DNA from: Escherichia coli
GTDB lineage: Bacteria > Pseudomonadota > Gammaproteobacteria > Enterobacterales > Enterobacteriaceae
Direction: 5' to 3' (one strand)
Length of the DNA: 64,000 bases
Assembly (NCBI RefSeq): GCF_016903815.1
Contig: NZ_CP069973.1
Shown here: positions 1-64,000 of the stretch, one piece after another
How the letters are laid out: the number at the start of each line of letters is the position of its first letter
How positions within the stretch are numbered: the first letter of the stretch is position 1
Made by a program: the position numbers and the translations under genes
The notes under the pieces: generated by a model
What the model was told of the DNA's origin: nothing
Seen by the model: only the letters and a program-made list of their open reading frames with translations
Database searches by the model: none

Positions 1-40
1 ATTATCAAAGCCACTCTGTAGGGAATGGCTTTTGTAATAA

Positions 41-379
41 CTACTGTTCGCTTAGCTTCTGCTTCAGCAAGTAACCTTCGAGCATCCAGATTTTGTTTAC
101 AGCATTTTGCCGGGCAATCTTCCGACCAATTTCTGCATCAAAGTTTTCCGGGCTTGCACAGGCGCTTTCACCGGTGACGGTGAAGCCATTTTGTAGAGTC
201 AATACACAAAATGTCAGCAGAGCCAAACTGTCGTGATAGTCATCGCCAGTTGCAATAGCTCCATCAGCAGCAGTGAAGTACGTTTCCGCAAGAATAATGC
301 TTTCGATATGGTCTGGCGTAACGCGCTGGGCGGTTTTGCCTTTCTCAACGATTTCTTTTTCGATTTGCTGGTCGTTCAT
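41..379 (-). CDS. Hypothetical prophage protein
   Basis: 112-aa ORF downstream of the lysis cassette; no motif recognised. Confidence 0.35.
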   Translation of the reverse strand: MNDQQIEKEIVEKGKTAQRVTPDHIESIILAETYFTAADGAIATGDDYHDSLALLTFCVLTLQNGFTVTGESACASPENFDAEIGRKIARQNAVNKIWMLEGYLLKQKLSEQ

Positions 380-758
380 AATTATGACCCTGTAGAGTGG
401 TTGCTTGATTAAGATGTCTTTCCATCAGTCCGCCACCACAAAGAATCTTTTTTGCCATAAGGCAGGAGGTTCATCTTTCAGTGGCTGCCAGTGTTATTTC
501 CCCCACTTACTGGCTTGGGTTGCTTCGTGGTACTGCCGTAACTGGTTGCCTAGAACAAATTCCGGTTTCATTATCAAGCCCACCCGTAGATAGGCTTTGT
601 AATGAACTGGCTCTTATCTCAACGCAGCCCCTTACCGCGCGCCAGATGCTCAATATCAAGCATCAGCAATGAGATGTTTAATCTGGATTCACTCCAGAAG
701 TGATCACCACCCTGTCTACAGAGCCAGATGTGAAGGATGATGAGTAAAATTATCGCTA

Positions 759-1226
759 TCATCGAAGGCATTGCGTCCTGATGTATTCCTGAAGCGTTCT
801 CAGTGCTGTTTGGTCGCGGATAATTCCGCCCCGGACACCGAGAACGTTTCGTCCAGCAACTGGAGAGAGTTCGACGGTGGCATCATTGCCCATGCCGGAG
901 GCGCTGGAGGTTTCGGCTGAGGATGGCATATGGCATTTTCCTTTGACGAACACCCGACCACCATTATCAAGCTTGCGCCGAAGAGCATCATTTTCAGCTT
1001 TCGCATCAGCTAACTCCTTCGTGTATTTAGCATCGAGTGCATCAGCAGAACGCTGGCGCTGCTGCATGTGAGTAATGGTGGCGGTCGCCTGCTTCAGCTC
1101 ACTGACTTTTTTATCTCGCTGCTCTTTGTAGGTCATGGCGTTATCACGGTAATGATTAACCGCCCATGACAGGCAGACGATGATGCAGATAACCAGAGCG
1201 GAGATAATCGCGGTGACTCTGCTCAT
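759..1226 (-). CDS. Rz: Rz i-spanin
   Basis: Translation [30 protein letters not shown]... closely matches recalled lambda Rz; stop overlaps the endolysin gene. Confidence 0.85.
800..1006 (-). CDS. Rz1: Rz1 o-spanin lipoprotein, embedded in Rz in another frame
   Basis: ORF nested in Rz with signal/lipobox-like VVGCSS and a proline-rich stretch PPAPPAW, as in lambda Rz1. Confidence 0.65.
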
Positions 1227-1699
1227 ACATCAATCTCTCTGACCGTTCCGCCTGCTTCTTTGAATTTTGCAATTAGGCTGTCAGCCTTATGCTCGAACTG
1301 ACCATAACCAGCGCCCGGCAGTGAAGCCCAGATATTGCTGCAACGGTCAATTGCCTGACGAATATCACCGCGGTCAATCATCGGTAAAGCGCCACGCTCC
1401 TTAATCTGCTGCAGTGCCACAGCGTCCTGGCTTTTCGGAGAGAAGTCTTTCAGGCCAAGCTGCTTGCGGTAGGCATCCCACCAACGGGAAAGAAGCTGGT
1501 AGCGCCCGGCGGCTGTTGATTTGAGTTTGGGGTTTAGCGTGACAAGTTTGCGAGGGTGATCGGAGTAATCAGTAAATAGCTCTCCGCCTACAATGACGTC
1601 ATAACCATGATTTCTGGTTTTCTGCCGTCCGTTATCAGTTCCCTCTGACCACGCCAGCATATCGAGGAACGCCTTACGTTGATTATTGATTTCCACCAT
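1223..1699 (-). CDS. R: Endolysin R (lytic transglycosylase)
   Basis: 158-aa translation [35 protein letters not shown]... matches recalled lambda R nearly throughout. Confidence 0.9.
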
Positions 1700-2006
1700 C
1701 TTCTACTCCGGCTTTTTTAGCAGCGAAGCGTTTGATAAGCGAACCAATCGAGTCAGTACCGATGTAGCCGATGAACACGCTCGTTATATAAGCGAGATTG
1801 CTACTTAGTCCGGCGAAGTCGAGAAGGTCACGAATGAACCAGGCGATAATGGCGCACATCGTTGCGTCGATTACTGTTTTTGTAAACGCACCGCCATTGT
1901 ATCTGCCGCGAAGGTACGCCATTGCAAACGCAAGGATTGCCCCGATGCCTTGTTCCTTTGCCGCGAGAATGGCGGCTAACAGGTCATGTTTTTCTGGCAT
2001 CTTCAT
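1683..2006 (-). CDS. S: Holin S with dual start (MKM)
   Basis: 107-aa translation [25 protein letters not shown]... matches recalled lambda S. Confidence 0.9.
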
Positions 2007-2515
2007 GTCTTACCCCCAATAAGGGGATTTGCTCTATTTAATTAGGAATAAGGTCGGTTACTGATAGAACAAATCCAGGCTACTGTGTTTAGTAATCAGA
2101 TTTGTTCGTGACCGATATGCACGGGCAAAACGGCAGGAGGTTGTTAGCGCGACCTCCTGCCACCCGCTTTCACGAAGGTCATGCGTAGAAGGCCGCAGCA
2201 TAACTATCACTGATGAATTCAGGATAGCCAGTGGCTACGGCTCAGTTTGGGTTGTGGCGGCCGGAATCGAACCGGCTTCCATCGGTGCGCTGCCGATTGC
2301 AGTACGCGCGGCGGTCAGCTACATGACTAGTATTTTCACTGTCGCCTATCTGCTAGCTCGCCATTGAGCTTCACCACAACGATAAGAGCACTGCGCGGCA
2401 CCTTTCACCAATTCCGCGAGGTCTGCGGGTTCAATGCTCTTACCTGTTGTGCAAACAAAAAAAGCCACCATTGCAACTTAAGAGTCACTAACGGCAGCTT
2501 ATCTTCTAATTATGG

Positions 2516-3034
2516 CTAAATGGATAATTGCATGTCAAGGCTTTTAACAGCAACATGCTTAACTTTCTCAACACGTTTACGCATTTTGAAAGCATTTTGC
2601 ATTGGCTGGTACAAAACAAATAACGACGCTTTCAGGATGTCGTCAATTTCGTTTCTACAGGTTGCCAGTGAAGGTTTTCTCCATCCCTCACCACCACGTC
2701 CACACATCTTGCGTGGCTTTGCAGTCGCGTGATAGTAGGATGCAATTGCTCGCTTAGATGAACCATGAGCGTAGTAGCTGAGGAGGATGCCAAATGCTTT
2801 CTTGTCAATGCACATGACGGAATCGACGACCTGAGAAATCAACATTCCATCATCATCATTACACATTGGCCTTGTCATAACTCTTCCCGGCTCTACGCTC
2901 TCCATGAACTTCGCTATTACGCTGCTCATGCGCTTTTCCAGACGACCTGAATAAACCCATGCGCCCCACAGTTCAAGCCAGCCATTCAGCCACTCGTGCT
3001 GCTCTTTGGTGAGGTTTAGTTCTCTTATGCTCAT
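2516..3034 (-). CDS. Late-gene antiterminator Q (QuuD-like family, not lambda Q)
   Basis: Position immediately upstream of the lysis cassette; WGAW and CxDDDG motifs resemble the recalled DLP12 QuuD-type Q. Confidence 0.6.
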   Translation of the reverse strand: MSIRELNLTKEQHEWLNGWLELWGAWVYSGRLEKRMSSVIAKFMESVEPGRVMTRPMCNDDDGMLISQVVDSVMCIDKKAFGILLSYYAHGSSKRAIASYYHATAKPRKMCGRGGEGWRKPSLATCRNEIDDILKASLFVLYQPMQNAFKMRKRVEKVKHVAVKSLDMQLSI

Positions 3035-3219
3035 CGTCTTCCCCTCTTGCCTTGTTTGACCATCAGGACGCCGTTAACTATTACGTGACGCTCGCCTTTG
3101 CTGTCTCGGTTGTACTTGAGCACTGTTCCTCTTGCGCAGGAAAGCATCCTTGCCACTTCGGTCTGATTTCCTCGTGTCTGGATAAGCAGTTCTGGTATCG
3201 TTTGAATTGTGGCGTTCAT
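3031..3219 (-). CDS. ninH: NinH-like small DNA-binding protein
   Basis: Motif GNQTEVARxLxCxRGTVxKY resembles recalled lambda NinH. Confidence 0.55.
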   Translation of the reverse strand: MNATIQTIPELLIQTRGNQTEVARMLSCARGTVLKYNRDSKGERHVIVNGVLMVKQGKRGRR

Positions 3220-3578
3220 GCGTTCTCCAGTTCGGTGATTTTTATTCCAAGCCGTCCGCCTGGTACTTTCACACCACGAATTACGCGAATGTCATCGAAT
3301 TGCTCGTCGTCTTCCGCAAATCCGGCGTGGATAAGGGAGTCGAGTAAACCTTTCAGGATGTTATCGAGGTCGCGGCGGCGGGAGTCTGGAACGTCTGCGA
3401 TGACTTTGATGCGGAGTCGTGATTTGGTGAAAATGTCTAACTTGAGTTGGCGGATGATTTGCTGAACGTCTTTTCGGTATTTCTGGCCTTTATCGCTGAT
3501 GTAGTATTGGCTTCCCCGTCTTCGCCAGTAGGTGTTCAGCGACGGTGGGTATGGAAGCACAAACTGATATTCGTTCAT
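3216..3578 (-). CDS. rusA: Holliday-junction resolvase RusA
   Basis: 120 aa with the RRRDLDN motif and overall resemblance to recalled RusA. Confidence 0.8.
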   Translation of the reverse strand: MNEYQFVLPYPPSLNTYWRRRGSQYYISDKGQKYRKDVQQIIRQLKLDIFTKSRLRIKVIADVPDSRRRDLDNILKGLLDSLIHAGFAEDDEQFDDIRVIRGVKVPGGRLGIKITELENA

Positions 3579-3865
3579 GGCTTAATCTTCCCCTCCTTCA
3601 GCAGTATCGCCTGCGTCCTGATTACGCCTTCGAGGTGGTAAAGTCTGGCGTCTTTGTTGTCGAGGTTATGGGTGCGTCGGTCGATTTCATCGTGACACGC
3701 GCTACAAGCCCATGCGCCGATCAGGTCGTCAGGCTTCATTCCCGTTCCGCAAATTCCAGCCATCCGGTAATGTGCCAGAACTGTAGTTTCAGGATTACCA
3801 TTGCATACGCCGTAAATACGTACCTGGCATTCTCTGCCGCGTGCTTCTTTGCGTAGATTAGCCAT
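3575..3865 (-). CDS. YbcO-like DUF1364 protein (Cys-rich, putative nuclease)
   Basis: 96 aa; GRECQVRIxGVCNGNPET...CSACHDEIDRRTH resembles recalled DLP12 YbcO. Confidence 0.55.
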   Translation of the reverse strand: MANLRKEARGRECQVRIYGVCNGNPETTVLAHYRMAGICGTGMKPDDLIGAWACSACHDEIDRRTHNLDNKDARLYHLEGVIRTQAILLKEGKIKP

Positions 3866-4587
3866 TAAGCAGCCTCCCCTGTTACTTTCAGCATTCCGTT
3901 ATCGAGCAGCTTTCTGGTCAGCCACTGTTGACCACGCCCGGTGATTTTTGTGGTGAACGATATCTGTATTCCGTGATTTGTGTTGACCGCTGTTTCTTTC
4001 ACTGCGAAATAGCCGCGATCCATATATTCCTGCATTGGCACATTGCGCCGGGAACCTGAAGCAATAAGGATTTTGTGATCGCGCATCCACGCAAACAGTT
4101 TGTTTGGACCAATACCAACAACCTTTGCATAGTTTCCAATCAAAATTCCACTGGCCTCGCCAACGCGATCGGCAAACTCAACTTTAGGTGCGGCAATTGC
4201 GAGCTGGTTTTCCAGTTGCATTTTCTGCTCAGCAAGGTCAGCAGCAAGGCGCAACGCTTCTGGTAGCGTTTTTGGGATATTAACCGCAGATTCTTCAAGC
4301 TCTCGCCAACGGTCAACAAGGCGAGCGGTGAATTCCGGCGACAACTGGGCAACAACGACAATACTGTCTCGCTTACCTTGTTCGCCTTCGAAGACGTAAT
4401 GCTCGTACTGAACATTGAACCCTAAGTTATTGATTCTTCCGGAAACCTCAATTTGAGGAAGCCGGATAACACCATTTTTAGCCAGCGTTTCGATGGTACG
4501 TTTCACATTGTCATGACGCTTACCAACCAACTCAGCAATTTCAATGCTTGTCATTTTGATGGCATTGCCATTCATTAACTCATTCAT
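3865..4587 (-). CDS. Phage regulatory protein, Rha/antirepressor-like
   Basis: N-terminal IEIAELVGKRHDNVKR motif typical of Rha-family regulators; C-terminal region resembles antirepressor domains. Confidence 0.55.
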   Translation of the reverse strand: MNELMNGNAIKMTSIEIAELVGKRHDNVKRTIETLAKNGVIRLPQIEVSGRINNLGFNVQYEHYVFEGEQGKRDSIVVVAQLSPEFTARLVDRWRELEESAVNIPKTLPEALRLAADLAEQKMQLENQLAIAAPKVEFADRVGEASGILIGNYAKVVGIGPNKLFAWMRDHKILIASGSRRNVPMQEYMDRGYFAVKETAVNTNHGIQISFTTKITGRGQQWLTRKLLDNGMLKVTGEAA

Positions 4588-4792
4588 CGTCTTCTTCCTC
4601 GTACATTGAGCTATTCGGATCGCTCATCAGTTCTGCGCAGCAGTGCTCACACACGTGAACTTCCAGCACATGCAGCTTCTGACCGCAGTTAGCGCACGTT
4701 AAAGCTCGCTCGACGCTTTCTTGTTCGTAACTTCGATTTGGGTCAATCACCTTGTATTCCTCGCACGATTTCTTAGCCACCGGATATCCCAC
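4580..4792 (-). CDS. ninF: NinF-like protein (start uncertain)
   Basis: [47 protein letters not shown] matches recalled lambda NinF; the true start may be an internal GTG. Confidence 0.6.
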
Positions 4793-4929
4793 AGGTGAGC
4801 AGTGTAATTGAAGGTTTTTACGTCAGATTCTTTTGGGATTGGCTTGCGTTTATTTCTGGAGCGTTTCGTTGGAAGGTATTTGCAGTTTTCGCAGATGATG
4901 TCAGTGAAACTTCGTCGCTGTCGCCTCAT
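4747..4929 (-). CDS. ninE: NinE-like protein
   Basis: Internal Met gives [51 protein letters not shown], matching recalled lambda NinE; 4-bp overlap with the upstream gene. Confidence 0.7.
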
Positions 4930-5453
4930 GCCGCCCTCCTGACGCCCTGCCCGATCGCCATCAATGCCGCTTTGGATACGGTAGTAAACATCCGTCGAGG
5001 ACTGATGAACGGTCGCCAAATCAGCAGCATGGAACCTTTGCTGTTTCCCTTCTTCTCCAGCCCTGTCGATGGTTCGATAAAATTAATCCGTCCATCAGTA
5101 ATGATGCGAACTTCGTCAATACTCTCCAGAGCCTTGCTGAACCATCCGACAGACATATCCTCTGGCACAAGCATAACTACCGTCTGTCGCTGTTGTATGC
5201 ACTGCTCAGCGGCTTTTTCCACCCACGGCCTGATATTGCTGTACGGCGGGTTATTCCAGATTGCACCGTGGCTTACCCACTCAGAATTGAGCGCGTCGTC
5301 GGCCTCAGTCAGCCAGTGAGCGCACAGAGCATTTTTGTCGCTCGCTGCCGAATCCAGCCAGAATCCAAACTCAATATCCAGTGCATCAAAAAGCCAAAGC
5401 GGCGTTTGCCAGCAGTCCTTGTCGTGTGCTGGCGTATTTGATTTGATAGTCAT
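4926..5453 (-). CDS. Phage DNA N6-adenine methyltransferase
   Basis: NPPY catalytic motif (WNNPPYSN); start taken at MTIKS, overlapping the ninB stop as ATGA. Confidence 0.8.
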
Positions 5454-5890
5454 GCAGCCCGATCTCCCCATCTCGCTTTCCACTCCAGAGCCAGTCTCGC
5501 TTCGTCTGACCACTTAACGCCACGCTCTGTACCGAATGCCTGTATAAGCTCTAATAGCTCCGCAAATTCGCCTACACGCATCCTGCTGGTTGACTGGCCT
5601 ATTACCACAAAGCCATTCCCGGCAAGGTTAGGAACAACATCCTGCTGCTTTAATGCTGCGGTAAACACACACTTCCAGCTTTCTGCATCCAGCCAGCGAC
5701 CATGCCATTCAACCTGACGAGAGACGTCACCTAAGCAGGCCCATAGCTTCCTGTTTTGGTCTAAGCTGCGGTTGCGTTCCTGAATGGTTACTACGATTGG
5801 TTTGGTTGGGTCTGGAAGGATTTGCTGTACTGCGTGAATAGCGTTTTGCTGATGTGCTGGAGATCGAATTTCAAAGGTTAGTTTTTTCAT
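5450..5890 (-). CDS. ninB: NinB recombination protein
   Basis: MKKLTFEIRSPAHQQNAIHAVQQILPDPTKPIVVTIQERNRSLDQNRKLWACLGDV... matches recalled lambda NinB; start set at MKK rather than the ORF-track start. Confidence 0.85.
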   Translation of the reverse strand: MKKLTFEIRSPAHQQNAIHAVQQILPDPTKPIVVTIQERNRSLDQNRKLWACLGDVSRQVEWHGRWLDAESWKCVFTAALKQQDVVPNLAGNGFVVIGQSTSRMRVGEFAELLELIQAFGTERGVKWSDEARLALEWKARWGDRAA

Positions 5891-5908
5891 GACTTCCCTC
5901 TCCCCCAA

Positions 5909-5938
5909 ATAAAAAGGCCTGCGATTACCAGCAGGCCT
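5909..5938 (-). terminator. tR2-like intrinsic terminator upstream of ninB
   Basis: Minus-strand transcript forms hairpin GGCCTGC-8nt-GCAGGCC followed by TTTTT; same context as lambda tR2. Confidence 0.6.
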
Positions 5939-5963
5939 GTTATTAGCTCAGTGATGTAGATGA

Positions 5964-6233
5964 TCATTGCTTCATCTCCCTTTCCATTTCATCAATGTCA
6001 ACGTCATCAGGAAGATGGGAGCAATACGCCGCTATACCATGATGATTTATCTCATACCCTTTGAACGTTACCATCTGGTGCGTAATCTCAACTTCGTTCA
6101 GGAATCCGTCATCGCATAACTGCCTGGCTATTTTCGATTTGGTCTGGATTATTGGTAGTGCCTGTTCTTTCAAAGCGCATGATATTTGTGCATCCCATGC
6201 CTTTTCGAGAATGGCTAATTGTTTTTTATTCAT
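5964..6233 (-). CDS. Hypothetical protein (ren position)
   Basis: 89-aa ORF between the helicase gene and tR2. Confidence 0.4.
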   Translation of the reverse strand: MNKKQLAILEKAWDAQISCALKEQALPIIQTKSKIARQLCDDGFLNEVEITHQMVTFKGYEINHHGIAAYCSHLPDDVDIDEMEREMKQ

Positions 6234-7684
6234 CAGAATCCTCCTTTCTTCTTGGACTGCGGTTCCTCGCGTTCACGGCGGCGCATTTCAGCAGACTGTT
6301 GGTCTGTGTCATAAATAGCGCCATTTGCCTGAATGCAATACACCGTGCCGGTATTGCCATGACGATTGAGGCGAAGGATTAGTTCGGTTTCACCAGGAGG
6401 AAAGCTGTCATCAAAAGCACCTTCACGATGGATCCCAACCCAATAATCGCAATCCTGTTCAATCTGCCCTGTATCTCGTGAGTCACTTGGTAATGGGCGT
6501 TTATTGGTTCGGCTTTCCAGTGCGCGGTTAAGCTGTGTCAGAAGCACAACAACGCAATCAAGCTCTTTGGCAAGGTTCTTCAGTCCTTTGGTGATCATGC
6601 CGTAAGCAAGGTCGTTGCGATCGGCCTTTTCAGCGGTCATTAGTGTCAGGTAATCGACCAGAATCATGCCAACACATCCTTTTTCTCGCTTGATTCGACG
6701 GCTTTCGCTGACGATTTGAGCCAGAGATAATCCCGGCGTGTCGTCGATGTAAAGCAGGTCGATTTCACTCAAGCGATTGGCTGTTTCGATCGCCCTGTTG
6801 AAGTCACCATCGTAATCACCCTGATAGCCGTCATCAGCGTCATTTGTCGCCGGAAGGTAAAAAATATTGGGGTTAACACCTGACTTTTGCCCTACCAGTT
6901 TTTCCAGTATCTGGTCACCTGGCATTTCAAGGCTGAACATCAGAGCGGGCTTTTTCTCATGCACTGCGCAGTTGATTGCCATCTGGCTGTATAGCGTCGT
7001 TTTCCCCATCTTAGGGCGAGCGCCAATGACAAACAAAGAGCCTTTCACCAGACCTTTCGGTGACAGCATCCTGTCCAGCGATGGGATCCCTGTGCTCATT
7101 CCTCGTTGTTCGCCTGACGGGTCAAAACGCTTCTCAAGGTCGCTAACCCAGTCTTCCATGACCTCACCAAATGAGCGAAGTCCGCGACGCGATCCGGTTT
7201 TTGCATGGTCTGTCAGTTGCGTGAAAATCGCCTGAATAGCTTCGTACTTCTGCGTTGCAGTCATTCCGTTGCGGGAATAGAGCAATTCCGTCGCTTCAGT
7301 CATGCGGTTGATGGCGTAGCGTTCCATTGCGGTTTCGCGAACCTGCATTGCATAGGCAACGATGTTTGCTGCGCTTGGCGTGTTCTTTGCGATCTCAGCG
7401 ATATAAGCAAAACCGCCAACAGACGCCGTTAACGATTTACGCTCCAGTTCATCGAAAAGCGTCAGGCCATCTACTGGCTTTTGCTCCCGGTGCATTCTGG
7501 TTATCTCTTCGAAAAGGATTTTGTGTGGTCGGCTGTAAAATGAATCAGGCTTCAGCATCGCCAGAACTTTCTGGACGCGCTCACTGCTGTCATCATCCAG
7601 AAGCAATCCACCAATCACCGCCTGCTCTGCCTCGATGCTATGGGGCGGCGCATAAAAATTATCGGTCATCGTGTTCACCCTCAC
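6233..7684 (-). CDS. Replicative DNA helicase, DnaB family (phage-encoded)
   Basis: 483 aa; DnaB-like N-terminus (HSIEAEQAVIGGLLLD) and Walker A GARPKMGKTTL. Confidence 0.85.
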   Translation of the reverse strand: MRVNTMTDNFYAPPHSIEAEQAVIGGLLLDDDSSERVQKVLAMLKPDSFYSRPHKILFEEITRMHREQKPVDGLTLFDELERKSLTASVGGFAYIAEIAKNTPSAANIVAYAMQVRETAMERYAINRMTEATELLYSRNGMTATQKYEAIQAIFTQLTDHAKTGSRRGLRSFGEVMEDWVSDLEKRFDPSGEQRGMSTGIPSLDRMLSPKGLVKGSLFVIGARPKMGKTTLYSQMAINCAVHEKKPALMFSLEMPGDQILEKLVGQKSGVNPNIFYLPATNDADDGYQGDYDGDFNRAIETANRLSEIDLLYIDDTPGLSLAQIVSESRRIKREKGCVGMILVDYLTLMTAEKADRNDLAYGMITKGLKNLAKELDCVVVLLTQLNRALESRTNKRPLPSDSRDTGQIEQDCDYWVGIHREGAFDDSFPPGETELILRLNRHGNTGTVYCIQANGAIYDTDQQSAEMRRREREEPQSKKKGGF

Positions 7685-8558
7685 GAACTTTCAGGTAGGT
7701 ATTGTCGTTAAGCAGGAAATCAAATCCCTTTTTGTGCCAGACGGTTCCGCGTTGATGGTTTGGGCGTTCTTCGAACATCCATCGGCAATTTTCGCCTACG
7801 TAGCTCAAATAATTTCTCCAGTCCTGCATCGTGAACCCATGTCCGTCAAGCTGGCGGGTTATCACTCCGGCTTTGCGCCAGAACGTTCGGATCTGGTTTT
7901 TACGCTTGTCATTCAGTGCGCGGATTCTTGGCGCTTCAGGAAGGATTTCGTGGTAAGCATCGACAACATCCTGACAGCTGACGGAAGGTTTTTTCTTGTC
8001 AGACTTTTTGTCTGCTGTGGCACTCTCTAATACGTCAGTATTAGAGATAATATTATTATATTCTTTATCTGTGGTAATTTGCTGGTAATCTGCTGGTACA
8101 GTATTGCTTGCAGGCATTGGTATTGCTGGCTTTGAGGTGGTAATTTGCTGGTAATCTGCTGGTACAAAACTTGACTGATAATCGTCATATTTCTCTACCG
8201 AGAAAACTGAGAATTTACCGTGTGAAACCCAGTCAATCATGCCGAGTTTTTTGAACTTTCTAAGCAGGTACTGAACGCGATCTGGTTTGAGTCCTGTTTC
8301 AAACGCCAGAGAGTTTCTACCGCCAAGTAGCTTCCCTCTGCCTACCAGAATTTCTCCTGCGTCAGTCATTACATACTCAGGCGTATGCTTTGCTTTGAGG
8401 ATTAAGTGAACCCACAGATGCGCTGCTTCTGCGTCCTTGTAAAACGGCACATCCATAATTTTACGGTGCAGCAAGGCATACCCCTTACCGCTGCTTTGAT
8501 GCGGTTGTTGTAGCCTTCTGGCCTCTCTGGCTTCGGCTAGATTAGATATGTTACTCAT
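7659..8558 (-). CDS. Replication initiator, lambda O-like, with internal origin repeats
   Basis: Position between cII and the helicase; contains direct DNA repeats encoding a duplicated [10 protein letters not shown] peptide. Confidence 0.65.
8071..8166. repeat. Origin-like iterons inside the O-like gene: two identical 30-bp direct repeats (8071-8100, 8137-8166) beside an AT-rich stretch (8041-8070)
   Basis: GTGGTAATTTGCTGGTAATCTGCTGGTACA appears twice; the lambda origin likewise lies inside O. Confidence 0.5.
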
Positions 8559-8697
8559 GACCTTTCTCCTTCTGCATCAGCTTCACTTTTTCCAACTCAG
8601 CCCGAAATCGACCAGGCTGCTTGAAGCTGGACAGGAAGCGATCACGTAGTATGTGTTTGTGAATTTTGTCCTGGTAAGGACTGAGTTGTTTTGTCAT
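8551..8697 (-). CDS. Small basic ORF (48 aa) between cII and the O-like gene, not on the ORF track
   Basis: My own translation [21 protein letters not shown]...; its stop overlaps the O-like start codon. Confidence 0.25.
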
Positions 8698-8729
8698 AAT
8701 TACTCCTGTGGATTGATCCAGTAATGACC

Positions 8730-9023
8730 TCAGAACTCCATCTGGATTTGTTCAGAACGCTCGGTTGCCGCCGGGCGTTTTTTATTGGTGAGAATCGAAG
8801 CAACTTGTCGTGCCAATCGAGCCATATCGTCGTCAACGACGCCCCATTCAAGAACAGCAAGCAGCATTGAGAACTTTGGAATCCAGTCCCTCTTCCACCT
8901 GCTGATCTGCGACTTATCAACTCCTACAGCTTCCGCTGTCTTCTCAGTTCCAAGCATTGCGATTTTGTTAAGCAACGCACTCTCGATTCGTAGAGCCTCG
9001 TTGCGTTTGTTTGCACGAACCAT
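8730..9023 (-). CDS. cII: Transcriptional activator CII
   Basis: From the internal Met, [51 protein letters not shown]... matches recalled lambda CII. Confidence 0.85.
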
Positions 9024-9102
9024 ATGTAAGTATTTCCTTAGATAACAATTGATTGAATGTATGCAAATAAATGCATACACCATAGGTGTGGTTTAATTTG
9101 AT

Positions 9103-9135
9103 GCCCTTTTTCAGGGCTGGGATGTGTAAGAGCGG
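9103..9135 (-). promoter_or_regulatory. nutR (boxA CGCTCTTACAC and boxB GCCCTGAAAAAGGGC on the minus strand)
   Basis: Minus-strand sequence matches lambda nutR boxA/boxB between cro and cII. Confidence 0.7.
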
Positions 9136-9142
9136 AAATGTC

Positions 9143-10495
<1,353 letters not shown>

Positions 10496-10543
10496 TCCCC
10501 ACCTCAATCTCGATAACCAAAAACAAACTATTTTTCATTTAAA

Positions 10544-10612
10544 AACAATGGAGTTTGTTTTTCACGCCCCTTTTTACAATATTTCTTGTTTACAACATAC
10601 AATCTTTCTTGT
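10544..10612. promoter_or_regulatory. Left operator OL (three ACAA-N6-TTGT sites) with the pL region
   Basis: Sites at 10544-10557, 10576-10589 and 10599-10612 upstream of nutL and N. Confidence 0.6.
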
Positions 10613-10656
10613 AATTTTAAGCCATCAGCAGGACGCACTAACCACCATGAAGGTGA

Positions 10657-10687
10657 TGCTCTTAAAAATTAAGCCCTGAAGAAGGGC
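10657..10687 (+). promoter_or_regulatory. nutL (boxA GCTCTTAAAAA, boxB GCCCTGAAGAAGGGC)
   Basis: Sequence GATGCTCTTAAAAATTAAGCCCTGAAGAAGGGCAGC matches recalled lambda nutL. Confidence 0.8.
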
Positions 10688-10885
10688 AGCTTTCAAAGCA
10701 GAAGGCTTTGGGATTGGATGAATGAGCAGGCTGATGCTCGACCAATGTATAAACAGCGCTCATGGCAAGCAGTAACCAATCTGCGCCTCAAGACAGCGTC
10801 ACTGGTAGTGCGGGCGCTCTAACCAGTAAGCCGGGGTTCAGCGCCGGCCATCCAATCACCAAAGCTAACTGACAGGAGAATCCAG

Positions 10886-11218
10886 ATGGATGCACAAACA
10901 CGCCGCCGCGAACGTCGCGCAGAGAAACAGGCTCAATGGAAAGCAGCGAATCCCCTGTTGGTTGGGGTAAGCGCAAAACCAGTTAACCGCCCTATTCTCT
11001 CGCTGAATCGCAAACCGAAATCACGAGTAGAAAGCGCACTGAATCCGATAGACCTTACGGTGCTGGCTGAATACCACGAACAGATTGAAAGCAACCTGCA
11101 GCGTATTGAGCGCAAGAATCAGCGCACATGGTACAGCAAGCCACGCAGTGAAATGGGTGTGACTTGCTCAGGCCGCCAGAAGCAACGCGGAAAATCAATT
11201 CCAGCTTATTACGATTGA
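10886..11218 (+). CDS. N: Antitermination protein N
   Basis: MDAQTRRRERRAEKQAQWKAANPLLVGVSAKPVNRPILSLNRKPKSRVESALNPIDLTVLAEYH... matches recalled lambda N. Confidence 0.9.
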   Translation: MDAQTRRRERRAEKQAQWKAANPLLVGVSAKPVNRPILSLNRKPKSRVESALNPIDLTVLAEYHEQIESNLQRIERKNQRTWYSKPRSEMGVTCSGRQKQRGKSIPAYYD

Positions 11219-11226
11219 GGTGATAT

Positions 11227-11478
11227 ATGGAATTTCATGAAAGTGCGATTTGTGATTTTCGCGCTAACGCAAATTCAGTAAAACCACAGCCAATTGCAGT
11301 TCTTTTTAAAACAATGGGAGCGTGGGCTGTTTTATGCTTCGCCGCTGATGACACTGACGCAAGAATGGCAATAGGCCAAGAGATGGAGATGGATCCGACA
11401 AACGATGAATTCATAATTTATGGCGCTCCATCTAATTACTTACTTGATACCTGCAACATTTACAACAAGGCTGCCTGA
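11227..11478 (+). CDS. Hypothetical early-left protein
   Basis: 83-aa ORF directly after N with an SD-ATG context. Confidence 0.4.
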   Translation: MEFHESAICDFRANANSVKPQPIAVLFKTMGAWAVLCFAADDTDARMAIGQEMEMDPTNDEFIIYGAPSNYLLDTCNIYNKAA

Positions 11479-11537
11479 TGGTGGTCTTTATTTTTTAGCC
11501 GTAAATAATTTCATGCTTATTACAATCAAGGTGATAT

Positions 11538-11903
11538 ATGGAAGAACAAGCAAACAAGATTCTCGTAGAACTACTGCAAAAAGCCAGCAATGGAATAGAC
11601 GCGGCTGTTTCATTTAGCCAGGCACAGATTCCTGATGTCATCCATCAGCTTTTGATGTGGCACGCCGTATCATCAGCTGGAATTCAGGCTATCTGTGTAT
11701 TGGTGATTATAGCGTGTGTTTATCTGATGATTTTTGCATGGAATAAAGGAGATGATGCAGATATTGTTCTTTCATCACTACTTGTCACATCAGGAATAGC
11801 GATTATTTCTATTGTTGTTTTCTTCAATTATTTCGACTGGCTGAAAATTTGGCTTGCTCCAAAACTTTACCTTATCGAATATGCAGCATCATTGGTTAAG
11901 TAA
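11538..11903 (+). CDS. Small membrane protein (two predicted TM segments) in the sieB/ral slot
   Basis: 121 aa with two hydrophobic stretches (AICVLVIIACVYLMIFAW and VTSGIAIISIVVFFNYF). Confidence 0.5.
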   Translation: MEEQANKILVELLQKASNGIDAAVSFSQAQIPDVIHQLLMWHAVSSAGIQAICVLVIIACVYLMIFAWNKGDDADIVLSSLLVTSGIAIISIVVFFNYFDWLKIWLAPKLYLIEYAASLVK

Positions 11904-12092
11904 TTTCAGGACGCATAGCCGGCCTTTATTTTTGGCACAAACAACAGAATAAACACTGCACTGTGTATTCATTCCAACGAGTGGATACACGGAGCAATGT
12001 CGCTCGTAACTAAACAGGAGCCGACTTGTTCTGATTATTGGAAATCTTCTTTGCCCTCCAATGTGAGGGCAGTTTTTTTGACGGAGTAAACG

Positions 12093-12341
12093 ATGATAAA
12101 AACTGATTACCCTGCAGAGCTTAAACAAAAAGTAATAACAGCAATTAAATGCTCTTTTATCTCATGTCGTACAGATGAAGAACGATATGTCGTTGAGTGT
12201 GCAATTGTCGAGTTTCTCACAGCGATGGAATTTACCGCTGCAGAATCAATAGATGTATTAAAGCAATCAGACGGAAATGATATTGAAACGGATGATGTTA
12301 TTGACCGACTAATAAAATCATTCGAAGAAGAAATAGAGTAG
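12093..12341 (+). CDS. Hypothetical acidic protein
   Basis: 82-aa ORF; no motif recognised. Confidence 0.4.
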   Translation: MIKTDYPAELKQKVITAIKCSFISCRTDEERYVVECAIVEFLTAMEFTAAESIDVLKQSDGNDIETDDVIDRLIKSFEEEIE

Positions 12342-12424
12342 CCGCCTGAGCGCGGCTTTACCGCATACCAATAATGCTTCACGAGAGGCATTTTAGTTAT
12401 GCAATCAAATATAAGGAGTTACCC

Positions 12425-12559
12425 ATGATGCACTTTCAGCTCGCGGGTAGCGGCGTCATGTCCGCTTTCTACCCGCACGAATCTGAATTATCACGCCGAG
12501 TTAAACAATTAATCAGAGCAGCAAAGAAACAAATGGAGGCGTTATGCGCAATGAAATAG
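12425..12559 (+). CDS. CIII-like protein (putative FtsH inhibitor)
   Basis: From the internal Met, MMHFQLAGSGVMSAFYPHESELSRRVKQLIRAAKK follows the pattern of recalled lambda CIII (AGWPVAGCPSESLLERITRKLR). Confidence 0.5.
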   Translation: MMHFQLAGSGVMSAFYPHESELSRRVKQLIRAAKKQMEALCAMK

Positions 12560-12777
12560 CCATCAATCACCAGATGCTTCGTGCTGCACAGAACAAAGCA
12601 GTAATAGCCAGATTTATTGGTGATTCCAAAATGTGGCTTGAAGCAAATAAAGCGATGAAATCAGCTATCAACCTTCCGTGGTATCGCAGGAAATGAGTTT
12701 TACAGATAACTGGTCAGACGAAGAATTCATTCGTCAGATGAACAAAATGCTCAATCAGCACAAAGAACAGGAGAAAG

Positions 12778-13089
12778 ATGATGATTCTGACTCTGAATGA
12801 TAAGCGTGAAATATCGCAAATAATCGCAAGTTTTACTGATGAAGATTACGAACGAATCAACAGTGAAGTTGATCGCCTCTGCAAACGTTGCGACCCAATA
12901 AGCGAAATGCTTCGCTCATATAAACCAGATGAACACACTAAGGACGCTATCGACTGGCTGGAAGATGATGACTGTAACTATCAGGAAAAAGCCGCTGAAT
13001 GGTTCTGGGATGCAATAACCGAAAGAGTTAAGGCTGAATATGCCTTCGCAATATTCAAACGCAGACATATTTATGGAGAAGCTGCATGA
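12778..13089 (+). CDS. Hypothetical protein
   Basis: 103-aa ORF; stop overlaps the recT-like start. Confidence 0.4.
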   Translation: MMILTLNDKREISQIIASFTDEDYERINSEVDRLCKRCDPISEMLRSYKPDEHTKDAIDWLEDDDCNYQEKAAEWFWDAITERVKAEYAFAIFKRRHIYGEAA

Positions 13090-13997
13090 GCAATATCGTT
13101 GAATTCGTTAAACAGCAAGAGCAGTTATTCTGCGGAGCATTGACTGAACAGACGGTGACATGGGCTAAGGAAAGCCAGTTTGCAATTCAGTATTTCCAGA
13201 AAAATGATTACCTGGCTAAAACGGCACTGGCAAATCCAACCAGCGCACAGAACGCCATCATCAATGTTGCGGCGATCGGCATCACCTTAAACCCGGCCAG
13301 CAAACTGGCTTATCTGGTTCCTCGCGACGGCATGGTGTGCCTTGATATCAGTTATATGGGATTGCTCCATATTGCAATGGAGTCTGGTGTTATCTCATGG
13401 GGTCAGGCAAAACTTGTTCATGCTAACGATACCTATGAGTCAAACGGGCTTGATAAAGCACCAACCCATAAATACAACGCCTTCGGTGATCGTGGTGATA
13501 TCGTTGGCGTTTACTGCACAGTTAAGACGCCAGCAGGTGATTATCTAACGGAAGAGATGAGTCTGGCTGAAATTGAGGCTGTAAGGAAAACAAGCAAGGC
13601 GGCATTCAGCGATAAAGGACCATGGGTAAATCACTGGAATGAGATGGCGCGAAAGACGGTCGTAAAGCGTGCAAGCAAGTTTTGGCCTAAGGCATCACGT
13701 CTTGATAGTGCTATTCACGTACTAAACGAAGAAGAAGGTGTGTGGACTGAACCAGTTATGCCGCACAAATCAGAGGAAGATATCCGCGAAGATGAACGGA
13801 AACGCCAGCAGGAAATAACGGATAAAGCACAACTTCTTTGTGATGAAATGGCTCAGGCTGAAAACATGGATGATTTGAAGCGATATTTTGCAGAAGCATA
13901 TCGCCTGACATCTGGAATGAAATTGCAGCAGAACGTACAAGCCATTTACGCAGAATGCAAAGCGAAACTGGAGGTTGCCAGTGAGCAAACTATATGA
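13086..13997 (+). CDS. RecT-family single-strand annealing recombinase
   Basis: GPWVNHWNEMARKTVVKRASKFWP resembles the recalled RecT motif GPWVTHWEEMAKKTAIRR. Confidence 0.7.
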   Translation: MSNIVEFVKQQEQLFCGALTEQTVTWAKESQFAIQYFQKNDYLAKTALANPTSAQNAIINVAAIGITLNPASKLAYLVPRDGMVCLDISYMGLLHIAMESGVISWGQAKLVHANDTYESNGLDKAPTHKYNAFGDRGDIVGVYCTVKTPAGDYLTEEMSLAEIEAVRKTSKAAFSDKGPWVNHWNEMARKTVVKRASKFWPKASRLDSAIHVLNEEEGVWTEPVMPHKSEEDIREDERKRQQEITDKAQLLCDEMAQAENMDDLKRYFAEAYRLTSGMKLQQNVQAIYAECKAKLEVASEQTI

Positions 13998-14463
13998 AAT
14001 TGCCAATGAATACGCAAAATTGATGGATTCAGATTTAGAACCAGAGATGATTGCTGACACAATAGAAGGCATGGAAGGAGAATTTACCGATAAAATAGAG
14101 CAACTTCTTGCCATTATTAAAAATGAATCTGGTTATGCTGAACGCCTCAAGGAAGAGGCAAAGTCACTGAATGAGCGAGCCGCAGTAATTCAAAATAAGA
14201 TTGAGAGCATCAAATCATATATAGCGTCATCGCTTGAAATGGTTGGCAAGAAAAAGATTCGAGCAGGTATTCACCAGGTAACAATCCGCAAACCGTCAGA
14301 AACTGTAGAAATCATCGACTCAAGCGCCCTTCCTCCTGAATACGTTGAGTTTGAAACGACAATTAAAGCCGACAAACTGGCAATCAAACACCAACTAAAA
14401 GCAGGAATAAATATCCCCGGCGCTCAACTCAAAGTTGGGAAACCTTCACTTCTTATCAAATAA
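13975..14463 (+). CDS. Hypothetical protein coupled to the recombinase
   Basis: 162-aa helical ORF overlapping the recT-like stop. Confidence 0.4.
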   Translation: MPVSKLYEIANEYAKLMDSDLEPEMIADTIEGMEGEFTDKIEQLLAIIKNESGYAERLKEEAKSLNERAAVIQNKIESIKSYIASSLEMVGKKKIRAGIHQVTIRKPSETVEIIDSSALPPEYVEFETTIKADKLAIKHQLKAGINIPGAQLKVGKPSLLIK

Positions 14464-14474
14464 CGGTATCGACT

Positions 14475-14789
14475 ATGAAAAAGACTCCATGGGAGAAATG
14501 GGAAGTCGATTTCTTGCGCGAGGTAGCGGCGACAATGCCAGTTGAAGTTATCGCTGAAAAACTGGAAAGGACTGAAAAAGCAGTAATGGCGAAAGCAACA
14601 AGGATTGGCGCTGACATTGTTAGCCGACTTCGTGGAAGACGATGGACAAGAGCCGAAGTATCACTTTTCGGTAAGTTCTCCGCAGAAGAAATAGCAATTG
14701 CAACCTGCCGCTCAATTTATTCAGTAAGAGCTATGCGATACAAGCTAAAAAAACTCGATGAAGAAAGAGCAGGCATACGAATAAATTAA
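14475..14789 (+). CDS. Hypothetical protein
   Basis: 104-aa ORF. Confidence 0.4.
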   Translation: MKKTPWEKWEVDFLREVAATMPVEVIAEKLERTEKAVMAKATRIGADIVSRLRGRRWTRAEVSLFGKFSAEEIAIATCRSIYSVRAMRYKLKKLDEERAGIRIN

Positions 14790-14805
14790 CATGGAGTAAT
14801 TAACA

Positions 14806-15087
14806 ATGAAGCTAAACATCGACCTTGGAAAATACGTTATTACCGGAACCAAACACGACCTGATTCTTAGTGAAAGAGGAATTATCAAAGAAGGCGAGAA
14901 TGCAGGGAAAGAAACACTAAGTCGTATCGGTTATTACAGCAAGTTTGAGCATCTGGTTAAAGAGTTATGCAACCGTGAAATCCTGTTATCTCAGGCGCAG
15001 ACACTACAGGATATTCAGCAGCATATCGAGACTTTAGGTGTATCACTTAGCACGGCTGTTGACCAGTTCGCGGAGAGTAAATCATGA
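14806..15087 (+). CDS. Hypothetical protein
   Basis: 93-aa ORF. Confidence 0.4.
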
Positions 15088-15488
15088 GAGGACTTGCATA
15101 CAATCCCGGCATTCTTCCGGCAGAAATGATTATTCGCCAACGCGTAAAGCCAATGCCATCGAGAGAGGAATTGCTTAAGAGAAATTCTTTTCCATCAGTG
15201 AATCAAAACAAATATCTGAATTCGATGTGGCGCAAAGGAGGCAAGCAGTGAGTAATTCCGCACGACTACAGCTTGGTTTTTCACCGCTATCAAAAACTAT
15301 CATGCTGGCAAAAATGCGCGATGTTGAAGGTGGACGTATGCGCGTTGGCAATGATCCAGGTCGTGATGTTACCAATGAGGCTGCTCAATTGGTGTGGCGA
15401 CTGGTCATGGCTGAAGGTGGTGAGATCGCGTGGGAACTTGATGATGGTTCTCGCATGGTGTTGAAGGCAGAGAAGCAGGAGACAACCA

Positions 15489-16181
15489 GTGAGCAAGATT
15501 GACTATCAGGCACTGCGTGATGTGGCAGTGAAAGCCGGTAAAGATAAGTGGCAAGCTAAAAAAATAAACGGTGATTTTTTCGTTATTCGTCACGGTAGTT
15601 ATACAAGACAGCATGGCTACACATTGTATCAACCCATTGCGGAGATTGATTGTAAGTCAGTCCGGGATTTTGTTGCCAAGGCTAATCCGGCTACCGTGCT
15701 TGCGCTTCTTGATGAACTGGAAGCTCAAAGCAAACGCATTGCAGAGCTGGAGAAAAAAGCTGCACCAGATTCGTTTGGCATCATCGGTGAAAATATTCGA
15801 ACACAGGATAATCGAATAACGTCAGACCCTATGTTTTGTGTGTATCAAAAGCGCGAAATCGTTGTTGATGCTGATTATGACTATGACCGGATTGTCTGGG
15901 TTGATGAAGATGGTAATGAAGCCAATAAACGCCAAAGTCGTCGTCTCGAACTACTTCACGAAAACTTTCGAGAGCCACAAGAAAAATGGCGGCGCGTTGC
16001 TGTGAAAGATATTGATGAATTCGTTACCTGCTGTTTCACCGAACAGGGTTGTAAAGACTACCTGGCAGCCAATGGTCACAATCTTCGCTTGCCATTTATA
16101 TATGTAAAAAGCGGTTTCAGGAACGCTGAATATATCGGCATAAGAAACTGGCTTGCTGGCATTCGCATCAAAGGAGAGTGA
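15489..16181 (+). CDS. Ead/Ea22-like protein
   Basis: 230 aa; composition and position resemble the lambdoid ea22 family; assigned from memory. Confidence 0.45.
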   Translation: MSKIDYQALRDVAVKAGKDKWQAKKINGDFFVIRHGSYTRQHGYTLYQPIAEIDCKSVRDFVAKANPATVLALLDELEAQSKRIAELEKKAAPDSFGIIGENIRTQDNRITSDPMFCVYQKREIVVDADYDYDRIVWVDEDGNEANKRQSRRLELLHENFREPQEKWRRVAVKDIDEFVTCCFTEQGCKDYLAANGHNLRLPFIYVKSGFRNAEYIGIRNWLAGIRIKGE

Positions 16182-16392
16182 TATGGCTATCGCTGCAAGT
16201 TACACCATGCATCTCTATTGTGATTGCCTCCAGTGTACAGATGGCAAATATAAGTCGCCAGACTTCGGTGAGTATATAGGTACGTCATGGGCTGGCTGTG
16301 CAAAAGAGGCGCGCAAGGATGGCTGGCGAATAAGCAAAGACAAAACGCGTGCTTTTGCGCCCGGGCATAAAGTTTTGAGGATTAACAAATGA
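16153..16392 (+). CDS. Hypothetical Cys-rich protein
   Basis: 79-aa ORF overlapping both neighbours. Confidence 0.35.
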   Translation: MLAFASKESDMAIAASYTMHLYCDCLQCTDGKYKSPDFGEYIGTSWAGCAKEARKDGWRISKDKTRAFAPGHKVLRINK

Positions 16393-17180
16393 CCACTTTA
16401 ACCGACAAAGAACTGATTAAAGAAATCAAAGAGCGCATAGGCAGCTTGGACGTTCGAGACAATATTGAGCGCCGTGCTTATGAAATTGCACTGGCATCGC
16501 TGGAAGCAGAGCCGATAGGTTTCCGTTGCAGGCGCAATGATAACCTTGGTGACTGGAGTTACGTATATCATCGAGAGCCAGATGATTTTGAGCGCAAACA
16601 TTTAGTGATAGAGGGCATTTACGCCTCCCCTCCAGCGCCAGTAGTACCGGAAGAAAAACCAATGCCTAATCCTCTTAGCATGTACGCGGTTGATGCTGTT
16701 GCCGCTATTGCAGAGGTGAGAGGCTGGAACGCCTGCCGCGCTGCCATGCTTCATAGTGCCGAACCTGCAAGTAATCATGAAGAGTTGCCGCTTGATTATC
16801 TCCAAGGTCAAAAAGATGGTCTTGAATGGGCTGCGCAGCTTGCAGAAGCAAATCACCCACAAACTGGCGACTGGCTTTACGATGACCCGCTGGAGCTGGC
16901 TAAAGCTATCAGAAAAGGTCCTGACATGCCCGAATTCGATGGACCAACTCCGGTGACTCCGGATAGTTGGATAAGCTGTAGTGATCGAATGCCGGAAGAC
17001 ACCAAAATGTTACTGGCATTTAGTCAAGGTCAAATAGTGGCAGCATATTGGAACTGGGTAGTGAGTCCAATTGATTACAAAAAATACAGAGCTTTCACAT
17101 ATTTATCAGGCAATATCTTGGATGACGTAACCCACTGGATGCCACTACCGGAACCGCCGCAGGAGGCTGACAATGGCTAA
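16389..17180 (+). CDS. DUF551-like phage protein
   Basis: C-terminal ...THWMPLPEPP is characteristic of DUF551 proteins. Confidence 0.5.
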   Translation: MTTLTDKELIKEIKERIGSLDVRDNIERRAYEIALASLEAEPIGFRCRRNDNLGDWSYVYHREPDDFERKHLVIEGIYASPPAPVVPEEKPMPNPLSMYAVDAVAAIAEVRGWNACRAAMLHSAEPASNHEELPLDYLQGQKDGLEWAAQLAEANHPQTGDWLYDDPLELAKAIRKGPDMPEFDGPTPVTPDSWISCSDRMPEDTKMLLAFSQGQIVAAYWNWVVSPIDYKKYRAFTYLSGNILDDVTHWMPLPEPPQEADNG

Positions 17181-17457
17181 TCTGCAACTGGCAGTGAACG
17201 GCGAATACTTCGACCAGATGAAGCGGGGCGAGAAAACGGAAGAGTATCGCCTGTGTAATGACTACTGGAATAAGCGAATTATGTTCCGGGAGTATGACCG
17301 CCTGATTATCACAAAGGGATATCCGAAGCGCGACGATTCCAGTCGCAGAATTGATGTTCCGTATGGTGGATATGAAATCAAGACAATCATACATCCACAC
17401 TTCGGTGATAAACCGGTAAAGGTGTTCGCGATAAAGGTGAATATCGGCAATGAATAA
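17173..17457 (+). CDS. Hypothetical protein
   Basis: 94-aa ORF, translationally coupled. Confidence 0.4.
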   Translation: MANLQLAVNGEYFDQMKRGEKTEEYRLCNDYWNKRIMFREYDRLIITKGYPKRDDSSRRIDVPYGGYEIKTIIHPHFGDKPVKVFAIKVNIGNE

Positions 17458-17529
17458 CATCCTCGCACTCGCGGGGATTTCTTTTATCTGAACTCGCTAC
17501 GGCGGGTTTTGTTTTATGGAGATGATAAA

Positions 17530-17697
17530 TGCACTTCCGAGTCACTGGTGAATGGAATGGAGAGCCATTCGACAGGGTTATAGAAGCAGAGGACATCAAC
17601 GACTGCTATAACCACTGGATGATATGGGCGCAGATAGCGCATGCAGACGTAACCAATATTCGAATTGAAGAACTGAAAGAACACCAAGACGCCTGAT
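17530..17697 (+). CDS. Small prophage ORF (55 aa), not on the ORF track
   Basis: My own translation MHFRVTGEWNGEPFDRVIEAEDINDCYNHWMIWAQIAHADVTNIRIEELKEHQDA. Confidence 0.35.
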
Positions 17698-17753
17698 GGC
17701 GGTTTTTTATTGCCTGATTTGCAGGTTCGATTCCCTATTCGGAGATAGCACTC

Positions 17754-17954
17754 ATGCAACACGAACTACAGCCTGATTCACTGGTTGATTTGAAATTCAT
17801 CATGGCCGATACTGGCTTTGGTAAAACCTTCATCTATGACCGGATTAAGTCCGGCGACCTTCCTAAAGCCAAAGTTATCCACGGACGAGCAAGATGGTTA
17901 TATCGTGACCATTGTGAATTTAAAAATAAGCTCTTAAGCCGCGCCAATGGGTAA
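17754..17954 (+). CDS. torI: Excisionase / recombination directionality factor, TorI type
   Basis: 66-aa excisionase-family HTH protein immediately inside attR; I recall it as matching K-12 TorI. Confidence 0.7.
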   Translation: MQHELQPDSLVDLKFIMADTGFGKTFIYDRIKSGDLPKAKVIHGRARWLYRDHCEFKNKLLSRANG

Positions 17955-18027
17955 AATAGCGGGTAAAATATTTCTCACATCTAAAAAACACCATTCCAAT
18001 CAATCCCCTGCCGCTTCAAGTAGATGT

Positions 18028-18042
18028 CTGCAGGGGACACCA
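18028..18042 (+). repeat. attR-like direct repeat: 15 bp identical to the 3-prime end of tRNA-Arg (argW), CTGCAGGGGACACCA
   Basis: Exact 15-mer also present at 28336-28350; lies between torI and the next integrase. Confidence 0.7.
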
Positions 18043-18206
18043 TCCCGCTGTACACCAACGTCTACCATTGTCTATAAATCCCATGTAAACATATAAAAAT
18101 AAAGAGATTTTATTCTCATGACGTCCATTTCCGTCTATTGAAATCAAGTAAATCTATGGGGCATAATTAGGGGCATTGCTGGTTCGATTGTATATGTGCC
18201 CCCAAC

Positions 18207-19493
18207 ATGTCCAGAAATACCCTCAACAAATTAACAGACCGTCAGTGCAAAGCAGCTAAGCCACGAGACAAAACTTATAAATTGTCTGATGGTGGTGGTC
18301 TTTATCTTGAAGTATCCCAGACCGGGTCGAAGTATTGGCGAATGAAGTATCGCCGCCCATCAGATAAGAAAGAAGACAGACTTGCTTTTGGTGTATATCC
18401 AACCATTAGCTTACAAGACGCCAGAGAAAAACGAGACAACGCCAAAAAGTTGTTAGTCAAGGGGATAGATCCCAAAGCAGAGCAAAGAGCAGCAAAAGCA
18501 GAAGAAAAAGGCGCATTCACTTTTGAGACAATAGGACGTCAATGGGTTGAAAGCCACCAGATGTGGAACGAAGACCACCGAAAACGCGTACTTAGAAGCC
18601 TTGAAATGTATATTTTCCCTCACATTGGCACTTCGGATATTCGCAAACTGGAGGCGATGACAATTTTACCTTTGTTTAAGAAGGTAGATGACGCCGGGAA
18701 ACACGATACAGCCAACCGACTTAAACAACGAGTTAAGGACATCATACATAGCGCCCGTCTGAGCGGCATTAAGACAGAAATCATCACGAATGATCTCGAT
18801 GTCCGGTTAATGCAATATGAAACTAAGCATCATGCCGCACTACATCCCAGAGATTTACCAGACTTTTTCACTCGATTGGGCAGCTTTAAAGGTAATCCTC
18901 TTACCCGCCTTGCCATTGAGCTAACCATGTTGACATTTGTTCGTTCAAGCGAGTTAAGGTTTGCCCGTTGGAAAGAGTTTGACCTTGATCGGGCTGAGTG
19001 GATTATCCCTAAAAAAAGAGAGCCTATCGATGGTGTGAGGTTTTCCACCCGTGGCACAAAAACGGGAAAAGACGAACATATCGTGCTTCTTAGCCGTCAG
19101 GCTGTTTCTATTGTAAAGCAGTTGAGAGAACTAAGCGGAAGCTACGATGTTGTGTTTCCGAATGAAAGAAACACCAAAGGCGTGATGAGTGAAAACACGG
19201 TAAACAAGGCATTACGCTTAATGGGCTATAACACGCAAGAGGACGTAACTGGACATGGATTCCGTGCCACAGCCTGTAGTTCCCTGATGGAGTCCGGTTT
19301 GTGGCAGGAGGACGCAGTAGAGCGCCAGATGAGCCACAAAGAATATAAAGACGTTAAAAGAGCCTACAAGCACAAGGCTGATTACTTAGAAGAGCGCAAA
19401 CTAATGCTTCAATGGTGGGCAGATTATCTGGACGCCAATCGAGAAATACATATAAGCCCTTACGAGTTCGGAAGGAGAACACGCCGTGACTAA
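18207..19493 (+). CDS. Tyrosine integrase, P4 family
   Basis: 428 aa; P4-type N-terminus (KLTDRQCKAAKPRDKTYKLSDGGGLYLEV) and C-terminal LMLQWWADYLD motif. Confidence 0.9.
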   Translation: MSRNTLNKLTDRQCKAAKPRDKTYKLSDGGGLYLEVSQTGSKYWRMKYRRPSDKKEDRLAFGVYPTISLQDAREKRDNAKKLLVKGIDPKAEQRAAKAEEKGAFTFETIGRQWVESHQMWNEDHRKRVLRSLEMYIFPHIGTSDIRKLEAMTILPLFKKVDDAGKHDTANRLKQRVKDIIHSARLSGIKTEIITNDLDVRLMQYETKHHAALHPRDLPDFFTRLGSFKGNPLTRLAIELTMLTFVRSSELRFARWKEFDLDRAEWIIPKKREPIDGVRFSTRGTKTGKDEHIVLLSRQAVSIVKQLRELSGSYDVVFPNERNTKGVMSENTVNKALRLMGYNTQEDVTGHGFRATACSSLMESGLWQEDAVERQMSHKEYKDVKRAYKHKADYLEERKLMLQWWADYLDANREIHISPYEFGRRTRRD

Positions 19494-20241
19494 GATGACA
19501 GGACTAGATGCGTTTTATAACGAGTCAGAAGATAAAATCTGGTTTGGTAATCTGATCAGCGAACTGGCAAGACTAAACAATGAAAATGAAAGAATGATCG
19601 CTGCCGCTATCTTAAGTAACTACAGATTGAGCAAAGCTAAACCAGATACTTTAGGGGGGCTGGGCTTTTATCAGTTCGATTGGGTATCAGGTTTTACAAC
19701 TAATGACGACTTTGAAAAGCAGTGTGTGGAGTTTTTAGGTCTTCTGGCTATGGGGCATGAATACAGGGAGAGCCCGATACCGGGGGAAGAAGGGACTTTC
19801 AACGTTAGGAAAGGGGAAGACTTTTTATATCACGATGATGAGGATGATTGGTATGGGTCTTACGATTCGTTTTATTTCAAGCGCTCCGAGGTTGTGAACT
19901 TCTTCCCAGAACTGGATATGAATGTTCCAGATAACGAACCAGAAATTGGAGCACTGTCAAAAAAAGTAGAAAGAGAACAAAACTGGAGAGGAAAAGATAC
20001 GGCTTTAAAGATGATCGCCGGAATGGCGATTGCCTTATTTGAATCAAGCAAAGATTTCCATAGTGGAGGAAACCTTAGTATCAATAGGGTTAGTGCCCAA
20101 GTAATAGAAAACAACATAATATTCGGGAACGATGAAGACAGCGATACCCACCCAGATACATTTCGGAGATTGCTAACGAACGCTTTGGATAAGTACGCCC
20201 CCAAATTTAAGAAAAAAGCAACCAAAAAGCGTCCAAAATAA
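19486..20241 (+). CDS. Hypothetical acidic protein coupled to the integrase
   Basis: 251-aa ORF; start overlaps the int stop by 8 bp. Confidence 0.45.
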   Translation: MTKMTGLDAFYNESEDKIWFGNLISELARLNNENERMIAAAILSNYRLSKAKPDTLGGLGFYQFDWVSGFTTNDDFEKQCVEFLGLLAMGHEYRESPIPGEEGTFNVRKGEDFLYHDDEDDWYGSYDSFYFKRSEVVNFFPELDMNVPDNEPEIGALSKKVEREQNWRGKDTALKMIAGMAIALFESSKDFHSGGNLSINRVSAQVIENNIIFGNDEDSDTHPDTFRRLLTNALDKYAPKFKKKATKKRPK

Positions 20242-20397
20242 AGGAAGGATGTTCCCAAATTGTGCGTTAGAACTAAAAAATAACGCCCAATTTGGGGTAA
20301 TTCTATTCCCAAAAATTTTTTCTCCAAATTCACAGAAAACTTAAAAAAACAATGATTTACTATCTCACATAGTCAAGCAACGTATTACGAGGTAGAT

Positions 20398-20589
20398 ATG
20401 AAAAAGTCGCTGATTCGGCTATCTGAGGTTTTGAAACGCACTGGCTATAGCAAGGCGTGGGTATATGCTCTGATGAGCCGAGGACAATTCCCCCAATCAG
20501 TCAAGATTGGTGCTCGCGCAATAGCTTTTATTGAAAGCGAGATCGATGACTGGATCGATCAACGTATAGCCGAATCGCGTAGTAACTAA
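20398..20589 (+). CDS. alpA: AlpA-family transcriptional regulator / excisionase
   Basis: 63 aa; RLSEVLKRTGYSKAWVYALMSRGQFPQSVKIGARAIAFIESEIDDWI is the classic AlpA HTH. Confidence 0.8.
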   Translation: MKKSLIRLSEVLKRTGYSKAWVYALMSRGQFPQSVKIGARAIAFIESEIDDWIDQRIAESRSN

Positions 20590-20637
20590 AGAACAGAAAC
20601 AAACAGGATACAAACAATACGTTATTAGGTATTAAGA

Positions 20638-20829
20638 ATGCAGTTGAAACCTACCAATCAAAAGCTGAACGTAACCCATGTTGATTTTGAAACCTTCGCG
20701 GCACTGATTAGATCAGAGCCACAAAAGGTGAGCACCAGCACCTGGGTTTATGATGTGAAATCCACCAGCGGTGGAAAAGCTATCGGCATTGCCTCTGGCG
20801 ATGATTACTTAGTAATAGATCTGATTTAA
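20638..20829 (+). CDS. Hypothetical protein
   Basis: 63-aa ORF. Confidence 0.3.
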   Translation: MQLKPTNQKLNVTHVDFETFAALIRSEPQKVSTSTWVYDVKSTSGGKAIGIASGDDYLVIDLI

Positions 20830-20910
20830 TCGCACAAAAATTGTAGAGTAATTTGGGGAGACAGGAAGTCTCCTCCATATTACATTTTGGTACAACAGTA
20901 AGGGAATAAA

Positions 20911-21105
20911 ATGATTAATTACCTGACCGCTAAAGACGCAGCAGAATATCTTGGCGTCTGTCTGTCACGCTTCTATCAGTTAAAGCGATATATCCGAAGC
21001 TTTCCTCCCTATATAAATCAGACCATCAATGGACGCAAGCGCCGGGTGTGGCTTGCCTCCAGCCTTGATCAATTTGCCGACAGATTTCTGGGGGGACGAA
21101 AATGA
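20911..21105 (+). CDS. Hypothetical small protein, possible HTH
   Basis: 64-aa ORF with LTAKDAAEYLGVCLSRFYQL (HTH-like). Confidence 0.4.
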   Translation: MINYLTAKDAAEYLGVCLSRFYQLKRYIRSFPPYINQTINGRKRRVWLASSLDQFADRFLGGRK

Positions 21106-21488
21106 GCACTCTTACACGCTCTCAGGTCGCCGCGAATATACGCGATATCCTACTAAGTGGCAGGAAGCTTACCCCAAAAGAGTTTGACGACATATTAAGG
21201 AAAGCCGGAAATCACGAACGTAGTCGCGTTTTAACGCTGTTACGCAACGATTGGGGAATTCCTGTTGAGCAGTTTAAAACAGAGGCGTATCACGTCACAG
21301 AACGCAATTTAGAAGCATACCACAGCGATAAAGACGAAACATTGAAGATCTGGAGGACGAACGCCAGATATGTAAAGACATTGCGTAAGGTAAACATAAC
21401 GTTGTCGTTGTTGCGTGGGCTGGTGGGTAAAGTGCCTGAAGACACGCTTAGAACTGTTTACAAGGGTATTGAAACCAAATACCTGTGA
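21102..21488 (+). CDS. Hypothetical protein
   Basis: 128-aa ORF, 4-bp overlap with the upstream gene. Confidence 0.4.
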   Translation: MSTLTRSQVAANIRDILLSGRKLTPKEFDDILRKAGNHERSRVLTLLRNDWGIPVEQFKTEAYHVTERNLEAYHSDKDETLKIWRTNARYVKTLRKVNITLSLLRGLVGKVPEDTLRTVYKGIETKYL

Positions 21489-21556
21489 TTGACAAAGCAG
21501 AAAGCCGACTTTGCGAGAGTCGGCTTTGAAGCAATTGAAATATATGAACTTTACAC

Positions 21557-22609
21557 ATGGAATTATACGATAAAGACGCGAGTCTATCCACAAAATCACA
21601 AGCCGTAATCAATCACATCAATGGTCGCACATTAGCTTATGTGAGATCAGTTACGCACAAACGTAATGAATTAAAGGCGGAGAATAAACGCCAATCATCA
21701 AAGGCTAACCACTGCATACCACCAGCTTGGACAAAGAAGAAATGGCGTACAATGAGGCGAGCTTTGTTTACTCTGGATGTCGAATCAACTAGTGGTATCC
21801 CCTACTCCTTTACCTTCAGACCCGTTAAGGGAACAACGCCAGAGAAATTCAACAAAGCGTTAAAGGCACTTACCAGATGGTTGACTTCGAAAGGCAATCA
21901 GTGGGTTTACGTCATGGAGTGGGCTCAACACCAGTCAGAGCCGCATGTACACGCAATAATTATGGTGAACGAAAGAAGCATTAATGGGCAAGCAGGCAAA
22001 ATTGTCAGCAAATGGGTAACACTGGCAAACAATGCAATCCCATCAAATGTTCCTCCCCAGTGGGATCTAGATTTGAAAGGTCAGCAATATTCAGAGCCTA
22101 CAAGGTGTATAGGTAAACAGATTGATTACATGGCAAAACCCGAAACTAAGTTAAATGACTTTAATAGAGAGGCGAGCAAGAGCCTATATGATTGGTCAGA
22201 TGCCAACGTTTGGGGTTATTCGAATGGCTGGGCGCGGCATGAGATAAAAAAAGAAACACTTTCTATCACTGGCTTTCATGCTGTAAGACGCATACTAAAA
22301 GCCATTCAGGCATCAAGGAAAGACAACTACAAAGTTAAGCGACAGATACAGCGTACATTGAAACGACAAGACATAAATCGCTCACCAATCACCCCGTTCC
22401 AAGCACCGTTAATTAGCAAACACGATTGGGATTTATCAGTGATAGCGGTCACCAAAGAGGCAGAGACAGAGCGCAGGGAGTTACTATCCTCACAGACAAT
22501 AAACTCGAACAAAGTACAAACCCACCCGCTGTTAAGGATGTTAAGAAAAGCACGAGTGAGAGCATCCAGAGCCAGAAGAGAAAGCGGAGGTTATGACCAT
22601 TACTACTAG
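21557..22609 (+). CDS. Putative rolling-circle replication initiator (HUH endonuclease)
   Basis: 350 aa with an HUH-like motif (EPHVHAIIMV) and tyrosine-rich region; family assignment is from motif only. Confidence 0.45.
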   Translation: MELYDKDASLSTKSQAVINHINGRTLAYVRSVTHKRNELKAENKRQSSKANHCIPPAWTKKKWRTMRRALFTLDVESTSGIPYSFTFRPVKGTTPEKFNKALKALTRWLTSKGNQWVYVMEWAQHQSEPHVHAIIMVNERSINGQAGKIVSKWVTLANNAIPSNVPPQWDLDLKGQQYSEPTRCIGKQIDYMAKPETKLNDFNREASKSLYDWSDANVWGYSNGWARHEIKKETLSITGFHAVRRILKAIQASRKDNYKVKRQIQRTLKRQDINRSPITPFQAPLISKHDWDLSVIAVTKEAETERRELLSSQTINSNKVQTHPLLRMLRKARVRASRARRESGGYDHYY

Positions 22610-23407
22610 TAGTGACAGATCGTGACAAGGCAGAGCAAAAAACGACCAATATAAGAGAAATATCCCTGCCCAATCGCCAAAAGCGCGGAGCGCGGAGCGC
22701 GGCAAGCGCCGCGAGAGGCGCAAGAAGGCGAACCTATCCATTGAAACGGTCAGAAGAGCGCATCGCGCTCGATGACCGAAGTCCCCACTAACACCGTTAA
22801 CGAAAGATCAAAGTCTTAGAAAAAAATGACGTTTCTTTGAAGGGCTTCCATCCGTAAAAATCAAATTTTGAGATAAAGTACTTATAGAAATTAATCACTC
22901 TATAAGAGTGAGTTGACGTGAGTTTGAAGTGAGCAACATATTAAAAATATATATAATAATCAAACATATAATAACAACTACTGAGCAAAAATCACCAGAA
23001 AACAACGTCAACGTAACGTCACTCTGTAAGCACTTTTTCAGTCACTTTTTGGGTTGAATACACGTATAAATCCCCAACCATGAAATTTGAGCGCGTAAGC
23101 ACGACTCTGAAAGGCTTTTTATCTTTTAACCATTTAATATACCTGAGGTATTGAAGAAGATTCTGAGACATATACTAGAACTTTACCGTGCACGACTAAC
23201 AACATAAACGTTATATTTATATATAAATCAATGAGATAAATACATCCCCATCCAAAAAACAAGCATAACGCAAAATTGCGTTATCAACTTAAAAGGTACG
23301 ATTGAATCTGACAGTCTGCTCTGAGCGAAATGTGGGCACGTTCACCATAAGTCTCCAGATTGAAACGAAATGATAGTGTTAAATGTTCGATAGTTACTTT
23401 TCTAAGC

Positions 23408-24400
23408 TCAACGTTCGTAATAGTAATCCGACACCTCAGTAAAATCTATTTCCTCCCTAGAAAGTAATGATTCCATCTCATCTAGTTTATCGATTTGAGG
23501 CAAAACACTTGTTGGTGAAATCACAACATTAAAGTCCTCATTATATCGGTGACCTACCCTTGTGAGCTCTTTACCTAATTGCAACAATATATAATCACGT
23601 AAAATAAGTTGATTCCGTCTAAATCGAATAAGACGATAGTAATGGAAGAAATCAGAACATTTTGATGAATCATAATTTCTACCATTCCACCCGGTTTTCC
23701 TCGTAGCTCGGAATAATGCTTGCTCTTGCGTATTTTTCCAAATGCTAAAATCAAAGTGACTTTTCGGGTTAGGATTTTCGTATGTTGCTTGAGGATAAAA
23801 ATTAGTAACACCAAATTGATGCTTGTCAATGATCTTTAAAGTCCGATTTTGTTCAGACAACATCCGCCTTAAGGACCTAGGAATTTCGAAACGCATTAGT
23901 TTGTTTTTATCCAAGATTCTTAATTCTCTTGGAAGCATCTCATGATCCCGTTCTAAATATCTTTCACACCGTTTCGGCACATACTGAAAATACACTGAAA
24001 AAAAACAAAATATATTATCAGAAACGAGAGGAGTAATATGTATTTTTTCTTGCTCAGGAACGTTTTGAACAAAATAGTATGCCGTTCCTTGCCAAATCAA
24101 CGATTGCGCTACTGCCTCCACCAATTCACGTATTGTTTCATCTACCGAGTATTTCCTATATCTAGCTTGTAAATTTCCAAACATTTTACGTATGAGTTCT
24201 TCGTCGTTAGTTTCGACTTGAAACAAATTGGTATCACCGTGATTTACAAAATTAAAAACTCTAGCAAAATCCTCATAAAACATCCTTTGATAGAAACCTG
24301 GTCGTTCATTCTTAGACTTGGTCAATAGTCTATCAACAAAACTTAATTGCTCAGGATCGACGCTATAACCGTAAAGGGGTATATTCTTGATAATTTTCAT
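23408..24400 (-). CDS. Unclassified 330-aa soluble protein, downstream gene of the cargo operon
   Basis: Long ORF with AAGGA Shine-Dalgarno; start ATG overlaps the upstream stop as ATGA; no TM segment and no catalytic motif recognised. Confidence 0.6.
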   Translation of the reverse strand: MKIIKNIPLYGYSVDPEQLSFVDRLLTKSKNERPGFYQRMFYEDFARVFNFVNHGDTNLFQVETNDEELIRKMFGNLQARYRKYSVDETIRELVEAVAQSLIWQGTAYYFVQNVPEQEKIHITPLVSDNIFCFFSVYFQYVPKRCERYLERDHEMLPRELRILDKNKLMRFEIPRSLRRMLSEQNRTLKIIDKHQFGVTNFYPQATYENPNPKSHFDFSIWKNTQEQALFRATRKTGWNGRNYDSSKCSDFFHYYRLIRFRRNQLILRDYILLQLGKELTRVGHRYNEDFNVVISPTSVLPQIDKLDEMESLLSREEIDFTEVSDYYYER

Positions 24401-26874
24401 TCAAAATCCTTATCGTATTCCACGCCAAAACGACGAGCCAACTCACTAACATGGTAATCGATCTTGAAGTCAATTTGCTCGAGTTGCGGGAAAATTTCGA
24501 GAGCACAAAAGAGATGCGATGCATCTGAATGGGAGTTTAAGAACTCTCTGACAACTTTGTTCGTATGAGATTTCCCTCGATTCATTCCCATTTGATCGCT
24601 AAAGCCATCATGTCTTGCGCGGCGCTCAAATTCCATTTTCCAGTTAAGACGAATCATATCTCTCGGTGATGCGCACAAGCTGAAATTGCGCGGATTTGAA
24701 AGAATCATCATTCTCTTCAAATACTGCTGTTTGTTGGGAACAGACTCGAGCCAAGACTTAAACCTATCAAGTACTGTTTTAGATAGTTTTGCATTATCGA
24801 AATAAGCACTGTAAAGGATAGCAAAACCTAGAACTGACATCAGATCGTTGATCGCGGATGAAAGGAGATGCAGTCGAAACTCGTTGTTTATATCGAGTTT
24901 CGGATCTACAAATTTGGTATCTGATGCCAGCAATGAGAGAACCATGAACATAGGGAATACCTTGCTCAGTTTATTTTCATCATTCTGTTCAAGCGCATGT
25001 ATACATTCCTCAGCCAACTCAAAATATATCTGTCCAAAATGATCCGGTAGTTCATCATCTTGCTCTTGTTCAATGATATGTCCCACAATTTCCACCCTAC
25101 CAAGAATAGCTATAGCTTCATCCTGTGTAACGACAAACTGTTTGAGCATTTCAGCAATATTAATTTCTGGTAATGCGTATAGCTTTTCAGAGTAGTGCTC
25201 GTACTTTCTGTATCTCTCCAAGAGCAGAGAAAGTTCATTAAACCAATGGGGAAACTTCAAATGATTATGTAGGCTAGCGAGAACGACTTGCGTTGCGGCT
25301 TCCGGCATCTTCATGTTTATCAGTGAGTTAACGAAATCTGGAACCATGTTTACGTGAAAATCGCATACTTCTGGCAGAATTTTAGAATATTGTTGTAATA
25401 ACTTCTGAACCGCCAACTGCTGGACGTACTTTGGTTTGGATAATCTCTGTCCTTCAATCTCTTTTTCGAATTCGATACGTTCTACGATAAAGGCCAACTC
25501 AACCTGCAGAAAAGCAGGCAAAGTGTGTAGAGAGGTCTCTGTCCAGATATCATCTTTAAAGAACTGCTCCAATTCTTTCTCAAAAGTAATCATGCGGCGT
25601 AACATTTCAAGGCAAAGATTGCTGCCTAATGCAGCCCATGCATCCGCAATTCCAACTTTTATCACCTTTTCCTCAAAATAATTAACGACATCAGACGGTG
25701 TAAAGGCTTTTTCAATGATCGTCTTCATTTTCCGAAGTTCACGTATACCAATATCGAACTGAAACTGTTGTGCATAAGTTAATATACGAGATGAGAATAG
25801 ACTGATGAGATCCAACCCGAGCTTGAAATCACCGGCTTTGAATGCAAGTTCAATATGGCCTACCAACCTATTGATAATTTCATTCTCTAACCAAAGATAA
25901 TTTGGTTCTTCTTCAACCGTTAATTGGCTCCTTGTTTTTAAAGCAATGGATGTTACACTGTCGCCAGCTAAGAACCATTGCTTATGTTTTATTCGTCTAG
26001 GGAACCAGTAACTTTGATAATCAATTCTGTGTTTCTGATTAAGGTAATGAAGAAGTAATGCCGAATAAACATTACTGAGAGCAGGTAAATTATCTCCGAG
26101 TCCTACTTTTTCACATATCAGGCGATCATCAATGTAGTTTAACTGCTCAAAGGCCAAATGTGCGGCTTTAGAGTGATGATTAGCTAAAGATACTGAATTC
26201 TTGGGATTAGACGCACCTTCGATGTGTCGTGCAATTCGTGGGAGTATTTCACTTCGGGCTAACTGATTTAGGTCAAAAAAATTGAATAATCTTTGACCTA
26301 ATGGGAACAGAGCTAAGGAACTAACAAGTGTCAGCAATGTTCCCATTGCATAAACGAAAAGACCGGGTTCAACCCCGAACAAGTGGAGAGCAGTTGCACT
26401 AAGACAAAACACCGCAGAAAGCACTAAAGTCCGCGAATACACATTACCTACCTGCTCGGTAGTAAGCATTTGTATAATATCTCGCCGAAGTCTGGTATAT
26501 CCTGTACTTAGAATGATACCTATTGTAGCAAAGTATATTGAAAATATAGCGGTAAGTATCTGTGCGTACAACCTAAGTTGATCAATATTAAATTTTTTTT
26601 CATCATAGCTAAGAGGATGAAGCAAAATCGTATTATTCCGAATATAATCTTCAACAAAACCCAGTGCAAATAACGTTAATATGACCCATAACAAATTTTT
26701 TAAACCTACCAACGCAAAAGACATAAAAACATGAGCGTTAGACTTAGCTTTAAAAACAGACGTACGATGTATGTATGACGCACGTTCTAAAATAAATCTA
26801 ACCCTCACAAGATCTGTTCTTAATTTCCAGAACCACTTTTGAGAAATAAGCCAAACCTTCATTATATCAATCAA
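24397..26874 (-). CDS. Unclassified 825-aa membrane-anchored protein (about four N-terminal TM helices plus a roughly 630-aa helical cytoplasmic region)
   Basis: Uninterrupted 2.5-kb ORF in AT-rich DNA; hydrophobic segments near residues 50-74, 102-124, 148-168 and 172-192; no Walker or nuclease motif seen. The track start is TTG; the first ATG is at 26862. Confidence 0.6.
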   Translation of the reverse strand: MIDIMKVWLISQKWFWKLRTDLVRVRFILERASYIHRTSVFKAKSNAHVFMSFALVGLKNLLWVILTLFALGFVEDYIRNNTILLHPLSYDEKKFNIDQLRLYAQILTAIFSIYFATIGIILSTGYTRLRRDIIQMLTTEQVGNVYSRTLVLSAVFCLSATALHLFGVEPGLFVYAMGTLLTLVSSLALFPLGQRLFNFFDLNQLARSEILPRIARHIEGASNPKNSVSLANHHSKAAHLAFEQLNYIDDRLICEKVGLGDNLPALSNVYSALLLHYLNQKHRIDYQSYWFPRRIKHKQWFLAGDSVTSIALKTRSQLTVEEEPNYLWLENEIINRLVGHIELAFKAGDFKLGLDLISLFSSRILTYAQQFQFDIGIRELRKMKTIIEKAFTPSDVVNYFEEKVIKVGIADAWAALGSNLCLEMLRRMITFEKELEQFFKDDIWTETSLHTLPAFLQVELAFIVERIEFEKEIEGQRLSKPKYVQQLAVQKLLQQYSKILPEVCDFHVNMVPDFVNSLINMKMPEAATQVVLASLHNHLKFPHWFNELSLLLERYRKYEHYSEKLYALPEINIAEMLKQFVVTQDEAIAILGRVEIVGHIIEQEQDDELPDHFGQIYFELAEECIHALEQNDENKLSKVFPMFMVLSLLASDTKFVDPKLDINNEFRLHLLSSAINDLMSVLGFAILYSAYFDNAKLSKTVLDRFKSWLESVPNKQQYLKRMMILSNPRNFSLCASPRDMIRLNWKMEFERRARHDGFSDQMGMNRGKSHTNKVVREFLNSHSDASHLFCALEIFPQLEQIDFKIDYHVSELARRFGVEYDKDFE

Positions 26875-27055
26875 GTGATACCTGCCTTCTCATCTCTACA
26901 TGCAACATAAAAATGCTTACTATGGTGGCAAACAAAATCAAGAATCATATGTTTGAACACTTTTTACGCACGAATTATCCGGTGTAAGATACTTATAGTC
27001 AAATGGCAGGGCTAATCTCATCTGTATTGAGCTATTAACAGCCATATGTAAGACT

Positions 27056-27084
27056 AAGAAACGCGCCCAGCAAAGGCGCGTTCT
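27056..27084 (-). terminator. Hairpin terminator after the small minus-strand ORF
   Basis: ACGCGCC-TTTGCTG-GGCGCGT stem-loop followed by a T-rich tract on the minus strand. Confidence 0.4.
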
Positions 27085-27264
27085 GCATCAGGTAAGTTTG
27101 CTGGGGTCTACGGTTTCCATCCAATCTGGAGCAATTCCCAAACGTTCCGCTATCTCTTCGTTGGTCATGTCTTCAGTTGAGAAATTAGCCAGAGAATCGT
27201 TAACTTCAGGATAGTCAGGGGAGAGTAACAGGTATTCCCGCAACGCTTTCAGATCTTTTTCCAT
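27085..27264 (-). CDS. Small ORF (59 aa) upstream of the cargo operon, not on the ORF track
   Basis: My own translation MEKDLKALREYLLLSPDYPEVNDSLANFSTEDMTNEEIAERLGIAPDWMETVDPSKLT; followed on the minus strand by a hairpin. Confidence 0.3.
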
Positions 27265-27431
27265 TTTAACGCTCCTTGTTTATTGACAGTCGAACGATGG
27301 TGAAGATTCTTGCCATCTCAAGTACAGGCAAGAAAATCCACCAGAACACCAAATTATCTCATAAGGTTAAATCGGTGTCGGGCTATTTCTTTCGGCTAGG
27401 TGAGTGTACCGCCTTAACCACCGGCAATTAT

Positions 27432-27564
27432 CATTGTCTCAATTGGGTATACCGTAATGACAAGGTGATACAAAGTCTCAATAGGGTTGTATAGGAACAT
27501 TTTGACTACACAAAATGCATTATGTATCATTTGCACTTATATTCACAACCCTATTGAGACAATG
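27432..27564. promoter_or_regulatory. res-like repeat cluster directly upstream of the serine recombinase gene
   Basis: 16-bp inverted repeat GTCTCAATAGGGTTGT (27475-27490) / ACAACCCTATTGAGAC (27545-27560) plus a partial direct copy CATTGTCTCAAT at 27432-27443. Confidence 0.45.
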
Positions 27565-27566
27565 CA

Positions 27567-28193
27567 ATGAACGTTAGAATTTACTGCCGAGCATCAACTG
27601 AGGGGCAACACGCTGATCGAGCACTTACCAGCCTACGTGAATTTTCAAAATCAAAAGGCTGGCAGATTGCAGGAGAGTATATAGAAAATGCTAGCGGGGC
27701 GAAGCTTGAGCGCGTAGAGCTTATGCGGCTATTGTCTGAAGCCCAGTCCGGCGATCTGTTGCTAGTGGAAGCTATAGATCGTCTGAGTCGCCTAGAACAT
27801 AGCGCATGGGTCGAACTGAAAGATACGCTCAACCGAAAAGGGTTAATCATCGTATCAATGGATTTACCAACGAGCTGGCAGATGGTCGAGATGGCAGGCA
27901 ATGACCTAACCAGCGGCATCCTGAGAGCCGTAAATGCCATGTTGATTGATATCCTTGCCACAATGGCACGGCAGGATTACGAAACACGTCGTAAACGCCA
28001 ACAGCAAGGCATTGAGCGAGCTAAAAGCGAAGGAATATACATTGGCAGGGAGAAAAATCAGGAAGCCCGAGAGATCGTTAGAGAGATGTTGGAGCAAGGA
28101 GTAAAACCTGAACTCATCATGAAGGCAGCAGGAATCAGCCGAGCGACTTACTACCGTATAAAAAGTGAGCTGTCAGTCGTAAAATCAGAATAA
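27567..28193 (+). CDS. Serine recombinase (resolvase/invertase family)
   Basis: 208 aa; N-terminal VRIYCRASTEGQ catalytic-serine motif and C-terminal HTH. Confidence 0.85.
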   Translation: MNVRIYCRASTEGQHADRALTSLREFSKSKGWQIAGEYIENASGAKLERVELMRLLSEAQSGDLLLVEAIDRLSRLEHSAWVELKDTLNRKGLIIVSMDLPTSWQMVEMAGNDLTSGILRAVNAMLIDILATMARQDYETRRKRQQQGIERAKSEGIYIGREKNQEAREIVREMLEQGVKPELIMKAAGISRATYYRIKSELSVVKSE

Positions 28194-28327
28194 CCTTTGA
28201 AAGGTCGTCAGGCTTGTTTCATCTGCTAAAAGCCAGCATTTCTGACCATAATACCTGGGGGCACCTACTGGGGCACCCACCAAAATCGAAAGACAAATAA
28301 GTTATAATTCAATCTGTTAGTTTACTT

Positions 28328-28350
28328 TTCGATTCCTGCAGGGGACACCA
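28328..28350 (+). repeat. attR direct repeat: 23 bp identical to the argW 3-prime end, TTCGATTCCTGCAGGGGACACCA
   Basis: Matches the recalled 3-prime end of E. coli tRNA-Arg (argW); shares a 15-mer with 18028-18042. Confidence 0.8.
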
Positions 28351-28790
28351 GATACCCTTCAAACCAAATCTACCTTCACCCCGTAAAAGATGGGTTTGGC
28401 GCACACTAGCCCTATATCTACTCATTTTTACTGCAACAGGTTGAAATCTCAGCACTGTCAGAAAGCGCTGATGACTAAACAGCCCTGGGCCGGGCGATGT
28501 AACCATCATACAGAATCCTGATAGCGAAATATGGCGTGACTCGATACTTCACTCTGCAATGCATTCCTTGATGAATTCGCAGGCCCGTGATACTCGGGAC
28601 AGGTCGCTGAATGACGACAATGTCCTGGAAATCAGCGAACCGCGTATCCGGAGTACATTTGAGCGACTGTACCAGAACATGAATGAGGCGTTTGGATTAG
28701 GTGATTATTAGTTGGGCTAAGCATTTTTGTATTATTATTTTCCGGTTGAGGGATATGGAGATATCGACAACAACCGGAAAAAGTTTACGT

Positions 28791-30038
28791 CTATATTGCT
28801 GAAGGTACAGGCGTTTCCATAACTATTTGCTCGCGTTTTTTACTCAGGAAGAAAATGCCAAATAGCAACATCAGGCAGACAATACCCGAAATTGCGAAGA
28901 AAACTGTCTGGTAGCCTGCGTGGTCAAAGAGTATCCCAGTCGGCGTTGAAAGCAGCACAATCCCAAGCGAACTGGCAATTTGAAAACCAATCAGAAAGAT
29001 CGTCGACGACAGGCGCTTATCAAAGTTTGCCACGCTGTATTTGAAGACGGATATGACACAAAGTGGAACCTCAATGGCATGTAACAGCTTCACTAATGAA
29101 ATAATCCAGGGGTTAACGAACAACGCGCAGGAAAGGATACGCAACGCCATAATCACAACACCGATAAGTAATGCATTTTTTGGCCCTACCCGATTCACAA
29201 AGAAAGGAATAATCGCCATGCACAGCGCTTCGAGTACCACCTGGAATGAGTTGAGATAACCATACAGGCGCGTTCCTACATCGTGTGATTCGAATAAACC
29301 TGCATAAAAGACAGGAAAGAGTTGTTGATCAAAAATGTTATAGAAAGACCACGTCCCCACAATAAATATGACGAAAACCCAGAAGTTTCGATCCTTGAAA
29401 ACTGCGATAAAATCCTCTTTTTTTACCCCTCCCGCATCCGCCGCTATGCACTGGTGATCCTTATCTTTAAAACGCATGTTGATCATCATAAATACAGCGC
29501 CAAATAGCGAGACCAACCAGAAGTTGATATGGGGACTGATACTAAAAAATATACCGGCAAAGAACGCGCCAATAGCATAGCCAAAAGATCCCCAGGCGCG
29601 CGCTGTTCCATATTCGAAATGAAAATTTCGCGCCATTTTTTCGGTGAAGCTGTCAAGCAAACCGCATCCCGCCAGATACCCCAGGCCAAAAAAGAGCGCC
29701 CCCAGAATTAGACCTACAGAAAAATTGCTTTGCAGTAACGGTTCATAAACGTAAATCATAAACGGTCCGGTCAAGACCAGAATGAAACTCATACACCAGA
29801 TGAGCGGTTTCTTCAGACCGAGTTTATCCTGAACGATGCCGTAGAACATCATAAATAGAATGCTGGTAAACTGGTTGACCGAATAAAGTGTACCTAATTC
29901 CGTCCCTGTTAATCCTAGATGTCCTTTCAGCCAAATAGCGTATAACGACCACCACAGCGACCAGGAAATAAAAAAGAGAAATGAGTAACTGGATGCAAAA
30001 CGATAGTACGCATTTCTGAATGGAATATTCAGTGCCAT
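28791..30038 (-). CDS. cscB: Sucrose:proton symporter (MFS, LacY-like)
   Basis: 415-aa 12-TM protein with a LacY-like N-terminus, in the csc gene order. Confidence 0.85.
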   Translation of the reverse strand: MALNIPFRNAYYRFASSYSFLFFISWSLWWSLYAIWLKGHLGLTGTELGTLYSVNQFTSILFMMFYGIVQDKLGLKKPLIWCMSFILVLTGPFMIYVYEPLLQSNFSVGLILGALFFGLGYLAGCGLLDSFTEKMARNFHFEYGTARAWGSFGYAIGAFFAGIFFSISPHINFWLVSLFGAVFMMINMRFKDKDHQCIAADAGGVKKEDFIAVFKDRNFWVFVIFIVGTWSFYNIFDQQLFPVFYAGLFESHDVGTRLYGYLNSFQVVLEALCMAIIPFFVNRVGPKNALLIGVVIMALRILSCALFVNPWIISLVKLLHAIEVPLCVISVFKYSVANFDKRLSSTIFLIGFQIASSLGIVLLSTPTGILFDHAGYQTVFFAISGIVCLMLLFGIFFLSKKREQIVMETPVPSAI

Positions 30039-30099
30039 AATTACCTGCCTGTCGTTAAAAAATTCATGTCCTATTTAGAGATAAGAGCGGCCTCGCCGT

Positions 30100-31023
30100 T
30101 TACTTCTCACCTTCCAGTTCTTGTCGACATGGCAGCGCTGTCATTGCCCCTTTCGCTGTTACTGCAAGCGCTCCGCAACGTTGAGCGAGATTGATAATTC
30201 GTCGCATTTCTCTCTCATCTGTAGATAATCCCGTAGAGGACAGACCTGTGAGTAACCCGGCAACGAACGCATCTCCCGCCCCAGTGCTATCGACACAATT
30301 CACAGACATTCCAGCAAAATGGTGAACTTGTCCTCGATAACAGACCACCACCCCTTCTGCACCTTTAGTCACCAACAGCATGGCGATCTCATACTCTTTT
30401 GCCAGCGCGCATATATCCCGATCGTTCTGTGTTTTTCCACTGATAAGTCGCCATTCTTCTTCCGAGAGCTTGACGACATCCGCCAGTTGTAGCGCCTGCC
30501 GCAAACACAAGCGGAACAAATGCTCGTCTTGCCATAGATCTTCACGAATATTGGGATCGAAGCTGACAAAACCTCCGGCATGCCGGATCGCCGTCATCGC
30601 AGTAAATGCGCTGGTACGCGAAGGCTCGGCAGACAACGCAATTGAACAGAGATGTAACCATTCGCCATGTCGCCAGCAGGGCAAGTCTGTCGTCTCTAAA
30701 AAAAGATCGGCACTGGGGCGGACCATAAACGTAAATGAACGTTCTCCTTGATCGTTCAGATCGACAAGCACCGTGGATGTCCGGTGCCATTCATCTTGCT
30801 TCAGATACGTGATATCGACACCCTCAGTTAGCAGCGTTCTTTGCATTAACGCACCAAAAGGATCATCACCGACCCGACCTATAAACCCACTTGTTCCGCC
30901 TAATCTGGCGATTCCCACCGCAACGTTAGCTGGCGCGCCGCCAGGACAAGGCAGTAGCCGCCCGTCTGATTCTGGCAAGAGATCTACGACCGCATCCCCT
31001 AAAACCCATACTTTGGCTGACAT
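30100..31023 (-). CDS. cscK: Fructokinase (PfkB family)
   Basis: 307 aa; ribokinase-family motifs (GDAVVD, DSTGAGDAFVAG). Confidence 0.9.
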   Translation of the reverse strand: MSAKVWVLGDAVVDLLPESDGRLLPCPGGAPANVAVGIARLGGTSGFIGRVGDDPFGALMQRTLLTEGVDITYLKQDEWHRTSTVLVDLNDQGERSFTFMVRPSADLFLETTDLPCWRHGEWLHLCSIALSAEPSRTSAFTAMTAIRHAGGFVSFDPNIREDLWQDEHLFRLCLRQALQLADVVKLSEEEWRLISGKTQNDRDICALAKEYEIAMLLVTKGAEGVVVCYRGQVHHFAGMSVNCVDSTGAGDAFVAGLLTGLSSTGLSTDEREMRRIINLAQRCGALAVTAKGAMTALPCRQELEGEK

Positions 31024-31128
31024 TTTTTTCCCTTAAATTCATCTGACTTACGCATAGTGATAAACCTCTTTTTCGCAAAATCGTCATGGATTTACTAAAA
31101 CATGCATATTCGATCACAAAACGTCATA

Positions 31129-31204
31129 GTTAACGTTAACATTTGTGATATTCATCGCATTTATGAAAGTAATGGACTTTATTTTTATAAAAGTTAACGT
31201 TAAC
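31129..31204. promoter_or_regulatory. Two identical 12-bp palindromes GTTAACGTTAAC (31129-31140, 31193-31204) in the cscK-cscA divergent promoter region; candidate CscR operators
   Basis: Perfect palindromes 64 bp apart between divergent csc genes, typical of LacI-family operators. Confidence 0.45.
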
Positions 31205-31229
31205 AATTCACCAAATTTGCTTAACCAGG

Positions 31230-32672
31230 ATGATAAAAATGACGCAATCTCGATTACATGCGGCGCAAAACGCACTAGCAAAACTTCACGAGCGCCGAGG
31301 TAACACTTTCTATCCCCATTTTCACCTCGCGCCTCCTGCCGGGTGGATGAACGATCCAAACGGCCTGATCTGGTTTAACGATCGTTATCACGCGTTTTAT
31401 CAACATCACCCGATGAGCGAACACTGGGGGCCAATGCACTGGGGACATGCCACCAGCGACGATATGATCCACTGGCAGCATAAGCCTATTGCGCTAGCGC
31501 CAGGAGACGAGAATGACAAAGACGGGTGTTTTTCAGGTAGTGCTGTCGATGACAATGGTGTCCTCTCACTTATCTACACCGGACACGTCTGGCTCGATGG
31601 TGCAGGTAATGACGATGCAATTCGCGAAGTACAATGTCTGGCTACCAGTCGGGATGGTATTCATTTCGAGAAACAGGGTGTGATCCTCACTCCACCAGAA
31701 GGAATCATGCACTTCCGCGATCCTAAAGTGTGGCGTGAAGCCGACACATGGTGGATGGTTGTCGGGGCGAAAGATCCAGGCAACACGGGGCAGATCCTGC
31801 TTTATCGCGGCAGTTCATTGCGTGAATGGACCTTCGATCGCGTACTGGCCCACGCTGATGCGGGTGAAAGCTATATGTGGGAATGTCCGGACTTTTTCAG
31901 CCTTGGCGATCAGCATTATCTGATGTTTTCCCCGCAGGGAATGAATGCCGAGGGATACAGTTACCGAAATCGCTTTCAAAGTGGCGTAATACCCGGAATG
32001 TGGTCGCCAGGACGACTTTTTGCACAATCCGGGCATTTTACTGAACTTGATAACGGGCATGACTTTTATGCACCACAAAGCTTTTTAGCGAAGGATGGTC
32101 GGCGTATTGTTATCGGCTGGATGGATATGTGGGAATCGCCAATGCCCTCAAAACGTGAAGGCTGGGCAGGCTGCATGACGCTGGCGCGCGAGCTATCAGA
32201 GAGCAATGGCAAACTTCTACAACGCCCGGTACACGAAGCTGAGTCGTTACGCCAGCAGCATCAATCTATCTCTCCCCGCACAATCAGCAATAAATATGTT
32301 TTGCAGGAAAACGCGCAAGCAGTTGAGATTCAGTTGCAGTGGGCGCTGAAGAACAGTGATGCCGAACATTACGGATTACAGCTCGGCACTGGAATGCGGC
32401 TGTATATTGATAACCAATCTGAGCGACTTGTTTTGTGGCGGTATTACCCACACGAGAATTTAGATGGCTACCGTAGTATTCCCCTCCCGCAGGGTGACAT
32501 GCTCGCCCTAAGGATATTTATCGATACATCATCCGTGGAAGTATTTATTAACGACGGGGAGGCGGTGATGAGTAGCCGAATATATCCGCAGCCAGAAGAA
32601 CGGGAACTGTCGCTCTATGCCTCCCACGGAGTGGCTGTGCTGCAACATGGAGCACTCTGGCAACTGGGTTAA
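31230..32672 (+). CDS. cscA: Sucrose-6-phosphate hydrolase / invertase (GH32)
   Basis: GH32 motifs WMNDPNG, FRDP and WECPD. Confidence 0.9.
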   Translation: MIKMTQSRLHAAQNALAKLHERRGNTFYPHFHLAPPAGWMNDPNGLIWFNDRYHAFYQHHPMSEHWGPMHWGHATSDDMIHWQHKPIALAPGDENDKDGCFSGSAVDDNGVLSLIYTGHVWLDGAGNDDAIREVQCLATSRDGIHFEKQGVILTPPEGIMHFRDPKVWREADTWWMVVGAKDPGNTGQILLYRGSSLREWTFDRVLAHADAGESYMWECPDFFSLGDQHYLMFSPQGMNAEGYSYRNRFQSGVIPGMWSPGRLFAQSGHFTELDNGHDFYAPQSFLAKDGRRIVIGWMDMWESPMPSKREGWAGCMTLARELSESNGKLLQRPVHEAESLRQQHQSISPRTISNKYVLQENAQAVEIQLQWALKNSDAEHYGLQLGTGMRLYIDNQSERLVLWRYYPHENLDGYRSIPLPQGDMLALRIFIDTSSVEVFINDGEAVMSSRIYPQPEERELSLYASHGVAVLQHGALWQLG

Positions 32673-32679
32673 CATAATA

Positions 32680-33675
32680 TCAGGTGGAACAACGGATCAA
32701 CAGCGGGCAAGGGATCCGCGTCACTCTTCCCCCTTCACGATCTTCAATAATATGCAATGCAGCTTCCCGCCCGATAATGTCATGTGGAAGCTGAATTGTG
32801 GTCAGCGGCGGTAAAAACAGATGCCCGACGCCAACCAGATTATCAAAGCCCATTACGGCGACATCCTGCGGGATACGTACCCCCTTCGCCAGGAGAACCT
32901 GATAAGCGACAAAGGCTGCGCGATCGTTACCACATATCAGAACATCAAAATCTGGTTTGCCAGATTTGAAGTGGGCATTGAGTAAACTTGCGAGATCGGT
33001 GTAGTGATCATCACCTGTTGCCATGTGAAATTGTTTCACCTCAGCCAGATCTCGTCCAGCATCACGCCAGGCCTGCTCAAATCCCTGCCGACGATACCCT
33101 GTTGCCAACGCACTTTCCGGTAGCCAGAAGCATAACGGTTGACGATAGCCCGCCGCGAGCAAATGCTGTGTTGATTCATATTGTGCAGTGTAATCATCAG
33201 GGATATAACTGGGTAACGCTGGGTCATCCGCCACACAGTTCGCCAATACAATATTTTCACCATACAGAGACTCAGGCAGCGTGATATGTCGCAGCCCCAT
33301 TGTAGTATAGATAATGCCATCCGGACGGTGGGCAAGCAGCTGACGAGCAGCACGGGCAGCGTCATCTTCAGAAAAAATATTGATTAAAAAACTATTCCAG
33401 CCGAACTCGCTGGCGGTTTGCTCAATGGCAAGCAGAATATCAACAGAGAAAGGAGTGGTAGCAGTGTCCTGCGCCAGCACGGCGAGAGTCGACGGCTTAC
33501 GTCCTTGAGCGCGCATCTTACGGGCGGAAAGATCAGGAACATAATTCAGGGTCTGGATTGCCTGCAATACGCGGTCACGCGTTGCAGGACGCACAGATTC
33601 TGCATTATGCATCACCCGGGAGACTGTCATCATCGACACTCCCGCCAGGCGTGCGACATCCTTTAATGAAGCCAT
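32680..33675 (-). CDS. cscR: LacI-family sucrose repressor
   Basis: From the internal Met, MASLKDVARLAGVSMMTVSRVMHN... is a LacI-type HTH; the ORF-track extension upstream is probably not translated. Confidence 0.85.
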   Translation of the reverse strand: MASLKDVARLAGVSMMTVSRVMHNAESVRPATRDRVLQAIQTLNYVPDLSARKMRAQGRKPSTLAVLAQDTATTPFSVDILLAIEQTASEFGWNSFLINIFSEDDAARAARQLLAHRPDGIIYTTMGLRHITLPESLYGENIVLANCVADDPALPSYIPDDYTAQYESTQHLLAAGYRQPLCFWLPESALATGYRRQGFEQAWRDAGRDLAEVKQFHMATGDDHYTDLASLLNAHFKSGKPDFDVLICGNDRAAFVAYQVLLAKGVRIPQDVAVMGFDNLVGVGHLFLPPLTTIQLPHDIIGREAALHIIEDREGGRVTRIPCPLLIRCST

Positions 33676-33904
33676 ACCCAAGCCGTTTGCCGTAAAACGG
33701 GCACTGTAGCAGAAACAGACGTCACTGGCGAGATCCAACGATATTCTCGACGCCCTATCACCCGACACGGCAATACAATAAAAAATAACAATAATTCCCG
33801 GACAATTGTACCCAATTCCGCCTCTGTTCTCGCCAACGAGTAACCATGTAGGCAAGTAGGTAAAACATGCCAACTGGCATCGCCAACCTGGAGAAGAAAA
33901 TATA

Positions 33905-34136
33905 AATATGGATCATTGTGCTGCCGCTGTATCCCGACATCAGCCCGGAAATTATTGCGATTGCTATCGGTTCAGGTGCGATTGGCTGCACGATCGTTAC
34001 GGACTCGCTTTTCTGGCTGGTGAAGCAATATTGCGGCGCTACGCTCAATGAAACATTTAAATACTATACGACCGCGACATTTATCGCTTCAGTCGTCGCT
34101 CTGGCGGGCACATTCCTGCTGTCATTTATCATCTAA
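33905..34136 (+). pseudogene. dsdX: 3-prime remnant of the D-serine permease gene dsdX (truncated by the csc insertion)
   Basis: Encodes only a GntP-family C-terminus (...[41 protein letters not shown]...) immediately upstream of dsdA. Confidence 0.6.
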
Positions 34137-34153
34137 GCGCAAAGAGACGTACT

Positions 34154-35482
34154 ATGGAAAACGCTAAAATGAACTCGCTCATCGCCCAGTATCCGTTGGT
34201 AAAGGATCTGGTTGCTCTTCAAGAAACCACCTGGTTTAATCCTGGCACGACCTCATTGGCTGAAGGTTTACCTTATGTTGGCCTGACCGAACAGGATGTT
34301 CAGGACGCCCATGCGCGCTTATCCCGTTTTGCAGCCTATCTGGCAAAAGCATTTCCTGAAACTGCTGCTACTGGGGGGATTATTGAATCAGAACTGGTTG
34401 CCATTCCGGCTATGCAAAAACGGCTGGAAAAGGAATATCAACAACCGATCAGCGGGCAACTGCTACTGAAAAAAGATAGCCATTTGCCCATTTCCGGCTC
34501 CATAAAAGCACGCGGCGGGATTTATGAAGTCCTGGCACATGCAGAAAAACTGGCTCTGGAAGCGGGGTTGCTGACGCTTGAAGATGACTACAGCAAACTG
34601 CTTTCTCCGGAGTTTAAACAGTTCTTTAGCCAATACAGCATTGCTGTGGGCTCAACCGGAAATCTGGGGTTATCAATCGGCATTATGAGCGCCCGCATTG
34701 GCTTTAAGGTGACAGTACATATGTCTGCTGATGCCCGGGCATGGAAAAAAGCGAAACTGCGCAGCCATGGCGTTACGGTCGTGGAATATGAGCAAGATTA
34801 TGGTGTTGCAGTCGAGGAAGGACGTAAAGCAGCGCAGTCTGACCCGAACTGTTTCTTTATTGATGACGAGAATTCCCGCACGTTGTTCCTTGGGTATTCC
34901 GTCGCTGGCCAGCGTCTTAAAGCGCAATTTGCCGAGCAAAGTCGTATTGTCGATGCTGATAACCCTCTGTTTGTCTATCTGCCGTGTGGTGTTGGCGGTG
35001 GTCCTGGTGGCGTCGCATTCGGGCTTAAACTGGCATTTGGCGATCATGTTCACTGCTTTTTTGCCGAACCAACGCACTCCCCTTGTATGCTGTTAGGCGT
35101 CCATACAGGATTACACGATCAGATTTCTGTTCAGGATATTGGTATCGACAACCTTACCGCAGCGGATGGCCTTGCAGTTGGTCGCGCATCAGGCTTTGTC
35201 GGGCGGGCAATGGAGCGTCTACTGGATGGCTTCTATACCCTTAGCGATCAAACCATGTATGACATGCTTGGCTGGCTGGCGCAGGAAGAAGGCATTCGTC
35301 TTGAACCTTCGGCACTGGCGGGTATGGCCGGGCCTCAGCGCGTGTGCGCATCAGTAAGTTACCAACAGATGCACGGTTTCAGCGCAGAACAACTGCGTAA
35401 TGCCACTCATCTGGTGTGGGCGACGGGAGGTGGAATGGTGCCGGAAGAAGAGATGGAGCAATATCTGGCAAAAGGCCGCTAA
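34154..35482 (+). CDS. dsdA: D-serine dehydratase
   Basis: 442 aa; [31 protein letters not shown]... matches recalled DsdA. Confidence 0.95.
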
Positions 35483-35589
35483 TTACTTTTCAATTCAGCA
35501 TCGCCATCCTTTCCCTGGGTGAGCGATGCTGCCGATGGCGCAGACTTAAGGTCCCTGGTCTTACCTGCTATAACCCCCTCCTTTTATCA

Positions 35590-37128
35590 TCACCCAACGC
35601 CTTTCGCTGTAAACGGCGGTTTCGCAAACCAAACCAAAACTGTAAGTAAGATAAAAGCAATAGCCGCCATACGGAAAATCTCATTTGCAGAAATTGAAAG
35701 TGACTGCTGAGTTATTTCATTATTAATTTCATTAAGAACCCCTGAAAGCGAACCATAGTATTTATCCATAATTTGTGACGATGAATTAAACACGGGGTTA
35801 AATTGATCGATGGTTGCTGTCAACTGACTATGGTGTAACGATTCGCGTCGTCCCCACAGCGTCATTGTCAACGACGTACCAACTGATCCTGACAAGGTGC
35901 GAAAAAAATTACTCATACTCGAGGCATTGGCAAATTTATTATCTGGCAACCCTGAAAACGAAATCGTTGTTAAGGGTAAAAAGAAACAGGCAACGGCGAA
36001 TCCCTGGAAAAACTGTGGCAAAATGATGCCTGTAAAATCAATCGTTGGCATAAATGTCACAGAACGCCAGTAATAGCAAACCGCATACATTAAAAAACTA
36101 AATGTCACCAACAACCGCATATCAATTTTGTTGCCATAACGTCCTATCAAAGGTGATATTAATAGCGGCATGATGCCGATGGGCGCATAGGCAAGTCCGG
36201 CCCATATCGCATTATACCCCATCGTTTCCTGGAGTAACTGCGGCATAAGGACTATCGCCCCAGAGTAAAATAAATACGCGCATGTGATACTCACAATACC
36301 AATGGTGAAATTACGGGACTTAAACAAACTGAGATCAAGAATCGGGTTCTCTGAGGTCGACTCCCAAATGACTAAAGAAATCAGAGAAATAACTGACACT
36401 ACTGTTAGTATTATTATTGTACTCGAGTTGAACCAATCCAGGTCGCGCCCTTTATCAAGCATTATCTGCAAGCCACCAACACCGAGCACTAACAGGGTCA
36501 GTCCTGGTAGATTCATTTTGACCGGTGAAGTCTCAGTTTCTCTTCCTTTAAGTAAGGTTAAGCATAATGTCAGAACGATAATCCCCATAGGGACATTGAT
36601 TAAAAATATCCAACCCCAGCTAAAGTTATCACAAATATAACCGCCCAATATCGGCCCACATATCGGCGCGATAATCACGGTCATAGACCATAATGCCAGA
36701 GCAAATGTTCTTTTTTCTGGTGGATAATTCCTTAATAATAAACTCTGTGACAGTGGAATTAACGGCCCCGCCATTAACCCCTGAACGACTCTAAAAAATA
36801 TCAGCACATCAAGATTGGTCGATAGGCTACACATTAATGAAGATAGCGAAAAAAAGGTTACTGAAAGTAAAAATAATCTTAATTCGCCTATTCTTTGTGC
36901 CAACCTGCCGGTAACAGGGATCGCAATGGCATTTGCTACACCAAACGAAGTGATAACCCAGGTGCCTTCGTCTGTTGATGCTCCCAGAAAGCCAGATATT
37001 GTCGGTATTGCGACGTTAGAAATAGTGGAATCCAACATTTGCATAAACGTCGCTAATGACAATGCAATAGTGACGCACCATAACGTCCCACCGGTTAATG
37101 GTGCCGGAGTTGATTTAGTGATTGCCAT
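35590..37128 (-). CDS. emrY: MFS multidrug efflux pump
   Basis: 512-aa 14-TM EmrB-like protein, adjacent to emrK and evgAS. Confidence 0.9.
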   Translation of the reverse strand: MAITKSTPAPLTGGTLWCVTIALSLATFMQMLDSTISNVAIPTISGFLGASTDEGTWVITSFGVANAIAIPVTGRLAQRIGELRLFLLSVTFFSLSSLMCSLSTNLDVLIFFRVVQGLMAGPLIPLSQSLLLRNYPPEKRTFALALWSMTVIIAPICGPILGGYICDNFSWGWIFLINVPMGIIVLTLCLTLLKGRETETSPVKMNLPGLTLLVLGVGGLQIMLDKGRDLDWFNSSTIIILTVVSVISLISLVIWESTSENPILDLSLFKSRNFTIGIVSITCAYLFYSGAIVLMPQLLQETMGYNAIWAGLAYAPIGIMPLLISPLIGRYGNKIDMRLLVTFSFLMYAVCYYWRSVTFMPTIDFTGIILPQFFQGFAVACFFLPLTTISFSGLPDNKFANASSMSNFFRTLSGSVGTSLTMTLWGRRESLHHSQLTATIDQFNPVFNSSSQIMDKYYGSLSGVLNEINNEITQQSLSISANEIFRMAAIAFILLTVLVWFAKPPFTAKGVG

Positions 37129-38291
37129 TAAAGTTGTCCATTATGCGAAATAATGTTGCTAATTTCTTTTTCTATCGGACTGGTATCGATAACTAAAGCC
37201 TTACTGGTATAAGCAGGCATGGACGTCACGGTTGAAGCCAGCTCAGGCATCTCGGCAATGTCTTCGTTCTTCGTATCAATAGTTGCTGTCATCGATAAAC
37301 CAATACGTAAGGGATGTTCCATGAGTTCTTTTGGATCAAGAGAAACTTCAACCGGTACACGCTGAACGATTTTGATCCAGTTCCCTGTCGCATTTTGTGC
37401 AGGTAATAAGGAGAACGCATTGCCGGTTCCCATATTGATCCCTGTCACCCGACCATGAAACACAACATTTTCACCATAAAGATCGCTGATAATATTGACC
37501 GATTGACCAATCCGTACATCCGTGAGTTGTGTTTCTTTAAAGTTGGCATTAACCCACATTTGACGTGCCGGTACGACAGCCATTAACGATTGTCCGGGAC
37601 TCACTGTTTCGCCGACCTGAACGCTTCTCTGGGCAATATAGCCGGTAACAGGACTCTTAATATCCGTACGTTTAAGCGCTAACCAGGCTTCTTTGGTTGC
37701 ATCCGCCGCTTCAACGACTTGTGGCTGACGGTTTAATGGTGTGTTCATTACTAAAGCTTTATTCGCTTTATAAGCCTGGATAGCGGCATTCAATGCCGCT
37801 TTGCTACTTATTAACGTATCTTTGGTATGCTCCAGCGTTTCTTTTGAAATAACCCCCTGCTTCGCTAAAGGTACACGACGGTTATAATCTTCTAAAGATT
37901 GTTGATACTGAATACGTGCTGAAGCGACTTCGGCACTGTATTGTTTATCCTGTAAGTACAGTTTATTCGTTTGCCGAACAATATTGGCCAGATTATTTTT
38001 AGCTTTATTGAGTGCGATAGTGGCATCAGTCTTATCCAGTGAGACTAAAATGTCACCCTGTCGAACGTAGTTCGTATCTTTATGATTAACGACAGTGACG
38101 CTGCCTGAAACTTGTGCAGAAATTGGATCTGCATTCCCCGTGACATAGGCATCATCTGTACTAATCATGTCTTCTAATTCCATTGACCAATAGGCATAGG
38201 CACCTGAAAACGCAATAAATAAAACTACCGCCAATAAAGAAAAGTATTTTCTTCTGTTAGAATGTTTTTTATTTGAATTAATCTGTTCCAC
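37128..38291 (-). CDS. emrK: Multidrug efflux membrane fusion protein
   Basis: 387-aa EmrA-like periplasmic adaptor; stop overlaps the emrY start. Confidence 0.9.
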   Translation of the reverse strand: MEQINSNKKHSNRRKYFSLLAVVLFIAFSGAYAYWSMELEDMISTDDAYVTGNADPISAQVSGSVTVVNHKDTNYVRQGDILVSLDKTDATIALNKAKNNLANIVRQTNKLYLQDKQYSAEVASARIQYQQSLEDYNRRVPLAKQGVISKETLEHTKDTLISSKAALNAAIQAYKANKALVMNTPLNRQPQVVEAADATKEAWLALKRTDIKSPVTGYIAQRSVQVGETVSPGQSLMAVVPARQMWVNANFKETQLTDVRIGQSVNIISDLYGENVVFHGRVTGINMGTGNAFSLLPAQNATGNWIKIVQRVPVEVSLDPKELMEHPLRIGLSMTATIDTKNEDIAEMPELASTVTSMPAYTSKALVIDTSPIEKEISNIISHNGQL

Positions 38292-38706
38292 TATTATCTC
38301 TCATTTCGCATAGATGAAATTTATGAATTGAATGAAAAGAGTATTCATTCTTCATATCAAACACAGTGCATGTGTTGCACATTGTCCCAGGAACGTTGGA
38401 GGCCTAATTTAAATGAGGTGCAAAAAAAACAACAGAGGACTAAACCGTGGCTTTTGCAATACAATTCTTACGCATGTAGGATTAGTGAGAAGACTTATAG
38501 TACTAATGTGAAACTATAAATCATCGGTACAATCCCTGATTTTATTGTTGACATTTCATATATGCCGACTATTTATATGGTATACTTGTCGAATTATCTT
38601 AAAGGAAGCTCAAATTTTCTTATTTTTATTGAGAAAATGAGATGATGCCTTATGTCTGTATTACTACAGGGAGAAGGGAGATGCTTCATTGCAAAGGGAA
38701 TAATCT

Positions 38707-39321
38707 ATGAACGCAATAATTATTGATGACCATCCTCTTGCTATCGCAGCAATTCGTAATTTATTGATCAAAAACGATATTGAAATCTTAGCGGAGTTGA
38801 CTGAAGGGGGAAGTGCCGTTCAGCGGGTGGAAACACTTAAACCTGATATCGTCATCATTGATGTCGATATCCCCGGAGTTAACGGTATCCAGGTGTTAGA
38901 AACGCTGAGGAAGCGCCAATATAGCGGAATTATTATTATCGTCTCCGCTAAAAATGACCATTTTTACGGGAAACATTGTGCTGATGCTGGCGCTAATGGA
39001 TTCGTGAGTAAAAAAGAAGGCATGAACAATATCATTGCGGCTATTGAAGCTGCAAAAAATGGCTACTGCTATTTCCCCTTCTCTCTCAACCGGTTTGTTG
39101 GAAGTTTAACGTCCGACCAGCAAAAACTCGACTCCTTATCGAAACAAGAAATTAGTGTCATGCGATATATTCTTGATGGCAAGGATAATAATGACATTGC
39201 TGAAAAAATGTTCATCAGCAACAAAACTGTCAGCACTTATAAAAGTCGCCTGATGGAAAAATTAGAATGTAAATCACTGATGGATCTTTACACATTCGCA
39301 CAACGTAACAAAATCGGCTAA
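38707..39321 (+). CDS. evgA: Response regulator EvgA (NarL/LuxR family)
   Basis: 204 aa with receiver domain and LuxR-type HTH. Confidence 0.95.
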   Translation: MNAIIIDDHPLAIAAIRNLLIKNDIEILAELTEGGSAVQRVETLKPDIVIIDVDIPGVNGIQVLETLRKRQYSGIIIIVSAKNDHFYGKHCADAGANGFVSKKEGMNNIIAAIEAAKNGYCYFPFSLNRFVGSLTSDQQKLDSLSKQEISVMRYILDGKDNNDIAEKMFISNKTVSTYKSRLMEKLECKSLMDLYTFAQRNKIG

Positions 39322-39325
39322 CCAC

Positions 39326-42300
39326 ATGAAGTTTTTACCCTATATTTTTCTTCTCTGTTGTGGTCTTTGGTCGACCATAAGTTTCGCAGACGAAGATTAC
39401 ATCGAATATCGTGGCATCAGTAGTAACAACCGTGTCACGCTTGATCCACTACGTCTGAGCAACAAGGAATTACGTTGGTTAGCGAGCAAAAAAAATCTTG
39501 TGATTGCAGTACACAAGTCCCAAACGGCTACTTTGTTGCATACCGATTCGCAGCAACGGGTTCGTGGTATTAATGCTGATTATTTAAATCTTTTAAAAAG
39601 AGCGTTAAATATTAAATTAACACTCCGGGAATACGCAGATCATCAAAAAGCAATGGACGCGCTTACAGAAGGGGAAGTCGATATAGTGTTATCACATTTA
39701 GTTGCTTCGCCGCCTCTTAATGATGACATTGCTGCAACCAAACCGCTGATAATTACCTTTCCGGCGCTGGTCACCACCCTTCACGATTCAATGAGCCCGC
39801 TTACCTCATCAAAACCAGTAAATATTGCTCGGGTAGCAAATTACCCTCCAGATGAGGTAATTCATCAATCATTTCCAAAAGCAACAATTATCTCTTTTAC
39901 AAATTTATATCAGGCATTAGCATCCGTCTCAGCCGGACAGAATGATTACTTTATTGGTAGTAACATTATTACCAGCAGTATGATTTCCCGCTATTTCACT
40001 CACTCCTTAAATGTAGTGAAATATTATAACTCGCCGCGTCAATATAACTTTTTCTTAACCAGAAAAGATTCAGTCGTTCTTAATGAAGTACTCAATCGAT
40101 TTGTTGATGCTTTAACAAATGAAGTTCGCTATGAAGTATCACAAAATTGGCTTGATACAGGAAACCTGGCCTTTCTGAACAAACCATTAGAACTCACTGA
40201 ACATGAAAAACAGTGGATTAAGCAGCATCCCGATTTAAAGGTGCTGGAAAATCCTTACTCGCCACCCTATTCTATGACAGATGAAACTGGCTCAGTTCGG
40301 GGCGTGATGGGTGATATTCTTAATATTATTACCTTGCAAACAGGTTTAAATTTTTCTCCGATCACCGTTTCACACAATATTCATGCGGGGACACAGCTTA
40401 ACCCCGGTGGATGGGATATATTGCCCGCCGCTATTTATAGTGAAGATAGAGAAAATAATGTTTTATTTGCTGAAGCCTTCATAACAACGCCTTACGTTTT
40501 TGTCATGCAAAAAGCGCCTGACAGTGAACAAACATTAAAAAAAGGAATGAAAGTTGCCATTCCCTATTATTATGAGCTTCATTCGCAATTAAAAGAGATG
40601 TATCCGGAGGTAGAGTGGATAAAAGTCGATAACGCCAGCGCTGCATTTCACAAGGTCAAGGAAGGCGAACTTGATGCTCTGGTCGCGACACAGTTAAATT
40701 CACGTTACATGATCGACCATTACTATCCTAATGAACTTTATCATTTTCTTATTCCCGGCGTTCCGAATGCATCGCTTTCGTTCGCTTTTCCTCGCGGAGA
40801 ACCGGAACTTAAGGATATTATTAATAAAGCACTGAATGCAATTCCCCCAAGCGAAGTTCTGCGCCTGACGGAAAAATGGATTAAAATGCCCAATGTGACC
40901 ATTGACACATGGGACCTCTATAGCGAGCAATTTTATATTGTCACGACATTATCCGTTTTATTAGTTGGCAGTAGCCTTTTATGGGGATTCTACCTGTTAC
41001 GCTCAGTTCGTCGTCGTAAAGTCATTCAGGGTGATTTAGAAAACCAAATATCATTCCGAAAAGCACTCTCGGATTCCTTACCGAATCCAACTTATGTTGT
41101 AAACTGGCAAGGTAATGTCATTAGTCATAATAGTGCTTTTGAACATTATTTCACTGCGGATTACTACAAAAATGCAATGTTACCATTAGAAAACAGTGAC
41201 TCACCCTTTAAAGATGTTTTTTCTAATGCGCATGAAGTTACAGCAGAAACGAAAGAAAATCGAACAATATACACACAGGTATTTGAAATTGATAATGGCA
41301 TCGAGAAAAGATGCATTAATCACTGGCATACATTATGCAATCTGCCAGCCAGCGATCATGCTGTTTATATTTGTGGTTGGCAAGATATTACCGAGACGCG
41401 TGATTTAATTCATGCACTCGAGGTAGAGAGAAATAAAGCGATCAATGCAACTGTCGCAAAAAGCCAGTTTCTGGCAACAATGAGTCACGAAATAAGAACA
41501 CCAATAAGCTCCATTATGGGCTTCCTGGAACTTCTGTCGGGTTCTGGTCTTAGCAAGGAGCAACGGGTGGAGGCGATTTCACTTGCCTACGCCACCGGAC
41601 AATCACTCCTCGGCTTAATTGGTGAAATCCTTGATGTCGACAAAATTGAATCGGGTAACTATCAACTTCAACCACAATGGGTCGATATCCCTACTTTAGT
41701 CCAGAACACTTGTCACTCTTTCGGTGCGATTGCTGCAAGCAAATCGATCGCATTAAGTTGCAGCAGTACGTTTCCTGAACATTACCTGGTTAAGATCGAC
41801 CCTCAGGCGTTTAAGCAGGTCTTATCTAATTTACTGAGCAATGCTCTCAAATTTACCACCGAGGGGGCAGTAAAAATTACGACCTCCCTGGGTGACATTG
41901 ATGACAACCACGCTGTTATCAAAATGACGATTATGGATTCTGGAAGTGGATTATCGCAGGAAGAACAACAACAACTGTTTAAACGCTATAGCCAAACAAG
42001 TGCAGGTCGTCAGCAAACAGGTTCTGGTTTAGGCTTAATGATCTGCAAAGAATTAATTAAAAACATGCTGGGTGATTTGTCATTAGAAAGTCATCCCGGC
42101 ATAGGAACGACATTTACGATCACAATCCCGGTAGAAATTACCCAACAAGTGGCGACTGTCGAGGCAAAAGCAGAACAACCTATGACACTCCCTGAAAAGT
42201 TGAGTATATTAATCGCGGATGATCATCCAACCAACAGGCTATTACTCAAACGCCAGCTAAACCTATTAGGATATGATGTTGATGAAGCCACTGATGGTGT

Positions 42301-42919
42301 GCAAGCGCTACACAAAGTCAGTATGCAACATTATGATCTGCTTATTACTGACGTTAATATGCCGAATATGGATGGTTTTGAGTTGACTCGCAAACTCCGT
42401 GAGCAAAATTCTTCCTTACCCATCTGGGGGCTTACAGCCAACGCACAGGCTAACGAACGTGAAAAAGGGTTAAATTGCGGCATGAACTTATGTTTGTTCA
42501 AACCGTTGACCCTGAATGTACTGAAAACACATTTAAGTCAGTTACACCAGGTTGCGCATATTGCACCTCAGTATCGCCACCTTGATATCGAGGCCCTGAA
42601 AAATAATACGGCGAAAGATCTACAACTGATGCAGGAGATTCTCATGACTTTCCAGCATGAAACGCATAAAGATCTACCCGCTGCGTTTCATGCGTTAGAA
42701 GCTGGCGATAACAGAACTTTCCATCAGTGTATTCATCGCATCCACGGTGCGGCTAACATCCTGAATTTGCAAAAGTTGATTAATCTTAGCCATCAGTTAG
42801 AAATAACGCCCGTTTCAGATGACAGCAAGCCTGAAATTCTTAAGTTGCTGAACTCTGTTAAAGAACACATTGCAGAGCTGGACCAGGAGATAGCTGTTTT
42901 CTGTCAACAAAATGACTAA
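39326..42919 (+). CDS. evgS: Hybrid sensor kinase EvgS
   Basis: 1197 aa; periplasmic domains, H-box SHEIRTP, receiver and HPt domains. Confidence 0.95.
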   Translation: MKFLPYIFLLCCGLWSTISFADEDYIEYRGISSNNRVTLDPLRLSNKELRWLASKKNLVIAVHKSQTATLLHTDSQQRVRGINADYLNLLKRALNIKLTLREYADHQKAMDALTEGEVDIVLSHLVASPPLNDDIAATKPLIITFPALVTTLHDSMSPLTSSKPVNIARVANYPPDEVIHQSFPKATIISFTNLYQALASVSAGQNDYFIGSNIITSSMISRYFTHSLNVVKYYNSPRQYNFFLTRKDSVVLNEVLNRFVDALTNEVRYEVSQNWLDTGNLAFLNKPLELTEHEKQWIKQHPDLKVLENPYSPPYSMTDETGSVRGVMGDILNIITLQTGLNFSPITVSHNIHAGTQLNPGGWDILPAAIYSEDRENNVLFAEAFITTPYVFVMQKAPDSEQTLKKGMKVAIPYYYELHSQLKEMYPEVEWIKVDNASAAFHKVKEGELDALVATQLNSRYMIDHYYPNELYHFLIPGVPNASLSFAFPRGEPELKDIINKALNAIPPSEVLRLTEKWIKMPNVTIDTWDLYSEQFYIVTTLSVLLVGSSLLWGFYLLRSVRRRKVIQGDLENQISFRKALSDSLPNPTYVVNWQGNVISHNSAFEHYFTADYYKNAMLPLENSDSPFKDVFSNAHEVTAETKENRTIYTQVFEIDNGIEKRCINHWHTLCNLPASDHAVYICGWQDITETRDLIHALEVERNKAINATVAKSQFLATMSHEIRTPISSIMGFLELLSGSGLSKEQRVEAISLAYATGQSLLGLIGEILDVDKIESGNYQLQPQWVDIPTLVQNTCHSFGAIAASKSIALSCSSTFPEHYLVKIDPQAFKQVLSNLLSNALKFTTEGAVKITTSLGDIDDNHAVIKMTIMDSGSGLSQEEQQQLFKRYSQTSAGRQQTGSGLGLMICKELIKNMLGDLSLESHPGIGTTFTITIPVEITQQVATVEAKAEQPMTLPEKLSILIADDHPTNRLLLKRQLNLLGYDVDEATDGVQALHKVSMQHYDLLITDVNMPNMDGFELTRKLREQNSSLPIWGLTANAQANEREKGLNCGMNLCLFKPLTLNVLKTHLSQLHQVAHIAPQYRHLDIEALKNNTAKDLQLMQEILMTFQHETHKDLPAAFHALEAGDNRTFHQCIHRIHGAANILNLQKLINLSHQLEITPVSDDSKPEILKLLNSVKEHIAELDQEIAVFCQQND

Positions 42920-42974
42920 ATAGCGGCTCCCACAATATTCAAATGTGGGAGCTATTTACCAGCACATCTTACAT

Positions 42975-44120
42975 TTATGATGAGAACTCCTGGCGAATTT
43001 GTTCCCCATGCTGGTCGAGCGTTGCCGCTCCCGGCATAACATGCGGGTCCGCGCAGCCGCTGATTTTTATCGGATTACCTGGCATCATTATTCCCCCGGC
43101 TTCAATCAACATATTTCTCGCCTGAGTTTGTGGCAAATTAATGGCCTCAGCCACACTTAATAACGGCGCGACGGGCACACCAACTTCATGTATTTTGGCT
43201 AACCAAACTTCAGCTGCCTGCGTTTTTAACGTTCGCTCAATATATTGTTTAAGAATAGCCTGGTTTTGTACGCGTAAAATATTGCTGCTAAATCGGGGAT
43301 CATTAACCAGTTCCGTAAGCTCCAGTGCCTGGCATAACGCAGAAAAAAGCTTGTCATTACCACAACAAATAGTAATCGGCTTATCCTGAGTATCAAAAAC
43401 ATCAAAAGGTGCCATGTAGGGATGGCGATTTCCCAGGCGTTGTGGTGACTTCCCTGTCGCAATATATGCCATCAGACCATGCTCCAGAAAACTCAGCGTG
43501 GCATCAAACATCGCTATATCGACATGCGCCCCTCTCTGGCTCTTTTCGCGGCCATAAAGTGCACTCACTATTCCGCTGAATAAATAGACACCGCCACATA
43601 AATCCGCAAGAGAGGTACCCACGCGCACTGGCGGAGCATCAGAGTACCCTGTTTCCATCATTATCCCGCTCATTGCCTGAATGATGGTATCGTAGGCAGG
43701 AGCATCTTTTAGCGGGCCGGTATGCCCAAAACCTGACGATGAAGCATATATGAGACGCGGGTTGATTTCTTGTAGCGTTTCCCATGAAAACCCCAGTTTT
43801 TCCATTGTACCTGGGCGAAAATTCTCAGCTAATACATCCGCTTGTTTAAGCATATTTATAAATATGCTTTTATCGTGATCATTCTTTAAATCAAGAACCA
43901 CACTCTCTTTGCCATGATTAATAAAACTGTAATAGAGTGACTGTCCATCCACATAGGGACCAAATGTGCGGGTATCATCACCATGACCTGGCGGCTCAAC
44001 TTTAATTACCCTTGCGCCCATATTACAAAGAAGTTGAGTTCCGAAAGGCCCATTAAGGACATGCGTCATATCGATAACTAATAAGCCTTCAAACGGCCCT
44101 TTGCATTCATTATTGGTCAT
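42975..44120 (-). CDS. yfdE: Acetyl-CoA:oxalate CoA-transferase (family III CoA transferase)
   Basis: CaiB/BaiF-family protein; start set at MTNNECKGPFEGLLVIDMTH rather than the ORF-track start. Confidence 0.8.
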   Translation of the reverse strand: MTNNECKGPFEGLLVIDMTHVLNGPFGTQLLCNMGARVIKVEPPGHGDDTRTFGPYVDGQSLYYSFINHGKESVVLDLKNDHDKSIFINMLKQADVLAENFRPGTMEKLGFSWETLQEINPRLIYASSSGFGHTGPLKDAPAYDTIIQAMSGIMMETGYSDAPPVRVGTSLADLCGGVYLFSGIVSALYGREKSQRGAHVDIAMFDATLSFLEHGLMAYIATGKSPQRLGNRHPYMAPFDVFDTQDKPITICCGNDKLFSALCQALELTELVNDPRFSSNILRVQNQAILKQYIERTLKTQAAEVWLAKIHEVGVPVAPLLSVAEAINLPQTQARNMLIEAGGIMMPGNPIKISGCADPHVMPGAATLDQHGEQIRQEFSS

Positions 44121-44193
44121 TTGCTTATACCTTGAAAAAAGCCGAAGGTGAAAAGACACTTCGGCATTTATGTAAAATCAATAACATGATTAA

Positions 44194-45138
44194 TTATGAA
44201 ACCAGTCGACTGACATAAATCCACAAGGGAGCCGTGACGACAAAACCCAGTACGCTCACAGCCAATGACGCTGTACCAGTGCGGGTGTAGACATTAAACC
44301 GACTGGCAATAATGATTCCGGAGAATGCCGGCGGTAATGCGCCTGCCAGTACCATCATCTGCAGATGTTCGCTGTTCAAATGACATGCCATACCCACGAG
44401 AAGCAGCGCCAGTGGCATCAGAATCAGCTTCAGGAAGGTGTTATAAGCAATTTCGGCACTGAACTCGAATTTATGTGCAGCCAGAGTCAACCCCGCAGCG
44501 AATACCGCCACCCCTGAGTTAGCCTTCGCAATCAGATTAAAGGTTGGGTCCCATGCTGCCGGAATTTTTACCCCAACCAACACCAGGATCGTTGCCAGAA
44601 CAGGTGCCCATACTACTGGCTCCTTTGCCGCAGAAATTAATGCGCTCAGATTACTATTCTTCTTACCATCTGCTCCTGAGGAAGGATTCAGCAAATACAG
44701 ACCAATAGGAATAGTAATTGCGTTAACAATAATAGAAATAATTGCTACAACTAAACCTGTTGATACGGAATCACCATAAATAGGATCGAGAACTGCAAAT
44801 CCCAGGAATCCGATGGTAGGTGAACCTGCAATTAATGCACATACTGCTGCTTCTGCATGAGTACGTTTAAAAAATTTGTAGCAACCAAACCAGGAGAAAA
44901 AGAAACATCCGACAATAACCACAAGTGATACAAGGGTCAGGCGAGTGTCCGCAAAAATCATTTCCCTGTTTGCCCGGGTAATAGAAACAAATAGGGCCGC
45001 AGGAAGAGCGTAGTTTAATACCAGTTTATTAAATGCCCGGGCTTGATCTTCTGAAAAAGTTTCTCGTCTGCCGCTAAAATAACCCAACAGCATGATTACG
45101 ATAATAGGCAATAAATCGCCAATAAAAAATGTTAGCAT
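44194..45138 (-). CDS. yfdV: AEC-family transporter
   Basis: 314-aa polytopic membrane protein in the oxalate cluster. Confidence 0.8.
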
Positions 45139-45206
45139 AATAGTATTTCCGATAAGGGTCCCCTCACCATCGATAATGAGTTGGCAAGAGGAGACGATGT
45201 CAGTAT

Positions 45207-46901
45207 TTAATTACCAGCGACTTGTTTTGGGTTAAGTTTGGTAATATGGCCACTTTCAGTTCCTGCTGCAGGGTCGATGACCACATTAATAATGGTCGGT
45301 TTGCGCGACTGAATACCGGTGGTTAAAGCATGACGAAGTTCATCTGTCGTAGTGACGTTATAGCCAACGCCACGAAACGCATCCATTAATTTGTCATACC
45401 TTGCATGGTGCAATAGATCTGTTGGTGATGGTGCACCAGCGCCACTGAGATCAACACCGTCTCCTCTGTAGATGCCGCCATTATTAAAAATAACGATCGT
45501 CACCGGCAGGTTATATCGACAAATCGTTTCAATCTCCATCCCACTGAAACCAAAAGCACTATCACCTTCAATGGCGACAACCGGAGAACCAGAGGTCACG
45601 CTAGCACCGATGGCATAGCCCATACCGATGCCCATGACACCCCAGGTTCCACAATCCAGACGGCGACGTGGTTTATACATATCAATAATATTTCGTGCAT
45701 TATCCAGGGTATTTGCACCTTCATTAACTAAATAAATATCCTGGTTCTCGCGCAATACATCGCGCACAGCACTTAATGCATTAAAGTAATTTAATGGTTG
45801 AGTATCTGTACTTAATTTTTCATGCATTTTTTGTGCATTTTGCTGCTTGTGGATATTTAAAATATCGCGCCATACCAGTGGAGTCGTAAATGTGTTTTGT
45901 TTCAGTTCTGCCAGCATACCTTGCATACTGGATGCAATATCGCCAACGACTGGCACAGCAATGGGGCGGTTGCTGTCAATTTCCTGCGGTTCAATATCCA
46001 GTTGAATAAACTGTGTATCTGCCGCCCATCCTTTTTTACCGTGTGCCAGTAACCAATTCAGTCGTGCACCAACAAGCATGACAACGTCAGCATTTGCCAG
46101 GGCAAACGAACGCGCAGTTGCCGCAGAAAGTGGATGTGTATCTTCGAGGATCCCTTTCGCCATAGACATTGGCAGGAATGGAATCTGGGCACTTTCAATA
46201 AATTCACGAAGCTGTTCATCCGCTTGTGAATACGCCGCGCCTTTGCCAAGGATAACTAATGGTCGTTCAGCTTTTGCTAAAAGCGAAATTGCGCTAGCGA
46301 CTGACTTCGGGCATGGCAATAATGCTGGCGACGGATTTTCAACTTTTACAATCGTGGTTAACGCTTCGTCTTTTTCCATCGTCGCGGCCAGGACATTTGC
46401 AGGCAAATCAAGATAAACTCCGCCAGGGCGACCCGATACTGAGACCCGGATAGCGCGTGCCAATGCAATGCCAAGATCCTGCGGCTGATTAACGCGAAAT
46501 GCTGCTTTGGCATACGGTTTTGCCGCATTCATTTGGTCCAGCTCTTCATAATCACCTTGCTGTAGGTCGACGATCGCGCGGTCGCTGGAGCCGCTAATCA
46601 TGATCATCGGAAAACCATTTACCGTTGCGTTGGCCAATGCGGTCAAACCATTGAGGAATCCTGGCGCAGACACTGTCAGGCAGATCCCTGGTTTTTGGGT
46701 AAGAAAACCGCTTGCAGCAGCGGCATAGCCTGCCGACTGCTCATGACGAAAACCAATATAACGAATGCCTTCCGCCTGGGCATGGCGTGCCATATCCGTC
46801 ACAGGAATACCTACAACACCATAAATAGTGTCAATATTATTCTGTTTTAATGCTTCAACGATGATATGCATACCATCTGTCATTTGAAGTTGATCTGACA
46901 T
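45207..46901 (-). CDS. oxc: Oxalyl-CoA decarboxylase (ThDP-dependent)
   Basis: 564 aa; ThDP-enzyme motifs ([11 protein letters not shown]...NN). Confidence 0.9.
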
Positions 46902-46954
46902 GATTAATAACCTCGAAATTTTTATAAATTGGGAGCCAGAAGCCCCCGTTAATA

Positions 46955-48205
46955 TCAGATGGCGTGGTTTTGCTTCATTGCAGCAATTTCATCGTCGCTA
47001 TAACCCAGCTCCTGCAATACAGCAGCGGTATGTTCACCTAATAGCGGCGCAGCTTTAATATCCGGCGTAAAGGCAGAGAATTTCATTGGACAACCAACTG
47101 TCAGATATTTTCCACGCAATGGTTGTTCCACTTCAACAACACTGCCACTTTGGCGCAAAGAGGGATCAAGTGAAATTTCTTTCATACTTAAAACCGGTGC
47201 ACAAGGAATATCAAACTGAGTCAAATAGGCCACCGCTTCATGTTTATCAATAGTGACAGTGTATTTTTCGATTTCAGCAAAAATATCGAAAATATGTGGC
47301 TGTCGGGCATGGGCTGTACTGTATGCCGGATCGGTAATCCAATCTGGTTTGCCGATGGCTTTACAGGTGTTTTCCCAGTTTTGCTCCTGAATAGTGAAAT
47401 AAATATAGGCGTTAGGATCGGTTTCCCAACCTTTACATTTCAGGATCCAGCCAGGCTGACCGCCACCACCCGCATTACCTCCGCGGGGAACTGCATCACC
47501 AAATGTGCCATTCGGATACTGCGGGTATTCTTCCAGATAACCCAATTTATCGAGACGCTGCTGGTCGCGTAATTTCACGCGGCAAAGGTTCAATACGGCA
47601 TCCTGCATTGACATGGTGACTCGTTGCCCACGCCCCGTTTTTTCGCGATGCAGCAAAGCAGCAAGTAAACCGATCAGTAAATGCATTCCGGTGTTGCTGT
47701 CACCCAACGCTGCAGCGCTTACCAGCGGCGGACCGTCCCAAAAACCCGTAGTGGATGCCGCACCACCCGCTGCCTGAGCAACGTTTTCATAGGCTTTTAC
47801 ATTCACATAAGGCGAACACTCATCAAACCCTTTGATCGAACCAAAAATCAGACGTGGATTGATTTCTTGAATATGCTCCCAGGTGAAGCCCATGTGATCA
47901 ATGGCCCCTGGATGAAAGTTCTCGACTAAGATATCAGCTTCGCGGATCAGCTTTTCCATTACCTCTTTGCCTTCCGCTGTTTTGGTATTTAATTCAATAG
48001 AACGTTTGTTACTGTTAAGCATGGTGAAGTAAAGCGCATCGATATCAGGAATATCTCGCAGCTGGTGACGCGTTACGTCACCAACGCCGGGACGTTCAAT
48101 TTTAATGACGTCAGCGCCAAACCAGGCCAGCATTTGAGTACAAGATGGGCCAGATTGCACACCGGTGAAATCGAGAACTTTAATTCCTTGAAGTGGAGTT
48201 GACAT
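46955..48205 (-). CDS. frc: Formyl-CoA:oxalate CoA-transferase
   Basis: 416-aa family III CoA transferase adjacent to oxc. Confidence 0.9.
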
Positions 48206-48716
48206 AGCAATACCTATTAGTTAATTAAATATGTGTTAATTTAGCGTTTATTTAAGACATAACGCCTCTATAAATAATCCGCAAAATATCGTCGTAGCTG
48301 CACTCGATATTTTTAAATTCCTGTATCAAGTACTGAAAATCATTTCATCGCTACTTCCAATTCCTTTCTGCATGGTAAGTAGTGAGGACGAAAAGAAGAA
48401 TATGATAAATATTGGTTCGCGGTAATCAGAGAGAGCCGCGACATTTGTGATGTTATTCTTACAACTGTAAGAAGCGCCGGTGATTTACAAGTAAGGGTAT
48501 GATTACGCTTTTTAAAGCGTACCATAAAACATAACATAATAAATGATTTGTGATGACACGGGATTATTGCGGTTTACTTTGAGGAAGATAAAATGCGAGT
48601 TTATAGAACCGCGAGCGCCAAATAATTTTATGACCACAATCTGTCGTATTGTGGTCATAAAAAATTGTCGGCTGGAGGGAGTTAAATCCTTTACCTCAAT
48701 ATACTGCCTGTCAGCA

Positions 48717-49349
48717 TTAGTTCACAAACAGTGCTTCGCTATCGACGATGATTCCATCTTCCGCACCTTTAAGCGCCAGGTTTGCCTCGTAGTATTGCTT
48801 TTTATCAAGCAGTTTCTGCGCATCAGCAAGTGCATTACGAGTCTGTTTGAGCGGCATCAGATATTGGTTTTTCATTACGCCAACACCGGCCAGGCGAAGC
48901 TCTTCCATTGCGCCCTTTTTATCCCCTTTCGCCATTTTTTCGTTGGCAATTTTTATCGCGGCTTCTTTTTCGGGTGTCGCTACATAACTCTCAGAAATTC
49001 CGATAGATGCATTAATGACAATATATTGGTCATCATTGACATTGGTTTTTTTACCTGGCTTAGCGAACTTTGCCCATTCGGTACTGTCATCTGACAACAA
49101 AGCTGAAGCTTCATTGGTCAGTTCTTTTGCCTTTTCCGGATCGCCATGAAACAGAGCCAGGCGCGCTACCTGCACGTCACGCATCGCATATAAACCTTGT
49201 TCAGAGATACGCTCTGCTGCTGCCGTTTTCTGGGTTTGCTGAACTTGCTGAGTTTGCTGTTGTGCCGCTACCGGTGCATTATCAGCCGCCCATACAGTTG
49301 AAGATGCCAGAATTGCTGTGACCATCGTAGCCATAATTAAACGTTTCAT
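48717..49349 (-). CDS. yfdX: YfdX periplasmic protein (EvgA regulon)
   Basis: 210 aa with signal peptide, at the conserved position. Confidence 0.8.
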
Positions 49350-49644
49350 ACTTACCTCATTCTTTAACAGTTTTAGAAAACGCCGCCATCATATTGGGTG
49401 AGCATGAAATGAGAAATCAGAGAGCAACGGTCATTTTGAAAGGGTTATCTTACAGTTGTAGTTATTATCGCAAGAAGTATTTTAGTCTTACAATTGTAGG
49501 AATATGCTTCCTGTCGCAGAGAACTATTCTTATATACCACAAAGAGATGTCATTTATTATATCGATGTAAATACTGATTAATTAAATGTAAATACAGCCA
49601 TAACATCGTAGGTTCTCAGTGAGCCATTCTCAGGATAACTTTCT

Positions 49645-49920
49645 ATGAAAGTAAACTTAATGCTTTTTAGCTTATTTTTATTGGTCTCTATTATGGCATG
49701 CAATGTTTTTGCATTTTCCATTTCTGGTGGTGGAAGTGAGACGAGCTATAAAGAGACAGAAAAAACGTCAGTGATGACGACAACTCATTCTACAAAACTT
49801 CAGCCATCACAGGCGATTTTGTTTAAGATGAGAGAAGATGCGCCACCATTAAATCTCACAGAAGACATCACGCCCCCTTTTCCGACAAAGGCGAATTATC
49901 TTATTCATCCTGTGCGATAG
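49645..49920 (+). CDS. ypdI: Small exported lipoprotein
   Basis: 91 aa with signal peptide, at the conserved position. Confidence 0.65.
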   Translation: MKVNLMLFSLFLLVSIMACNVFAFSISGGGSETSYKETEKTSVMTTTHSTKLQPSQAILFKMREDAPPLNLTEDITPPFPTKANYLIHPVR

Positions 49921-49996
49921 CGTCTGTCACATGGCAGGTGAACAATCATATCTGTTGATGATGTGAGCACCTGCCCAAATGATCCATCCTGAACTA

Positions 49997-50239
49997 CTAC
50001 CGCCTGCCATACCCCACCATAAAGCGAATCATCAAGCCACAAGCCGGGGCAAGAAACATAAATATCCCCGTCACCAGTTCATTACCGCCTGTTAACCACA
50101 TGGTGAAGTAGTAAATGAGTGCAGCGAGGATCACCATGCCGAAGAAAGAAGAGACCGCCGAGACCACGTTCAGTACCTGACCGATGTATCCGCTTACGCA
50201 GACAATACACAGGGCGAGAAACATCCATAAATAAATCAT
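49997..50239 (-). CDS. yfdY: Small inner-membrane protein
   Basis: 80 aa with two TM segments, at the conserved position. Confidence 0.65.
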   Translation of the reverse strand: MIYLWMFLALCIVCVSGYIGQVLNVVSAVSSFFGMVILAALIYYFTMWLTGGNELVTGIFMFLAPACGLMIRFMVGYGRR

Positions 50240-50591
50240 AGCTCAACCTCCTGCCGCGCTAAAAAACCTGTAACTTCAGTCAATTTAATAGTAAGACAAT
50301 CCTTAACCTCTGGCAATTTTTGCTAAGCATCAATGAAAACAGCATGTTAAATGCAAGACTGTTGCGTACGGAAAAATATTTACTTTGCACGATTAATAAT
50401 CAGTAGCTGAAAGCAGTCAGCCAGTGATAAAGTACAGATACCGCATTCATGCTCCTCGTGGTTATGTCCTGACTAGTCTTTACACTCTTTACAGGAACCA
50501 TTGTCGTACATGATGGCCCAACCAATTGAGTGTACCGCTGTCGACATGGAATCTTCTGCGATACAACAATTCGTATCTACAGAAGGTAACT

Positions 50592-51512
50592 ATGTTTCCA
50601 AAATGCAAATTTTCCCGCGAGTTTCTGCATCCTCGCTACTGGCTCACATGGTTTGGGCTTGGTGTACTCTGGCTTTGGGTACAGCTTCCTTATCCTGTTC
50701 TCTGCTTTCTCGGCACGCGTATTGGCGCAATGGCGCGACCATTCCTGAAACGGCGTGAATCTATCGCCCGTAAAAACCTGGAACTTTGTTTCCCGCAGCA
50801 TTCTGCTGAAGAGCGCGAGAAGATGATCGCCGAAAACTTTCGTTCACTCGGCATGGCGCTGGTAGAAACCGGCATGGCGTGGTTCTGGCCCGACAGTCGC
50901 GTACGCAAATGGTTTGATGTTGAAGGGCTGGATAACCTTAAACGCGCACAAATGCAAAATCGCGGCGTAATGGTTGTCGGCGTCCATTTTATGTCGCTGG
51001 AACTGGGCGGCCGCGTGATGGGACTGTGTCAACCAATGATGGCTACCTATCGTCCACATAATAATCAGCTGATGGAATGGGTGCAGACCCGTGGGCGCAT
51101 GCGCTCTAACAAAGCGATGATCGGCAGAAATAATCTGCGCGGCATTGTTGGTGCACTGAAGAAAGGTGAAGCGGTATGGTTTGCTCCCGATCAGGATTAT
51201 GGTCGTAAAGGCAGCTCCTTCGCGCCGTTCTTTGCGGTGGAAAATGTCGCCACAACCAATGGTACGTATGTCCTTTCACGTCTCTCTGGCGCAGCCATGT
51301 TAACCGTAACGATGGTAAGAAAAGCGGATTACAGCGGATATCGTTTGTACATCACCCCAGAGATGGAAGGCTACCCGGCAGATGAAAATCAAGCCGCTGC
51401 CTATATGAACAAGATTATCGAAAAAGAGATCATGCGCGCACCGGAGCAGTACCTCTGGATCCACCGTCGCTTTAAAACGCGCCCGGTGGGAGAATCGTCG
51501 CTATACATTTAA
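50592..51512 (+). CDS. lpxP: Lipid A palmitoleoyltransferase (cold-induced)
   Basis: From the internal Met, MFPKCKFSREFLHPRYWLTWFGLGVLW... matches recalled LpxP. Confidence 0.85.
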   Translation: MFPKCKFSREFLHPRYWLTWFGLGVLWLWVQLPYPVLCFLGTRIGAMARPFLKRRESIARKNLELCFPQHSAEEREKMIAENFRSLGMALVETGMAWFWPDSRVRKWFDVEGLDNLKRAQMQNRGVMVVGVHFMSLELGGRVMGLCQPMMATYRPHNNQLMEWVQTRGRMRSNKAMIGRNNLRGIVGALKKGEAVWFAPDQDYGRKGSSFAPFFAVENVATTNGTYVLSRLSGAAMLTVTMVRKADYSGYRLYITPEMEGYPADENQAAAYMNKIIEKEIMRAPEQYLWIHRRFKTRPVGESSLYI

Positions 51513-51867
51513 CAAACTGCTCTAACTCTTTCCCTCCTCAAATCAGCCATAATAACCTCATGGTTTTTATGGCTTTTTTCTTAAGGTTTTTTCCTTCGCT
51601 GAATCTCTAATTATTACCGTCAGAAATTAAACTGTCGCCGATATGAGACACCTGTAAGTTACTAAAAGTAAATAAGAAAATGCCTCTTGTCTCGTTTCAG
51701 TTTTAGGCGTACATTAGCGCCGTCTGGAGCAGTTTAGCTCAGAATTCTGGGGTGATGCCCACGGTAAAATACAGGACTTTTAAGGTCGTTTTGCCCGGTG
51801 TCAACTCACTGTATCAGGTGTAATGAAGTCATTCAGGCGTAACAGTAATTACGCGGAGAGATGTAAA

Positions 51868-51939
51868 GTGAAATATTTCTTTATGGGCATTTCTTTTATG
51901 GTCATCGTTTGGGCCGGTACTTTTGCCCTGATGATCTAA
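51868..51939 (+). CDS. ypdK: Tiny membrane protein (23 aa, GTG start)
   Basis: My own translation MKYFFMGISFMVIVWAGTFALMI; recalled as ypdK at this position. Confidence 0.5.
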   Translation: MKYFFMGISFMVIVWAGTFALMI

Positions 51940-51956
51940 AAGCAAACTGTGCAATG

Positions 51957-51992
51957 AAAAACAGGAGCCATCAGGCTCCTGTTTGCATTTTT
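51957..51992. terminator. Bidirectional intrinsic terminator between ypdK and alaC
   Basis: Hairpin ACAGGAGCC-ATCA-GGCTCCTGT flanked by T-runs on both strands. Confidence 0.55.
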
Positions 51993-52003
51993 GAGGTCGG
52001 TGT

Positions 52004-53242
52004 TTATTCCGCGTTTTCGTGAATATGTTTGCTGCTGGCGGGTAGTAAACCATCGGCACGGAACATCGCTTTAATCCCACGAATCGCCTGACGAATACGG
52101 TCGCGGTTTTCAATCAGTGCAAAGCGAACATGCGTGTCGCCGTAGTCGCCAAAGCCAATCCCCGGAGAGACACAGACCTTCGCTTCGTTCAGCAGCTTCT
52201 TGGCAAATTCCAGCGAGCCCATGGCAGCATACGGTTCCGGGATTTTCGCCCAGACATACATCGAAGCCTTCGGCATTTCGACCATCCAGCCCGCTTCATG
52301 CAGCCCTTTTACCAGTACATCACGGCGGCGTTTGTACTGTTCAGCAATGTCGCGCACGCACTGCTGATCGCCCTCCAGCGCCGCAATCGCTGCCACCTGC
52401 AACGGCGTAAAGGTGCCGTAATCGTGATAGCTTTTAATACGTGCCAACGCGCTGACCAGCGTTTTGTTGCCAACCATAAAGCCGATACGCCAGCCCGCCA
52501 TGTTGTAACTTTTCGACAGGGTAAAGAACTCGACCGCCACGTCGCGTGCGCCCGGCACCTGCATGATTGACGGCGCTTTCCAGCCATCGTAGACGATATC
52601 GGCATAGGCCAGGTCATGGACCACCAGCACATCGTAGCGTTTTGCCAGCGCCACAACCTTCTCAAAGAATTCCAGTTCCACGCATTGCGCGGTTGGGTTC
52701 GACGGGAAGCCGAGGATCATCATCTTCGGTTTCGGATAACTTTCGCGAATGGCGCGTTCCAGTTCGTTGAAGAAATCGACACCTTCCACCAGCGGCACTG
52801 AGCGTACCTGCGCCCCGGCAATCACCGCGCCGTAAATATGAATCGGGTAGCTTGGATTAGGCACCAGTACAGTGTCACCATGATCCAGCGTCGCCAGCAT
52901 CAGATGCGCCAGTCCCTCTTTCGAACCAATGGTGACGATGGCTTCTGATTCCGGGTCGATCTCGACGTCGTAGCGATCCTGATACCAGCGGGAAATGGCG
53001 CGACGTAGCCGCGGAATGCCGCGTGACGTGGAGTAACCATGCGTGTCCGGGCGCTGGGCCACCGTACATAATTTTTCGACGATATGCGGCGGAGTCGCAC
53101 CGTCCGGGTTACCCATACTGAAATCGATAATATCTTCGCCGCGCCGACGCGCAGCCATTTTCAGTTCAGCGGTAATATTAAAAACGTAGGGCGGGAGACG
53201 ATCAATGCGCGTAAAGCGACGTTCAGGGCGAGTGTCAGCCAT
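52004..53242 (-). CDS. alaC: Glutamate-pyruvate aminotransferase
   Basis: 412-aa class I aminotransferase at the conserved position. Confidence 0.9.
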
Positions 53243-53618
53243 AATTTCCTCAGATTAACGTTAGCGCCCGGACCGTCCGAGCGACGCTGCCACGATGGTG
53301 GCTGTTTTGAAAATAGCCTGATTAATTTCTGTCTGTCCAGCGTTTTAGAACATTTTTATCAATGGCTTTAAATGAGGAACTCCACTTCAAAAACAGGAAA
53401 TTTATCTGCGCTAACAAGAAAATTACCACTCATTTTATTAACATTATAATTTCAATAAATTTACCAAGCAGATGTGCATTATCAAGAGATGCATTGCTAA
53501 TACACCATTTATCTTTCAATCCCCTTTTAAAATTGTGGTTTTTCCTCAAAAACGGCCTGCTGGTCATCAGCCTTCAGGTTACCTATCATAGAGGTTTAAT
53601 CCTTATTCAGAGTCACCC

Positions 53619-55316
53619 GTGCACGAAATATTCAACATGCTGCTGGCGGTCTTCGATCGGGCAGCGTTAATGCTTATCTGCCTGTTCTTTCTCATCCGTA
53701 TCCGCCTGTTTCGCGAACTGTTGCACAAGTCGGCGCACTCCCCAAAAGAGCTGCTCGCTGTTACCGCCATTTTCTCGCTGTTCGCCCTGTTCAGCACCTG
53801 GTCCGGCGTTCCCGTAGAAGGCTCGCTAGTGAACGTTCGTATTATCGCGGTGATGTCAGGCGGGATTCTGTTTGGCCCGTGGGTAGGCATCATTACCGGC
53901 GTGATTGCGGGTATTCACCGGTATTTAATTGATATCGGCGGCGTGACGGCGATCCCCTGCTTTATCACCAGCATTCTGGCGGGTTGTATATCGGGCTGGA
54001 TCAACCTGAAAATCCCCAAAGCACAGCGCTGGCGCGTCGGTATTCTCGGCGGCATGTTATGTGAAACGTTGACCATGATTCTGGTGATTGTCTGGGCACC
54101 AACTACCGCGTTGGGGATCGATATCGTCTCTAAAATCGGCATTCCGATGATCCTCGGTAGCGTCTGTATCGGCTTTATTGTGCTGCTGGTGCAAAGCGTT
54201 GAGGGCGAAAAAGAGGCCAGCGCCGCGCGGCAGGCCAAGCTGGCGCTGGATATCGCCAACAAAACGCTGCCGCTGTTTCGCCATGTCAATAGCGAGTCAT
54301 TACGCAAAGTTTGTGAAATTATCCGCGATGATATTCATGCCGATGCGGTGGCGATTACCAATACCGATCATGTGCTGGCCTATGTTGGCGTGGGTGAACA
54401 CAACTATCAGAATGGCGATGACTTCATTAGCCCGACTACCCGACAGGCGATGAATTACGGAAAAATCATCATTAAAAACAATGATGAAGCCCACCGCACA
54501 CCAGAGATTCATTCCATGCTGGTGATCCCATTGTGGGAGAAAGGCGTTGTGACCGGAACACTGAAAATTTACTACTGCCACGCGCATCAGATTACGTCAT
54601 CATTACAGGAAATGGCGGTCGGTCTGTCGCAAATCATCTCCACGCAACTGGAGGTTTCACGCGCCGAGCAGCTACGTGAAATGGCAAATAAGGCAGAGCT
54701 TCGCGCCCTGCAAAGCAAAATTAATCCCCATTTCCTGTTTAACGCTTTGAACGCTATTTCATCGTCAATCCGTCTGAATCCGGATACCGCTCGCCAGCTG
54801 ATCTTTAATCTGTCGCGTTATCTGCGCTATAACATTGAATTAAAAGACGATGAGCAAATCGATATCAAAAAAGAGCTGTATCAAATTAAAGACTATATTG
54901 CCATTGAGCAGGCCCGCTTTGGCGACAAGCTGACGGTTATCTATGATATTGATGAAGAGGTGAATTGCTGCATTCCCAGCCTGCTGATCCAGCCGCTGGT
55001 GGAGAACGCCATTGTCCACGGTATTCTGCCTTGCAAAGGTAAAGGCGTTGTCACCATCAGCGTTGCAGAGTGCGGTAATCGGGTACGCATTGCGGTGCGG
55101 GATACCGGGCACGGCATCGATCCAAAGGTGATTGAGCGGGTCGAAGCGAACGAAATGCCGGGCAATAAAATTGGCCTGCTGAATGTCCATCATCGCGTGA
55201 AGTTATTGTATGGCGAGGGGCTGCATATCCGCCGCCTGGAACCGGGGACGGAAATTGCGTTTTACATTCCTAACCAACGCACCCCAGTCGCCTCACAGGC
55301 TACGTTATTGCTTTGA
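53619..55316 (+). CDS. ypdA: LytS-family sensor histidine kinase
   Basis: 565 aa; 5TM-LytS membrane domain, GAF-like region and His-kinase domain. Confidence 0.85.
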
Positions 55317-55330
55317 GCCGGAGTGATATT

Positions 55331-56065
55331 GTGAAAGTCATCATTGTTGAAGACGAATTCCTGGCACAACAGGAACTGAGCTGGCTAATTAAAGAGCACA
55401 GCCAGATGGAGATTGTCGGCACCTTTGACGACGGTCTGGACGTGTTGAAGTTTTTGCAGCATAACCGCGTCGACGCCATTTTTCTGGATATCAATATTCC
55501 GTCGCTGGATGGCGTGTTGCTGGCGCAAAACATCAGCCAGTTCGCCCATAAACCGTTTATTGTGTTCATCACCGCGTGGAAAGAACATGCGGTAGAAGCA
55601 TTTGAACTGGAAGCGTTTGACTACATTCTCAAACCGTATCAGGAGTCACGCATTACCGGGATGCTGCAAAAACTGGAAGCAGCCTGGCAACAACAGCAGA
55701 CCAGCAGTACGCCTGCCGCGACGGTAACGCGTGAGAATGACACCATTAATCTGGTGAAAGATGAGCGAATCATTGTCACGCCAATTAACGATATCTATTA
55801 CGCCGAAGCGCACGAGAAAATGACCTTTGTCTATACGCGGCGTGAATCCTACGTAATGCCGATGAACATTACCGAGTTTTGCAGCAAGCTGCCGCCGTCG
55901 CATTTTTTCCGCTGCCATCGCTCATTTTGTGTCAATCTGAACAAAATCCGCGAGATCGAACCGTGGTTTAATAACACCTATATTCTGCGGCTGAAAGATC
56001 TGGATTTTGAAGTGCCGGTCAGCCGCAGCAAAGTTAAAGAATTCCGCCAGTTAATGCATCTTTAA
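55331..56065 (+). CDS. ypdB: LytTR-family response regulator
   Basis: Receiver plus LytTR domain; probable GTG start at 55331 (MKVIIVEDEF). Confidence 0.85.
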   Translation: MKVIIVEDEFLAQQELSWLIKEHSQMEIVGTFDDGLDVLKFLQHNRVDAIFLDINIPSLDGVLLAQNISQFAHKPFIVFITAWKEHAVEAFELEAFDYILKPYQESRITGMLQKLEAAWQQQQTSSTPAATVTRENDTINLVKDERIIVTPINDIYYAEAHEKMTFVYTRRESYVMPMNITEFCSKLPPSHFFRCHRSFCVNLNKIREIEPWFNNTYILRLKDLDFEVPVSRSKVKEFRQLMHL

Positions 56066-56077
56066 TCGGGAACTTTC

Positions 56078-56935
56078 ATGAAAGCACCAGGCTTGCCCGC
56101 CGATCAACAATTTTTCGCCGATCTGTTCAGCGGCCTGGTGCTTAACCCGCAACTACTGGGGCGCGTCTGGTTTGCCAGCCAGCCTGCCTCATTGCCAGTG
56201 GGCAGTTTATGTATTGATTTTCCCCGTCTGGATATCGTGCTACGCGGCGAATACGGCAATCTGCTGGAAGCAAAGCAGCAACGTATGGTGGAAGGAGAAA
56301 TGCTGTTTATTCCGGCACGCGCGGCTAATTTACCGGTCAACAACAAACCGGTGATGCTGTTAAGCCTGGTGTTCGCTCCGACCTGGCTTGGGTTATCGTT
56401 TTACGATAGCCGCACCACGTCGTTGTTGCATCCTGCTCGCCAGATCCAGCTTCCCAGCCTGCAACGCGGTGAAGGTGAAGCGATGCTTACCGCCCTCACC
56501 CATCTTAGCCGTTCACCGCTGGAGCAGAATATCATTCAGCCACTGGTGTTAAGTTTGCTGCATCTTTGCCGCAACGTGGTGAATATGCCACCGGGCAATT
56601 CGCAGCCGCGCAGCGATTTTCTCTATCACAGCATTTGTAACTGGGTTCAGGATAATTATGCCCAGCCGCTCACCCGCGAGAGCGTGGCGCAGTTTTTTAA
56701 TATCACGCCCAATCATCTGTCAAAACTGTTTGCCCAACATGGGACGATGCGTTTTATCGAGTATGTTCGCTGGGTGCGAATGGCGAAGGCGAGGATGATT
56801 TTGCAGAAATATCATCTGTCGATTCATGAAGTGGCGCAGCGTTGCGGTTTTCCGGATAGCGATTATTTTTGTCGCGTCTTCCGGCGTCAGTTTGGTCTGA
56901 CGCCGGGAGAGTACAGCGCCCGCTTTCGGGGCTAA
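56078..56935 (+). CDS. ypdC: AraC-family transcriptional regulator
   Basis: 285 aa with C-terminal AraC-type HTH. Confidence 0.8.
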   Translation: MKAPGLPADQQFFADLFSGLVLNPQLLGRVWFASQPASLPVGSLCIDFPRLDIVLRGEYGNLLEAKQQRMVEGEMLFIPARAANLPVNNKPVMLLSLVFAPTWLGLSFYDSRTTSLLHPARQIQLPSLQRGEGEAMLTALTHLSRSPLEQNIIQPLVLSLLHLCRNVVNMPPGNSQPRSDFLYHSICNWVQDNYAQPLTRESVAQFFNITPNHLSKLFAQHGTMRFIEYVRWVRMAKARMILQKYHLSIHEVAQRCGFPDSDYFCRVFRRQFGLTPGEYSARFRG

Positions 56936-56937
56936 CT

Positions 56938-59433
56938 TCAGAAGGTTAATTCCGTTTCCAGCAGCGTCAGGATGCTTTGCGCATCTTGCGCGGCGAACAG
57001 CGACTGGCGGAAGTTTTTATTCACCAGTTTACGCGCCAGCTGCGAGAAGACTTTCACATGATTCATCCCTTCGTTAGCGCCCAGTGTCAGCATGATCACC
57101 AGTTCGACTTCGCCCATTTCTGACTGCCAGTCAACCGGTTTCACCAGCCGGGCAATGCTGATACTGGAATGACGGATCCACTGAGATTTGGTGTGCGGGA
57201 TCGCTACGCCAAAACCAACGCCGGTGGTAACAATCTCTTCCCGCTGCCAGACATCCTCTTCCAGCTCGAACGGATGTTCAGTACGCCCGTTAACGCCGAG
57301 GTTGCCGCACAGAAACTGGATCGCCTGCTCTTTATTACTAACGGCCTGATCAACGAAGATATTCTCCAGCGCCAGCAGCGGGCGAACGTCTTCTTCCGGC
57401 GTAAAGGCGGTGAGTAACGCTTCAATTTCCTGCGCGCTGCGACATTCACACGCCTGACGTGCCAGTTCCCGACACGCCTCGCTATCCAGTTGACGAAGCT
57501 GGCTTTTCACCGCCGGAATGCGCGGGCTACTCATACTCAGCTCATCCAGGCCCAGCCCAAGCAGTAGCGGCAGATAACGGCTTTCACCGCCCAGTTCACC
57601 GCAAATTCCTACCCATTTGCCCCGCTGATGCGCAGTGGTAACTATTTGCTGCAACATGCGCAGGAACGATGGCGTAATCGGGTTATATAGCGGCGATACA
57701 CGCGGGTTATTACGATCGACCGCATACAGATACTGGGTCATATCGTTAGAACCGATACTGAAGAAATCGACCTCATCGCAGAAGTGATCGATGATGTAGC
57801 ACACCGATGGCACTTCCACCATGATACCCAGCGTAATCGTCTCTGCATGACGCAGGCCATCGCGCTTAAGCTCAACGATCGCTTTTTGGATCTCGCCCTT
57901 CACCCATAAGATCTGATCGAGGCTGTGGACCATCGGGATCATCAACTGGGCGTTGCCGAAACTGGCGGCGCGCAAAATAGCCCGCAGTTGAGTGCGGAAC
58001 AGGCCAGCAAATTCCGGGTAAATTCGTACCGCACGATAGCCGAGGAACGGGTTCTCTTCCTGGGGAATGTTGAGGTAAGGAATGCTTTTATCGCCGCCGA
58101 TGTCCATTGTGCGGAAGATAATCGGCTTGTCGCCCGCGGCCAGTAGCACCTGCTGGTAGGCTTCAAATTGCTCCTGCTCGTCCGGCGCGCTGTCGCGATC
58201 CATATAGAGCATTTCGGTACGGAACAGCCCGACGCCTTCCGCGCCGTTGGCAAACGCGCCAGGCGCTTCCAGAGCGGTGCCAATATTCGCCGCGATATCA
58301 ATACGCTTGTTATCACGGGAATAAGCCAGCTGCGCGGCAGCCTGCGCCTGTTGTTTTTGGCGTTTATCCGCCAGCGTCTGCGCGACCTGATAATAACCGC
58401 TCACCGCGTCATTCGGGTTAATCGCCAGCACGCCGCACTGGGCGTCAAGCACTGCCGGTTGCCCGGCATAACGGGCAATCGCATCCAGCGGCAGGCCGCT
58501 CAGTACCGGGATCGCCGAGGCGCGGGCCAGAATCAGGGTATGCGAGGTGCGCCCGGTTTTCTCCAGAATCATGCCCGCAAGATTTTTTAAATCGAGGCTC
58601 AAAAACTGGCTTGGGGTTAAATCTTCAGCCACCAGAATAGTCGGTTTTTCAAGCACCAGATTATTGCGCGGTTTTAGTTCCGGCCAGGTGATATGCAGTA
58701 ACTGTTCGCTGATATCGCGAATGTCGCTGACCCGCTCGCGCAGATAATCGCTGGCAGAAGCAGAAAGTTTGGCACAAACTTGCTCCATATTGCTGATGAT
58801 CGCCGCCCCCAGCCCCTGATGCTGTTCTGCCATCAGGTGACGGATATTGCCTGCAAATTCATCATCCTGAATCAGCGACAAATGGGCGCTGAGGATAGTT
58901 TTGCTTTCGCCGTCACGCTCACGCAGCTGCTGGTTCAGTTGCTCGGCAAGCGTTGCCAGGCTGTGCTCCAGCCGGGTGGAGTCTTGCGCACTGGCCGGGA
59001 TGGCCCGATAACTGTCGAGGCTGTCGCTCTGTAACAGGGTCAGCGTACCCACGCCGACGCCGCTTGCCAGCACATTGCCGTACAGTAAATCAGGATTCAG
59101 ACGGCTTAATGAACGCGGCAGCGGATGCGCCGTCAGTTCTGCCTGTGTTGGCTGGATGCTGTCGCTGTCGATAAAGCGCACCTGGATGTACTCTTCCAGC
59201 ACGCGCCGCGCCTGCTCTTCATCGCTGCCGCTAATGTTCAGGCTGCAACTGTCATTAAATAAAGTGCCGGTGCCAATCAGCGCCAGCGAACTTTTCGCAT
59301 CGGCCTTTGCGTTCTGGCGATGGTTAATAAAAGTGATTTCGCTTTGCCACTGGCTGCACTGTTCTTTAAGTTCCCACGCCGGACGAGCATGAATACCGTT
59401 AGGCAAAGGACAGAGAAATTGAATCGTTAACAT
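56938..59433 (-). CDS. fryA: PTS multiphosphoryl transfer protein (EI-HPr-IIA fusion)
   Basis: 831 aa with Enzyme I domain and PTS IIA/HPr-like regions. Confidence 0.85.
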   Translation of the reverse strand: MLTIQFLCPLPNGIHARPAWELKEQCSQWQSEITFINHRQNAKADAKSSLALIGTGTLFNDSCSLNISGSDEEQARRVLEEYIQVRFIDSDSIQPTQAELTAHPLPRSLSRLNPDLLYGNVLASGVGVGTLTLLQSDSLDSYRAIPASAQDSTRLEHSLATLAEQLNQQLRERDGESKTILSAHLSLIQDDEFAGNIRHLMAEQHQGLGAAIISNMEQVCAKLSASASDYLRERVSDIRDISEQLLHITWPELKPRNNLVLEKPTILVAEDLTPSQFLSLDLKNLAGMILEKTGRTSHTLILARASAIPVLSGLPLDAIARYAGQPAVLDAQCGVLAINPNDAVSGYYQVAQTLADKRQKQQAQAAAQLAYSRDNKRIDIAANIGTALEAPGAFANGAEGVGLFRTEMLYMDRDSAPDEQEQFEAYQQVLLAAGDKPIIFRTMDIGGDKSIPYLNIPQEENPFLGYRAVRIYPEFAGLFRTQLRAILRAASFGNAQLMIPMVHSLDQILWVKGEIQKAIVELKRDGLRHAETITLGIMVEVPSVCYIIDHFCDEVDFFSIGSNDMTQYLYAVDRNNPRVSPLYNPITPSFLRMLQQIVTTAHQRGKWVGICGELGGESRYLPLLLGLGLDELSMSSPRIPAVKSQLRQLDSEACRELARQACECRSAQEIEALLTAFTPEEDVRPLLALENIFVDQAVSNKEQAIQFLCGNLGVNGRTEHPFELEEDVWQREEIVTTGVGFGVAIPHTKSQWIRHSSISIARLVKPVDWQSEMGEVELVIMLTLGANEGMNHVKVFSQLARKLVNKNFRQSLFAAQDAQSILTLLETELTF

Positions 59434-59457
59434 AACCGCTCCGGGTTAATCAGGAGA

Positions 59458-60495
59458 TCATCTGAAATCCGTCAGTTGAACAACCGTCTCACGCGTAAGA
59501 CGTTGAATAAGGGCAGATAAAAGTTGCTGCATCTGCAAAATGTCGCGGCAATCGGCAATCGATGCCGCACAATGTCCGTGGCGCGTCGCTGGCCCCATCA
59601 CCACCGTGGGTACGCCGGTGCCAGTTAAATGCACCGCTCCGCCATCTGTGCCGCCGTTGCTGAACATATCCGCCTGCAACGGTACGCCAATTTCTGCCGC
59701 CACGGTTTCAATCCACGCGGTAAGTTTTGGCGGCGCAATCAGCGACTTGTCGCTTAATACCAGCATCGGCCCGTTACCAATCTGGCGATGGTTAGCCGCG
59801 CCATAATCAAAGTTTTTCGCCCAGCAGGCGGTATCAAGCACAATGGCGACATCCGGCGACACCGCGCGGGTGGCAGTTTTCCCGCCGCGTAATCCCACCT
59901 CTTCGCTGGAACTTGCCACCAGCCACACTTCCGCAGGCAGTTCGGCGTCGTGCAGCTCACGCAGTAACGTCACCAGCAGATAGCAACCGAGGCGGTCATC
60001 AAAGGCTTTCCCCATCACTCGCTGGTGGGGTAGAACCTGAAAAGTTGTATCAAAGGTGACGCGATCGCCTGGACGAATTCCCGCCTGCATCACTTCGTCA
60101 TACGAGCGAGCGCCAATGTCCACGCGCATGGTGCTGACGTCATTTCCCTGCCGGTCGCCATCAAGCAGACCGGGAATTTTGCACTCTTCACGGGTGGTGA
60201 TGCGCACCGGCTGCAGCTGGCGGGCAGCCATGCGCACGTTACCAACTGGCAGCACATCAATCGCCCCTTCGCGGGAGATGCTGCGCACCATAAATCCCAC
60301 TTCATCCATATGCGCACAGATCATCACCTTCGGACCTGTCGATTCATTGAGGCGGATCAGCACCGATCCCAGACCATCAAATCGCACCTCCTTTTGCAGG
60401 CGATCCGCTTCTTCCAGCAGGATCTGCCGCACTTCCTGTTCCGAGGAGGCGATCGCATCTGCCTCGCTCAACGCTTTTAATAGCGATAAATCCAT
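59458..60495 (-). CDS. ypdE: M42-family aminopeptidase
   Basis: 345-aa FrvX/M42-like peptidase. Confidence 0.85.
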
Positions 60496-61580
60496 TATGC
60501 CTCTCCCGTGAGCAACACTGTTTTCGGCATGGCGTAGAGCACTTCTGCGCCTTGCGGGGTGACCAGCACAACATCCTCGATGCGCACGCCCCCTTGCCCT
60601 GGCAAATAAATCCCCGGCTCCACGGTCAGTAACATGCCTGGCTGTAGCGTCGTGGTGTCCCGCGGTGAAAAACGCGGATCTTCATGGACTTCAATGCCGA
60701 TAGCATGACCGGTGTTATGACCGAAATAGTCGCCATAACCGGCTTCTGTAATCACCCGGCGCGCGGCGTCGTCAACCTGCTGGCAACGCACGCCGGGGCG
60801 AATCGCGGAGATTGCCGCGAGCTGTGCCTGCAAAACAATCTGATAGACGTCAAACAGCGGGTGAGATTCGGCGCTCACCCCTTCGCCATTCACCAGCAAG
60901 GTACGCGTCATATCAGAGCAGTAGCCCTGATACAGCGCACCGAAATCGAGAGTGACAAACTCGCCCGCTGCAACAATCTTGTCGCTGGCTTTGCCGTGCG
61001 GTAGCGCCCCACGCCAGCCGCTGGCGACAATGGTATCGAAAGAGGCTTTTTCTGCGCCCTGCTGGCGCATAAACCACTCCAGTTCAGCGGCTATCTCGCG
61101 CTCGCTCATCCCCGCCTGAATAAAGCGGCGAATATGCTCAGCACCGCGATCGGCAATCCCACAGGCGAGGCGGATTTTCTCCACCTCCTCTGGCGTTTTG
61201 ATTTGCCGCAGCACATCCGGCGTGGCGCTAACCAGTTTCGCATTGAGTTCAGACTGCCAGCGGTGCGCGGTTTCCCAACATACCTGCTGGCCTTCAAAAC
61301 CGAGCGTTTGCAACTGCTCATCGGCAATGATTTGATTGACGATAGTGGTAAGCGTGTTCGTCGCGTCAAGCAAATGCAGCTGGTAGCCTTGCGTGCGGGC
61401 TTCTACATCCGCGTAATAGCGCGAGTCCACCAGAATGTGCGCACTTTCACGGCTAATCAGCACATAGCCTGATCCGGTGGAGATCCCCAGATGCGGCTGT
61501 TTGTTCTGCCGTGAGGAGAGAAGCACCGCATCCAGTTGTTGCGCCTTAAGCCAGTCACGCAGCGAAGCGAGTAATGTCAT
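60495..61580 (-). CDS. ypdF: Xaa-Pro aminopeptidase (M24 family)
   Basis: 361-aa M24 peptidase with metal-binding motifs ([13 protein letters not shown]). Confidence 0.85.
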
Positions 61581-61594
61581 CTGGATTTTCCTTC

Positions 61595-62842
61595 TTACAG
61601 GCTATCGATTAACAATTTGCCTTTACGGAACATCATCAGACGCAGGAACACCACCATCAGCGCAGTTATGACTGCCCCCAGCGCGATCCCCGCCATGTAG
61701 ACGCCGAGGTTAGTGACCAGCGGCCATGCCCAGATAGCGGACTCCGGGAACCATTGCACTGCGCCCAGCCAGACTGCAGCGGTTGAGCCGACAATCGCGC
61801 CGACCATATAGGACGGAATGGCGGTGATGGGGCTTTCCAGTGCAAACGGAATCGCACCTTCACTGATCCCCATAAAGGCCAGGAACATGGCGGTTTTACC
61901 CTGCGGATAAAGCTGAGCGTTGAACAGGCGTTTGCCGGTTAAACGGCGGTCGATAATGGTCGCCAGACCCAGACCAATCGGCGGAATAACGATAGCGATA
62001 GAACGTGCGGTGACCGGTAATACGTGGTCCGTGGTAAAGCTGAAGGCAACGAAACCAGCTGCTTTGTTGATCGGGCCACCAAGGTCGATTGCTGTCGCCG
62101 CGGCGATCCCCATCGCGTACATCAGCGCGCCCTTCTCACCTGCGGCAGTCAGCACGGTACGGATACCGCCGTTGATCCAGCCGCCAAAGGGGGTGATGAC
62201 GTAGTACATCGCCAGCATGACAAAAATGGCGGAAAGAATCGGTAGCAAAAAAGTGGTTTTGAACGCTAACAGGAAATCCGGTAACTGGATTTTCTGGTTC
62301 ATCCATTTCACAAGGTAACCAGCAACGATAGAAATAATCAGGGCACCAATGAAGGTGGACGGCACCGGCGAAGAGGTCGCCCATTGCATAGTGCTGGGAT
62401 CGAAGTTCAGCAGTTGCGTCGGCTGGGTAGACATCAAGCCGCCGATAAAACCAGCCGGGAACGCCAGTTTGCCACCGATAGAGTTCGCCACAAATGCAGC
62501 AAACATCGGAATGGCGAAACCAAACAACACGCCGCCGAAGGATTGCGACAGCCAGGCAAATTTCAGTAAGGAAAGGTCGAAACCGGAGAATTTCCCGCTA
62601 TTAAGAGCATCCATGATGCCGATATCAGCAGGAATTTTAAGCCAGCTATAAGCAATCAGCTGGCTGAAAGCGAGGATCACACCGCCCATAATTAAGGTCG
62701 GCACCATGCGTGAAATCCCTGACATCACATGCTGCGGGAGTTCACCCCAGAAGCTGCTTTTAGAGGCCTGCGGATTCTTAACTGCCGCTGCCGCACCGGA
62801 TGCGCCAGGCACAACGGTTGCACTGCGTTTTTTAATGGCCAT
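61595..62842 (-). CDS. fryC: PTS fructose-like permease IIC
   Basis: 415-aa polytopic IIC component. Confidence 0.85.
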
Positions 62843-62863
62843 AACAATTATCCCTGTCGAATA

Positions 62864-63190
62864 TTACTGTTGTTCAGAGGCAATCATCTCTTCGATTTCT
62901 TTGATGATGCCCGCAGCGTTTTTAATTGCGTCCTGCAAAGTGATTTCATAAACGTCGCGTGATTCGAAACGTTCGTTATCTTCCGGGGTAACCGCCACGG
63001 AGTGGATGATGATGGTCGCTTCGGCGATATCCTGCGCGGTCAGACGATTCTGGATACCGTCCGCACCCTGGGTTTCAATTTTCACTTCATAACCGGCTTC
63101 TACCGCCGCTTCTTCCAGCGCCTGAGCGGCCATAAAGGTGTGAGCCAGGCCCATTGGGCAGGCACATAAGGCAATCAGTTTCTTACTCAT
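62864..63190 (-). CDS. fryB: PTS fructose-like IIB
   Basis: Start set at MSKKLIALCACPMGLAHTFMAA with a catalytic Cys; the ORF-track start is an upstream extension. Confidence 0.8.
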   Translation of the reverse strand: MSKKLIALCACPMGLAHTFMAAQALEEAAVEAGYEVKIETQGADGIQNRLTAQDIAEATIIIHSVAVTPEDNERFESRDVYEITLQDAIKNAAGIIKEIEEMIASEQQ

Positions 63191-63408
63191 CGTTAATTCC
63201 TCGTTCAGTGATAGTTGACGAGTGAAATTATGAACGTGCAAAACAAATCGCCGTTACCAGACAAATAATGCATTTACTGGAGAATTAATCCCGCTGCACG
63301 GAAGTGTGACGCAGGTCGGCCTTGTGAGGGGACACAAAGGAAAATTGAATTAACTGTATGATTTAAAAGATTATCGGGAGAGTTACCTCCCGATATAACA
63401 GGAAGGAG

Positions 63409-64000
63409 TTACAGAATGTGGCCTAAGGTCTGGCGTAAATGTGCGCCGGAACCGAGAAGGCCCGGATTGTCATGGACAATGAGATACACCGGAATATCAT
63501 GGACATATTCTTTAAAGCGCCCTTTATCCTCAAATGCGGCACGGAAACCGGAGGCTTTGAAGAACTCAAGGAAACGTGGCACGATGCCACCTGCAATATA
63601 AACCCCACCGAAAGTTCCCAGCGTCAATGCAAGGTTGCCGCCAAAACGACCCATAATCACACAAAATAGCGACAACGCGCGGCGACAATCGGTGCAGCTG
63701 TCAGCCAGCGCGCGTTCAGTAATATCTTTTGGCTTGAGATTTTCTGGCAGGCGGTTGTCGGCTTTCACAATCGCGCGATACAAATTCACCAGCCCAGGAC
63801 CAGAAAGCACGCGCTCTGCCGAAACATGACCAATTTCTGCACGCAGTATTTCGAGGATAATGGCCTCTTCTTCACTATTCGGCGCAAAATCAACGTGACC
63901 GCCTTCGCCTGGCAAACTTACCCAACGCTTATCGACATGGACCAGATGCGCAACCCCAAGCCCCGTTCCGGCACCGTAAACCGCAATAGGCTTACCTTCG
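63409..64000 (-). CDS. glk: Glucokinase, 3-prime portion (gene continues past the window end)
   Basis: Translation matches the recalled Glk C-terminus (...[45 protein letters not shown]...). Confidence 0.9.

Follow-up and report, generated by a model that had tools for sequence, protein, structure and literature searches.

The closest described relative of the gene analysed in this work is orf32 of the prophage VT2-Sakai (VT2-Sa), whose product, M.EcoVT2Dam, is given as an orphan GATC methyltransferase by secondary sources citing Radlinska and Bujnicki 2001 (PMC6602927, PMC7556043), and also appears in REBASE as GATC-specific. The dam gene of phage Phi24B, reported to be 100% identical to the protein of VT2-Sakai (NP_050531), was found to be expressed in step with the lytic cycle (PMC3342100). 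More distant members of the same family are the Dam enzymes of phage T1 and of Haemophilus phage HP1, both encoded by orphan early genes and reported to be GATC-specific. In the case of the lactococcal enzyme M.Phi93DAM, also a distant member, GATC was identified as the target through SMRT sequencing, together with digests of plasmid and phage DNA by DpnI and DpnII, and protection against restriction by DpnII was demonstrated (PMC4190342). The function of the phage Dam enzymes has been described as 'still not well understood' (PMC7556043).

The gene considered here is carried by a P22-like lambdoid prophage that occupies positions 1 to ~18,000 of the window (the whole stretch of E. coli DNA that was analysed, 64,000 nucleotides), with its late genes just ahead of the window start. 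The encoded protein is equal in length to M.EcoVT2Dam and identical to it at 174 of 175 residues, the sole change, I112V, being conservative. A gene of this type is already known: it is annotated, ordinary in lambda-like prophages and widespread.

The dam gene and its neighbourhood

The dam open reading frame is intact, extending on the minus strand over 175 codons from an ATG at 5453 to a TGA at 4928-4926, and it overlaps the genes on both sides, as listed below.

4926..5453, minus strand: dam-type gene encoding a 175-aa orphan N6-adenine DNA methyltransferase of the T1/HP1/VT2 'phage Dam' family (open reading frame, PF05869, TIGR01712, RefSeq coding sequence, identity to VT2-Sakai orf32)
5241..5252, minus strand: codons of catalytic motif IV, N68-P69-P70-Y71 (AAC CCG CCG TAC; sequence and 60-sequence family alignment)
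5340..5357, minus strand: codons L33-D34-S35-A36-A37-S38, at the end of the first beta strand (sequence, alignment, model strand 31-34)
5450..5453, minus strand: ATGA overlap of the ninB stop and the dam start, for translational coupling (sequence)
4926..4929, minus strand: ATGA overlap of the dam stop and the ninE start (sequence)
5450..5890, minus strand: ninB, the upstream gene, an Orf-family recombination mediator (PF05772, 2.3e-54; RefSeq annotation)
4747..4929, minus strand: ninE, the downstream gene (PF05322, 7.3e-42; RefSeq annotation)

The RefSeq coding sequence has identical coordinates and corresponds to WP_023146905.1, 'phage N-6-adenine-methyltransferase', in NZ_CP103521.1 (E. coli strain 2779; reverse orientation, 100% identity). 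A GTG at 5513 was considered as an alternative start and rejected, because the matches to the family profiles start at residues 2-4 of the product initiated at the ATG at 5453, and the RefSeq start agrees. The Shine-Dalgarno sequence of ninE (AGGAGG) is located within the 3' end of dam. On the opposite strand, a 174-aa frame (4795-5319, plus) has no Pfam match and was discarded as spurious, probably being a by-product of coding-strand composition.

The protein belongs to the PF05869/TIGR01712 family, as shown by full-length profile matches that exceed the curated cut-offs. PF05869, 'DNA N-6-adenine-methyltransferase (Dam)', matched residues 4-169 over profile positions 1-167 of 169 (E=1.4e-64; 217.3 bits against a cut-off of 28.1), while the equivalog TIGR01712, 'phage N-6-adenine-methyltransferase', gave E=9.6e-80 (265.9 bits against 97.05). 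The protein also matched phrog_111, and its best PADLOC matches were 'orphan methyltransferase' models. The window protein retains every invariant residue of a 60-sequence family alignment (T17, D34, N68, P70, R122 and F125). The near-invariant residues, among them W15, P18, A37, P69, Y71, W104 and N137, are present as well, P69 and Y71 being conserved at 90% or more. Among these residues, D34 is presumably the acidic residue that binds AdoMet.

An earlier note on this DNA had proposed an adenine methyltransferase with an NPPY motif at 4926-5453, located in the nin region, coupled to ninB and lacking an adjacent restriction gene. The motif at residues 68-71 and both profile matches agree with the proposed activity, ninB and ninE flank the gene, whose coordinates are exact, and the coupling to ninB is visible as the ATGA overlap at 5453-5450. 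The orphan status was confirmed too: besides ninB and ninE, the nin genes are those for NinF, a Rha/KilAC antirepressor, YbcO, RusA, NinH and Q, and a restriction endonuclease was neither annotated nor detected in the nin and early regions. The antirepressor gene (Rha-N/KilAC; 3865-4587, minus strand) is inserted between ninF and the ybcO-rusA pair and overlaps ninF by eight bases.

Concerning abundance, the PF05869-type family comprises 8719 representative clusters at E<=1e-3, counted in a library clustered at 50% identity. Of 5426 complete E. coli genomes, 1565 (~29%) contain the dam DNA itself at an identity of at least 95%, with up to five copies per genome, and a protein identical at 95% or more is encoded by 244 phage records, the carriers including 434, HK140, mEp043, SfI, BP-4795, 933W and many Stx phages.

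Past the xis-like gene (torI) of the prophage, the window continues with a low-GC stretch (41%; 18207-28193) that contains, together with small HTH/MerR genes, the following:

18207-19493, plus strand: tyrosine integrase
19486-20241, plus strand: 251-aa open reading frame
21557-22609, plus strand: rolling-circle Rep-like gene (PF23343)
27567-28193, plus strand: serine recombinase

Two large overlapping genes in this stretch, 24397-26862 (minus, 821 aa) and 23408-24400 (minus, 330 aa), showed no Pfam or PADLOC match; an integrative element could be carrying them as cargo, perhaps as a defence pair that has yet to be characterised. Past the low-GC element, a truncated dsdX-like permease pseudogene and the csc sucrose gene cluster are found (~28,800-34,100). 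No RNA family, and therefore no tRNA gene, was detected anywhere in the 64 kb of the window when it was searched with Rfam at gathering thresholds.

Predicted fold and target specificity

A search of the PDB by sequence found no solved homologue, the best match being the unrelated SdiA (E-value 0.32). An AlphaFold2 model of the 175 residues, built on the family alignment, was predicted with a pLDDT of 95.1 and a pTM of 0.91. This confident model depicts a single SAM-methyltransferase core to which no additional target- or DNA-recognition domain would be attached, and its best structural matches are methyltransferase cores within far larger proteins.

The adenine of GATC is most likely the target of the window enzyme, judging from its sequence, and GATC is expected because only the conservative I112V difference separates the protein from the VT2 enzyme. 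The same specificity was reported for five of the five family members for which one is reported (VT2, T1, HP1, Phi93DAM and Btr190III), although the assignments of the cloned members are over-expression data, in which off-target methylation can arise. The same caution about over-expression was voiced in PMC10810198. M.Phi93DAM was tied to the family through an exact primer match on gp03 of MV10L, a close homologue that is 33% identical to the window protein.

As an alternative, the enzyme might be a DNA adenine methyltransferase of relaxed or different target, giving broad cover against restriction in the manner of the promiscuous prophage enzymes. Such a notion would fit a predicted protein of 175 residues that consists of the core and has no separate target-recognition domain. 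It would also fit the behaviour of M.Btr190III, which, when cloned and over-expressed, methylates GATC plus many related sequences with notable off-target activity (PMC4996451), as well as the frequent promiscuity observed among prophage methyltransferases (PMC4659465). However, the uniform GATC assignments in the family and the near identity to the VT2 enzyme speak against it, and the non-specific prophage enzymes Hia5 and Hin1523, with their DPPY and FxGxG motifs, form a separate family (PMC3299994), so that kinship with them was rejected. Overall, we consider a relaxed or different target unlikely.

Proposed expression and role of the phage enzyme

The rightward early genes of the prophage are arranged in the order pR-like promoter, cro-like gene, cII, replication genes, ninB, dam, ninE, ninF, antirepressor gene, ybcO, rusA, ninH and Q. 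Three elements are relevant to the transcription of dam:

9386..9414, minus strand: pR-like promoter, TTGACA-17-GAAAAT, between the cI-like and cro-like genes (consensus scan only, with gene order)
5915..5938, minus strand: intrinsic terminator hairpin with a T-run, directly upstream of ninB (terminator scan, lambda alignment, fold -16.3 kcal/mol, z = -2.5)
10886..11218, plus strand: N antiterminator gene (RefSeq annotation)

The pR-like promoter is the presumed source of the transcript reaching dam. A consensus scan found no promoter-like site belonging to dam itself. The hairpin region at 5915-5938 is nearly identical, in an alignment, to the ren-ninB intergenic sequence of lambda, and by its position we take it to be tR2. 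The sequences upstream of ninB in 933W and VT2-Sakai are unrelated to this terminator. By analogy with lambda, N is presumed to be needed for read-through into ninB and dam; both the promoter and the antitermination steps are drawn from consensus matches and from the lambda analogy. Since a terminator precedes ninB and the prophage encodes an N antiterminator, dam is probably a delayed-early lytic gene whose expression depends on induction, and in the repressed lysogen it is most likely not expressed. Its location in the pR operon, downstream of a terminator of the lambda type, together with the lytic-linked expression of Phi24B dam, suggests that the enzyme acts mainly on phage DNA after induction. 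Elsewhere in the prophage, the cI-like repressor gene (9462-10094) is overlapped at its end by a 134-aa frame (10091-10495, plus strand) without Pfam or PADLOC match, at a spot that is a frequent position of exclusion or defence genes in lambdoid prophages.

These elements can be integrated in a single explanation, which we regard as likely with good confidence: that the gene encodes a minimal, orphan, GATC-specific 'phage Dam', expressed as a delayed-early function of a P22-like prophage, which tops up the methylation of replicating phage DNA. In this model, transcription would start at pR, proceed through the replication genes and, with antitermination by N, continue past the lambda-type terminator into ninB-dam-ninE, the translation of dam being coupled to that of both neighbours, ninB and ninE. 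After induction or infection, replication of the phage would outpace the scarce host Dam, the phage enzyme would add GATC-methylating capacity, and the progeny DNA would be packaged fully methylated at GATC. By comparison, lambda, which has no dam gene, packages DNA with only about half of its Dam sites methylated (PMC3299994). A dam-type gene may explain how lambdoid phages escape the packaging of half-methylated DNA. The phage could benefit by being shielded, in hosts that it enters later, from enzymes of the DpnII/MboI type, or else by avoiding MutH cuts at unmethylated GATC, the latter being an older hypothesis for phage Dam.

The base composition of the prophage adds a constraint to this model. 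Within positions 1-17960 of the window only 32 GATC sites were observed, where trinucleotides predict 87 and base composition predicts 69, whereas the adjacent chromosome (28300-64000) is not depleted (observed/expected 0.89 and 1.11), and GATC shows the largest prophage-specific deficit among the palindromic 4-mers. The phage thus shuns this sequence while also encoding a presumed methyltransferase for it. Such scarcity would not be expected if the enzyme that the phage carries had completely removed the difficulty posed by under-methylated GATC, and it shows that the phage Dam has not relaxed selection against this sequence. However, it does not refute the topping-up mechanism, because lambdoid genomes are mosaic. 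When Dam enzymes are over-expressed, that of phage P1 included, their GATC methylation sets off at least one retron defence system (bioRxiv 10.1101/2020.06.22.160242), so that a dam gene can harm its phage as well as help it.

The genomic context of relatives from other genera bears on what the gene accompanies. In Pectobacterium (79% identical) and Edwardsiella (72%) the relatives lie in nin regions, beside NinF/NinG or RusA, while those of Yersinia (68%) and Klebsiella (61%) are found in leftward early operons near the integrase (loci L010-L014), the former a few genes downstream of YqaJ and the latter directly after YqaJ-RecT. In all four it is a solitary gene amid early replication or recombination genes, and no restriction-enzyme neighbour was found in any of these four relatives. 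The gene moves from one early operon to another without leaving the early replication/recombination portion of the prophage. The idea that ninB and dam form a conserved functional pair was rejected, as the pairing holds in E. coli lambdoid phages but the neighbours are others in the four relatives. In lambda, the slot between ninB and ninE is filled by ninC and ninD, and dam can therefore be considered one interchangeable module of the nin region. Lambda NinC (ninC at L009:3082-3954) is a PAPS-reductase-domain protein. In at least one natural relative of the window protein, P0195, the PF05869 domain is fused to a PAPS-reductase domain. There are thus hints that NinC-like proteins may be functionally connected with DNA modification.

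A different role was considered at this point, namely that the enzyme may serve the recombination and replication toolkit of the phage rather than anti-restriction, by shielding unmethylated, mismatch-bearing recombination intermediates from MutHLS cutting. In every context seen, its company includes early genes for recombination or the processing of junctions (NinB/Orf in the window, RusA or NinG in Edwardsiella and Pectobacterium, YqaJ-RecT in Klebsiella and Yersinia). If so, the ninB-ninE slot would be a DNA-modification slot. We view this role as improbable.

The notion of an effect on the host deserves separate attention. The earlier note had stated that the enzyme, when expressed from the prophage, would also methylate the host chromosome; that statement needs refinement, since a new mark is not expected. 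In E. coli methylomes, host Dam has methylated ~99.9% of the GATC sites (PMC6602927) and, as chromosomal GATC is already marked, prophage expression would add nothing new. It follows that phage-encoded GATC methylation is invisible in the methylomes of dam+ hosts. A lysogenic-conversion function would nonetheless imply that the gene is expressed from the repressed prophage and alters the GATC methylation of the host. Dam activity might be raised, for example, and the hemimethylated period made shorter, with effects on mismatch repair, gene regulation or the stability of the prophage. Indeed, the authors who studied Phi24B suggested that in lysogens the phage enzyme could add to the activity of host Dam, stable lysogeny of 933W requires host Dam, and the Phi24B protein was seen in lysogen cultures in an antibody screen (PMC3342100). 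However, that signal was ascribed to a spontaneously induced sub-population, the expression pattern being of the lytic type (PMC3342100). Furthermore, dam sits in the pR operon behind a terminator and without a promoter-like site, and no extra motif appeared in the methylomes of strains bearing such genes (PMC6602927). Considering both sides, a function in lysogenic conversion appears very unlikely.

Comparison with known methyltransferases

The possibility that RNA is the substrate was raised by a 2023 report on Stx phages, in which a prophage 'DNA adenine methyltransferase' turned out to be a 16S rRNA methyltransferase that requires PNB-2 (PMC10810198). By analogy, the window enzyme could be an RNA adenine methyltransferase, or depend on a partner. 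The Stx-phage enzyme (M.EcoPA8orf6770P / M.EcoGV) is of the MT-A70 type (PF05063, with a DPPW motif), is encoded near int, requires its partner and prefers rRNA, and M.EcoGV has been reported to methylate GATC on over-expression (PMC10810198). Identity with this rRNA methyltransferase (phage PA8 gp5) was ruled out, given its family, its locus near int and a BLASTP E-value of 2.0 against the window protein, with no detectable sequence similarity between the two. A Pfam search of the window protein for PF05063 gave no match, while M.EcoPA8orf6770P does match it. In addition, members of the phage Dam family cloned alone methylate GATC in DNA, and in four representatives (among the relatives P0139, P0141, P0147, P0242 and P0195) the PF05869 domain is fused to C5-cytosine DNA methyltransferases, which argues for DNA as the family substrate. 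The structural comparison of the model is compatible with this: the DNA enzymes M.TaqI, M.BseCI, MmeI, Dam and CamA score almost level with PCIF1, and the methyltransferase domain of PCIF1/CAPAM, a eukaryotic multi-domain RNA cap enzyme, shares 16% identity and fold-level likeness only. An RNA substrate, or dependence on a partner, is therefore extremely unlikely. Least credible of all is an inactive remnant of a decaying prophage: decay is common in prophage genes and an ead/Ea22-like pseudogene is found in this one, but the dam frame is intact, it retains every family-invariant residue, and it recurs, at the frequencies given above, in E. coli genomes and in phage records that include the viable 434, HK140, mEp043, SfI and 933W.

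With respect to the classical Dam enzymes of the alpha class (E. coli Dam, T4 Dam and DpnM; PF02086), the window protein is distinguished by the lack of a separate DNA-recognition domain. A Pfam search for PF02086 (MethyltransfD12) found no match in it at E<=0.01, PF05869 being its sole match, and its model could be superposed on E. coli Dam, T4 Dam and DpnM over only ~107 core residues. For these two reasons, the phage enzyme would work like Dam yet stand outside the classical Dam family, and the GATC specificity common to classical Dam and to the PF05869 enzyme looks convergent.

Within its own family, the window protein is 32% identical to T1 Dam (M.EcoT1Dam) and 35% to HP1 Dam, both matching PF05869, and it has in common with them the motifs DxWxTP, LDxAA, NPPYS and GRxxFI. 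T1 Dam differs from it by a 35-residue N-terminal extension and an internal insertion, and the contexts of both genes differ from a lambdoid prophage, T1 being a virulent siphovirus and HP1 a P2-like phage. The match to the 933W methyltransferase (NP_049494) is far closer, with 173 of 175 residues identical and the gene also adjacent to ninB. In VT2-Sakai, 933W and Phi24B the gene is likewise placed in the order ninB-dam(-ninE), and stop codons overlap start codons there as described here. The phage that carries it in this window is a P22-like, non-Stx prophage, and its copy differs from those of VT2-Sakai, 933W and Phi24B by one or two conservative substitutions; all of them can be considered, in effect, one gene.

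Follow-up and report, generated by a model that had tools for sequence, protein, structure and literature searches.

A probable replication origin of 11-bp direct repeats within the initiator gene of a lambdoid Escherichia coli prophage

The initiator gene and its neighbours

The DNA analysed here (the window) is a 64,000-nucleotide stretch from Escherichia coli, and the features of interest lie within a single minus-strand gene at 7659..8558. This gene, identified from the list of open reading frames and by PHROG 345, encodes a 299-aa replication initiator, 'O' of the HK022/HK620/VT2-Sakai type, and harbours the putative origin. The phrog_345 profile ('replication initiation O-like') matches the protein across aa 2-299 (E = 3.5e-87). 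In searches against Pfam and NCBIfam no family scored above cut-off; Pfam gave DUF7376 alone, below cut-off. Directly upstream lies orf48 (DUF2740 by Pfam), and directly downstream, overlapping the end of the initiator gene, is a minus-strand gene for a DnaB-like replicative helicase (6233..7669; Pfam DnaB 3.5e-31, DnaB_C 4e-60), which is named 'P' in HK022 and HK620 and is the analogue of P22 gene 12. The order orf48-initiator-helicase is common to HK620, VT2-Sakai, L, Chronis and others, and no gene for a lambda-P-type loader is present.

In an AF2 model, the initiator has two confidently predicted domains. The N-terminal domain (aa ~25-125, encoded by 8184..8486, minus strand) is winged-helix-like, with pLDDT >=90 for aa 31-120. 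Its best Foldseek matches are winged-HTH DNA binders (CadC/SmtB, the CodY C-domain, CAP, MarR and TubR) but are generic and weak (E ~5e-3); by profile it matches CodY, MecI, GntR and the DnaD N-domain with E of 0.005-0.06 (E = 0.055 for the DnaD N-domain 2v79). We presume that it is the iteron-binding domain. The C-terminal domain (aa ~190-299, encoded by 7662..7991, minus strand; pLDDT >93) is presumed to bring in the DnaB-like helicase whose gene lies downstream. Between these two domains, both above 90, the residues encoded by the putative origin (aa 131-180) have pLDDT <=52; the repeats, AT-rich tract and palindrome described below encode aa 132-179, within this low-confidence linker. Because the origin sits in a disordered inter-domain linker, constraints at the DNA level can override the peptide sequence.

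Two clusters of 11-bp units and an adjoining AT-rich tract

Repeat finding and a DNA search identified an exact 30-bp direct repeat, TGTACCAGCAGATTACCAGCAAATTACCAC on the minus strand, at 8071-8100 and 8137-8166 with 0 mismatches. These are its only two copies in the window, and even with 3 mismatches allowed it found matches in 0/100 dinucleotide-preserving shuffles of the window. Each 30-mer contains an 11-bp unit, with the consensus TTACCAGCAnA, about 2.7 times over. The first cluster along the gene (8137..8166, minus strand, aa 132-141) contains the units TGTACCAGCAG (8156-8166) and ATTACCAGCAA (8145-8155) and a truncated ATTACCAC (8137-8144); the second (8071..8100, minus strand, aa 154-163) repeats the same three units 66 bp (6 x 11) downstream. 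All six units, arranged as two triplets (3+3), fall on a single 11-bp grid, and repeat finding and alignment of the units revealed no dyad symmetry or inverted repeat within them. Both 30-mers translate to one and the same 10-aa peptide. As 11 is not a multiple of 3, the unit is read in all three frames, one DNA unit yielding VPAD, YQQI and TT, a pattern that a peptide repeat cannot explain.

The clusters are separated by a 36-bp spacer (8101..8136, minus strand) with room for three 11-nt slots, which is unconserved across lineages: its identity between the window and the homologues L078-L083 is 56-67%, versus 93-100% for the iterons, and its SNP density (6/36) is the highest when near-identical genes are compared. 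We considered whether the spacer holds degenerate units and rejected this, as slot 4 (AAAGCCAGCAA) is unit-like in the window but unconserved in L078-L083 and in other types. Similarly, 9-mers resembling TTACCAGCA are enriched over the whole window (39 versus 14.5 expected); the matches are scattered and unclustered, and we treat this enrichment as composition.

Between the second repeat and the palindrome lies an A-rich tract, AGATAAAGAATATAATAATATTA (8048..8070, minus strand), of which 21 of the 23 nucleotides are A or T (91%). GC content is 0.175 over the 40 nt at 8040-8079, against ~0.45-0.55 in the gene around them, and the most AT-rich 30-nt stretch of the initiator gene reaches 90% A+T. 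Surveyed homologues that carry the palindrome likewise have a tract of 79-96% A+T after their repeats. We presume that 8048-8070 is the DNA-unwinding element. Consensus scans of 7600-8700 found neither a DnaA box (<=1 mismatch) nor an IHF consensus.

An earlier note had drawn attention to two identical 30-bp repeats, to an AT-rich tract beside them and to a duplicated peptide within the coding sequence, and these observations are all confirmed here, with every coordinate that it gave. It had further described the repeats as iteron-type, which agrees with the annotated ori iterons of VT2-Sakai (see below); however, the functional unit appears to be the 11-bp direct repeat, present six times, and not the 30-mer.

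A covarying palindrome follows the AT-rich tract

Immediately after the tract is a perfect palindrome, TCTCTAATAC-TGAC-GTATTAGAGA (8024..8047, without strand), with 10-bp arms and a 4-nt loop, which encodes ISNTDVLES (aa 171-179). Folded as DNA, each of the two strands gives a hairpin of -7.5 kcal/mol (z about -5). A palindrome is found at the same place in 163 of the 184 distinct homologous genes (~89%), in 20 arm and loop variants. All of its pairs (10/10) have changes on both sides, and 95.7% of cells are paired, versus 30-49% in slid controls. The palindrome is thus kept through compensatory arm swaps that alter the encoded amino acids; its loop is conserved as T-R-A-M. The arms mix with both N- and C-domain types, so we did not take up the idea that they form a specific protein site co-evolving with either.

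We tentatively suggest from these comparisons that phage origins of this class may require the palindrome as a fourth element, one not annotated before, which would act as a DNA hairpin or cruciform. It could, for example, stabilise the melted AT-rich tract, or offer a junction between single-stranded and duplex DNA for the phage helicase or primase. If this is true, the palindrome, together with one 11-bp unit per helical turn across different N-domain specificities, would amount to a general and testable origin grammar.

It is also conceivable, though unlikely, that the palindrome alone acts at the RNA level, for instance as a weak intrinsic terminator of leftward (antisense) transcription or as a hairpin in the O mRNA. 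A terminator scan does flag 8024-8047 on the plus strand (10 pairs, of which 3 are GC pairs, with the tail TAATATTATT), but the stem is AT-rich and weak, the energy given above being that of DNA, and the tail is broken by A's. In the record of L cII-101, the homologous site bears an automatically assigned 'terminator' on the antisense strand; the AT-rich tract, being A-rich on the sense strand, is T-rich on the antisense strand; and lambda shows the same geometry. However, a promoter scan found no promoter-like site on either strand of 7600-8800. The inner 9 pairs of 30 distinct palindrome sequences contain no G-U/G-T pair at all; an RNA helix would not usually lack them, and their absence is consistent with constraint on both strands of the DNA. 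In addition, Rfam, searched over 7000-9600 with E up to 1, returned no match, so no known RNA overlaps the palindrome.

Repeat sequence follows the N-terminal domain

To place the repeats in a wider context, we surveyed homologues in three scans of viral contigs, which yielded 184 distinct genes. We found that 11 is the best period at the position of the repeats in 180 of these 184, and that the 3+3 layout of 11-bp units persists while the encoded peptides differ completely between lineages. The core TACCAGCA is present in 64 of the 65 genes of its N-domain cluster, TGCCAACA/GTGCCAAC in 43 of the 47 genes of its own (the top 8-mers of the remaining four being offsets or AT-tract words), and TGTCCAGC in 21/21; TGTCCAAC is found with the L and Sf6 N-domain types. 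N-domain clusters and repeat cores thus map one-to-one, whereas the C-domain types C1, C2 and C3 each pair with several cores. To judge from this sequence comparison, the unit changes with the N-domain type and not with the C-domain type. The predicted specificities follow the same division: the type-C N-domain (Klebsiella phage Chronis, L084) should recognise TGTCCAGCC units, and the N-domain of the window TTACCAGCA.

Selection at the DNA level is visible in the codons of the repeats. In the comparison of the window with L078, a partner with 78% DNA identity in the N-domain, codons for the same amino acid are identical at 19 of 19 positions in the iterons, versus 65 of 109 in the N-domain (P = 1.5e-4, by Fisher's exact test); the synonymous sites of the repeats are frozen. 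The arrangement is also modular. Natural genes carry 1, 2, 3 or 4 copies of a 66-bp module (the 30-mer plus spacer) and encode proteins of 277, 299, 321 and 343 aa, respectively, and Erwinia phage 59 is a natural hybrid in which a window-type N-domain with its repeats is joined to a lambda-O-type C-domain and followed by a gene for a lambda-P-like loader. A 160-bp segment covering the putative origin is present in 371 of 5426 complete E. coli genomes.

These observations bear on two further explanations of the repeats. The first is that the repeats are sites at which the initiator or another protein acts in regulation (autoregulation, a transcriptional roadblock or handcuffing), the true origin being elsewhere in the prophage. 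Iteron arrays of plasmids act in copy control too, and binding within its own coding region could modulate expression of the gene. We nevertheless consider this highly improbable: the repeats always precede an AT-rich tract, which is the order of the proven lambda origin, the N-domain and the repeats are exchanged together, as a single module, between C-domains of lambda type and of P22 type, and for phage L cited genetic evidence assigns the origin to the replication region, genes 18-12 (PMC8022706). The second takes the repeats to matter at the level of protein, as a peptide duplicated in the linker, or to have arisen by slippage as a neutral duplication lacking any function as DNA. This is scarcely credible. 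The duplication does keep the reading frame and falls in a linker that is predicted to be disordered and accepts between 1 and 4 copies, and recombination between 30-bp repeats would easily yield copy-number variants; but the period beneath it is 11 bp and runs through three frames, the iteron codons are frozen at synonymous sites, the peptide is wholly different between lineages that keep the layout, and the spacer peptide between the copies is unconserved.

A probable theta-replication origin

Along the direction of transcription (minus strand), the anatomy of the region is two triplets of 11-bp units, a 23-bp A-rich tract and a palindrome with 10-bp arms and a 4-nt loop. We conclude that a lambdoid (P22-like/HK022-type) prophage very probably starts theta replication here, from an origin inside its own initiator gene. 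This interpretation, which the earlier note had also proposed, is supported by the family-wide 11-bp periodicity, the association of N-domain and repeat, the frozen synonymous sites, the lambda-like order of elements and the hybrids with lambda-type C-domains. Against it we have counted the lack of BLASTP similarity to lambda O, the failure to match the Pfam and NCBIfam models of the O family, the generic and weak structural matches of the N-domain, and the absence of a DnaA box or IHF consensus nearby.

We infer the following mechanism. The winged-helix N-domain would bind the 11-bp units head-to-tail, at about one per helical turn, to form a complex resembling an O-some. Distortion by this complex, on supercoiled DNA transcribed from pR, would melt the adjoining AT-rich tract, and the C-domain would bring in the phage's own DnaB-like helicase, which is encoded directly downstream. 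The palindrome might form extruded hairpins, which could keep the melted region open or define its boundary. Because the units, short and directly repeated, lack the dyad symmetry of the lambda iterons, the lambda mode of binding is not simply transferable.

A large group of lambdoid and P22-like prophages would replicate from an origin of this type. This origin is shared by the Stx2 phage of O157:H7 Sakai and by other Stx phages, and replication of Stx phages has been linked to toxin production (PMC7466680). Knowledge of the binding unit and of the domain that sets specificity would help to predict whether prophages resident in one host are compatible in replication, and would aid the design of tools or inhibitors specific to the origin.

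Comparison with known origins

Iteron plasmids (RepA/pi/TrfA) have direct repeats of 17-22 bp, Rep proteins of WH1-WH2 type and usually DnaA boxes beside an AT-rich region. We rejected this origin type for the window, where the units are of 11 bp, no DnaA box occurs in 7600-8700 and the modelled initiator has a single winged-helix-like N-domain. [quoted passage not shown] Unlike the window system, SPP1 needs a separate loader (gp39) and has another repeat architecture, and any similarity is distant and limited to the N-domain. The initiator is hit by PHROG families with the label DnaD-like helicase loader (E of 5e-21 to 1e-8; 5e-21 to 1e-10 for aa 20-194), and by tblastn the initiator is 26% identical to DnaD-domain proteins of Staphylococcus phages.

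The lambda origin comprises four 18-19-bp iterons and an AT-rich tract in gene O, on which the O-some forms and P loads DnaB. As in the window, it is located mid-gene in a 299-aa initiator gene of the pR operon, in the region between the domains of a modular initiator whose N-domain serves DNA and whose C-domain serves the partner; as in the window, the repeats are followed by an A-rich tract and a palindrome with a 4-nt loop. The two differ in their repeats, which in lambda are dyad-symmetric 18-19-mers (ATCCCTCAAAACGAGGGA-type) spaced at 20-24 bp and in the window are 11 bp long, without symmetry and directly repeated as two triplets, and in the partner, which is the P loader of host DnaB in lambda and a phage DnaB-like helicase in the window. 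BLASTP of the initiator against lambda O gave no significant alignment (E = 4.7), and the initiator did not match TIGR01610 (phage_O_Nterm), on which lambda O scores 132.6 bits, or Pfam Phage_rep_O; the only remote link is the PHROG 345 profile, which matches lambda O at aa 16-169 (E = 5e-17). The description of the gene as 'O-like' in the earlier note therefore holds for position, architecture and remote profile similarity but not for direct BLASTP similarity. Its statement that the repeats mirror the lambda origin is likewise borne out by the embedding in the initiator gene and by the order of iterons, AT-rich tract and palindrome, but not by the units, which have no lambda-like dyad symmetry.

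P22 is homologous in the C-terminal half. This half of gp18 is 25% identical to the C-domain of the window protein (E = 1e-4), and gene 18 also precedes a DnaB-like helicase gene. By contrast, BLASTP gave no alignment of the N-terminal half of gp18 with the window protein, and from its sequence we judge that half to be probably lambda-O-type. The P22 origin is annotated inside initiator gene 18, with repeats, A-rich tract and palindrome in the same order as in lambda, but its repeats contain TCGGTAAAA and are spaced at ~20-24 bp, whereas those of the window are 11-bp units.

In phage L, six imprecise 11-bp repeats, TGTCCAACGGA, have been called the likely origin, and genetic work cited in the same paper found that L and P22 can exchange the whole replication region but not individual genes (Zaworski et al. 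2021, PMC8022706). The initiators of phage L, ST64T and Sf6 (gene 18; gene 43) are homologous to that of the window, with 65-66% identity overall and a near-identical C-domain, and their genes have the same 3+3 layout on an 11-bp grid, an AT-rich tract and palindrome arms TCTCTAATAC. They differ in N-domain type and in their units, TGTCCAACGG versus TTACCAGCA in the window, and the predicted origin specificities of the two types therefore differ. At the corresponding position, the records of Sf6 and L cII-101 each have an origin marked as 'putative'.

The closest relatives are lambdoid phages in which this origin is already annotated. The initiator gene is 99% nucleotide-identical to the O genes of HK022, HK620, HK630, mEp235, VT2-Sakai and Stx phages, and its protein is 98-100% identical to O of HK022, HK620, mEp235 and VT2-Sakai. 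In VT2-Sakai (AP000422), 'ori iteron 1' and 'ori iteron 2', with O protein as the bound moiety, are placed at nt 393-422 and 459-488 of the gene; the two 30-mers of the window are the same in both sequence and gene position. In HK620 (AF335538), a rep_origin spans nt 393-488 of the gene, and in both phages the start of the helicase gene (annotated P or DnaB-like helicase) overlaps the end of O by 11 nt. For this origin type we found annotation-level statements only, and no experiment (cloning, footprint or unwinding), in the searchable literature, and the database annotations for the HK022/HK620/VT2-Sakai type all appear to have been made by analogy with lambda. Records of the HK620/VT2-Sakai type list two 30-bp iterons and make no mention of the 11-bp substructure, the AT-rich tract or the palindrome. 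Because GenBank already labels identical 30-mers as ori iterons or rep_origin, the interpretation of the window repeats as an origin is supported but is not new. The origins of HK022, HK620, mEp235, VT2-Sakai (Sp5) and Stx phages show no material difference from that of the window, and the feature is already known, ordinary and widespread.

Repeats within the initiator gene and their existing annotation

The earlier note described two identical 30-bp direct repeats beside an AT-rich tract within the coding sequence of an O-like replication gene, where they produce a duplicated peptide; every one of these details is correct. Exactly two copies of TGTACCAGCAGATTACCAGCAAATTACCAC are present in the window, both on the minus strand (8071-8100 and 8137-8166), and none of 100 shuffles contained any match with three mismatches permitted. 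Both copies lie inside an open reading frame of 299 aa (7659..8558, minus strand), the initiator gene, and encode the duplicated 10-residue peptide at aa 132-141 and aa 154-163. Reading along the gene, the repeats give way at once to a 23-nt stretch (8048-8070) in which 21 positions are A or T; the GC content of the 40-nt window 8040-8079 is 0.175. The repeats are real, and their interpretation as a lambda-like origin within the initiator gene is supported, as the same positions are annotated as origin in near-identical phages.

At the DNA level the initiator gene is 99% identical to the O genes of mEp235, HK620, HK630, VT2-Sakai, Stx1/Stx2 phages and CP-1639, and its product is 98.7% identical to HK022 O. 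In the VT2-Sakai record, gene nt 393-422 are labelled 'ori iteron 1' and gene nt 459-488 'ori iteron 2', with O protein as the bound moiety, and the HK620 record has a rep_origin in two pieces across gene nt 393-488; these are the exact positions of the window repeats. At the homologous place, the Sf6 record notes a 'repeat region reminiscent of the phage lambda origin' and the L cII-101 record a 'putative origin'. The 160-bp origin segment is present in 371 of 5426 complete E. coli genomes. The finding is already known, from database annotation and the phage L paper, and our additions refine it without amounting to a discovery: the 11-bp register of the HK022 type, covariation with the N-terminal domain (N-domain) across the family, a synonymous-site test, copy-number variants of a 66-bp module, the placement of the origin in a linker, and a covarying palindrome, the only one of these that may deserve specialist follow-up. 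Our literature search found no direct experiment on the HK022/HK620/VT2-Sakai origin type.

Window positions 1-18043 align with the early regions of P22-like and lambdoid phages, the top match being vB_EcoP-683R2 (99.1%), followed by Sf6, HK633 and HK022. Next downstream of the initiator gene is a DnaB-like helicase gene (6233-7669, minus strand; Pfam DnaB 3.5e-31, DnaB_C 4e-60); upstream are a DUF2740 orf48 homologue and a CII homologue and, beyond them, a divergent pair encoding an HTH_3/Peptidase_S24 repressor and an HTH_3 Cro-like protein (9143-10094). By sequence, we take this pair to resemble cI and cro of the 434 immunity type; the Sf6 record describes 434-identical operators in the homologous region. 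From gene context and phage alignments, therefore, the region is a lambdoid prophage's pR-operon replication module, which runs in reverse across the window. A strong terminator-like hairpin on the + strand (8754-8781; 12 pairs, 6 GC, T-run) is antisense to the end of the cII-like gene, at the same position as the annotated oop terminator of P22; no Rfam family matched in its region. Beyond the helicase gene, the nin region has at 4926-5908 a Dam-type N6-adenine methyltransferase gene (Pfam Dam 2.1e-64) that overlaps the end of a NinB gene (2.2e-54).

An 11-bp unit in phase across the origin

In gene order, the segment comprises six 11-bp units in phase, then an A-rich AT tract, then a palindrome. 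When the initiator gene is laid out in an 11-nt register starting at nt 393, slots 1-3 and 7-9 hold TGTACCAGCAG / ATTACCAGCAA / ATTACCAC(..), slots 4-6 the spacer, slots 10-11 the AT-rich tract and slots 11-13 the palindrome. Each 30-mer is about 2.7 copies of the unit, and the two unit triplets are 66 bp (6 x 11) apart. Since 3 does not divide 11, successive copies are read in different frames, and one DNA unit yields VPAD, YQQI and TT in turn. Across the whole window, 39 9-mers differ from TTACCAGCA at no more than one position, against a shuffle expectation of 14.5 +/- 4.2; those beyond the origin are scattered, and the excess is probably a codon or composition effect.

The 3+3 layout is kept, with different units, in homologues with other N-terminal sequences: TTGTCCAACGG in L, ST160, Sf6 and ENT47670, TTGTCCAGCCG in Klebsiella phage Chronis and the surveyed locus L084, TGTGCCAACAG/AATGCCAACAA in ST101-KPC2phi6.1 and Erwinia phage 59, and runs of ACCAGCAGTGA in Pseudomonas phage Orisa01. 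The phage L paper regards six imprecise 11-bp repeats as the probable origin of that phage, and genetics cited there indicate that the replication regions of L and P22 are exchangeable only as a whole (PMC8022706).

Unit type follows the N-terminal domain

Three viral-contig scans, phage records and the window itself yielded 251 genes with 184 distinct DNA sequences, and in 180 of these 184 the best short mid-gene period is 11. With N-domains clustered at 85% identity and C-terminal domains (C-domains) at 80%, there is one repeat core per N-domain cluster: TACCAGCA in N1 (64/65 genes), TGCCAACA / GTGCCAAC in N2 (43/47), TGTCCAGC in N3 (21/21) and TGTCCAAC in all genes with L-type and Sf6-type N-domains. 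The top 8-mers of the four N2 exceptions are CCAACAGA, an offset of the N2 unit, in three and an AT-tract word in one. At least three different cores are found with each of the C-domain types C1, C2 and C3.

Mosaic genes show the same pattern. Loci L082 and L083 have the N-domain and units of the window with a different C-domain, and L084 joins a Chronis-type N-domain to a C-domain like that of the window. In Erwinia phage vB_EhrS_59 (L009, 1186-2837), a type-D N-domain with 11-bp units of the window's initiator family (GTGCCAACAGA) is joined to a lambda-O-type C-domain (phrog_277, E=1.7e-55, aa 171-315), and the following gene encodes a lambda-P-like loader, not a helicase. Unit sequence is coupled to the N-domain, and the C-domain is exchanged modularly together with the downstream partner gene. 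A ParB-like gene lies directly upstream of the Erwinia hybrid.

Among distant homologues (L173-L191, L202, L204, L219; 24-65% identity to Pseudomonas phage Orisa01), the 11-bp period is kept, with four to seven mostly contiguous units, e.g. CGAACAACAAA and GACCAGCAG; the palindrome was not found in them at the thresholds applied.

Selection on iteron DNA and variation in copy number

The window was compared with loci L078-L083, which share its unit type and are 77-78% identical to it in N-domain DNA. Identity is 93-100% in the iterons and 56-67% in the spacer; codons for the same amino acid are identical in 17-19 of 18-19 cases in the iterons versus 61-67 of 106-109 in the N-domain. For L078 alone the counts are 19/19 and 65/109 (Fisher P = 1.5e-4). 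Selection acts on the iteron DNA, not on the peptide.

Natural variants carry 1, 2, 3 or 4 copies of the 66-bp module (30-mer plus spacer) and encode proteins of 277 (loci L076, L077 and L130), 299, 321 (L072, L073 and P0002-P0027) or 343 aa (P0001), the linker growing by 22 aa with every added copy. Such a series is compatible with recombination between repeats and a linker that tolerates changes in length.

A covarying palindrome after the AT tract

The AT tract is followed at once by the palindrome TCTCTAATAC-TGAC-GTATTAGAGA (8024-8047). Its 10-mer arms match perfectly, and either strand gives a DNA hairpin of -7.5 kcal/mol (z about -5). At this relative position, 163 of the 184 distinct genes (sites include L006, L007, L008, L009, L078 and L134) have a perfect palindrome that is 8 bp or longer and has TAAC, TGAC or TAAA as its 4-nt loop; only 4% of shuffled genes have one anywhere. 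The loop consensus is T-R-A-M, and there are 20 arm/loop variants, such as TCTCTTCTAC/GTAGAAGAGA, ACTCATTAGG/CCTAATGAGT, ACTTACTACC/GGTAGTAAGT and AACTACATC/GATGTAGTT, whose arm swaps alter the encoded peptide. In 30 distinct 32-nt segments, 95.7% of cells are paired versus 30-49% in slid controls, a percentage inflated by choosing segments for containing a palindrome; arm diversity and constant position are unaffected by this bias. All 10 pairs have changes on both sides, no G-U/G-T pairs occur in the inner nine, and the covariation score is 0.817 versus 0.188 in shuffles. The arms track neither N- nor C-domain type.

An alternative reading, which concerns the palindrome only, is a terminator-like site on the + strand: there the AT tract's T-rich complement comes after the hairpin, a combination with a weak terminator-like score, and the L cII-101 record has an automatic 'terminator' call on the antisense strand at the homologous place. 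The palindrome has a lambda counterpart, GTCAGAGAATTC-TGGC-GAATCCTCTGAC, directly after the lambda A-rich tract, and a G/C palindrome follows the A-rich tract of P22; it is not annotated as an origin part in the public records examined.

The initiator protein and comparison with known systems

An AlphaFold2 model from a 115-sequence alignment of representatives has two confident domains (aa 31-120, pLDDT >=90; aa 191-299, pLDDT >93), and aa 131-180, encoded by the iterons, AT tract and palindrome, have pLDDT <=52; the model places the origin in a predicted disordered linker. In the modelled N-domain, helices and a beta-hairpin follow one another as in a winged helix, and its best PDB matches by Foldseek are winged-HTH DNA binders (CadC/SmtB, CodY C-domain, CAP, MarR, TubR; E~5e-3), with profile-sequence matches about as weak; a winged-helix-like fold is moderately supported.

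By analogy with lambda O/ori (PMC7466680) and SPP1 gp38/oriL (PMC6316719), the N-domain would bind the 11-bp units, roughly one for each turn of the helix, and the complex so formed would melt the AT tract. The C-domain would recruit the phage DnaB-like helicase, and the opened region may be stabilised, or its limits set, by the palindrome.

The C-terminal half of P22 gp18, whose gene likewise precedes a DnaB-like helicase gene, is 25% identical to the C-domain of the window initiator (E=1e-4). BLASTP found no similarity between the window initiator and lambda O, and the lambda-O Pfam and TIGR models did not match it. The PHROG 345 profile matches both the window protein (3.5e-87) and lambda O (aa 16-169, 5e-17), so a remote kinship of their N-domains is plausible.

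What the first reader, a model, noticed from the sequence alone, without database searches (positions are those of the whole stretch)
8551..8697. Possible 48-aa ORF between cII and the O-like gene
A short basic ORF not on the track whose stop overlaps the O-like start codon; lambda has no gene in this interval. It may be real or a chance reading frame.
Basis: seen in the sequence. Interest (0 to 1): 0.15.

Follow-up and report, generated by a model that had tools for sequence, protein, structure and literature searches.

The report
Known small phage gene orf48 (DUF2740)
The 48-codon reading frame is a real, conserved and already catalogued small phage gene (P22 orf48 / HK620 hkaW / Pfam DUF2740) of unknown function that sits just upstream of the phage's DNA-replication initiator gene and overlaps its start; here it was found only in phages that carry their own replicative helicase.

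Summary
The ORF at 8551-8697 (minus strand) is exactly as described: 48 aa, basic (pI 10.1), and its TAA lies inside an 8-nt ATGAGTAA overlap with the O-like start. It is not a chance frame.

- **Identity:** it matches Pfam DUF2740 over its full length (E 9e-29). It is identical to the HK022 orf48, HK620 hkaW and VT2-Sakai proteins and 85% identical to P22 orf48. RefSeq annotates it as a "DUF2740 family protein". Hayes et al. 2012 state that lambda naturally lacks this gene.
- **Translation signals:** it uses the Shine-Dalgarno site and ATGACAAA start that lambda uses for O.
- **Selection:** dN/dS is 0.08-0.46, and only this frame is open in ten divergent homologues.
- **Fold:** the predicted structure is a two-helix hairpin with no informative structural match.
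- **Function:** none is published.
- **New observation:** in lambdoid loci, a small basic ORF abutting the initiator start (DUF2740 or one of three other types) was present in every helicase-encoding replication module sampled (40/40 and 74/74). It was almost never present in loader-encoding lambda-P or DnaC-like modules (0/14, 1/72, 4/76).

I therefore infer an accessory role at the helicase step of replication; the mechanism is unproven. As a finding this is ordinary and already known.

The parts
8551..8697 (-). orf48 / DUF2740 coding sequence (48 aa plus TAA)
   Evidence: ORF list. Pfam PF10872 at 99.4 bits against a cut-off of 27, covering profile positions 1-43 of 43. Identical protein in HK022, HK620 and VT2-Sakai. 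RefSeq 'DUF2740 family protein' WP_000166207.1 at a 100% identical locus. dN/dS 0.08-0.46, and the only frame open in all ten divergent members.
8703..8707 (-). Shine-Dalgarno AGGAG of orf48, the same SD and ATGACAAA start that lambda uses for gene O
   Evidence: Read from the sequence. ACAGGAGTAATTATG is identical in the window, P22 and the Erwinia phage. Lambda homology extends through it.
8551..8558 (-). ATGAGTAA stop/start overlap between orf48 and the initiator gene (translational coupling junction)
   Evidence: Sequence. The downstream gene started with ATG at stop-8 in 83 of 83 loci, and always with MSN. The same 8-nt overlap is annotated in P22 and in the Erwinia phage.
8566..8571 (-). 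AAGGAG Shine-Dalgarno of the O-like gene, embedded in orf48 codons 42-44
   Evidence: Read from the sequence.
8672..8700 (+). Antisense oop promoter pO, overlapping the orf48 start codon and first codons (placed by homology)
   Evidence: The P22 record annotates the oop promoter from 3 nt upstream of the orf48 ATG to 26 nt inside it. Hayes 2012 places a lambda-type -10 and a P22-type -35 here. My consensus scan did not call it.
8754..8781 (+). oop terminator (12-bp stem plus T-run), antisense to the cII 3' end
   Evidence: Terminator scan; matches the annotated oop terminator in P22.
8730..9023 (-). cII gene (upstream neighbour)
   Evidence: Pfam Phage_CII E 1.7e-48; 97.6% DNA identity to lambda.
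7659..8558 (-). Replication initiator (O-like, 299 aa; HK022/HK620/VT2-Sakai type)
   Evidence: phrog_345 'replication initiation O-like' E 3.5e-87; same protein in HK620 and VT2-Sakai loci.
8071..8166 (.). Iteron-like repeats inside the initiator gene (probable origin)
   Evidence: Perfect 30-nt repeat at 8071-8100 and 8137-8166, built of 11-bp sub-repeats. The flanking region is AT-rich, GC 0.35-0.37. P22 annotates its origin inside gene 18.
6233..7684 (-). Phage-encoded DnaB-family replicative helicase (RefSeq starts it at the ATG 15 nt downstream, 478 aa)
   Evidence: Pfam DnaB (3.5e-31) and DnaB_C (4e-60); RefSeq annotation.

Best explanation
This is the P22 orf48 / HK022 orf48 / HK620 hkaW gene (Pfam DUF2740). 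It is a real protein-coding gene in the early-right (pR) operon and the first cistron of the replication module. It is translated from the strong SD and ATG that lambda uses for O. Its stop overlaps the initiator's ATG, so ribosomes finishing orf48 can reinitiate on the initiator (translational coupling). The product is a 5.8-kDa, strongly basic, two-helix hairpin with an invariant HK[NH]I[LI]RDR core. Its function is inferred, not shown. It is not tied to cII. It travels with the initiator and helicase genes, and it occurs only in modules that bring their own replicative helicase. I therefore think it is most likely a small accessory factor for the helicase step of phage replication: recruiting, loading or activating the phage helicase at the origin, or coupling it to the host replisome. 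Shown: gene identity, conservation, selection, signals, synteny and co-occurrence. Inferred: that it is translated in vivo, and any molecular activity.
For: Identity: Pfam DUF2740 E 8.9e-29, 127 phage records, RefSeq annotation, literature. Selection: 81 identical copies carry only 4 variable sites, all synonymous third positions; dN/dS is 0.08-0.46; codon-position entropy is 35/28/52; only this frame is open in all 10 divergent members. Linkage to the replication module rather than to cII: in L091 a 249-aa gene separates cII from DUF2740, which still overlaps the initiator; in L093/L094 the upstream gene is YdaT, not CII. Co-occurrence with helicases in the sample anchored on cII: 40 of 40 helicase modules carry a small ORF (DUF2740 21, gp53-type 10, C8 6, C17 3), against 0 of 14 loader modules. 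Co-occurrence in samples anchored on the second replication gene: lambda-P 1 of 72, DnaC-like 4 of 76 (these few small ORFs are unrelated), P22-gp12-type helicase 74 of 74. All 80 loci anchored on orf48 carry either a DnaB-like helicase or a Toprim+DnaB_C primase-helicase module. The same initiator family (Phage_rep_O) appears with a small ORF when its partner is a helicase and without one when its partner is a loader.
Confidence: 0.45

Rival explanations
1. Host-directed inhibitor. The small protein neutralises host DnaB or DnaC, shutting down host replication and that of competing lambda-type phages. Only phages that carry their own helicase can afford this. It would work like S. aureus phage 77 ORF104, a 52-aa inhibitor of the host loader DnaI (from my own knowledge).
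For: It explains both the strict association with helicase-encoding modules and the free mixing of one identical orf48 with unrelated initiators and three helicase types, because the target would be a constant host protein.
Against: P22 phagemids carrying PR-cro-c1-orf48-18-12 are stably maintained in Salmonella (PMC8585504), which is hard to reconcile with a potent block of host replication. There is no sequence match to any solved structure, ORF104 included (best E 1.4).
Confidence: 0.15
2. Translational-coupling leader only. The ORF exists so that ribosomes starting at the conserved lambda-type SD/ATG are delivered to the initiator start, and the peptide itself does nothing.
For: The 8-nt stop/start overlap is invariant (83 of 83). 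The ORF uses the conserved cII-O junction signals. Several unrelated small ORFs fill the same slot.
Against: The amino-acid sequence is conserved well beyond the junction. dN/dS is 0.08-0.46, with synonymous changes inside the invariant HKxILRDRF core. The initiator also has its own AAGGAG SD.
Confidence: 0.1
3. Lysis-lysogeny regulator acting with cII and oop, for example a cIII-like stabiliser of CII or a modulator of the oop promoter.
For: It usually lies directly after a CII-family gene (83 of 83). Its start overlaps pO. It is a small helical protein like CIII.
Against: hhalign against CIII gives a probability of 0.3%, and loci with DUF2740 carry their own cIII. It stays with the initiator when separated from cII and also occurs after YdaT. 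Lambda has a near-identical cII without it. Its presence tracks the helicase, not the cII type.
Confidence: 0.1
4. Unrelated accessory ('moron'-like) gene, such as an anti-defence function, that happens to lodge at a recombination-prone module junction.
For: Recombination occurs on both sides of it. The slot holds diverse small genes and occasional insertions of HNH or other genes.
Against: There is no PADLOC match. The strict link to helicase modules and the overlap with the initiator are not expected for a free-standing accessory gene.
Confidence: 0.12
5. Chance open reading frame with no product.
For: ORFs of this length are common (217 in the window).
Against: Family membership, the SD site, conservation of length, frame and overlap at 58% identity, and purifying selection.
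Confidence: 0.01

Closest known systems
P22 orf48 / HK022 orf48 / HK620 hkaW / VT2-Sakai H0097 (Pfam DUF2740, PHROG 1913)
   Same: Same gene. It is 100% identical to the HK022, HK620 and VT2-Sakai proteins and 85% identical to P22 orf48. It has the same position between oop/cII and the initiator and the same 8-nt overlap.
   Different: Nothing material. The window combines a lambda-type cII with the HK022/HK620-type replication module.
Lambda cII-O junction
   Same: Same cII, oop, pO -10, SD and ATGACAAA start. The 32-nt cII-to-start spacing is identical.
   Different: In lambda that start opens gene O itself, and lambda has no small ORF. Lambda uses the P loader and host DnaB instead of its own helicase.
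HK97 gp53-type small ORF (HK446, SH2026Stx1, Cronobacter ENT47670)
   Same: Same slot, similar size (52-53 aa) and charge (pI 10.7). It overlaps the initiator start and is found with helicase modules, including a homologue of the window's own initiator.
   Different: No significant sequence similarity beyond an MTK..YQ[DE]K N-terminus (3.3 bits). It is predicted as a disordered N-terminus plus one long helix, not a hairpin.
S. aureus phage 77 ORF104 (small inhibitor of the host helicase loader DnaI); from my own knowledge
   Same: A roughly 50-aa phage protein encoded in a replication module that supplies its own helicase-handling function. It is a possible functional analogue.
   Different: No sequence match. 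A different host and a different phage group. The resemblance is a lead, not a test.
Helicase-binding helical elements of DnaC, lambda P and DciA; from my own knowledge
   Same: Short helical elements that dock on DnaB-family helicases. orf48 is a two-helix hairpin found only where a phage helicase lacks a loader gene.

Membership tests
Pfam DUF2740 (PF10872) / P22 orf48 family | Scores above the Pfam gathering cut-off over the whole domain | tested here: met
   99.4 bits against a cut-off of 27; residues 6-48 match profile positions 1-43 of 43.
Pfam DUF2740 (PF10872) / P22 orf48 family | About 46-50 aa with the HK[NH]I[LI]RD core and the E..K.K second helix | tested here: met
   Alignment A1 has invariant H13 K14 I16 R18 D19 R20 L22 E34 K39. 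Divergent members P0059 and P0068 keep the core.
Pfam DUF2740 (PF10872) / P22 orf48 family | Located in the lambdoid early-right operon, immediately upstream of the replication initiator and overlapping its start | tested here: met
   Window, P22, Erwinia phage, and Klebsiella, Pluralibacter and other contigs.
Lambda CIII family (PF02061) | Sequence or profile similarity to CIII | tested here: not met
   No Pfam hit at E up to 1; hhalign probability 0.3%.
Non-coding or peptide-irrelevant coupling leader (upstream ORF) | Stop overlaps the downstream start | tested here: met
   ATGAGTAA in 83 of 83 loci.
Non-coding or peptide-irrelevant coupling leader (upstream ORF) | Peptide sequence free to drift (dN/dS near 1) | tested here: not met
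   dN/dS 0.08-0.46.
Tail protein (the label PHROG 1913 and several RefSeq phage records give this family) | Encoded in the late structural module, or similar to a known tail component | tested here: not met
   It always lies in the early replication module. No structural match. No PDB sequence match.
Helicase loaders or loader inhibitors (DnaC NTD, lambda P, DciA, phage 77 ORF104) | Sequence or fold similarity to a known member | tested here: not met
Helicase loaders or loader inhibitors (DnaC NTD, lambda P, DciA, phage 77 ORF104) | Physical binding to a DnaB-family helicase or its loader | not testable with these tools
   This needs pull-downs or multimer structure prediction. Only monomer models without coordinates were available.
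Known anti-phage defence components (PADLOC) | Match to a defence-system model | tested here: not met
   0 families at E up to 1.

The most novel reading that the evidence does not exclude
DUF2740, together with the non-homologous gp53-type, C17 and C8 small basic ORFs that occupy the same slot, could define an unrecognised component of initiator-plus-helicase lambdoid replication modules. This would be a roughly 50-residue protein, co-translated with the initiator, that is needed to load or activate a phage-encoded DnaB-family helicase, or to couple it to the host replisome. In effect it would take the place of a lambda-P or DnaC-type loader.
Probability: 0.25. Interest if true: 0.55.

Novelty: already known. 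Interest (0 to 1): 0.2.

Why it matters
As a finding it matters little. The gene has been annotated in P22 and HK022 for decades, has a Pfam family, and is called by RefSeq, so the scan simply recovered a gene missing from one track. Two by-products are more useful. First, PHROG 1913 and several RefSeq phage records label this early replication-module gene as "tail protein", which is almost certainly a propagated error. Second, small initiator-overlapping ORFs associate strictly with helicase-encoding replication modules and not with loader-encoding ones. That gives a concrete, cheap-to-test hypothesis for an orphan family, and for how P22-type phages handle their own helicase without a recognisable loader.

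Tried and rejected
1. **cIII-like FtsH inhibitor.** This was a "QPG" resemblance recalled from memory. hhalign gives a probability of 0.3%, and loci with DUF2740 have their own cIII. Rejected.
2. **"orf48 = gnarl1" in the accessory-gene screens.** This is a naming coincidence. gnarl1 is a library number and the gene is found in lytic phages.
4. **Other libraries.** NCBIfam, PADLOC, the PDB sequence search and Rfam all gave nothing.
5. **Remote homology between DUF2740 and the other slot ORFs.** C17 scores 6.8 bits, gp53 3.3 and C8 2.0, which is too weak to claim. gp53 is predicted as a single helix.
6. **Specific pairing with the initiator.** This is disfavoured, because the identical protein precedes two initiators with no detectable similarity.
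8. **Fused-chain AlphaFold complex.** Not attempted, because the tool returns no coordinates or PAE, so an interface could not have been judged.
9. **Consensus promoter scan.** It did not call pO, so pO is placed by homology only.

Full report
**Observation.**
The minus strand of the window carries cII (8730-9023), a 48-codon ORF (8551-8697), a 299-aa O-like initiator (7659-8558) and a DnaB-family helicase (6233-7684), in that order. The ORF encodes [48 protein letters not shown], with pI 10.1. AGGAG lies 5 nt upstream of its ATG. Its last codons (GGT CAT GAG TAA) contain the initiator's ATG, giving an 8-nt overlap. An AAGGAG for the initiator lies inside orf48 codons 42-44. The description is therefore accurate. 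Length alone is not evidence: the window has 217 ATG-ORFs of at least 48 aa, against about 128 in shuffles.

**Identity.**
- The protein matches Pfam DUF2740 over the full domain (99.4 bits, cut-off 27) and PHROG 1913.
- tblastn finds it in 127 phage records. It is identical in HK022, HK620 (hkaW), VT2-Sakai (H0097), Stx2 II, mEp043 and mEp235. P22 orf48 is 85% identical, and an Erwinia phage copy is 58% identical.
- RefSeq annotates 100% identical E. coli loci as "DUF2740 family protein", WP_000166207.1.
- A 1994 HK022 GenBank entry already reads "orf48 ... well conserved in phage P22; unknown".
- Hayes et al. [quoted passage not shown] They also describe a lambda/P22 hybrid with lambda cII followed by orf48-18-12, the same layout as this window (PMC3349717).
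- Lambda homology in the window stops about 10 nt inside the ORF. So orf48 uses the SD and ATGACAAA start that lambda uses for O.
- The antisense oop promoter overlaps that start (P22 annotation). The oop terminator is at 8754-8781.

**Is it a gene?**
- Eighty-one loci encoding the identical protein differ at only four nucleotide positions, all synonymous third positions.
- Ten divergent members come from E. coli, Salmonella/P22, Klebsiella, Pluralibacter, an Erwinia phage and five further assembly or metagenome contigs. For them, pairwise dN/dS is 0.08-0.46 wherever dS is not saturated, and variability runs third > first > second codon position. Only the annotated frame is open in all ten.
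- The 46-50 aa length and the stop/start overlap persist at 58% identity.
- The family is narrow, with 18 hits at E up to 1e-3 among 1.84 billion representatives. It is confined to enterobacterial lambdoid elements.
- AlphaFold predicts a two-helix hairpin, H7-23 and H28-44, with mean pLDDT 80.
- The invariant residues form an HK[NH]I[LI]RDR.L core in helix 1, plus E34 and K39 in helix 2. The invariant C-terminal GHE is dictated at least partly by the overlapping start of the next gene.

**What it travels with.**
- In 83 loci the upstream gene is a CII-family gene and the downstream gene starts at stop-8 with MSN.
- The identical orf48 precedes two initiators with no detectable similarity (BLASTP E 1.6). 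One is the window, HK022, HK620 and VT2-Sakai type, followed by a DnaB-like helicase. The other is a Phage_rep_O type, followed by a 626-aa Toprim+DnaB_C primase-helicase. P22 pairs it with gp18 and gp12.
- In one Logan-assembly contig (L091) an extra 249-aa gene separates cII from DUF2740, which still overlaps the initiator. In L093/L094 the upstream gene is YdaT rather than CII.
- The constant partner is therefore the initiator-plus-helicase module, not cII.

**A broader pattern.**
- In 80 loci anchored on a lambda-type cII, and so chosen without regard to orf48, every module that encodes a helicase has a small ORF between cII and the initiator. The total is 40 of 40: DUF2740 21, HK97-gp53-type 10, a 90-aa C8 type 6 and a 47-aa C17 type 3.
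- No module encoding a loader has one. The total is 0 of 14: lambda P 9, and DnaC-like IstB AAA+ 5.
- In samples anchored on the second replication gene, lambda-P loci have a small ORF abutting the initiator in 1 of 72, and DnaC-like loci in 4 of 76. These few ORFs are unrelated to the four types.
- P22-gp12-type helicase loci have one in 74 of 74: DUF2740 37, gp53-type 20 and C8 17.
- Cronobacter phage ENT47670 pairs a homologue of the window's initiator with a gp53-type ORF, so the small ORFs are interchangeable.
- All four types are strongly basic, with pI 10.0-10.7. They are not demonstrably homologous (2-7 bits), and gp53 is predicted as one long helix.
- Caveat: these samples are dominated by near-identical E. 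coli and Salmonella prophages. At the level of distinct module combinations the contrast is 7 of 7 against 0 of 3.

**Mechanism.**
No paper gives a function. The SieA preprint notes only that the region is not needed for prophage maintenance.

I commit to the following reading. orf48 is translated early from the pR transcript and is coupled to the initiator. It encodes an accessory factor for the helicase step of replication in phages that supply their own helicase. I put this at about 0.45.

The main rival is a host-directed DnaB or DnaC inhibitor. It explains the free mixing with different initiators and helicases. It is weakened by the stable maintenance of P22 phagemids carrying cro-c1-orf48-18-12 (PMC8585504).

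A pure coupling leader is contradicted by the purifying selection. A cII or cIII-type lysogeny role is contradicted by hhalign (0.3%), by the presence of cIII genes in the same loci, and by the linkage data. Fold searches were uninformative.

**Verdict.**
The gene is already known, with unknown function, so the finding is ordinary and scores low. Two items are worth passing on: the helicase-module association, and the evidently wrong "tail protein" label that PHROG 1913 and several RefSeq phage records attach to this family.

Noticed in passing
window 8551-8697; phage records (e.g. NC_002371.2, NC_019706.1, NC_008464.1, NC_070949.1): PHROG 1913 and several RefSeq phage records label this 48-aa early-operon gene 'tail protein'. 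Its constant position in the replication module, with no structural or sequence support for a tail role, makes this look like a propagated annotation error.
   Followed up: partly
L099-L178 (cII-anchored), L180-L418 (anchored on lambda-P, DnaC-like loader or gp12-type helicase): A small basic ORF abutting the initiator start is present in all sampled helicase-encoding lambdoid replication modules (40/40, 74/74). It is essentially absent from modules encoding lambda-P or DnaC-like loaders (0/14, 1/72, 4/76). At least four non-homologous ORF types fill the slot.
   Followed up: yes
window 8071-8166 (inside the O-like gene): A perfect 30-nt direct repeat (8071-8100 and 8137-8166), built of 11-bp CTGGTAAT-like sub-repeats and next to an AT-rich patch (GC 0.35). 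This is probably the iterons of the replication origin, located inside the initiator gene as in lambda and P22.
   Followed up: partly
L117 5317-5589 (the C8-type 90-aa ORF; also L105, L131, L152, L398 and others): The 90-aa slot ORF looks chimeric. Its N-terminus carries an HK..R.RFL stretch reminiscent of DUF2740 helix 1. Its C-terminal third weakly matches the start of the Phage_rep_O domain (E 0.048). It may be a recombination scar that remains open.
   Followed up: partly
three DnaC-like-anchored loci within L260-L339: A 64-aa ORF (MPAINEKANQHATHKCSFCDRS...CDNC...) overlaps the initiator start by 17 nt in three loader-type modules. Its CxxC...CxxC pattern resembles a ClpX-type zinc finger.
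   Followed up: no
L012, L142 and two other loci (DOWN2 cluster n=4): A 164-aa NUMOD4/HNH_3 homing-endonuclease gene is inserted between the Phage_rep_O initiator and the primase-helicase in some otherwise identical modules.
   Followed up: partly
L099 (third gene after cII, cluster C20): A P22-gp12-like helicase ORF of 797 aa, against the usual 458 aa. It may carry an intein or another insertion.
   Followed up: no
window 10019-10495 (+), overlapping the end of the cI-like repressor gene (9462-10094): A 158-aa ORF contains an internal start followed by a signal-peptide-like stretch ([20 protein letters not shown]). RefSeq annotates a 134-aa hypothetical protein here. It may be a prophage-expressed secreted protein or lipoprotein next to the repressor.
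   Followed up: no
window 8548-8649 (+): A 33-aa ORF runs antisense to orf48. All three antisense frames across the orf48 interval contain at least one stop in the window, and no antisense frame is stop-free in all ten divergent homologues. I take it to be a chance frame.
   Followed up: yes

What the first reader, a model, noticed from the sequence alone, without database searches (positions are those of the whole stretch)
11219..11903. Two moron-like genes after N with duplicated translation-initiation sequence; one is a small membrane protein
The 14-mer GGTGATATATGGAA, containing the Shine-Dalgarno and start codon, occurs at 11219-11232 and 11530-11543, starting consecutive ORFs. The second ORF encodes a 121-aa protein with two hydrophobic segments in the position where lambda has sieB/ral, so it may be an exclusion factor.
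Basis: seen in the sequence. Interest (0 to 1): 0.3.

Follow-up and report, generated by a model that had tools for sequence, protein, structure and literature searches.

The report
Reused gene-junction sequence after phage N
The repeated 14 bases are real, but they are a standard "connector" (the tail of the phage N gene plus a ribosome-binding site and start codon) that lambda-like phages reuse to plug different small accessory genes in behind N, and the two genes it heads here are conserved proteins of unknown function, one of them a widespread phage membrane protein.

Summary
Observation confirmed and extended. GGTGATATATGGAA occurs only at 11219 and 11530 (expected 0.02). It is the 3' end of a 46-nt direct repeat (80% identical). 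Copy 1 is the real 3' end of gene N, whose stop codon lies inside the Shine-Dalgarno sequence. Copy 2 is a decayed, non-coding relic of an N 3' end.

The same 15-mer heads orf28/ral in phage lambda and at least five unrelated ORF families in other lambdoid phages. Homology breakpoints between phages pile up on it. It is therefore a mosaic boundary sequence of the kind described for HK620 and Sf6, not a feature special to this prophage.

ORF83 sits in ral's place and shares ral's last four codons and terminator. ORF121 is a separate cassette, flanked by a second short repeat of that terminator's tail. Each ORF occurs without the other elsewhere.

ORF83 belongs to a small conserved family of unknown function. 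ORF121 is the Sf6 gene 34 family (PHROG 3054), with about 2,400 clusters and no Pfam, PDB or defence-database match. It also occurs in early regions of virulent phages. Its N- and C-terminal parts are conserved, and its two-helix membrane hairpin is hypervariable.

No promoter of its own was found. A SieB-like, prophage-expressed exclusion role is not supported, and an early lytic membrane role is more likely. Function remains unproven.

The parts
10555..10582 (+). pL early-left promoter (434/Sf6 type), assigned by homology
   Evidence: Window 10500-10712 is 98.6% identical to Sf6 L001 2074-2286, where pL is annotated at 2129-2156.
10673..10687 (+). nutL boxB hairpin GCCCTGAAGAAGGGC
   Evidence: Read from the sequence. 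Its hairpin was picked up by the scan. It lies inside the stretch homologous to the annotated Sf6 nutL.
10886..11218 (+). Antitermination gene N (110 aa, Sf6-type C-terminus ...IPAYYD*)
   Evidence: Pfam N36 E=1.6e-26 and PHROG 271. PGAP names it 'antitermination protein N'. There are mosaic breakpoints inside its 3' part at 11132 and 11181.
11187..11232 (+). Boundary-sequence copy 1: the true 3' end of N, its stop codon TGA embedded in the SD (T-GAGGTGAT), a spacer, and ATGGAA of ORF83
   Evidence: The SD/anti-SD duplex is 8 bp, -12.9 kcal/mol. Homology with other phages ends or starts at 11215-11223.
11227..11478 (+). ORF83, a soluble 83-aa protein (PHROG 2471, unknown function) occupying the place of ral
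   Evidence: PHROG 2471 E=1.4e-61, full length. There are 19 homologue clusters at 70-99% identity in E. coli, Enterobacter, Citrobacter and Klebsiella, mostly full-length proteins of 82-87 aa, the rest fragments or longer calls. Changes among close alleles are mostly synonymous: 20 synonymous versus 8 non-synonymous codons over 6 loci. The AF2 model is unusable, pLDDT 58.
11464..11495 (+). 3' boundary shared with ral: the last codons AAC AAG GCT GCC TGA (NKAA*), then an intrinsic terminator (stem 11467-11488 and T-run)
   Evidence: Sf6 Ral ends ...QNNKAA* and its DNA is identical from these codons onward. The terminator is called. Breakpoints lie at 11462-11464 and 11495-11498.
11498..11543 (+). 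Boundary-sequence copy 2: a decayed, non-coding relic of an N 3' end (TAC AAT CAA instead of TAC GAT TGA), with an intact SD and ATGGAA of ORF121
   Evidence: The same relic follows the ral terminator in Sf6 and several IMG/VR loci. Homology with P22-like Salmonella phages begins exactly at 11528. The SD duplex is -9.9 kcal/mol.
11538..11903 (+). ORF121, a two-TM inner-membrane protein of the Sf6 gene 34 / PHROG 3054 family
   Evidence: PHROG 3054 E=3.5e-47. 575 homologous 90% clusters and 2,411 50% clusters with E<=1e-3. Conserved N-terminal (F26, P32, Q37-L-L-x-W41) and C-terminal (A107-P-K109 ... E114-Y-A) parts. AF2 pLDDT 89.9.
11649..11829 (+). Hypervariable centre of ORF121 (TM1-loop-TM2), an allelic swap region inside the gene
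   Evidence: Nucleotide homology with the 140- and 149-aa alleles stops at 11648 and resumes at 11830-11838. The alleles are shown. Family-wide, the loop is 8-74 aa.
11904..12089 (+). Conserved non-coding boundary block equivalent to Sf6 'bsq4', ending in the tL2A-type terminator (stem 12051-12072 and T-run). Its start (11921-11933, GGCCTTTATTTTT) repeats the tail of the ral-type terminator (11483-11495).
   Evidence: In the Sf6 record, bsq4 and tL2A map to window 11958-12070 and 12051-12079. About 40 loci are 94-97% identical here. See direct repeat D2 and alignment A5 and the terminator call.

Best explanation
The duplicated 14-mer is the conserved core of a lambdoid mosaic boundary sequence. 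The slot between N and the tL2 terminator is built from interchangeable gene cassettes. Each cassette starts with the last ~30 nt of N, a strong Shine-Dalgarno sequence and ATG GAA.

This prophage carries two cassettes in tandem.
- Cassette 1 is ORF83. It abuts the real N gene. N's UGA stop lies inside the SD, 8 nt before the ATG, so ORF83 is probably translated by ribosomes coming off N and is made together with N before the first terminator.
- Cassette 1 ends in the same four codons and hairpin terminator that end ral, so ORF83 is a straight replacement of orf28-ral.
- Cassette 2 is ORF121. It brought its own copy of the N 3' end. That copy no longer codes and has drifted (9 changes in 32 nt). 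The SD-ATG-GAA part is kept intact by selection for translation.
- Cassette 2 ends in a second, degenerate copy of the terminator tail that leads into the universal bsq4/tL2A block.

The tandem most likely arose by one illegitimate join of a ral-type terminator to a point about 40 nt inside N of an 'N-gene34' phage. This junction is already present in Sf6. Later homologous exchange at the two boundary sequences swapped ral for ORF83. The phage's own RecT-type recombinase can use such short, diverged homologies.

Shown: the repeat, its relic nature, its reuse before unrelated genes, the breakpoint pile-up, and the independent presence or absence of each cassette. Inferred: translational coupling, the order of events, and recombinase involvement.

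Both ORFs are pL-operon genes expressed on induction or infection. ORF83 would be immediate-early. ORF121 would be delayed-early, behind a terminator that needs N. ORF121 is a small inner-membrane protein whose conserved N- and C-terminal helices probably face the periplasm and whose variable loop probably faces the cytoplasm. My best guess is that it acts on the cell envelope early in lytic growth, for example by blocking secondary infection as T4 Imm does. This function is not demonstrated.
For: - Repeat statistics: the 14-mer is unique to these two sites. The 46-nt repeat is 80% identical. The upstream 32 nt match at 23/32, P=4e-8.
- Reuse: in IMG/VR lambdoid contigs the exact 15-mer AGGTGATATATGGAA heads five unrelated ORF families. 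These are MEFHESAI (ORF83), MEEQANKIL (ORF121 family), MEEEFEEF (28 aa), MEALVVERS (107 aa) and MERKFEIW (62 aa). It is almost always preceded by a true N 3' end of one of three types or by a decayed relic of one; in L039 the upstream sequence is degraded further.
- In lambda itself the 15-mer heads orf28, just upstream of ral, after such a relic.
- Breakpoints of homology with 50 loci cluster at 11215-11223, 11462-11498, 11528-11529 and 11908-11958/12076-12089.
- Homology to the P22-like phage SPN9CC (98.5%) starts exactly at 11528, after an antisense sieB.
- Independence of the cassettes: ORF83 occurs without ORF121 in L044, L047 and L007. ORF121-family genes directly follow N in L045, L038 and L037.
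- ORF83 and Ral share NKAA* plus the terminator.
- Strong SDs of -12.9 and -9.9 kcal/mol.
- Terminators at 11467-11488 and 12051-12072, and no + strand promoter.
- The boundary-sequence model is established in the literature: Susskind & Botstein 1978 and Clark et al. 2001, as cited in PMC3233612. The Sf6 GenBank record annotates bsq features. Homology-driven exchange by Rad52-like phage recombinases that tolerates divergence is shown in PMC3945230. A RecT gene lies at 13086-13997 in this prophage.
- ORF121 family: size and phage range, conservation pattern and topology clues. The N tail is acidic and poor in K/R, and K/R residues cluster after TM1. One homologue carries its own SD, ATG and a Sec signal peptide in front of the conserved N domain.
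Against: - The IMG/VR loci were retrieved with the exact 15-mer. Its perfect conservation among them is therefore by construction. Variants do exist: GAGGTTAGATATGGAA in HK633, and GAGGTGAGCCATG and GAGGTGAGATATGGAA in Sf6.
- About half of the 120 IMG/VR hits are chance matches in unrelated phages.
- Conservation of the core could reflect selection for translation alone. No recombination event at the 14-mer itself has been observed.
- Translational coupling to N is inferred from geometry only.
- The promoter scans are weak evidence. The consensus scan also missed pL.
- ORF121 topology rests on charge bias and a single signal-peptide-bearing homologue. The raw K+R count (N+C 5.1 versus loop 3.6) is ambiguous.
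- No functional evidence exists for either protein.
Confidence: 0.8

Rival explanations
1. ORF121 is a prophage-expressed superinfection-exclusion factor. On this view it is a functional substitute for SieB that protects the lysogen, and the two ORFs are classical morons.
For: The slot matches that of sieB/ral in lambda. ORF121 is a small inner-membrane protein, like the known exclusion proteins P22 SieA (PMC10883804) and T4 Imm (from memory). Three alleles share identical ends but have a swapped central region, a pattern expected for a specificity determinant in an arms race. The GC content is low.
Against: No sequence relation to SieB or to any defence model was found. ORF121 coexists with sieB in SPN9CC and its relatives. 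No promoter lies between the upstream terminator and the ORF, so in a repressed lysogen it should be silent. Homologues are common in early regions of obligately virulent phages such as phi92, the N4-like FSL SP-076, Vibrio phages, Bjorn and a Ralstonia jumbo phage. The most conserved parts are shared across phages with very different injection machines, which points to a host target or a general target.
Confidence: 0.12
2. The two 14-mers are similar only because both genes independently evolved an optimal ribosome-binding site. This is convergence, and the repeat has no evolutionary or recombinational meaning.
For: GAGGTGAT is an almost perfect anti-SD complement with ideal spacing. The same 15-mer turns up by chance at gene starts of unrelated phages in IMG/VR.
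Against: Similarity continues 32 nt upstream into sequence with no initiation role (23/32, P=4e-8). That upstream sequence is recognisably the coding 3' end of N with its frame destroyed. Homology breakpoints coincide with the motif.
Confidence: 0.04
3. The repeat is a recent local tandem duplication within this prophage, followed by divergence of the two downstream genes.
For: It is a direct repeat 311 bp apart, heading two adjacent ORFs that both start with Met-Glu.
Against: The two ORFs share no similarity beyond the first two codons. Each copy with its gene occurs alone in other phages. Copy 2 with its relic is about 95% identical in Sf6, where it follows ral rather than ORF83.
Confidence: 0.02

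Closest known systems
Lambdoid 'boundary sequences' (bsq) at mosaic junctions: Clark et al. 2001 (HK620), Casjens et al. 2004 (Sf6), after Susskind & Botstein 1978
   Same: Both are short sequences conserved between otherwise unrelated gene modules, lying at gene borders and coinciding with homology breakpoints. Window 11958-12070 is the direct equivalent of Sf6 bsq4.
   Different: The N-3'-end/SD/ATGGAA junction is not among the seven bsq features annotated in the Sf6 record. It doubles as a translation-initiation region, and at copy 1 it overlaps the N stop codon. Copies away from N survive as decaying relics. The primary papers could not be read here, so I cannot say whether they discuss this junction in their text.
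Phage lambda orf28-ral translation start
   Same: The exact 15-mer AGGTGATATATGGAA precedes lambda orf28, after a relic of an N 3' end. Lambda ral ends in ...AAAGCTGCCTGA followed by the same terminator and the bsq4-like sequence.
   Different: In the window the motif heads ORF83 and ORF121 instead of orf28/ral. Neither ral nor sieB is present.
Morons, i.e. extra genes inserted between conserved phage genes, such as HK97 gp15 (definition recalled from Juhala et al. 2000 and Cumby et al. 2012, from memory)
   Same: These are extra genes, present or absent between the same neighbours in related phages. They are mildly AT-rich, and ORF83 has its own terminator.
   Different: No promoter of their own was detected. 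They are embedded in the pL operon and probably depend on pL and N, so prophage expression, the hallmark of morons, is not expected.
Sf6 gene 34 protein / PHROG 3054
   Same: ORF121 is a full-length member (E=3.5e-47). Its first 37 and last ~25 codons are 91-95% identical to Sf6 gene 34 at the DNA level.
   Different: The central TM1-loop-TM2 part is a different allele (121 aa versus 140 aa). The family has no assigned function anywhere.
Small inner-membrane superinfection-exclusion proteins: P22 SieA (PMC10883804); T4 Imm (from memory); lambda/P22 SieB
   Same: ORF121 is a small helical inner-membrane protein encoded by a phage, in or near the classical exclusion slot. The early-gene context in virulent phages resembles T4 imm.
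   Different: There is no sequence or fold relation. SieA has three TM helices, is expressed from the prophage and targets only P22-like ejection proteins. The ORF121 family spans phages with unrelated injection systems.

Membership tests
Lambdoid mosaic boundary sequence | A short sequence conserved between phages whose flanking genes on at least one side are unrelated | tested here: met
   The same 15-mer precedes 5 unrelated ORF families and follows 3 N-end types plus several relics.
Lambdoid mosaic boundary sequence | Homology breakpoints between genomes coincide with it | tested here: met
   HSP ends cluster at 11215-11223 and 11528-11529.
Lambdoid mosaic boundary sequence | It actually serves as a recombination site for module exchange | not testable with these tools
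   This needs a cross between marked phages with sequencing of the junctions. Only the outcome pattern is seen here.
Moron | An extra gene present between neighbours that are adjacent in related phages | tested here: met
   N-ORF121 is adjacent in L045, L038 and L037. N-ORF83-terminator-bsq4 occurs without ORF121 in L044, L047 and L007.
Moron | Own promoter allowing expression from the repressed prophage | tested here: not met
   No + strand sigma-70 match in 10400-12700. The best relaxed match before ORF121 is 8/12 with a poor -35. The scans are insensitive and also missed pL.
Moron | Own transcription terminator | tested here: met
   There is a terminator at 11467-11488 after ORF83. ORF121 is followed 150 nt later by the shared tL2A-type terminator.
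SieB (Pfam PF14163) | Sequence match to the SieB family | tested here: not met
   No Pfam hit at E<=1 for ORF83 or ORF121, and none for 66 family members.
SieB (Pfam PF14163) | Encoded antisense to the pL operon with its own promoter, as annotated in lambda and SPN9CC | tested here: not met
   Both ORFs are on the pL-sense strand. sieB is on the opposite strand in lambda and SPN9CC.
Ral (restriction alleviation) | Sequence similarity to Ral | tested here: not met
   ORF83 shares only the last four residues NKAA with Sf6 Ral. It belongs to a different PHROG (2471).
Sf6 gene 34 / PHROG 3054 | Full-length profile match | tested here: met
   E=3.5e-47 over residues 1-121. All 66 aligned homologues hit PHROG 3054.
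Sf6 gene 34 / PHROG 3054 | Conserved N-terminal motif (F..AQIPDV..QLL.W) and C-terminal APK...EYA motif around two TM helices | tested here: met
   Alignment A2: invariant F26, A107, P108 and K109; nearly invariant P32, Q37, L38, L39, W41, L112, E114, Y115 and A116.
Known anti-phage defence systems (PADLOC) | Match to a defence-protein model | tested here: not met
   The only hit is 12 bits, E=0.026, to a generic '2TM effector' model over the hydrophobic region.

The most novel reading that the evidence does not exclude
The ORF121 / Sf6 gp34 family has about 2,400 clusters at 50% identity and no Pfam, PDB or functional annotation. It is present in temperate lambdoid and P22-like phages and in early regions of virulent phi92-like, N4-like, Vibrio, Pseudomonas and jumbo phages. 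It could be a general, previously unrecognised early phage envelope factor. Its conserved, probably periplasmic N- and C-terminal helices would act on a conserved host envelope component. Possible effects are closing the cell to further phage DNA entry or protecting the membrane during infection. The swappable hairpin and loop would then tune specificity.
Probability: 0.2. Interest if true: 0.6.

Novelty: new member of a known kind. Interest (0 to 1): 0.28.

Why it matters
The repeat gives a clean, readable example of how lambdoid phages shuffle accessory genes behind N. Each cassette carries a piece of N's 3' end and a ready-made ribosome-binding site, so any cassette can be expressed wherever it lands. 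The leftover relics record the order of past joins.

This has practical use for annotation. The HK633 record mis-calls both ORFs. The motif could also be used to mine this slot for accessory and possibly anti-defence genes.

The biology of the two proteins remains open. ORF121 belongs to a very large phage membrane-protein family with no known function, so a single phenotype would annotate thousands of genes.

Tried and rejected
- Pfam, NCBIfam, PADLOC and PDB sequence searches of ORF83 and ORF121, and of 66 ORF121 homologues, gave nothing meaningful.
- Foldseek of the ORF121 model against PDB gave only generic helical hairpins (best E=1.7). Against BFVD it found only uncharacterised family members. 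The afdb50 library was not available.
- The ORF83 AlphaFold model was too poor (pLDDT 58.5) to search with.
- Longer family members were checked for fused domains, and none were found.
- An Rfam scan of 9000-14000 gave no hits, so the conserved bsq4-like non-coding block matches no known RNA family.
- The promoter scans were negative but insensitive.
- The primary papers on boundary sequences (Clark 2001, Casjens 2004) are not held. The concept is therefore cited through PMC3233612 and the Sf6 GenBank features.
- Literature searches for functional work on Sf6 gene 34 or on early-left-operon membrane proteins found nothing relevant.
- A simple K+R count for topology was ambiguous. The flank-based count and the signal-peptide homologue were more informative.
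- Recent tandem duplication and pure RBS convergence were both considered and rejected (see rival explanations).
Full report
**Setting**

The window is a lambdoid prophage. Over the 1,551 bases compared (window 10850-12400) it is identical to the chromosomes of three human E. coli isolates, strains 2779, 5283 and 98224, and the copy in strain 2779 is identical over 10500-12500. The early-left operon runs on the + strand, in this order:
- a 434-type repressor, 9462-10094;
- a small secreted-looking ORF, 10091-10495;
- pL (about 10555-10582, by 98.6% homology to the annotated Sf6 region);
- nutL boxB, 10673-10687;
- N, 10886-11218 (Pfam N36, E=1.6e-26);
- the two ORFs of the finding;
- a conserved non-coding block with a terminator;
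- an 82-aa ORF of a PHROG labelled anti-restriction, then cIII/kil-like ORFs and recT.

GGTGATATATGGAA occurs only at 11219 and 11530, even with one mismatch allowed. The chance expectation is 0.02. The two sites align over 46 nt at 80% identity, 11187-11232 versus 11498-11543. The 32 nt upstream of the 14-mer match at 23 of 32 positions, P=4e-8 for this anchored comparison. Nothing aligns downstream of ATGGAA.

Copy 1 is the real end of N: ...CCA GCT TAT TAC GAT TGA. The stop codon forms the first bases of the Shine-Dalgarno sequence GAGGTGAT.

Copy 2 reads ...CAT GCT TAT TAC AAT CAA GGTGAT. It is the same N 3' end with the frame and stop destroyed, lying in non-coding DNA after a terminator. 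The repeat is therefore homology, not convergence on a good ribosome-binding site.

**What the repeat is**

I scanned IMG/VR for the 15-mer AGGTGATATATGGAA and sorted the hits by what precedes and follows them. About half are chance matches in unrelated phages. The rest are lambdoid contigs, and in these the motif heads five unrelated ORF families:
- ORF83;
- the ORF121 family;
- a 28-aa acidic ORF;
- a 107-aa ORF;
- a 62-aa ORF.

In these contigs the motif is almost always preceded by a genuine N 3' end or by a decayed relic of one. In one contig (L039) the upstream sequence is degraded further and no longer ends in either form.
- Three genuine N-end types occur: ...AAACCACTTATTTGA, ...GCTTATTACGATTGA and ...TCGATTCCATTAATTTGA.
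- Relics occur after Sf6 gene 36, after the antisense sieB of P22-like phages, and after the ral terminator.

Phage lambda itself has the exact 15-mer in front of orf28, the 28-aa ORF that overlaps the start of ral. There it is preceded by such a relic, just beyond sieB.

Blastn of window 10500-12700 against all fetched loci shows that homology ends are not scattered. They pile up at these positions:
- 11215-11223 (copy 1);
- 11462-11464 and 11495-11498 (the ral 3' end and terminator);
- 11528-11529 (copy 2);
- 11648 and 11830-11838 (inside ORF121);
- 11908-11958 and 12076-12089 (the bsq4/tL2A block).

The P22-like Salmonella phage SPN9CC is 98.5% identical from exactly 11528 to 12076. Upstream of that point it has an antisense sieB instead.

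This is the behaviour of the 'boundary sequences' proposed for lambdoid mosaicism. The idea goes back to Susskind & Botstein 1978 and Clark et al. 2001, as summarised in PMC3233612. Seven such features, bsq1-7, are annotated in the Sf6 GenBank record. Window 11958-12070 corresponds to Sf6 bsq4, and 12051-12079 to its tL2A terminator. The N-end junction is not one of the seven annotated features. I could not read the primary papers.

**Cassette anatomy**

ORF83 ends ...NKAA*. Sf6 Ral ends ...QNNKAA*. The DNA is identical from those four codons through a hairpin terminator (11467-11488 plus T-run) and onward to ORF121. ORF83 therefore sits precisely in ral's place, between the same left and right boundaries.

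A second short direct repeat brackets ORF121: GGTCTTTATTTTT at 11483 and GGCCTTTATTTTT at 11921. In a five-way alignment, the lambda sequence after ral equals the left part of 'after ORF83' joined to the right part of 'after ORF121'.

The region therefore reads: [N 3' end-SD-ORF83-terminator] [N 3' relic-SD-ORF121-terminator tail] bsq4/tL2A.

Each cassette occurs alone elsewhere. ORF83 is followed directly by bsq4 in L044, L047 and L007. ORF121-family genes follow N directly in L045, L038 and L037.

The simplest history has two steps. First, one illegitimate join of a ral-type terminator to a point about 40 nt inside N of an N-gene34 phage. This junction already exists in Sf6 at about 95% identity. 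Second, homologous replacement of orf28-ral by ORF83 at the two boundaries.

Recombination of this kind, on short and diverged homology, has been demonstrated for Rad52-like phage recombinases (PMC3945230). This prophage encodes RecT (13086-13997). The order of events and the enzyme involved are inferences.

**How it probably works for expression**

Both SDs are strong: 8 bp at -12.9 kcal/mol and 7 bp at -9.9 kcal/mol against the 16S 3' end (sequence from memory). The spacing is 6 nt from GAGG to the ATG.
- At copy 1 the N stop codon is 8 nt from the ORF83 start, so coupling to N translation is likely. This is inferred.
- ORF83 precedes the first terminator and should be made with N.
- ORF121 lies behind that terminator and should need N antitermination.
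- I found no convincing promoter on the + strand before either ORF. These scans are weak, however, and the consensus scan also missed pL.

**The proteins**

ORF83 (PHROG 2471, E=1.4e-61):
- It has 19 homologue clusters in E. coli, Enterobacter, Citrobacter and Klebsiella at 70-99% identity. Most are full-length proteins of 82-87 aa, and the rest are fragments or longer calls.
- Changes among close alleles are mostly synonymous.
- It is a real gene of unknown function. Its structure prediction was too poor to use.

ORF121 (PHROG 3054, E=3.5e-47) is the Sf6 gene 34 family:
- It has 575 clusters at 90% identity and 2,411 at 50% identity with E<=1e-3.
- It has no Pfam, NCBIfam, PADLOC or PDB relative.
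- The AlphaFold model is confident (pLDDT 89.9) and all-helical. Its only structural matches are uncharacterised family members.

The family is not restricted to prophages. Full-length homologues sit among early genes of phi92-like myoviruses, the N4-like phage FSL SP-076 (near the RNA polymerase II genes), many Vibrio phages, Pseudomonas phage Bjorn, and a Ralstonia jumbo phage with three matching places.

Conservation is concentrated in two parts:
- the first ~45 residues (F26, P32, Q37-L-L-x-W41);
- the last ~22 residues (invariant A107-P-K109, then L112, E114, Y115, A116).

The two TM helices and the loop vary freely, and the loop ranges from 8 to 74 residues. Within lambdoid phages there are three alleles, of 121, 140 and 149 aa. 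They share nearly identical ends at the DNA level but have swapped centres.

**Topology**

The N tail is acidic (net about -3.3) and almost free of K/R near TM1. K/R residues cluster just after TM1. One homologue (P0279, locus L131) has its own SD and ATG and a typical Sec signal peptide, MKKILLIAALCLPMFSGFADA|AEE, in front of the conserved N domain.

I therefore favour N-out/C-out: conserved parts in the periplasm and the variable loop in the cytoplasm. This is not proven. A plain K+R count is ambiguous.

**Exclusion factor?**

Points against a SieB-like, prophage-expressed role:
- no similarity to SieB or to any defence model;
- coexistence with sieB in P22-like phages;
- position inside the repressed pL operon behind a terminator;
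- abundance in virulent phages.

An early-lytic envelope function, including T4 Imm-style exclusion, is compatible with all the data, but it is a guess. I put it at about 0.3 within the space of possible functions. Both ORFs are conserved.

**Verdict**

The repeat is real and non-random. It is explained as a member of a known class, the lambdoid boundary sequence, here one that doubles as a portable translation start derived from the end of N. The two ORFs are exchangeable accessory cassettes of unknown function.

The finding is ordinary for a phage genomicist, hence the modest interest score. The residual novelty lies in the size and breadth of the uncharacterised ORF121 family.

Noticed in passing
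window 10091-10495 (+): A 134-aa ORF (Sf6 gene 38 homologue, PHROG 2651, unknown function) starts at an ATG that overlaps the cI stop codon (ATGA). Its N-terminus looks like a signal peptide ([20 protein letters not shown]). It lies in the rexAB position and is probably co-transcribed with the repressor in the lysogen. That makes it a better a priori candidate for a prophage-expressed exclusion or defence factor than ORF121.
   Followed up: partly
window 11904-12089 (+): A non-coding block of about 180 nt is 94-97% identical in about 40 lambdoid loci regardless of the flanking genes. It equals Sf6 'bsq4' plus the tL2A terminator. It matches no Rfam family. Why so long a non-coding stretch is so well conserved is unexplained; an sRNA, a processing site or a recombination target are possibilities.
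   Followed up: partly
window 11649-11829 (inside ORF121): There is an intragenic mosaic. The first 37 and last ~25 codons are 91-97% identical at the DNA level to the 140- and 149-aa alleles, but the TM1-loop-TM2 centre is unrelated in sequence and length. Long-loop family members share an S-W-T-R-(Y/F)...T-S..Y-D motif in the loop.
   Followed up: partly
window 11132-11218 (3' part of N): N itself is mosaic. Homology to many loci starts or stops at 11132 and 11181, so at least three alternative N C-termini circulate (...IPAYYD, ...SKPLI, ...KSIPLI).
   Followed up: no
L130 (lambda NC_001416) 34271-34357; many IMG/VR loci: Lambda orf28 encodes a 28-aa, extremely acidic peptide (MEEEFEEFEEHPQDVMEQYQDYPYDYDY) whose end overlaps the ral start. 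It is conserved almost unchanged in more than 25 loci, which suggests a leader ORF translationally coupled to ral.
   Followed up: no
L002 (HK633 JQ086377) 2865-3540: HK633 has a 1-nt deletion at the ORF83 stop codon, which gives the annotated 129-aa read-through ORF. Its ORF121 homologue is intact at 121 aa but is annotated only as a 58-aa fragment.
   Followed up: yes
window 12093-12341 (+): An 82-aa acidic ORF directly after tL2A is a full-length match to PHROG 14587, which is labelled 'anti-restriction protein' (E=2.2e-48). With ral absent, it may be this prophage's restriction-evasion gene.
   Followed up: no
Ralstonia phage RsoM2USA MG752970 (H98): This jumbo phage has three separate places matching ORF121, which suggests paralogous expansion of the family in one genome.
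   Followed up: no
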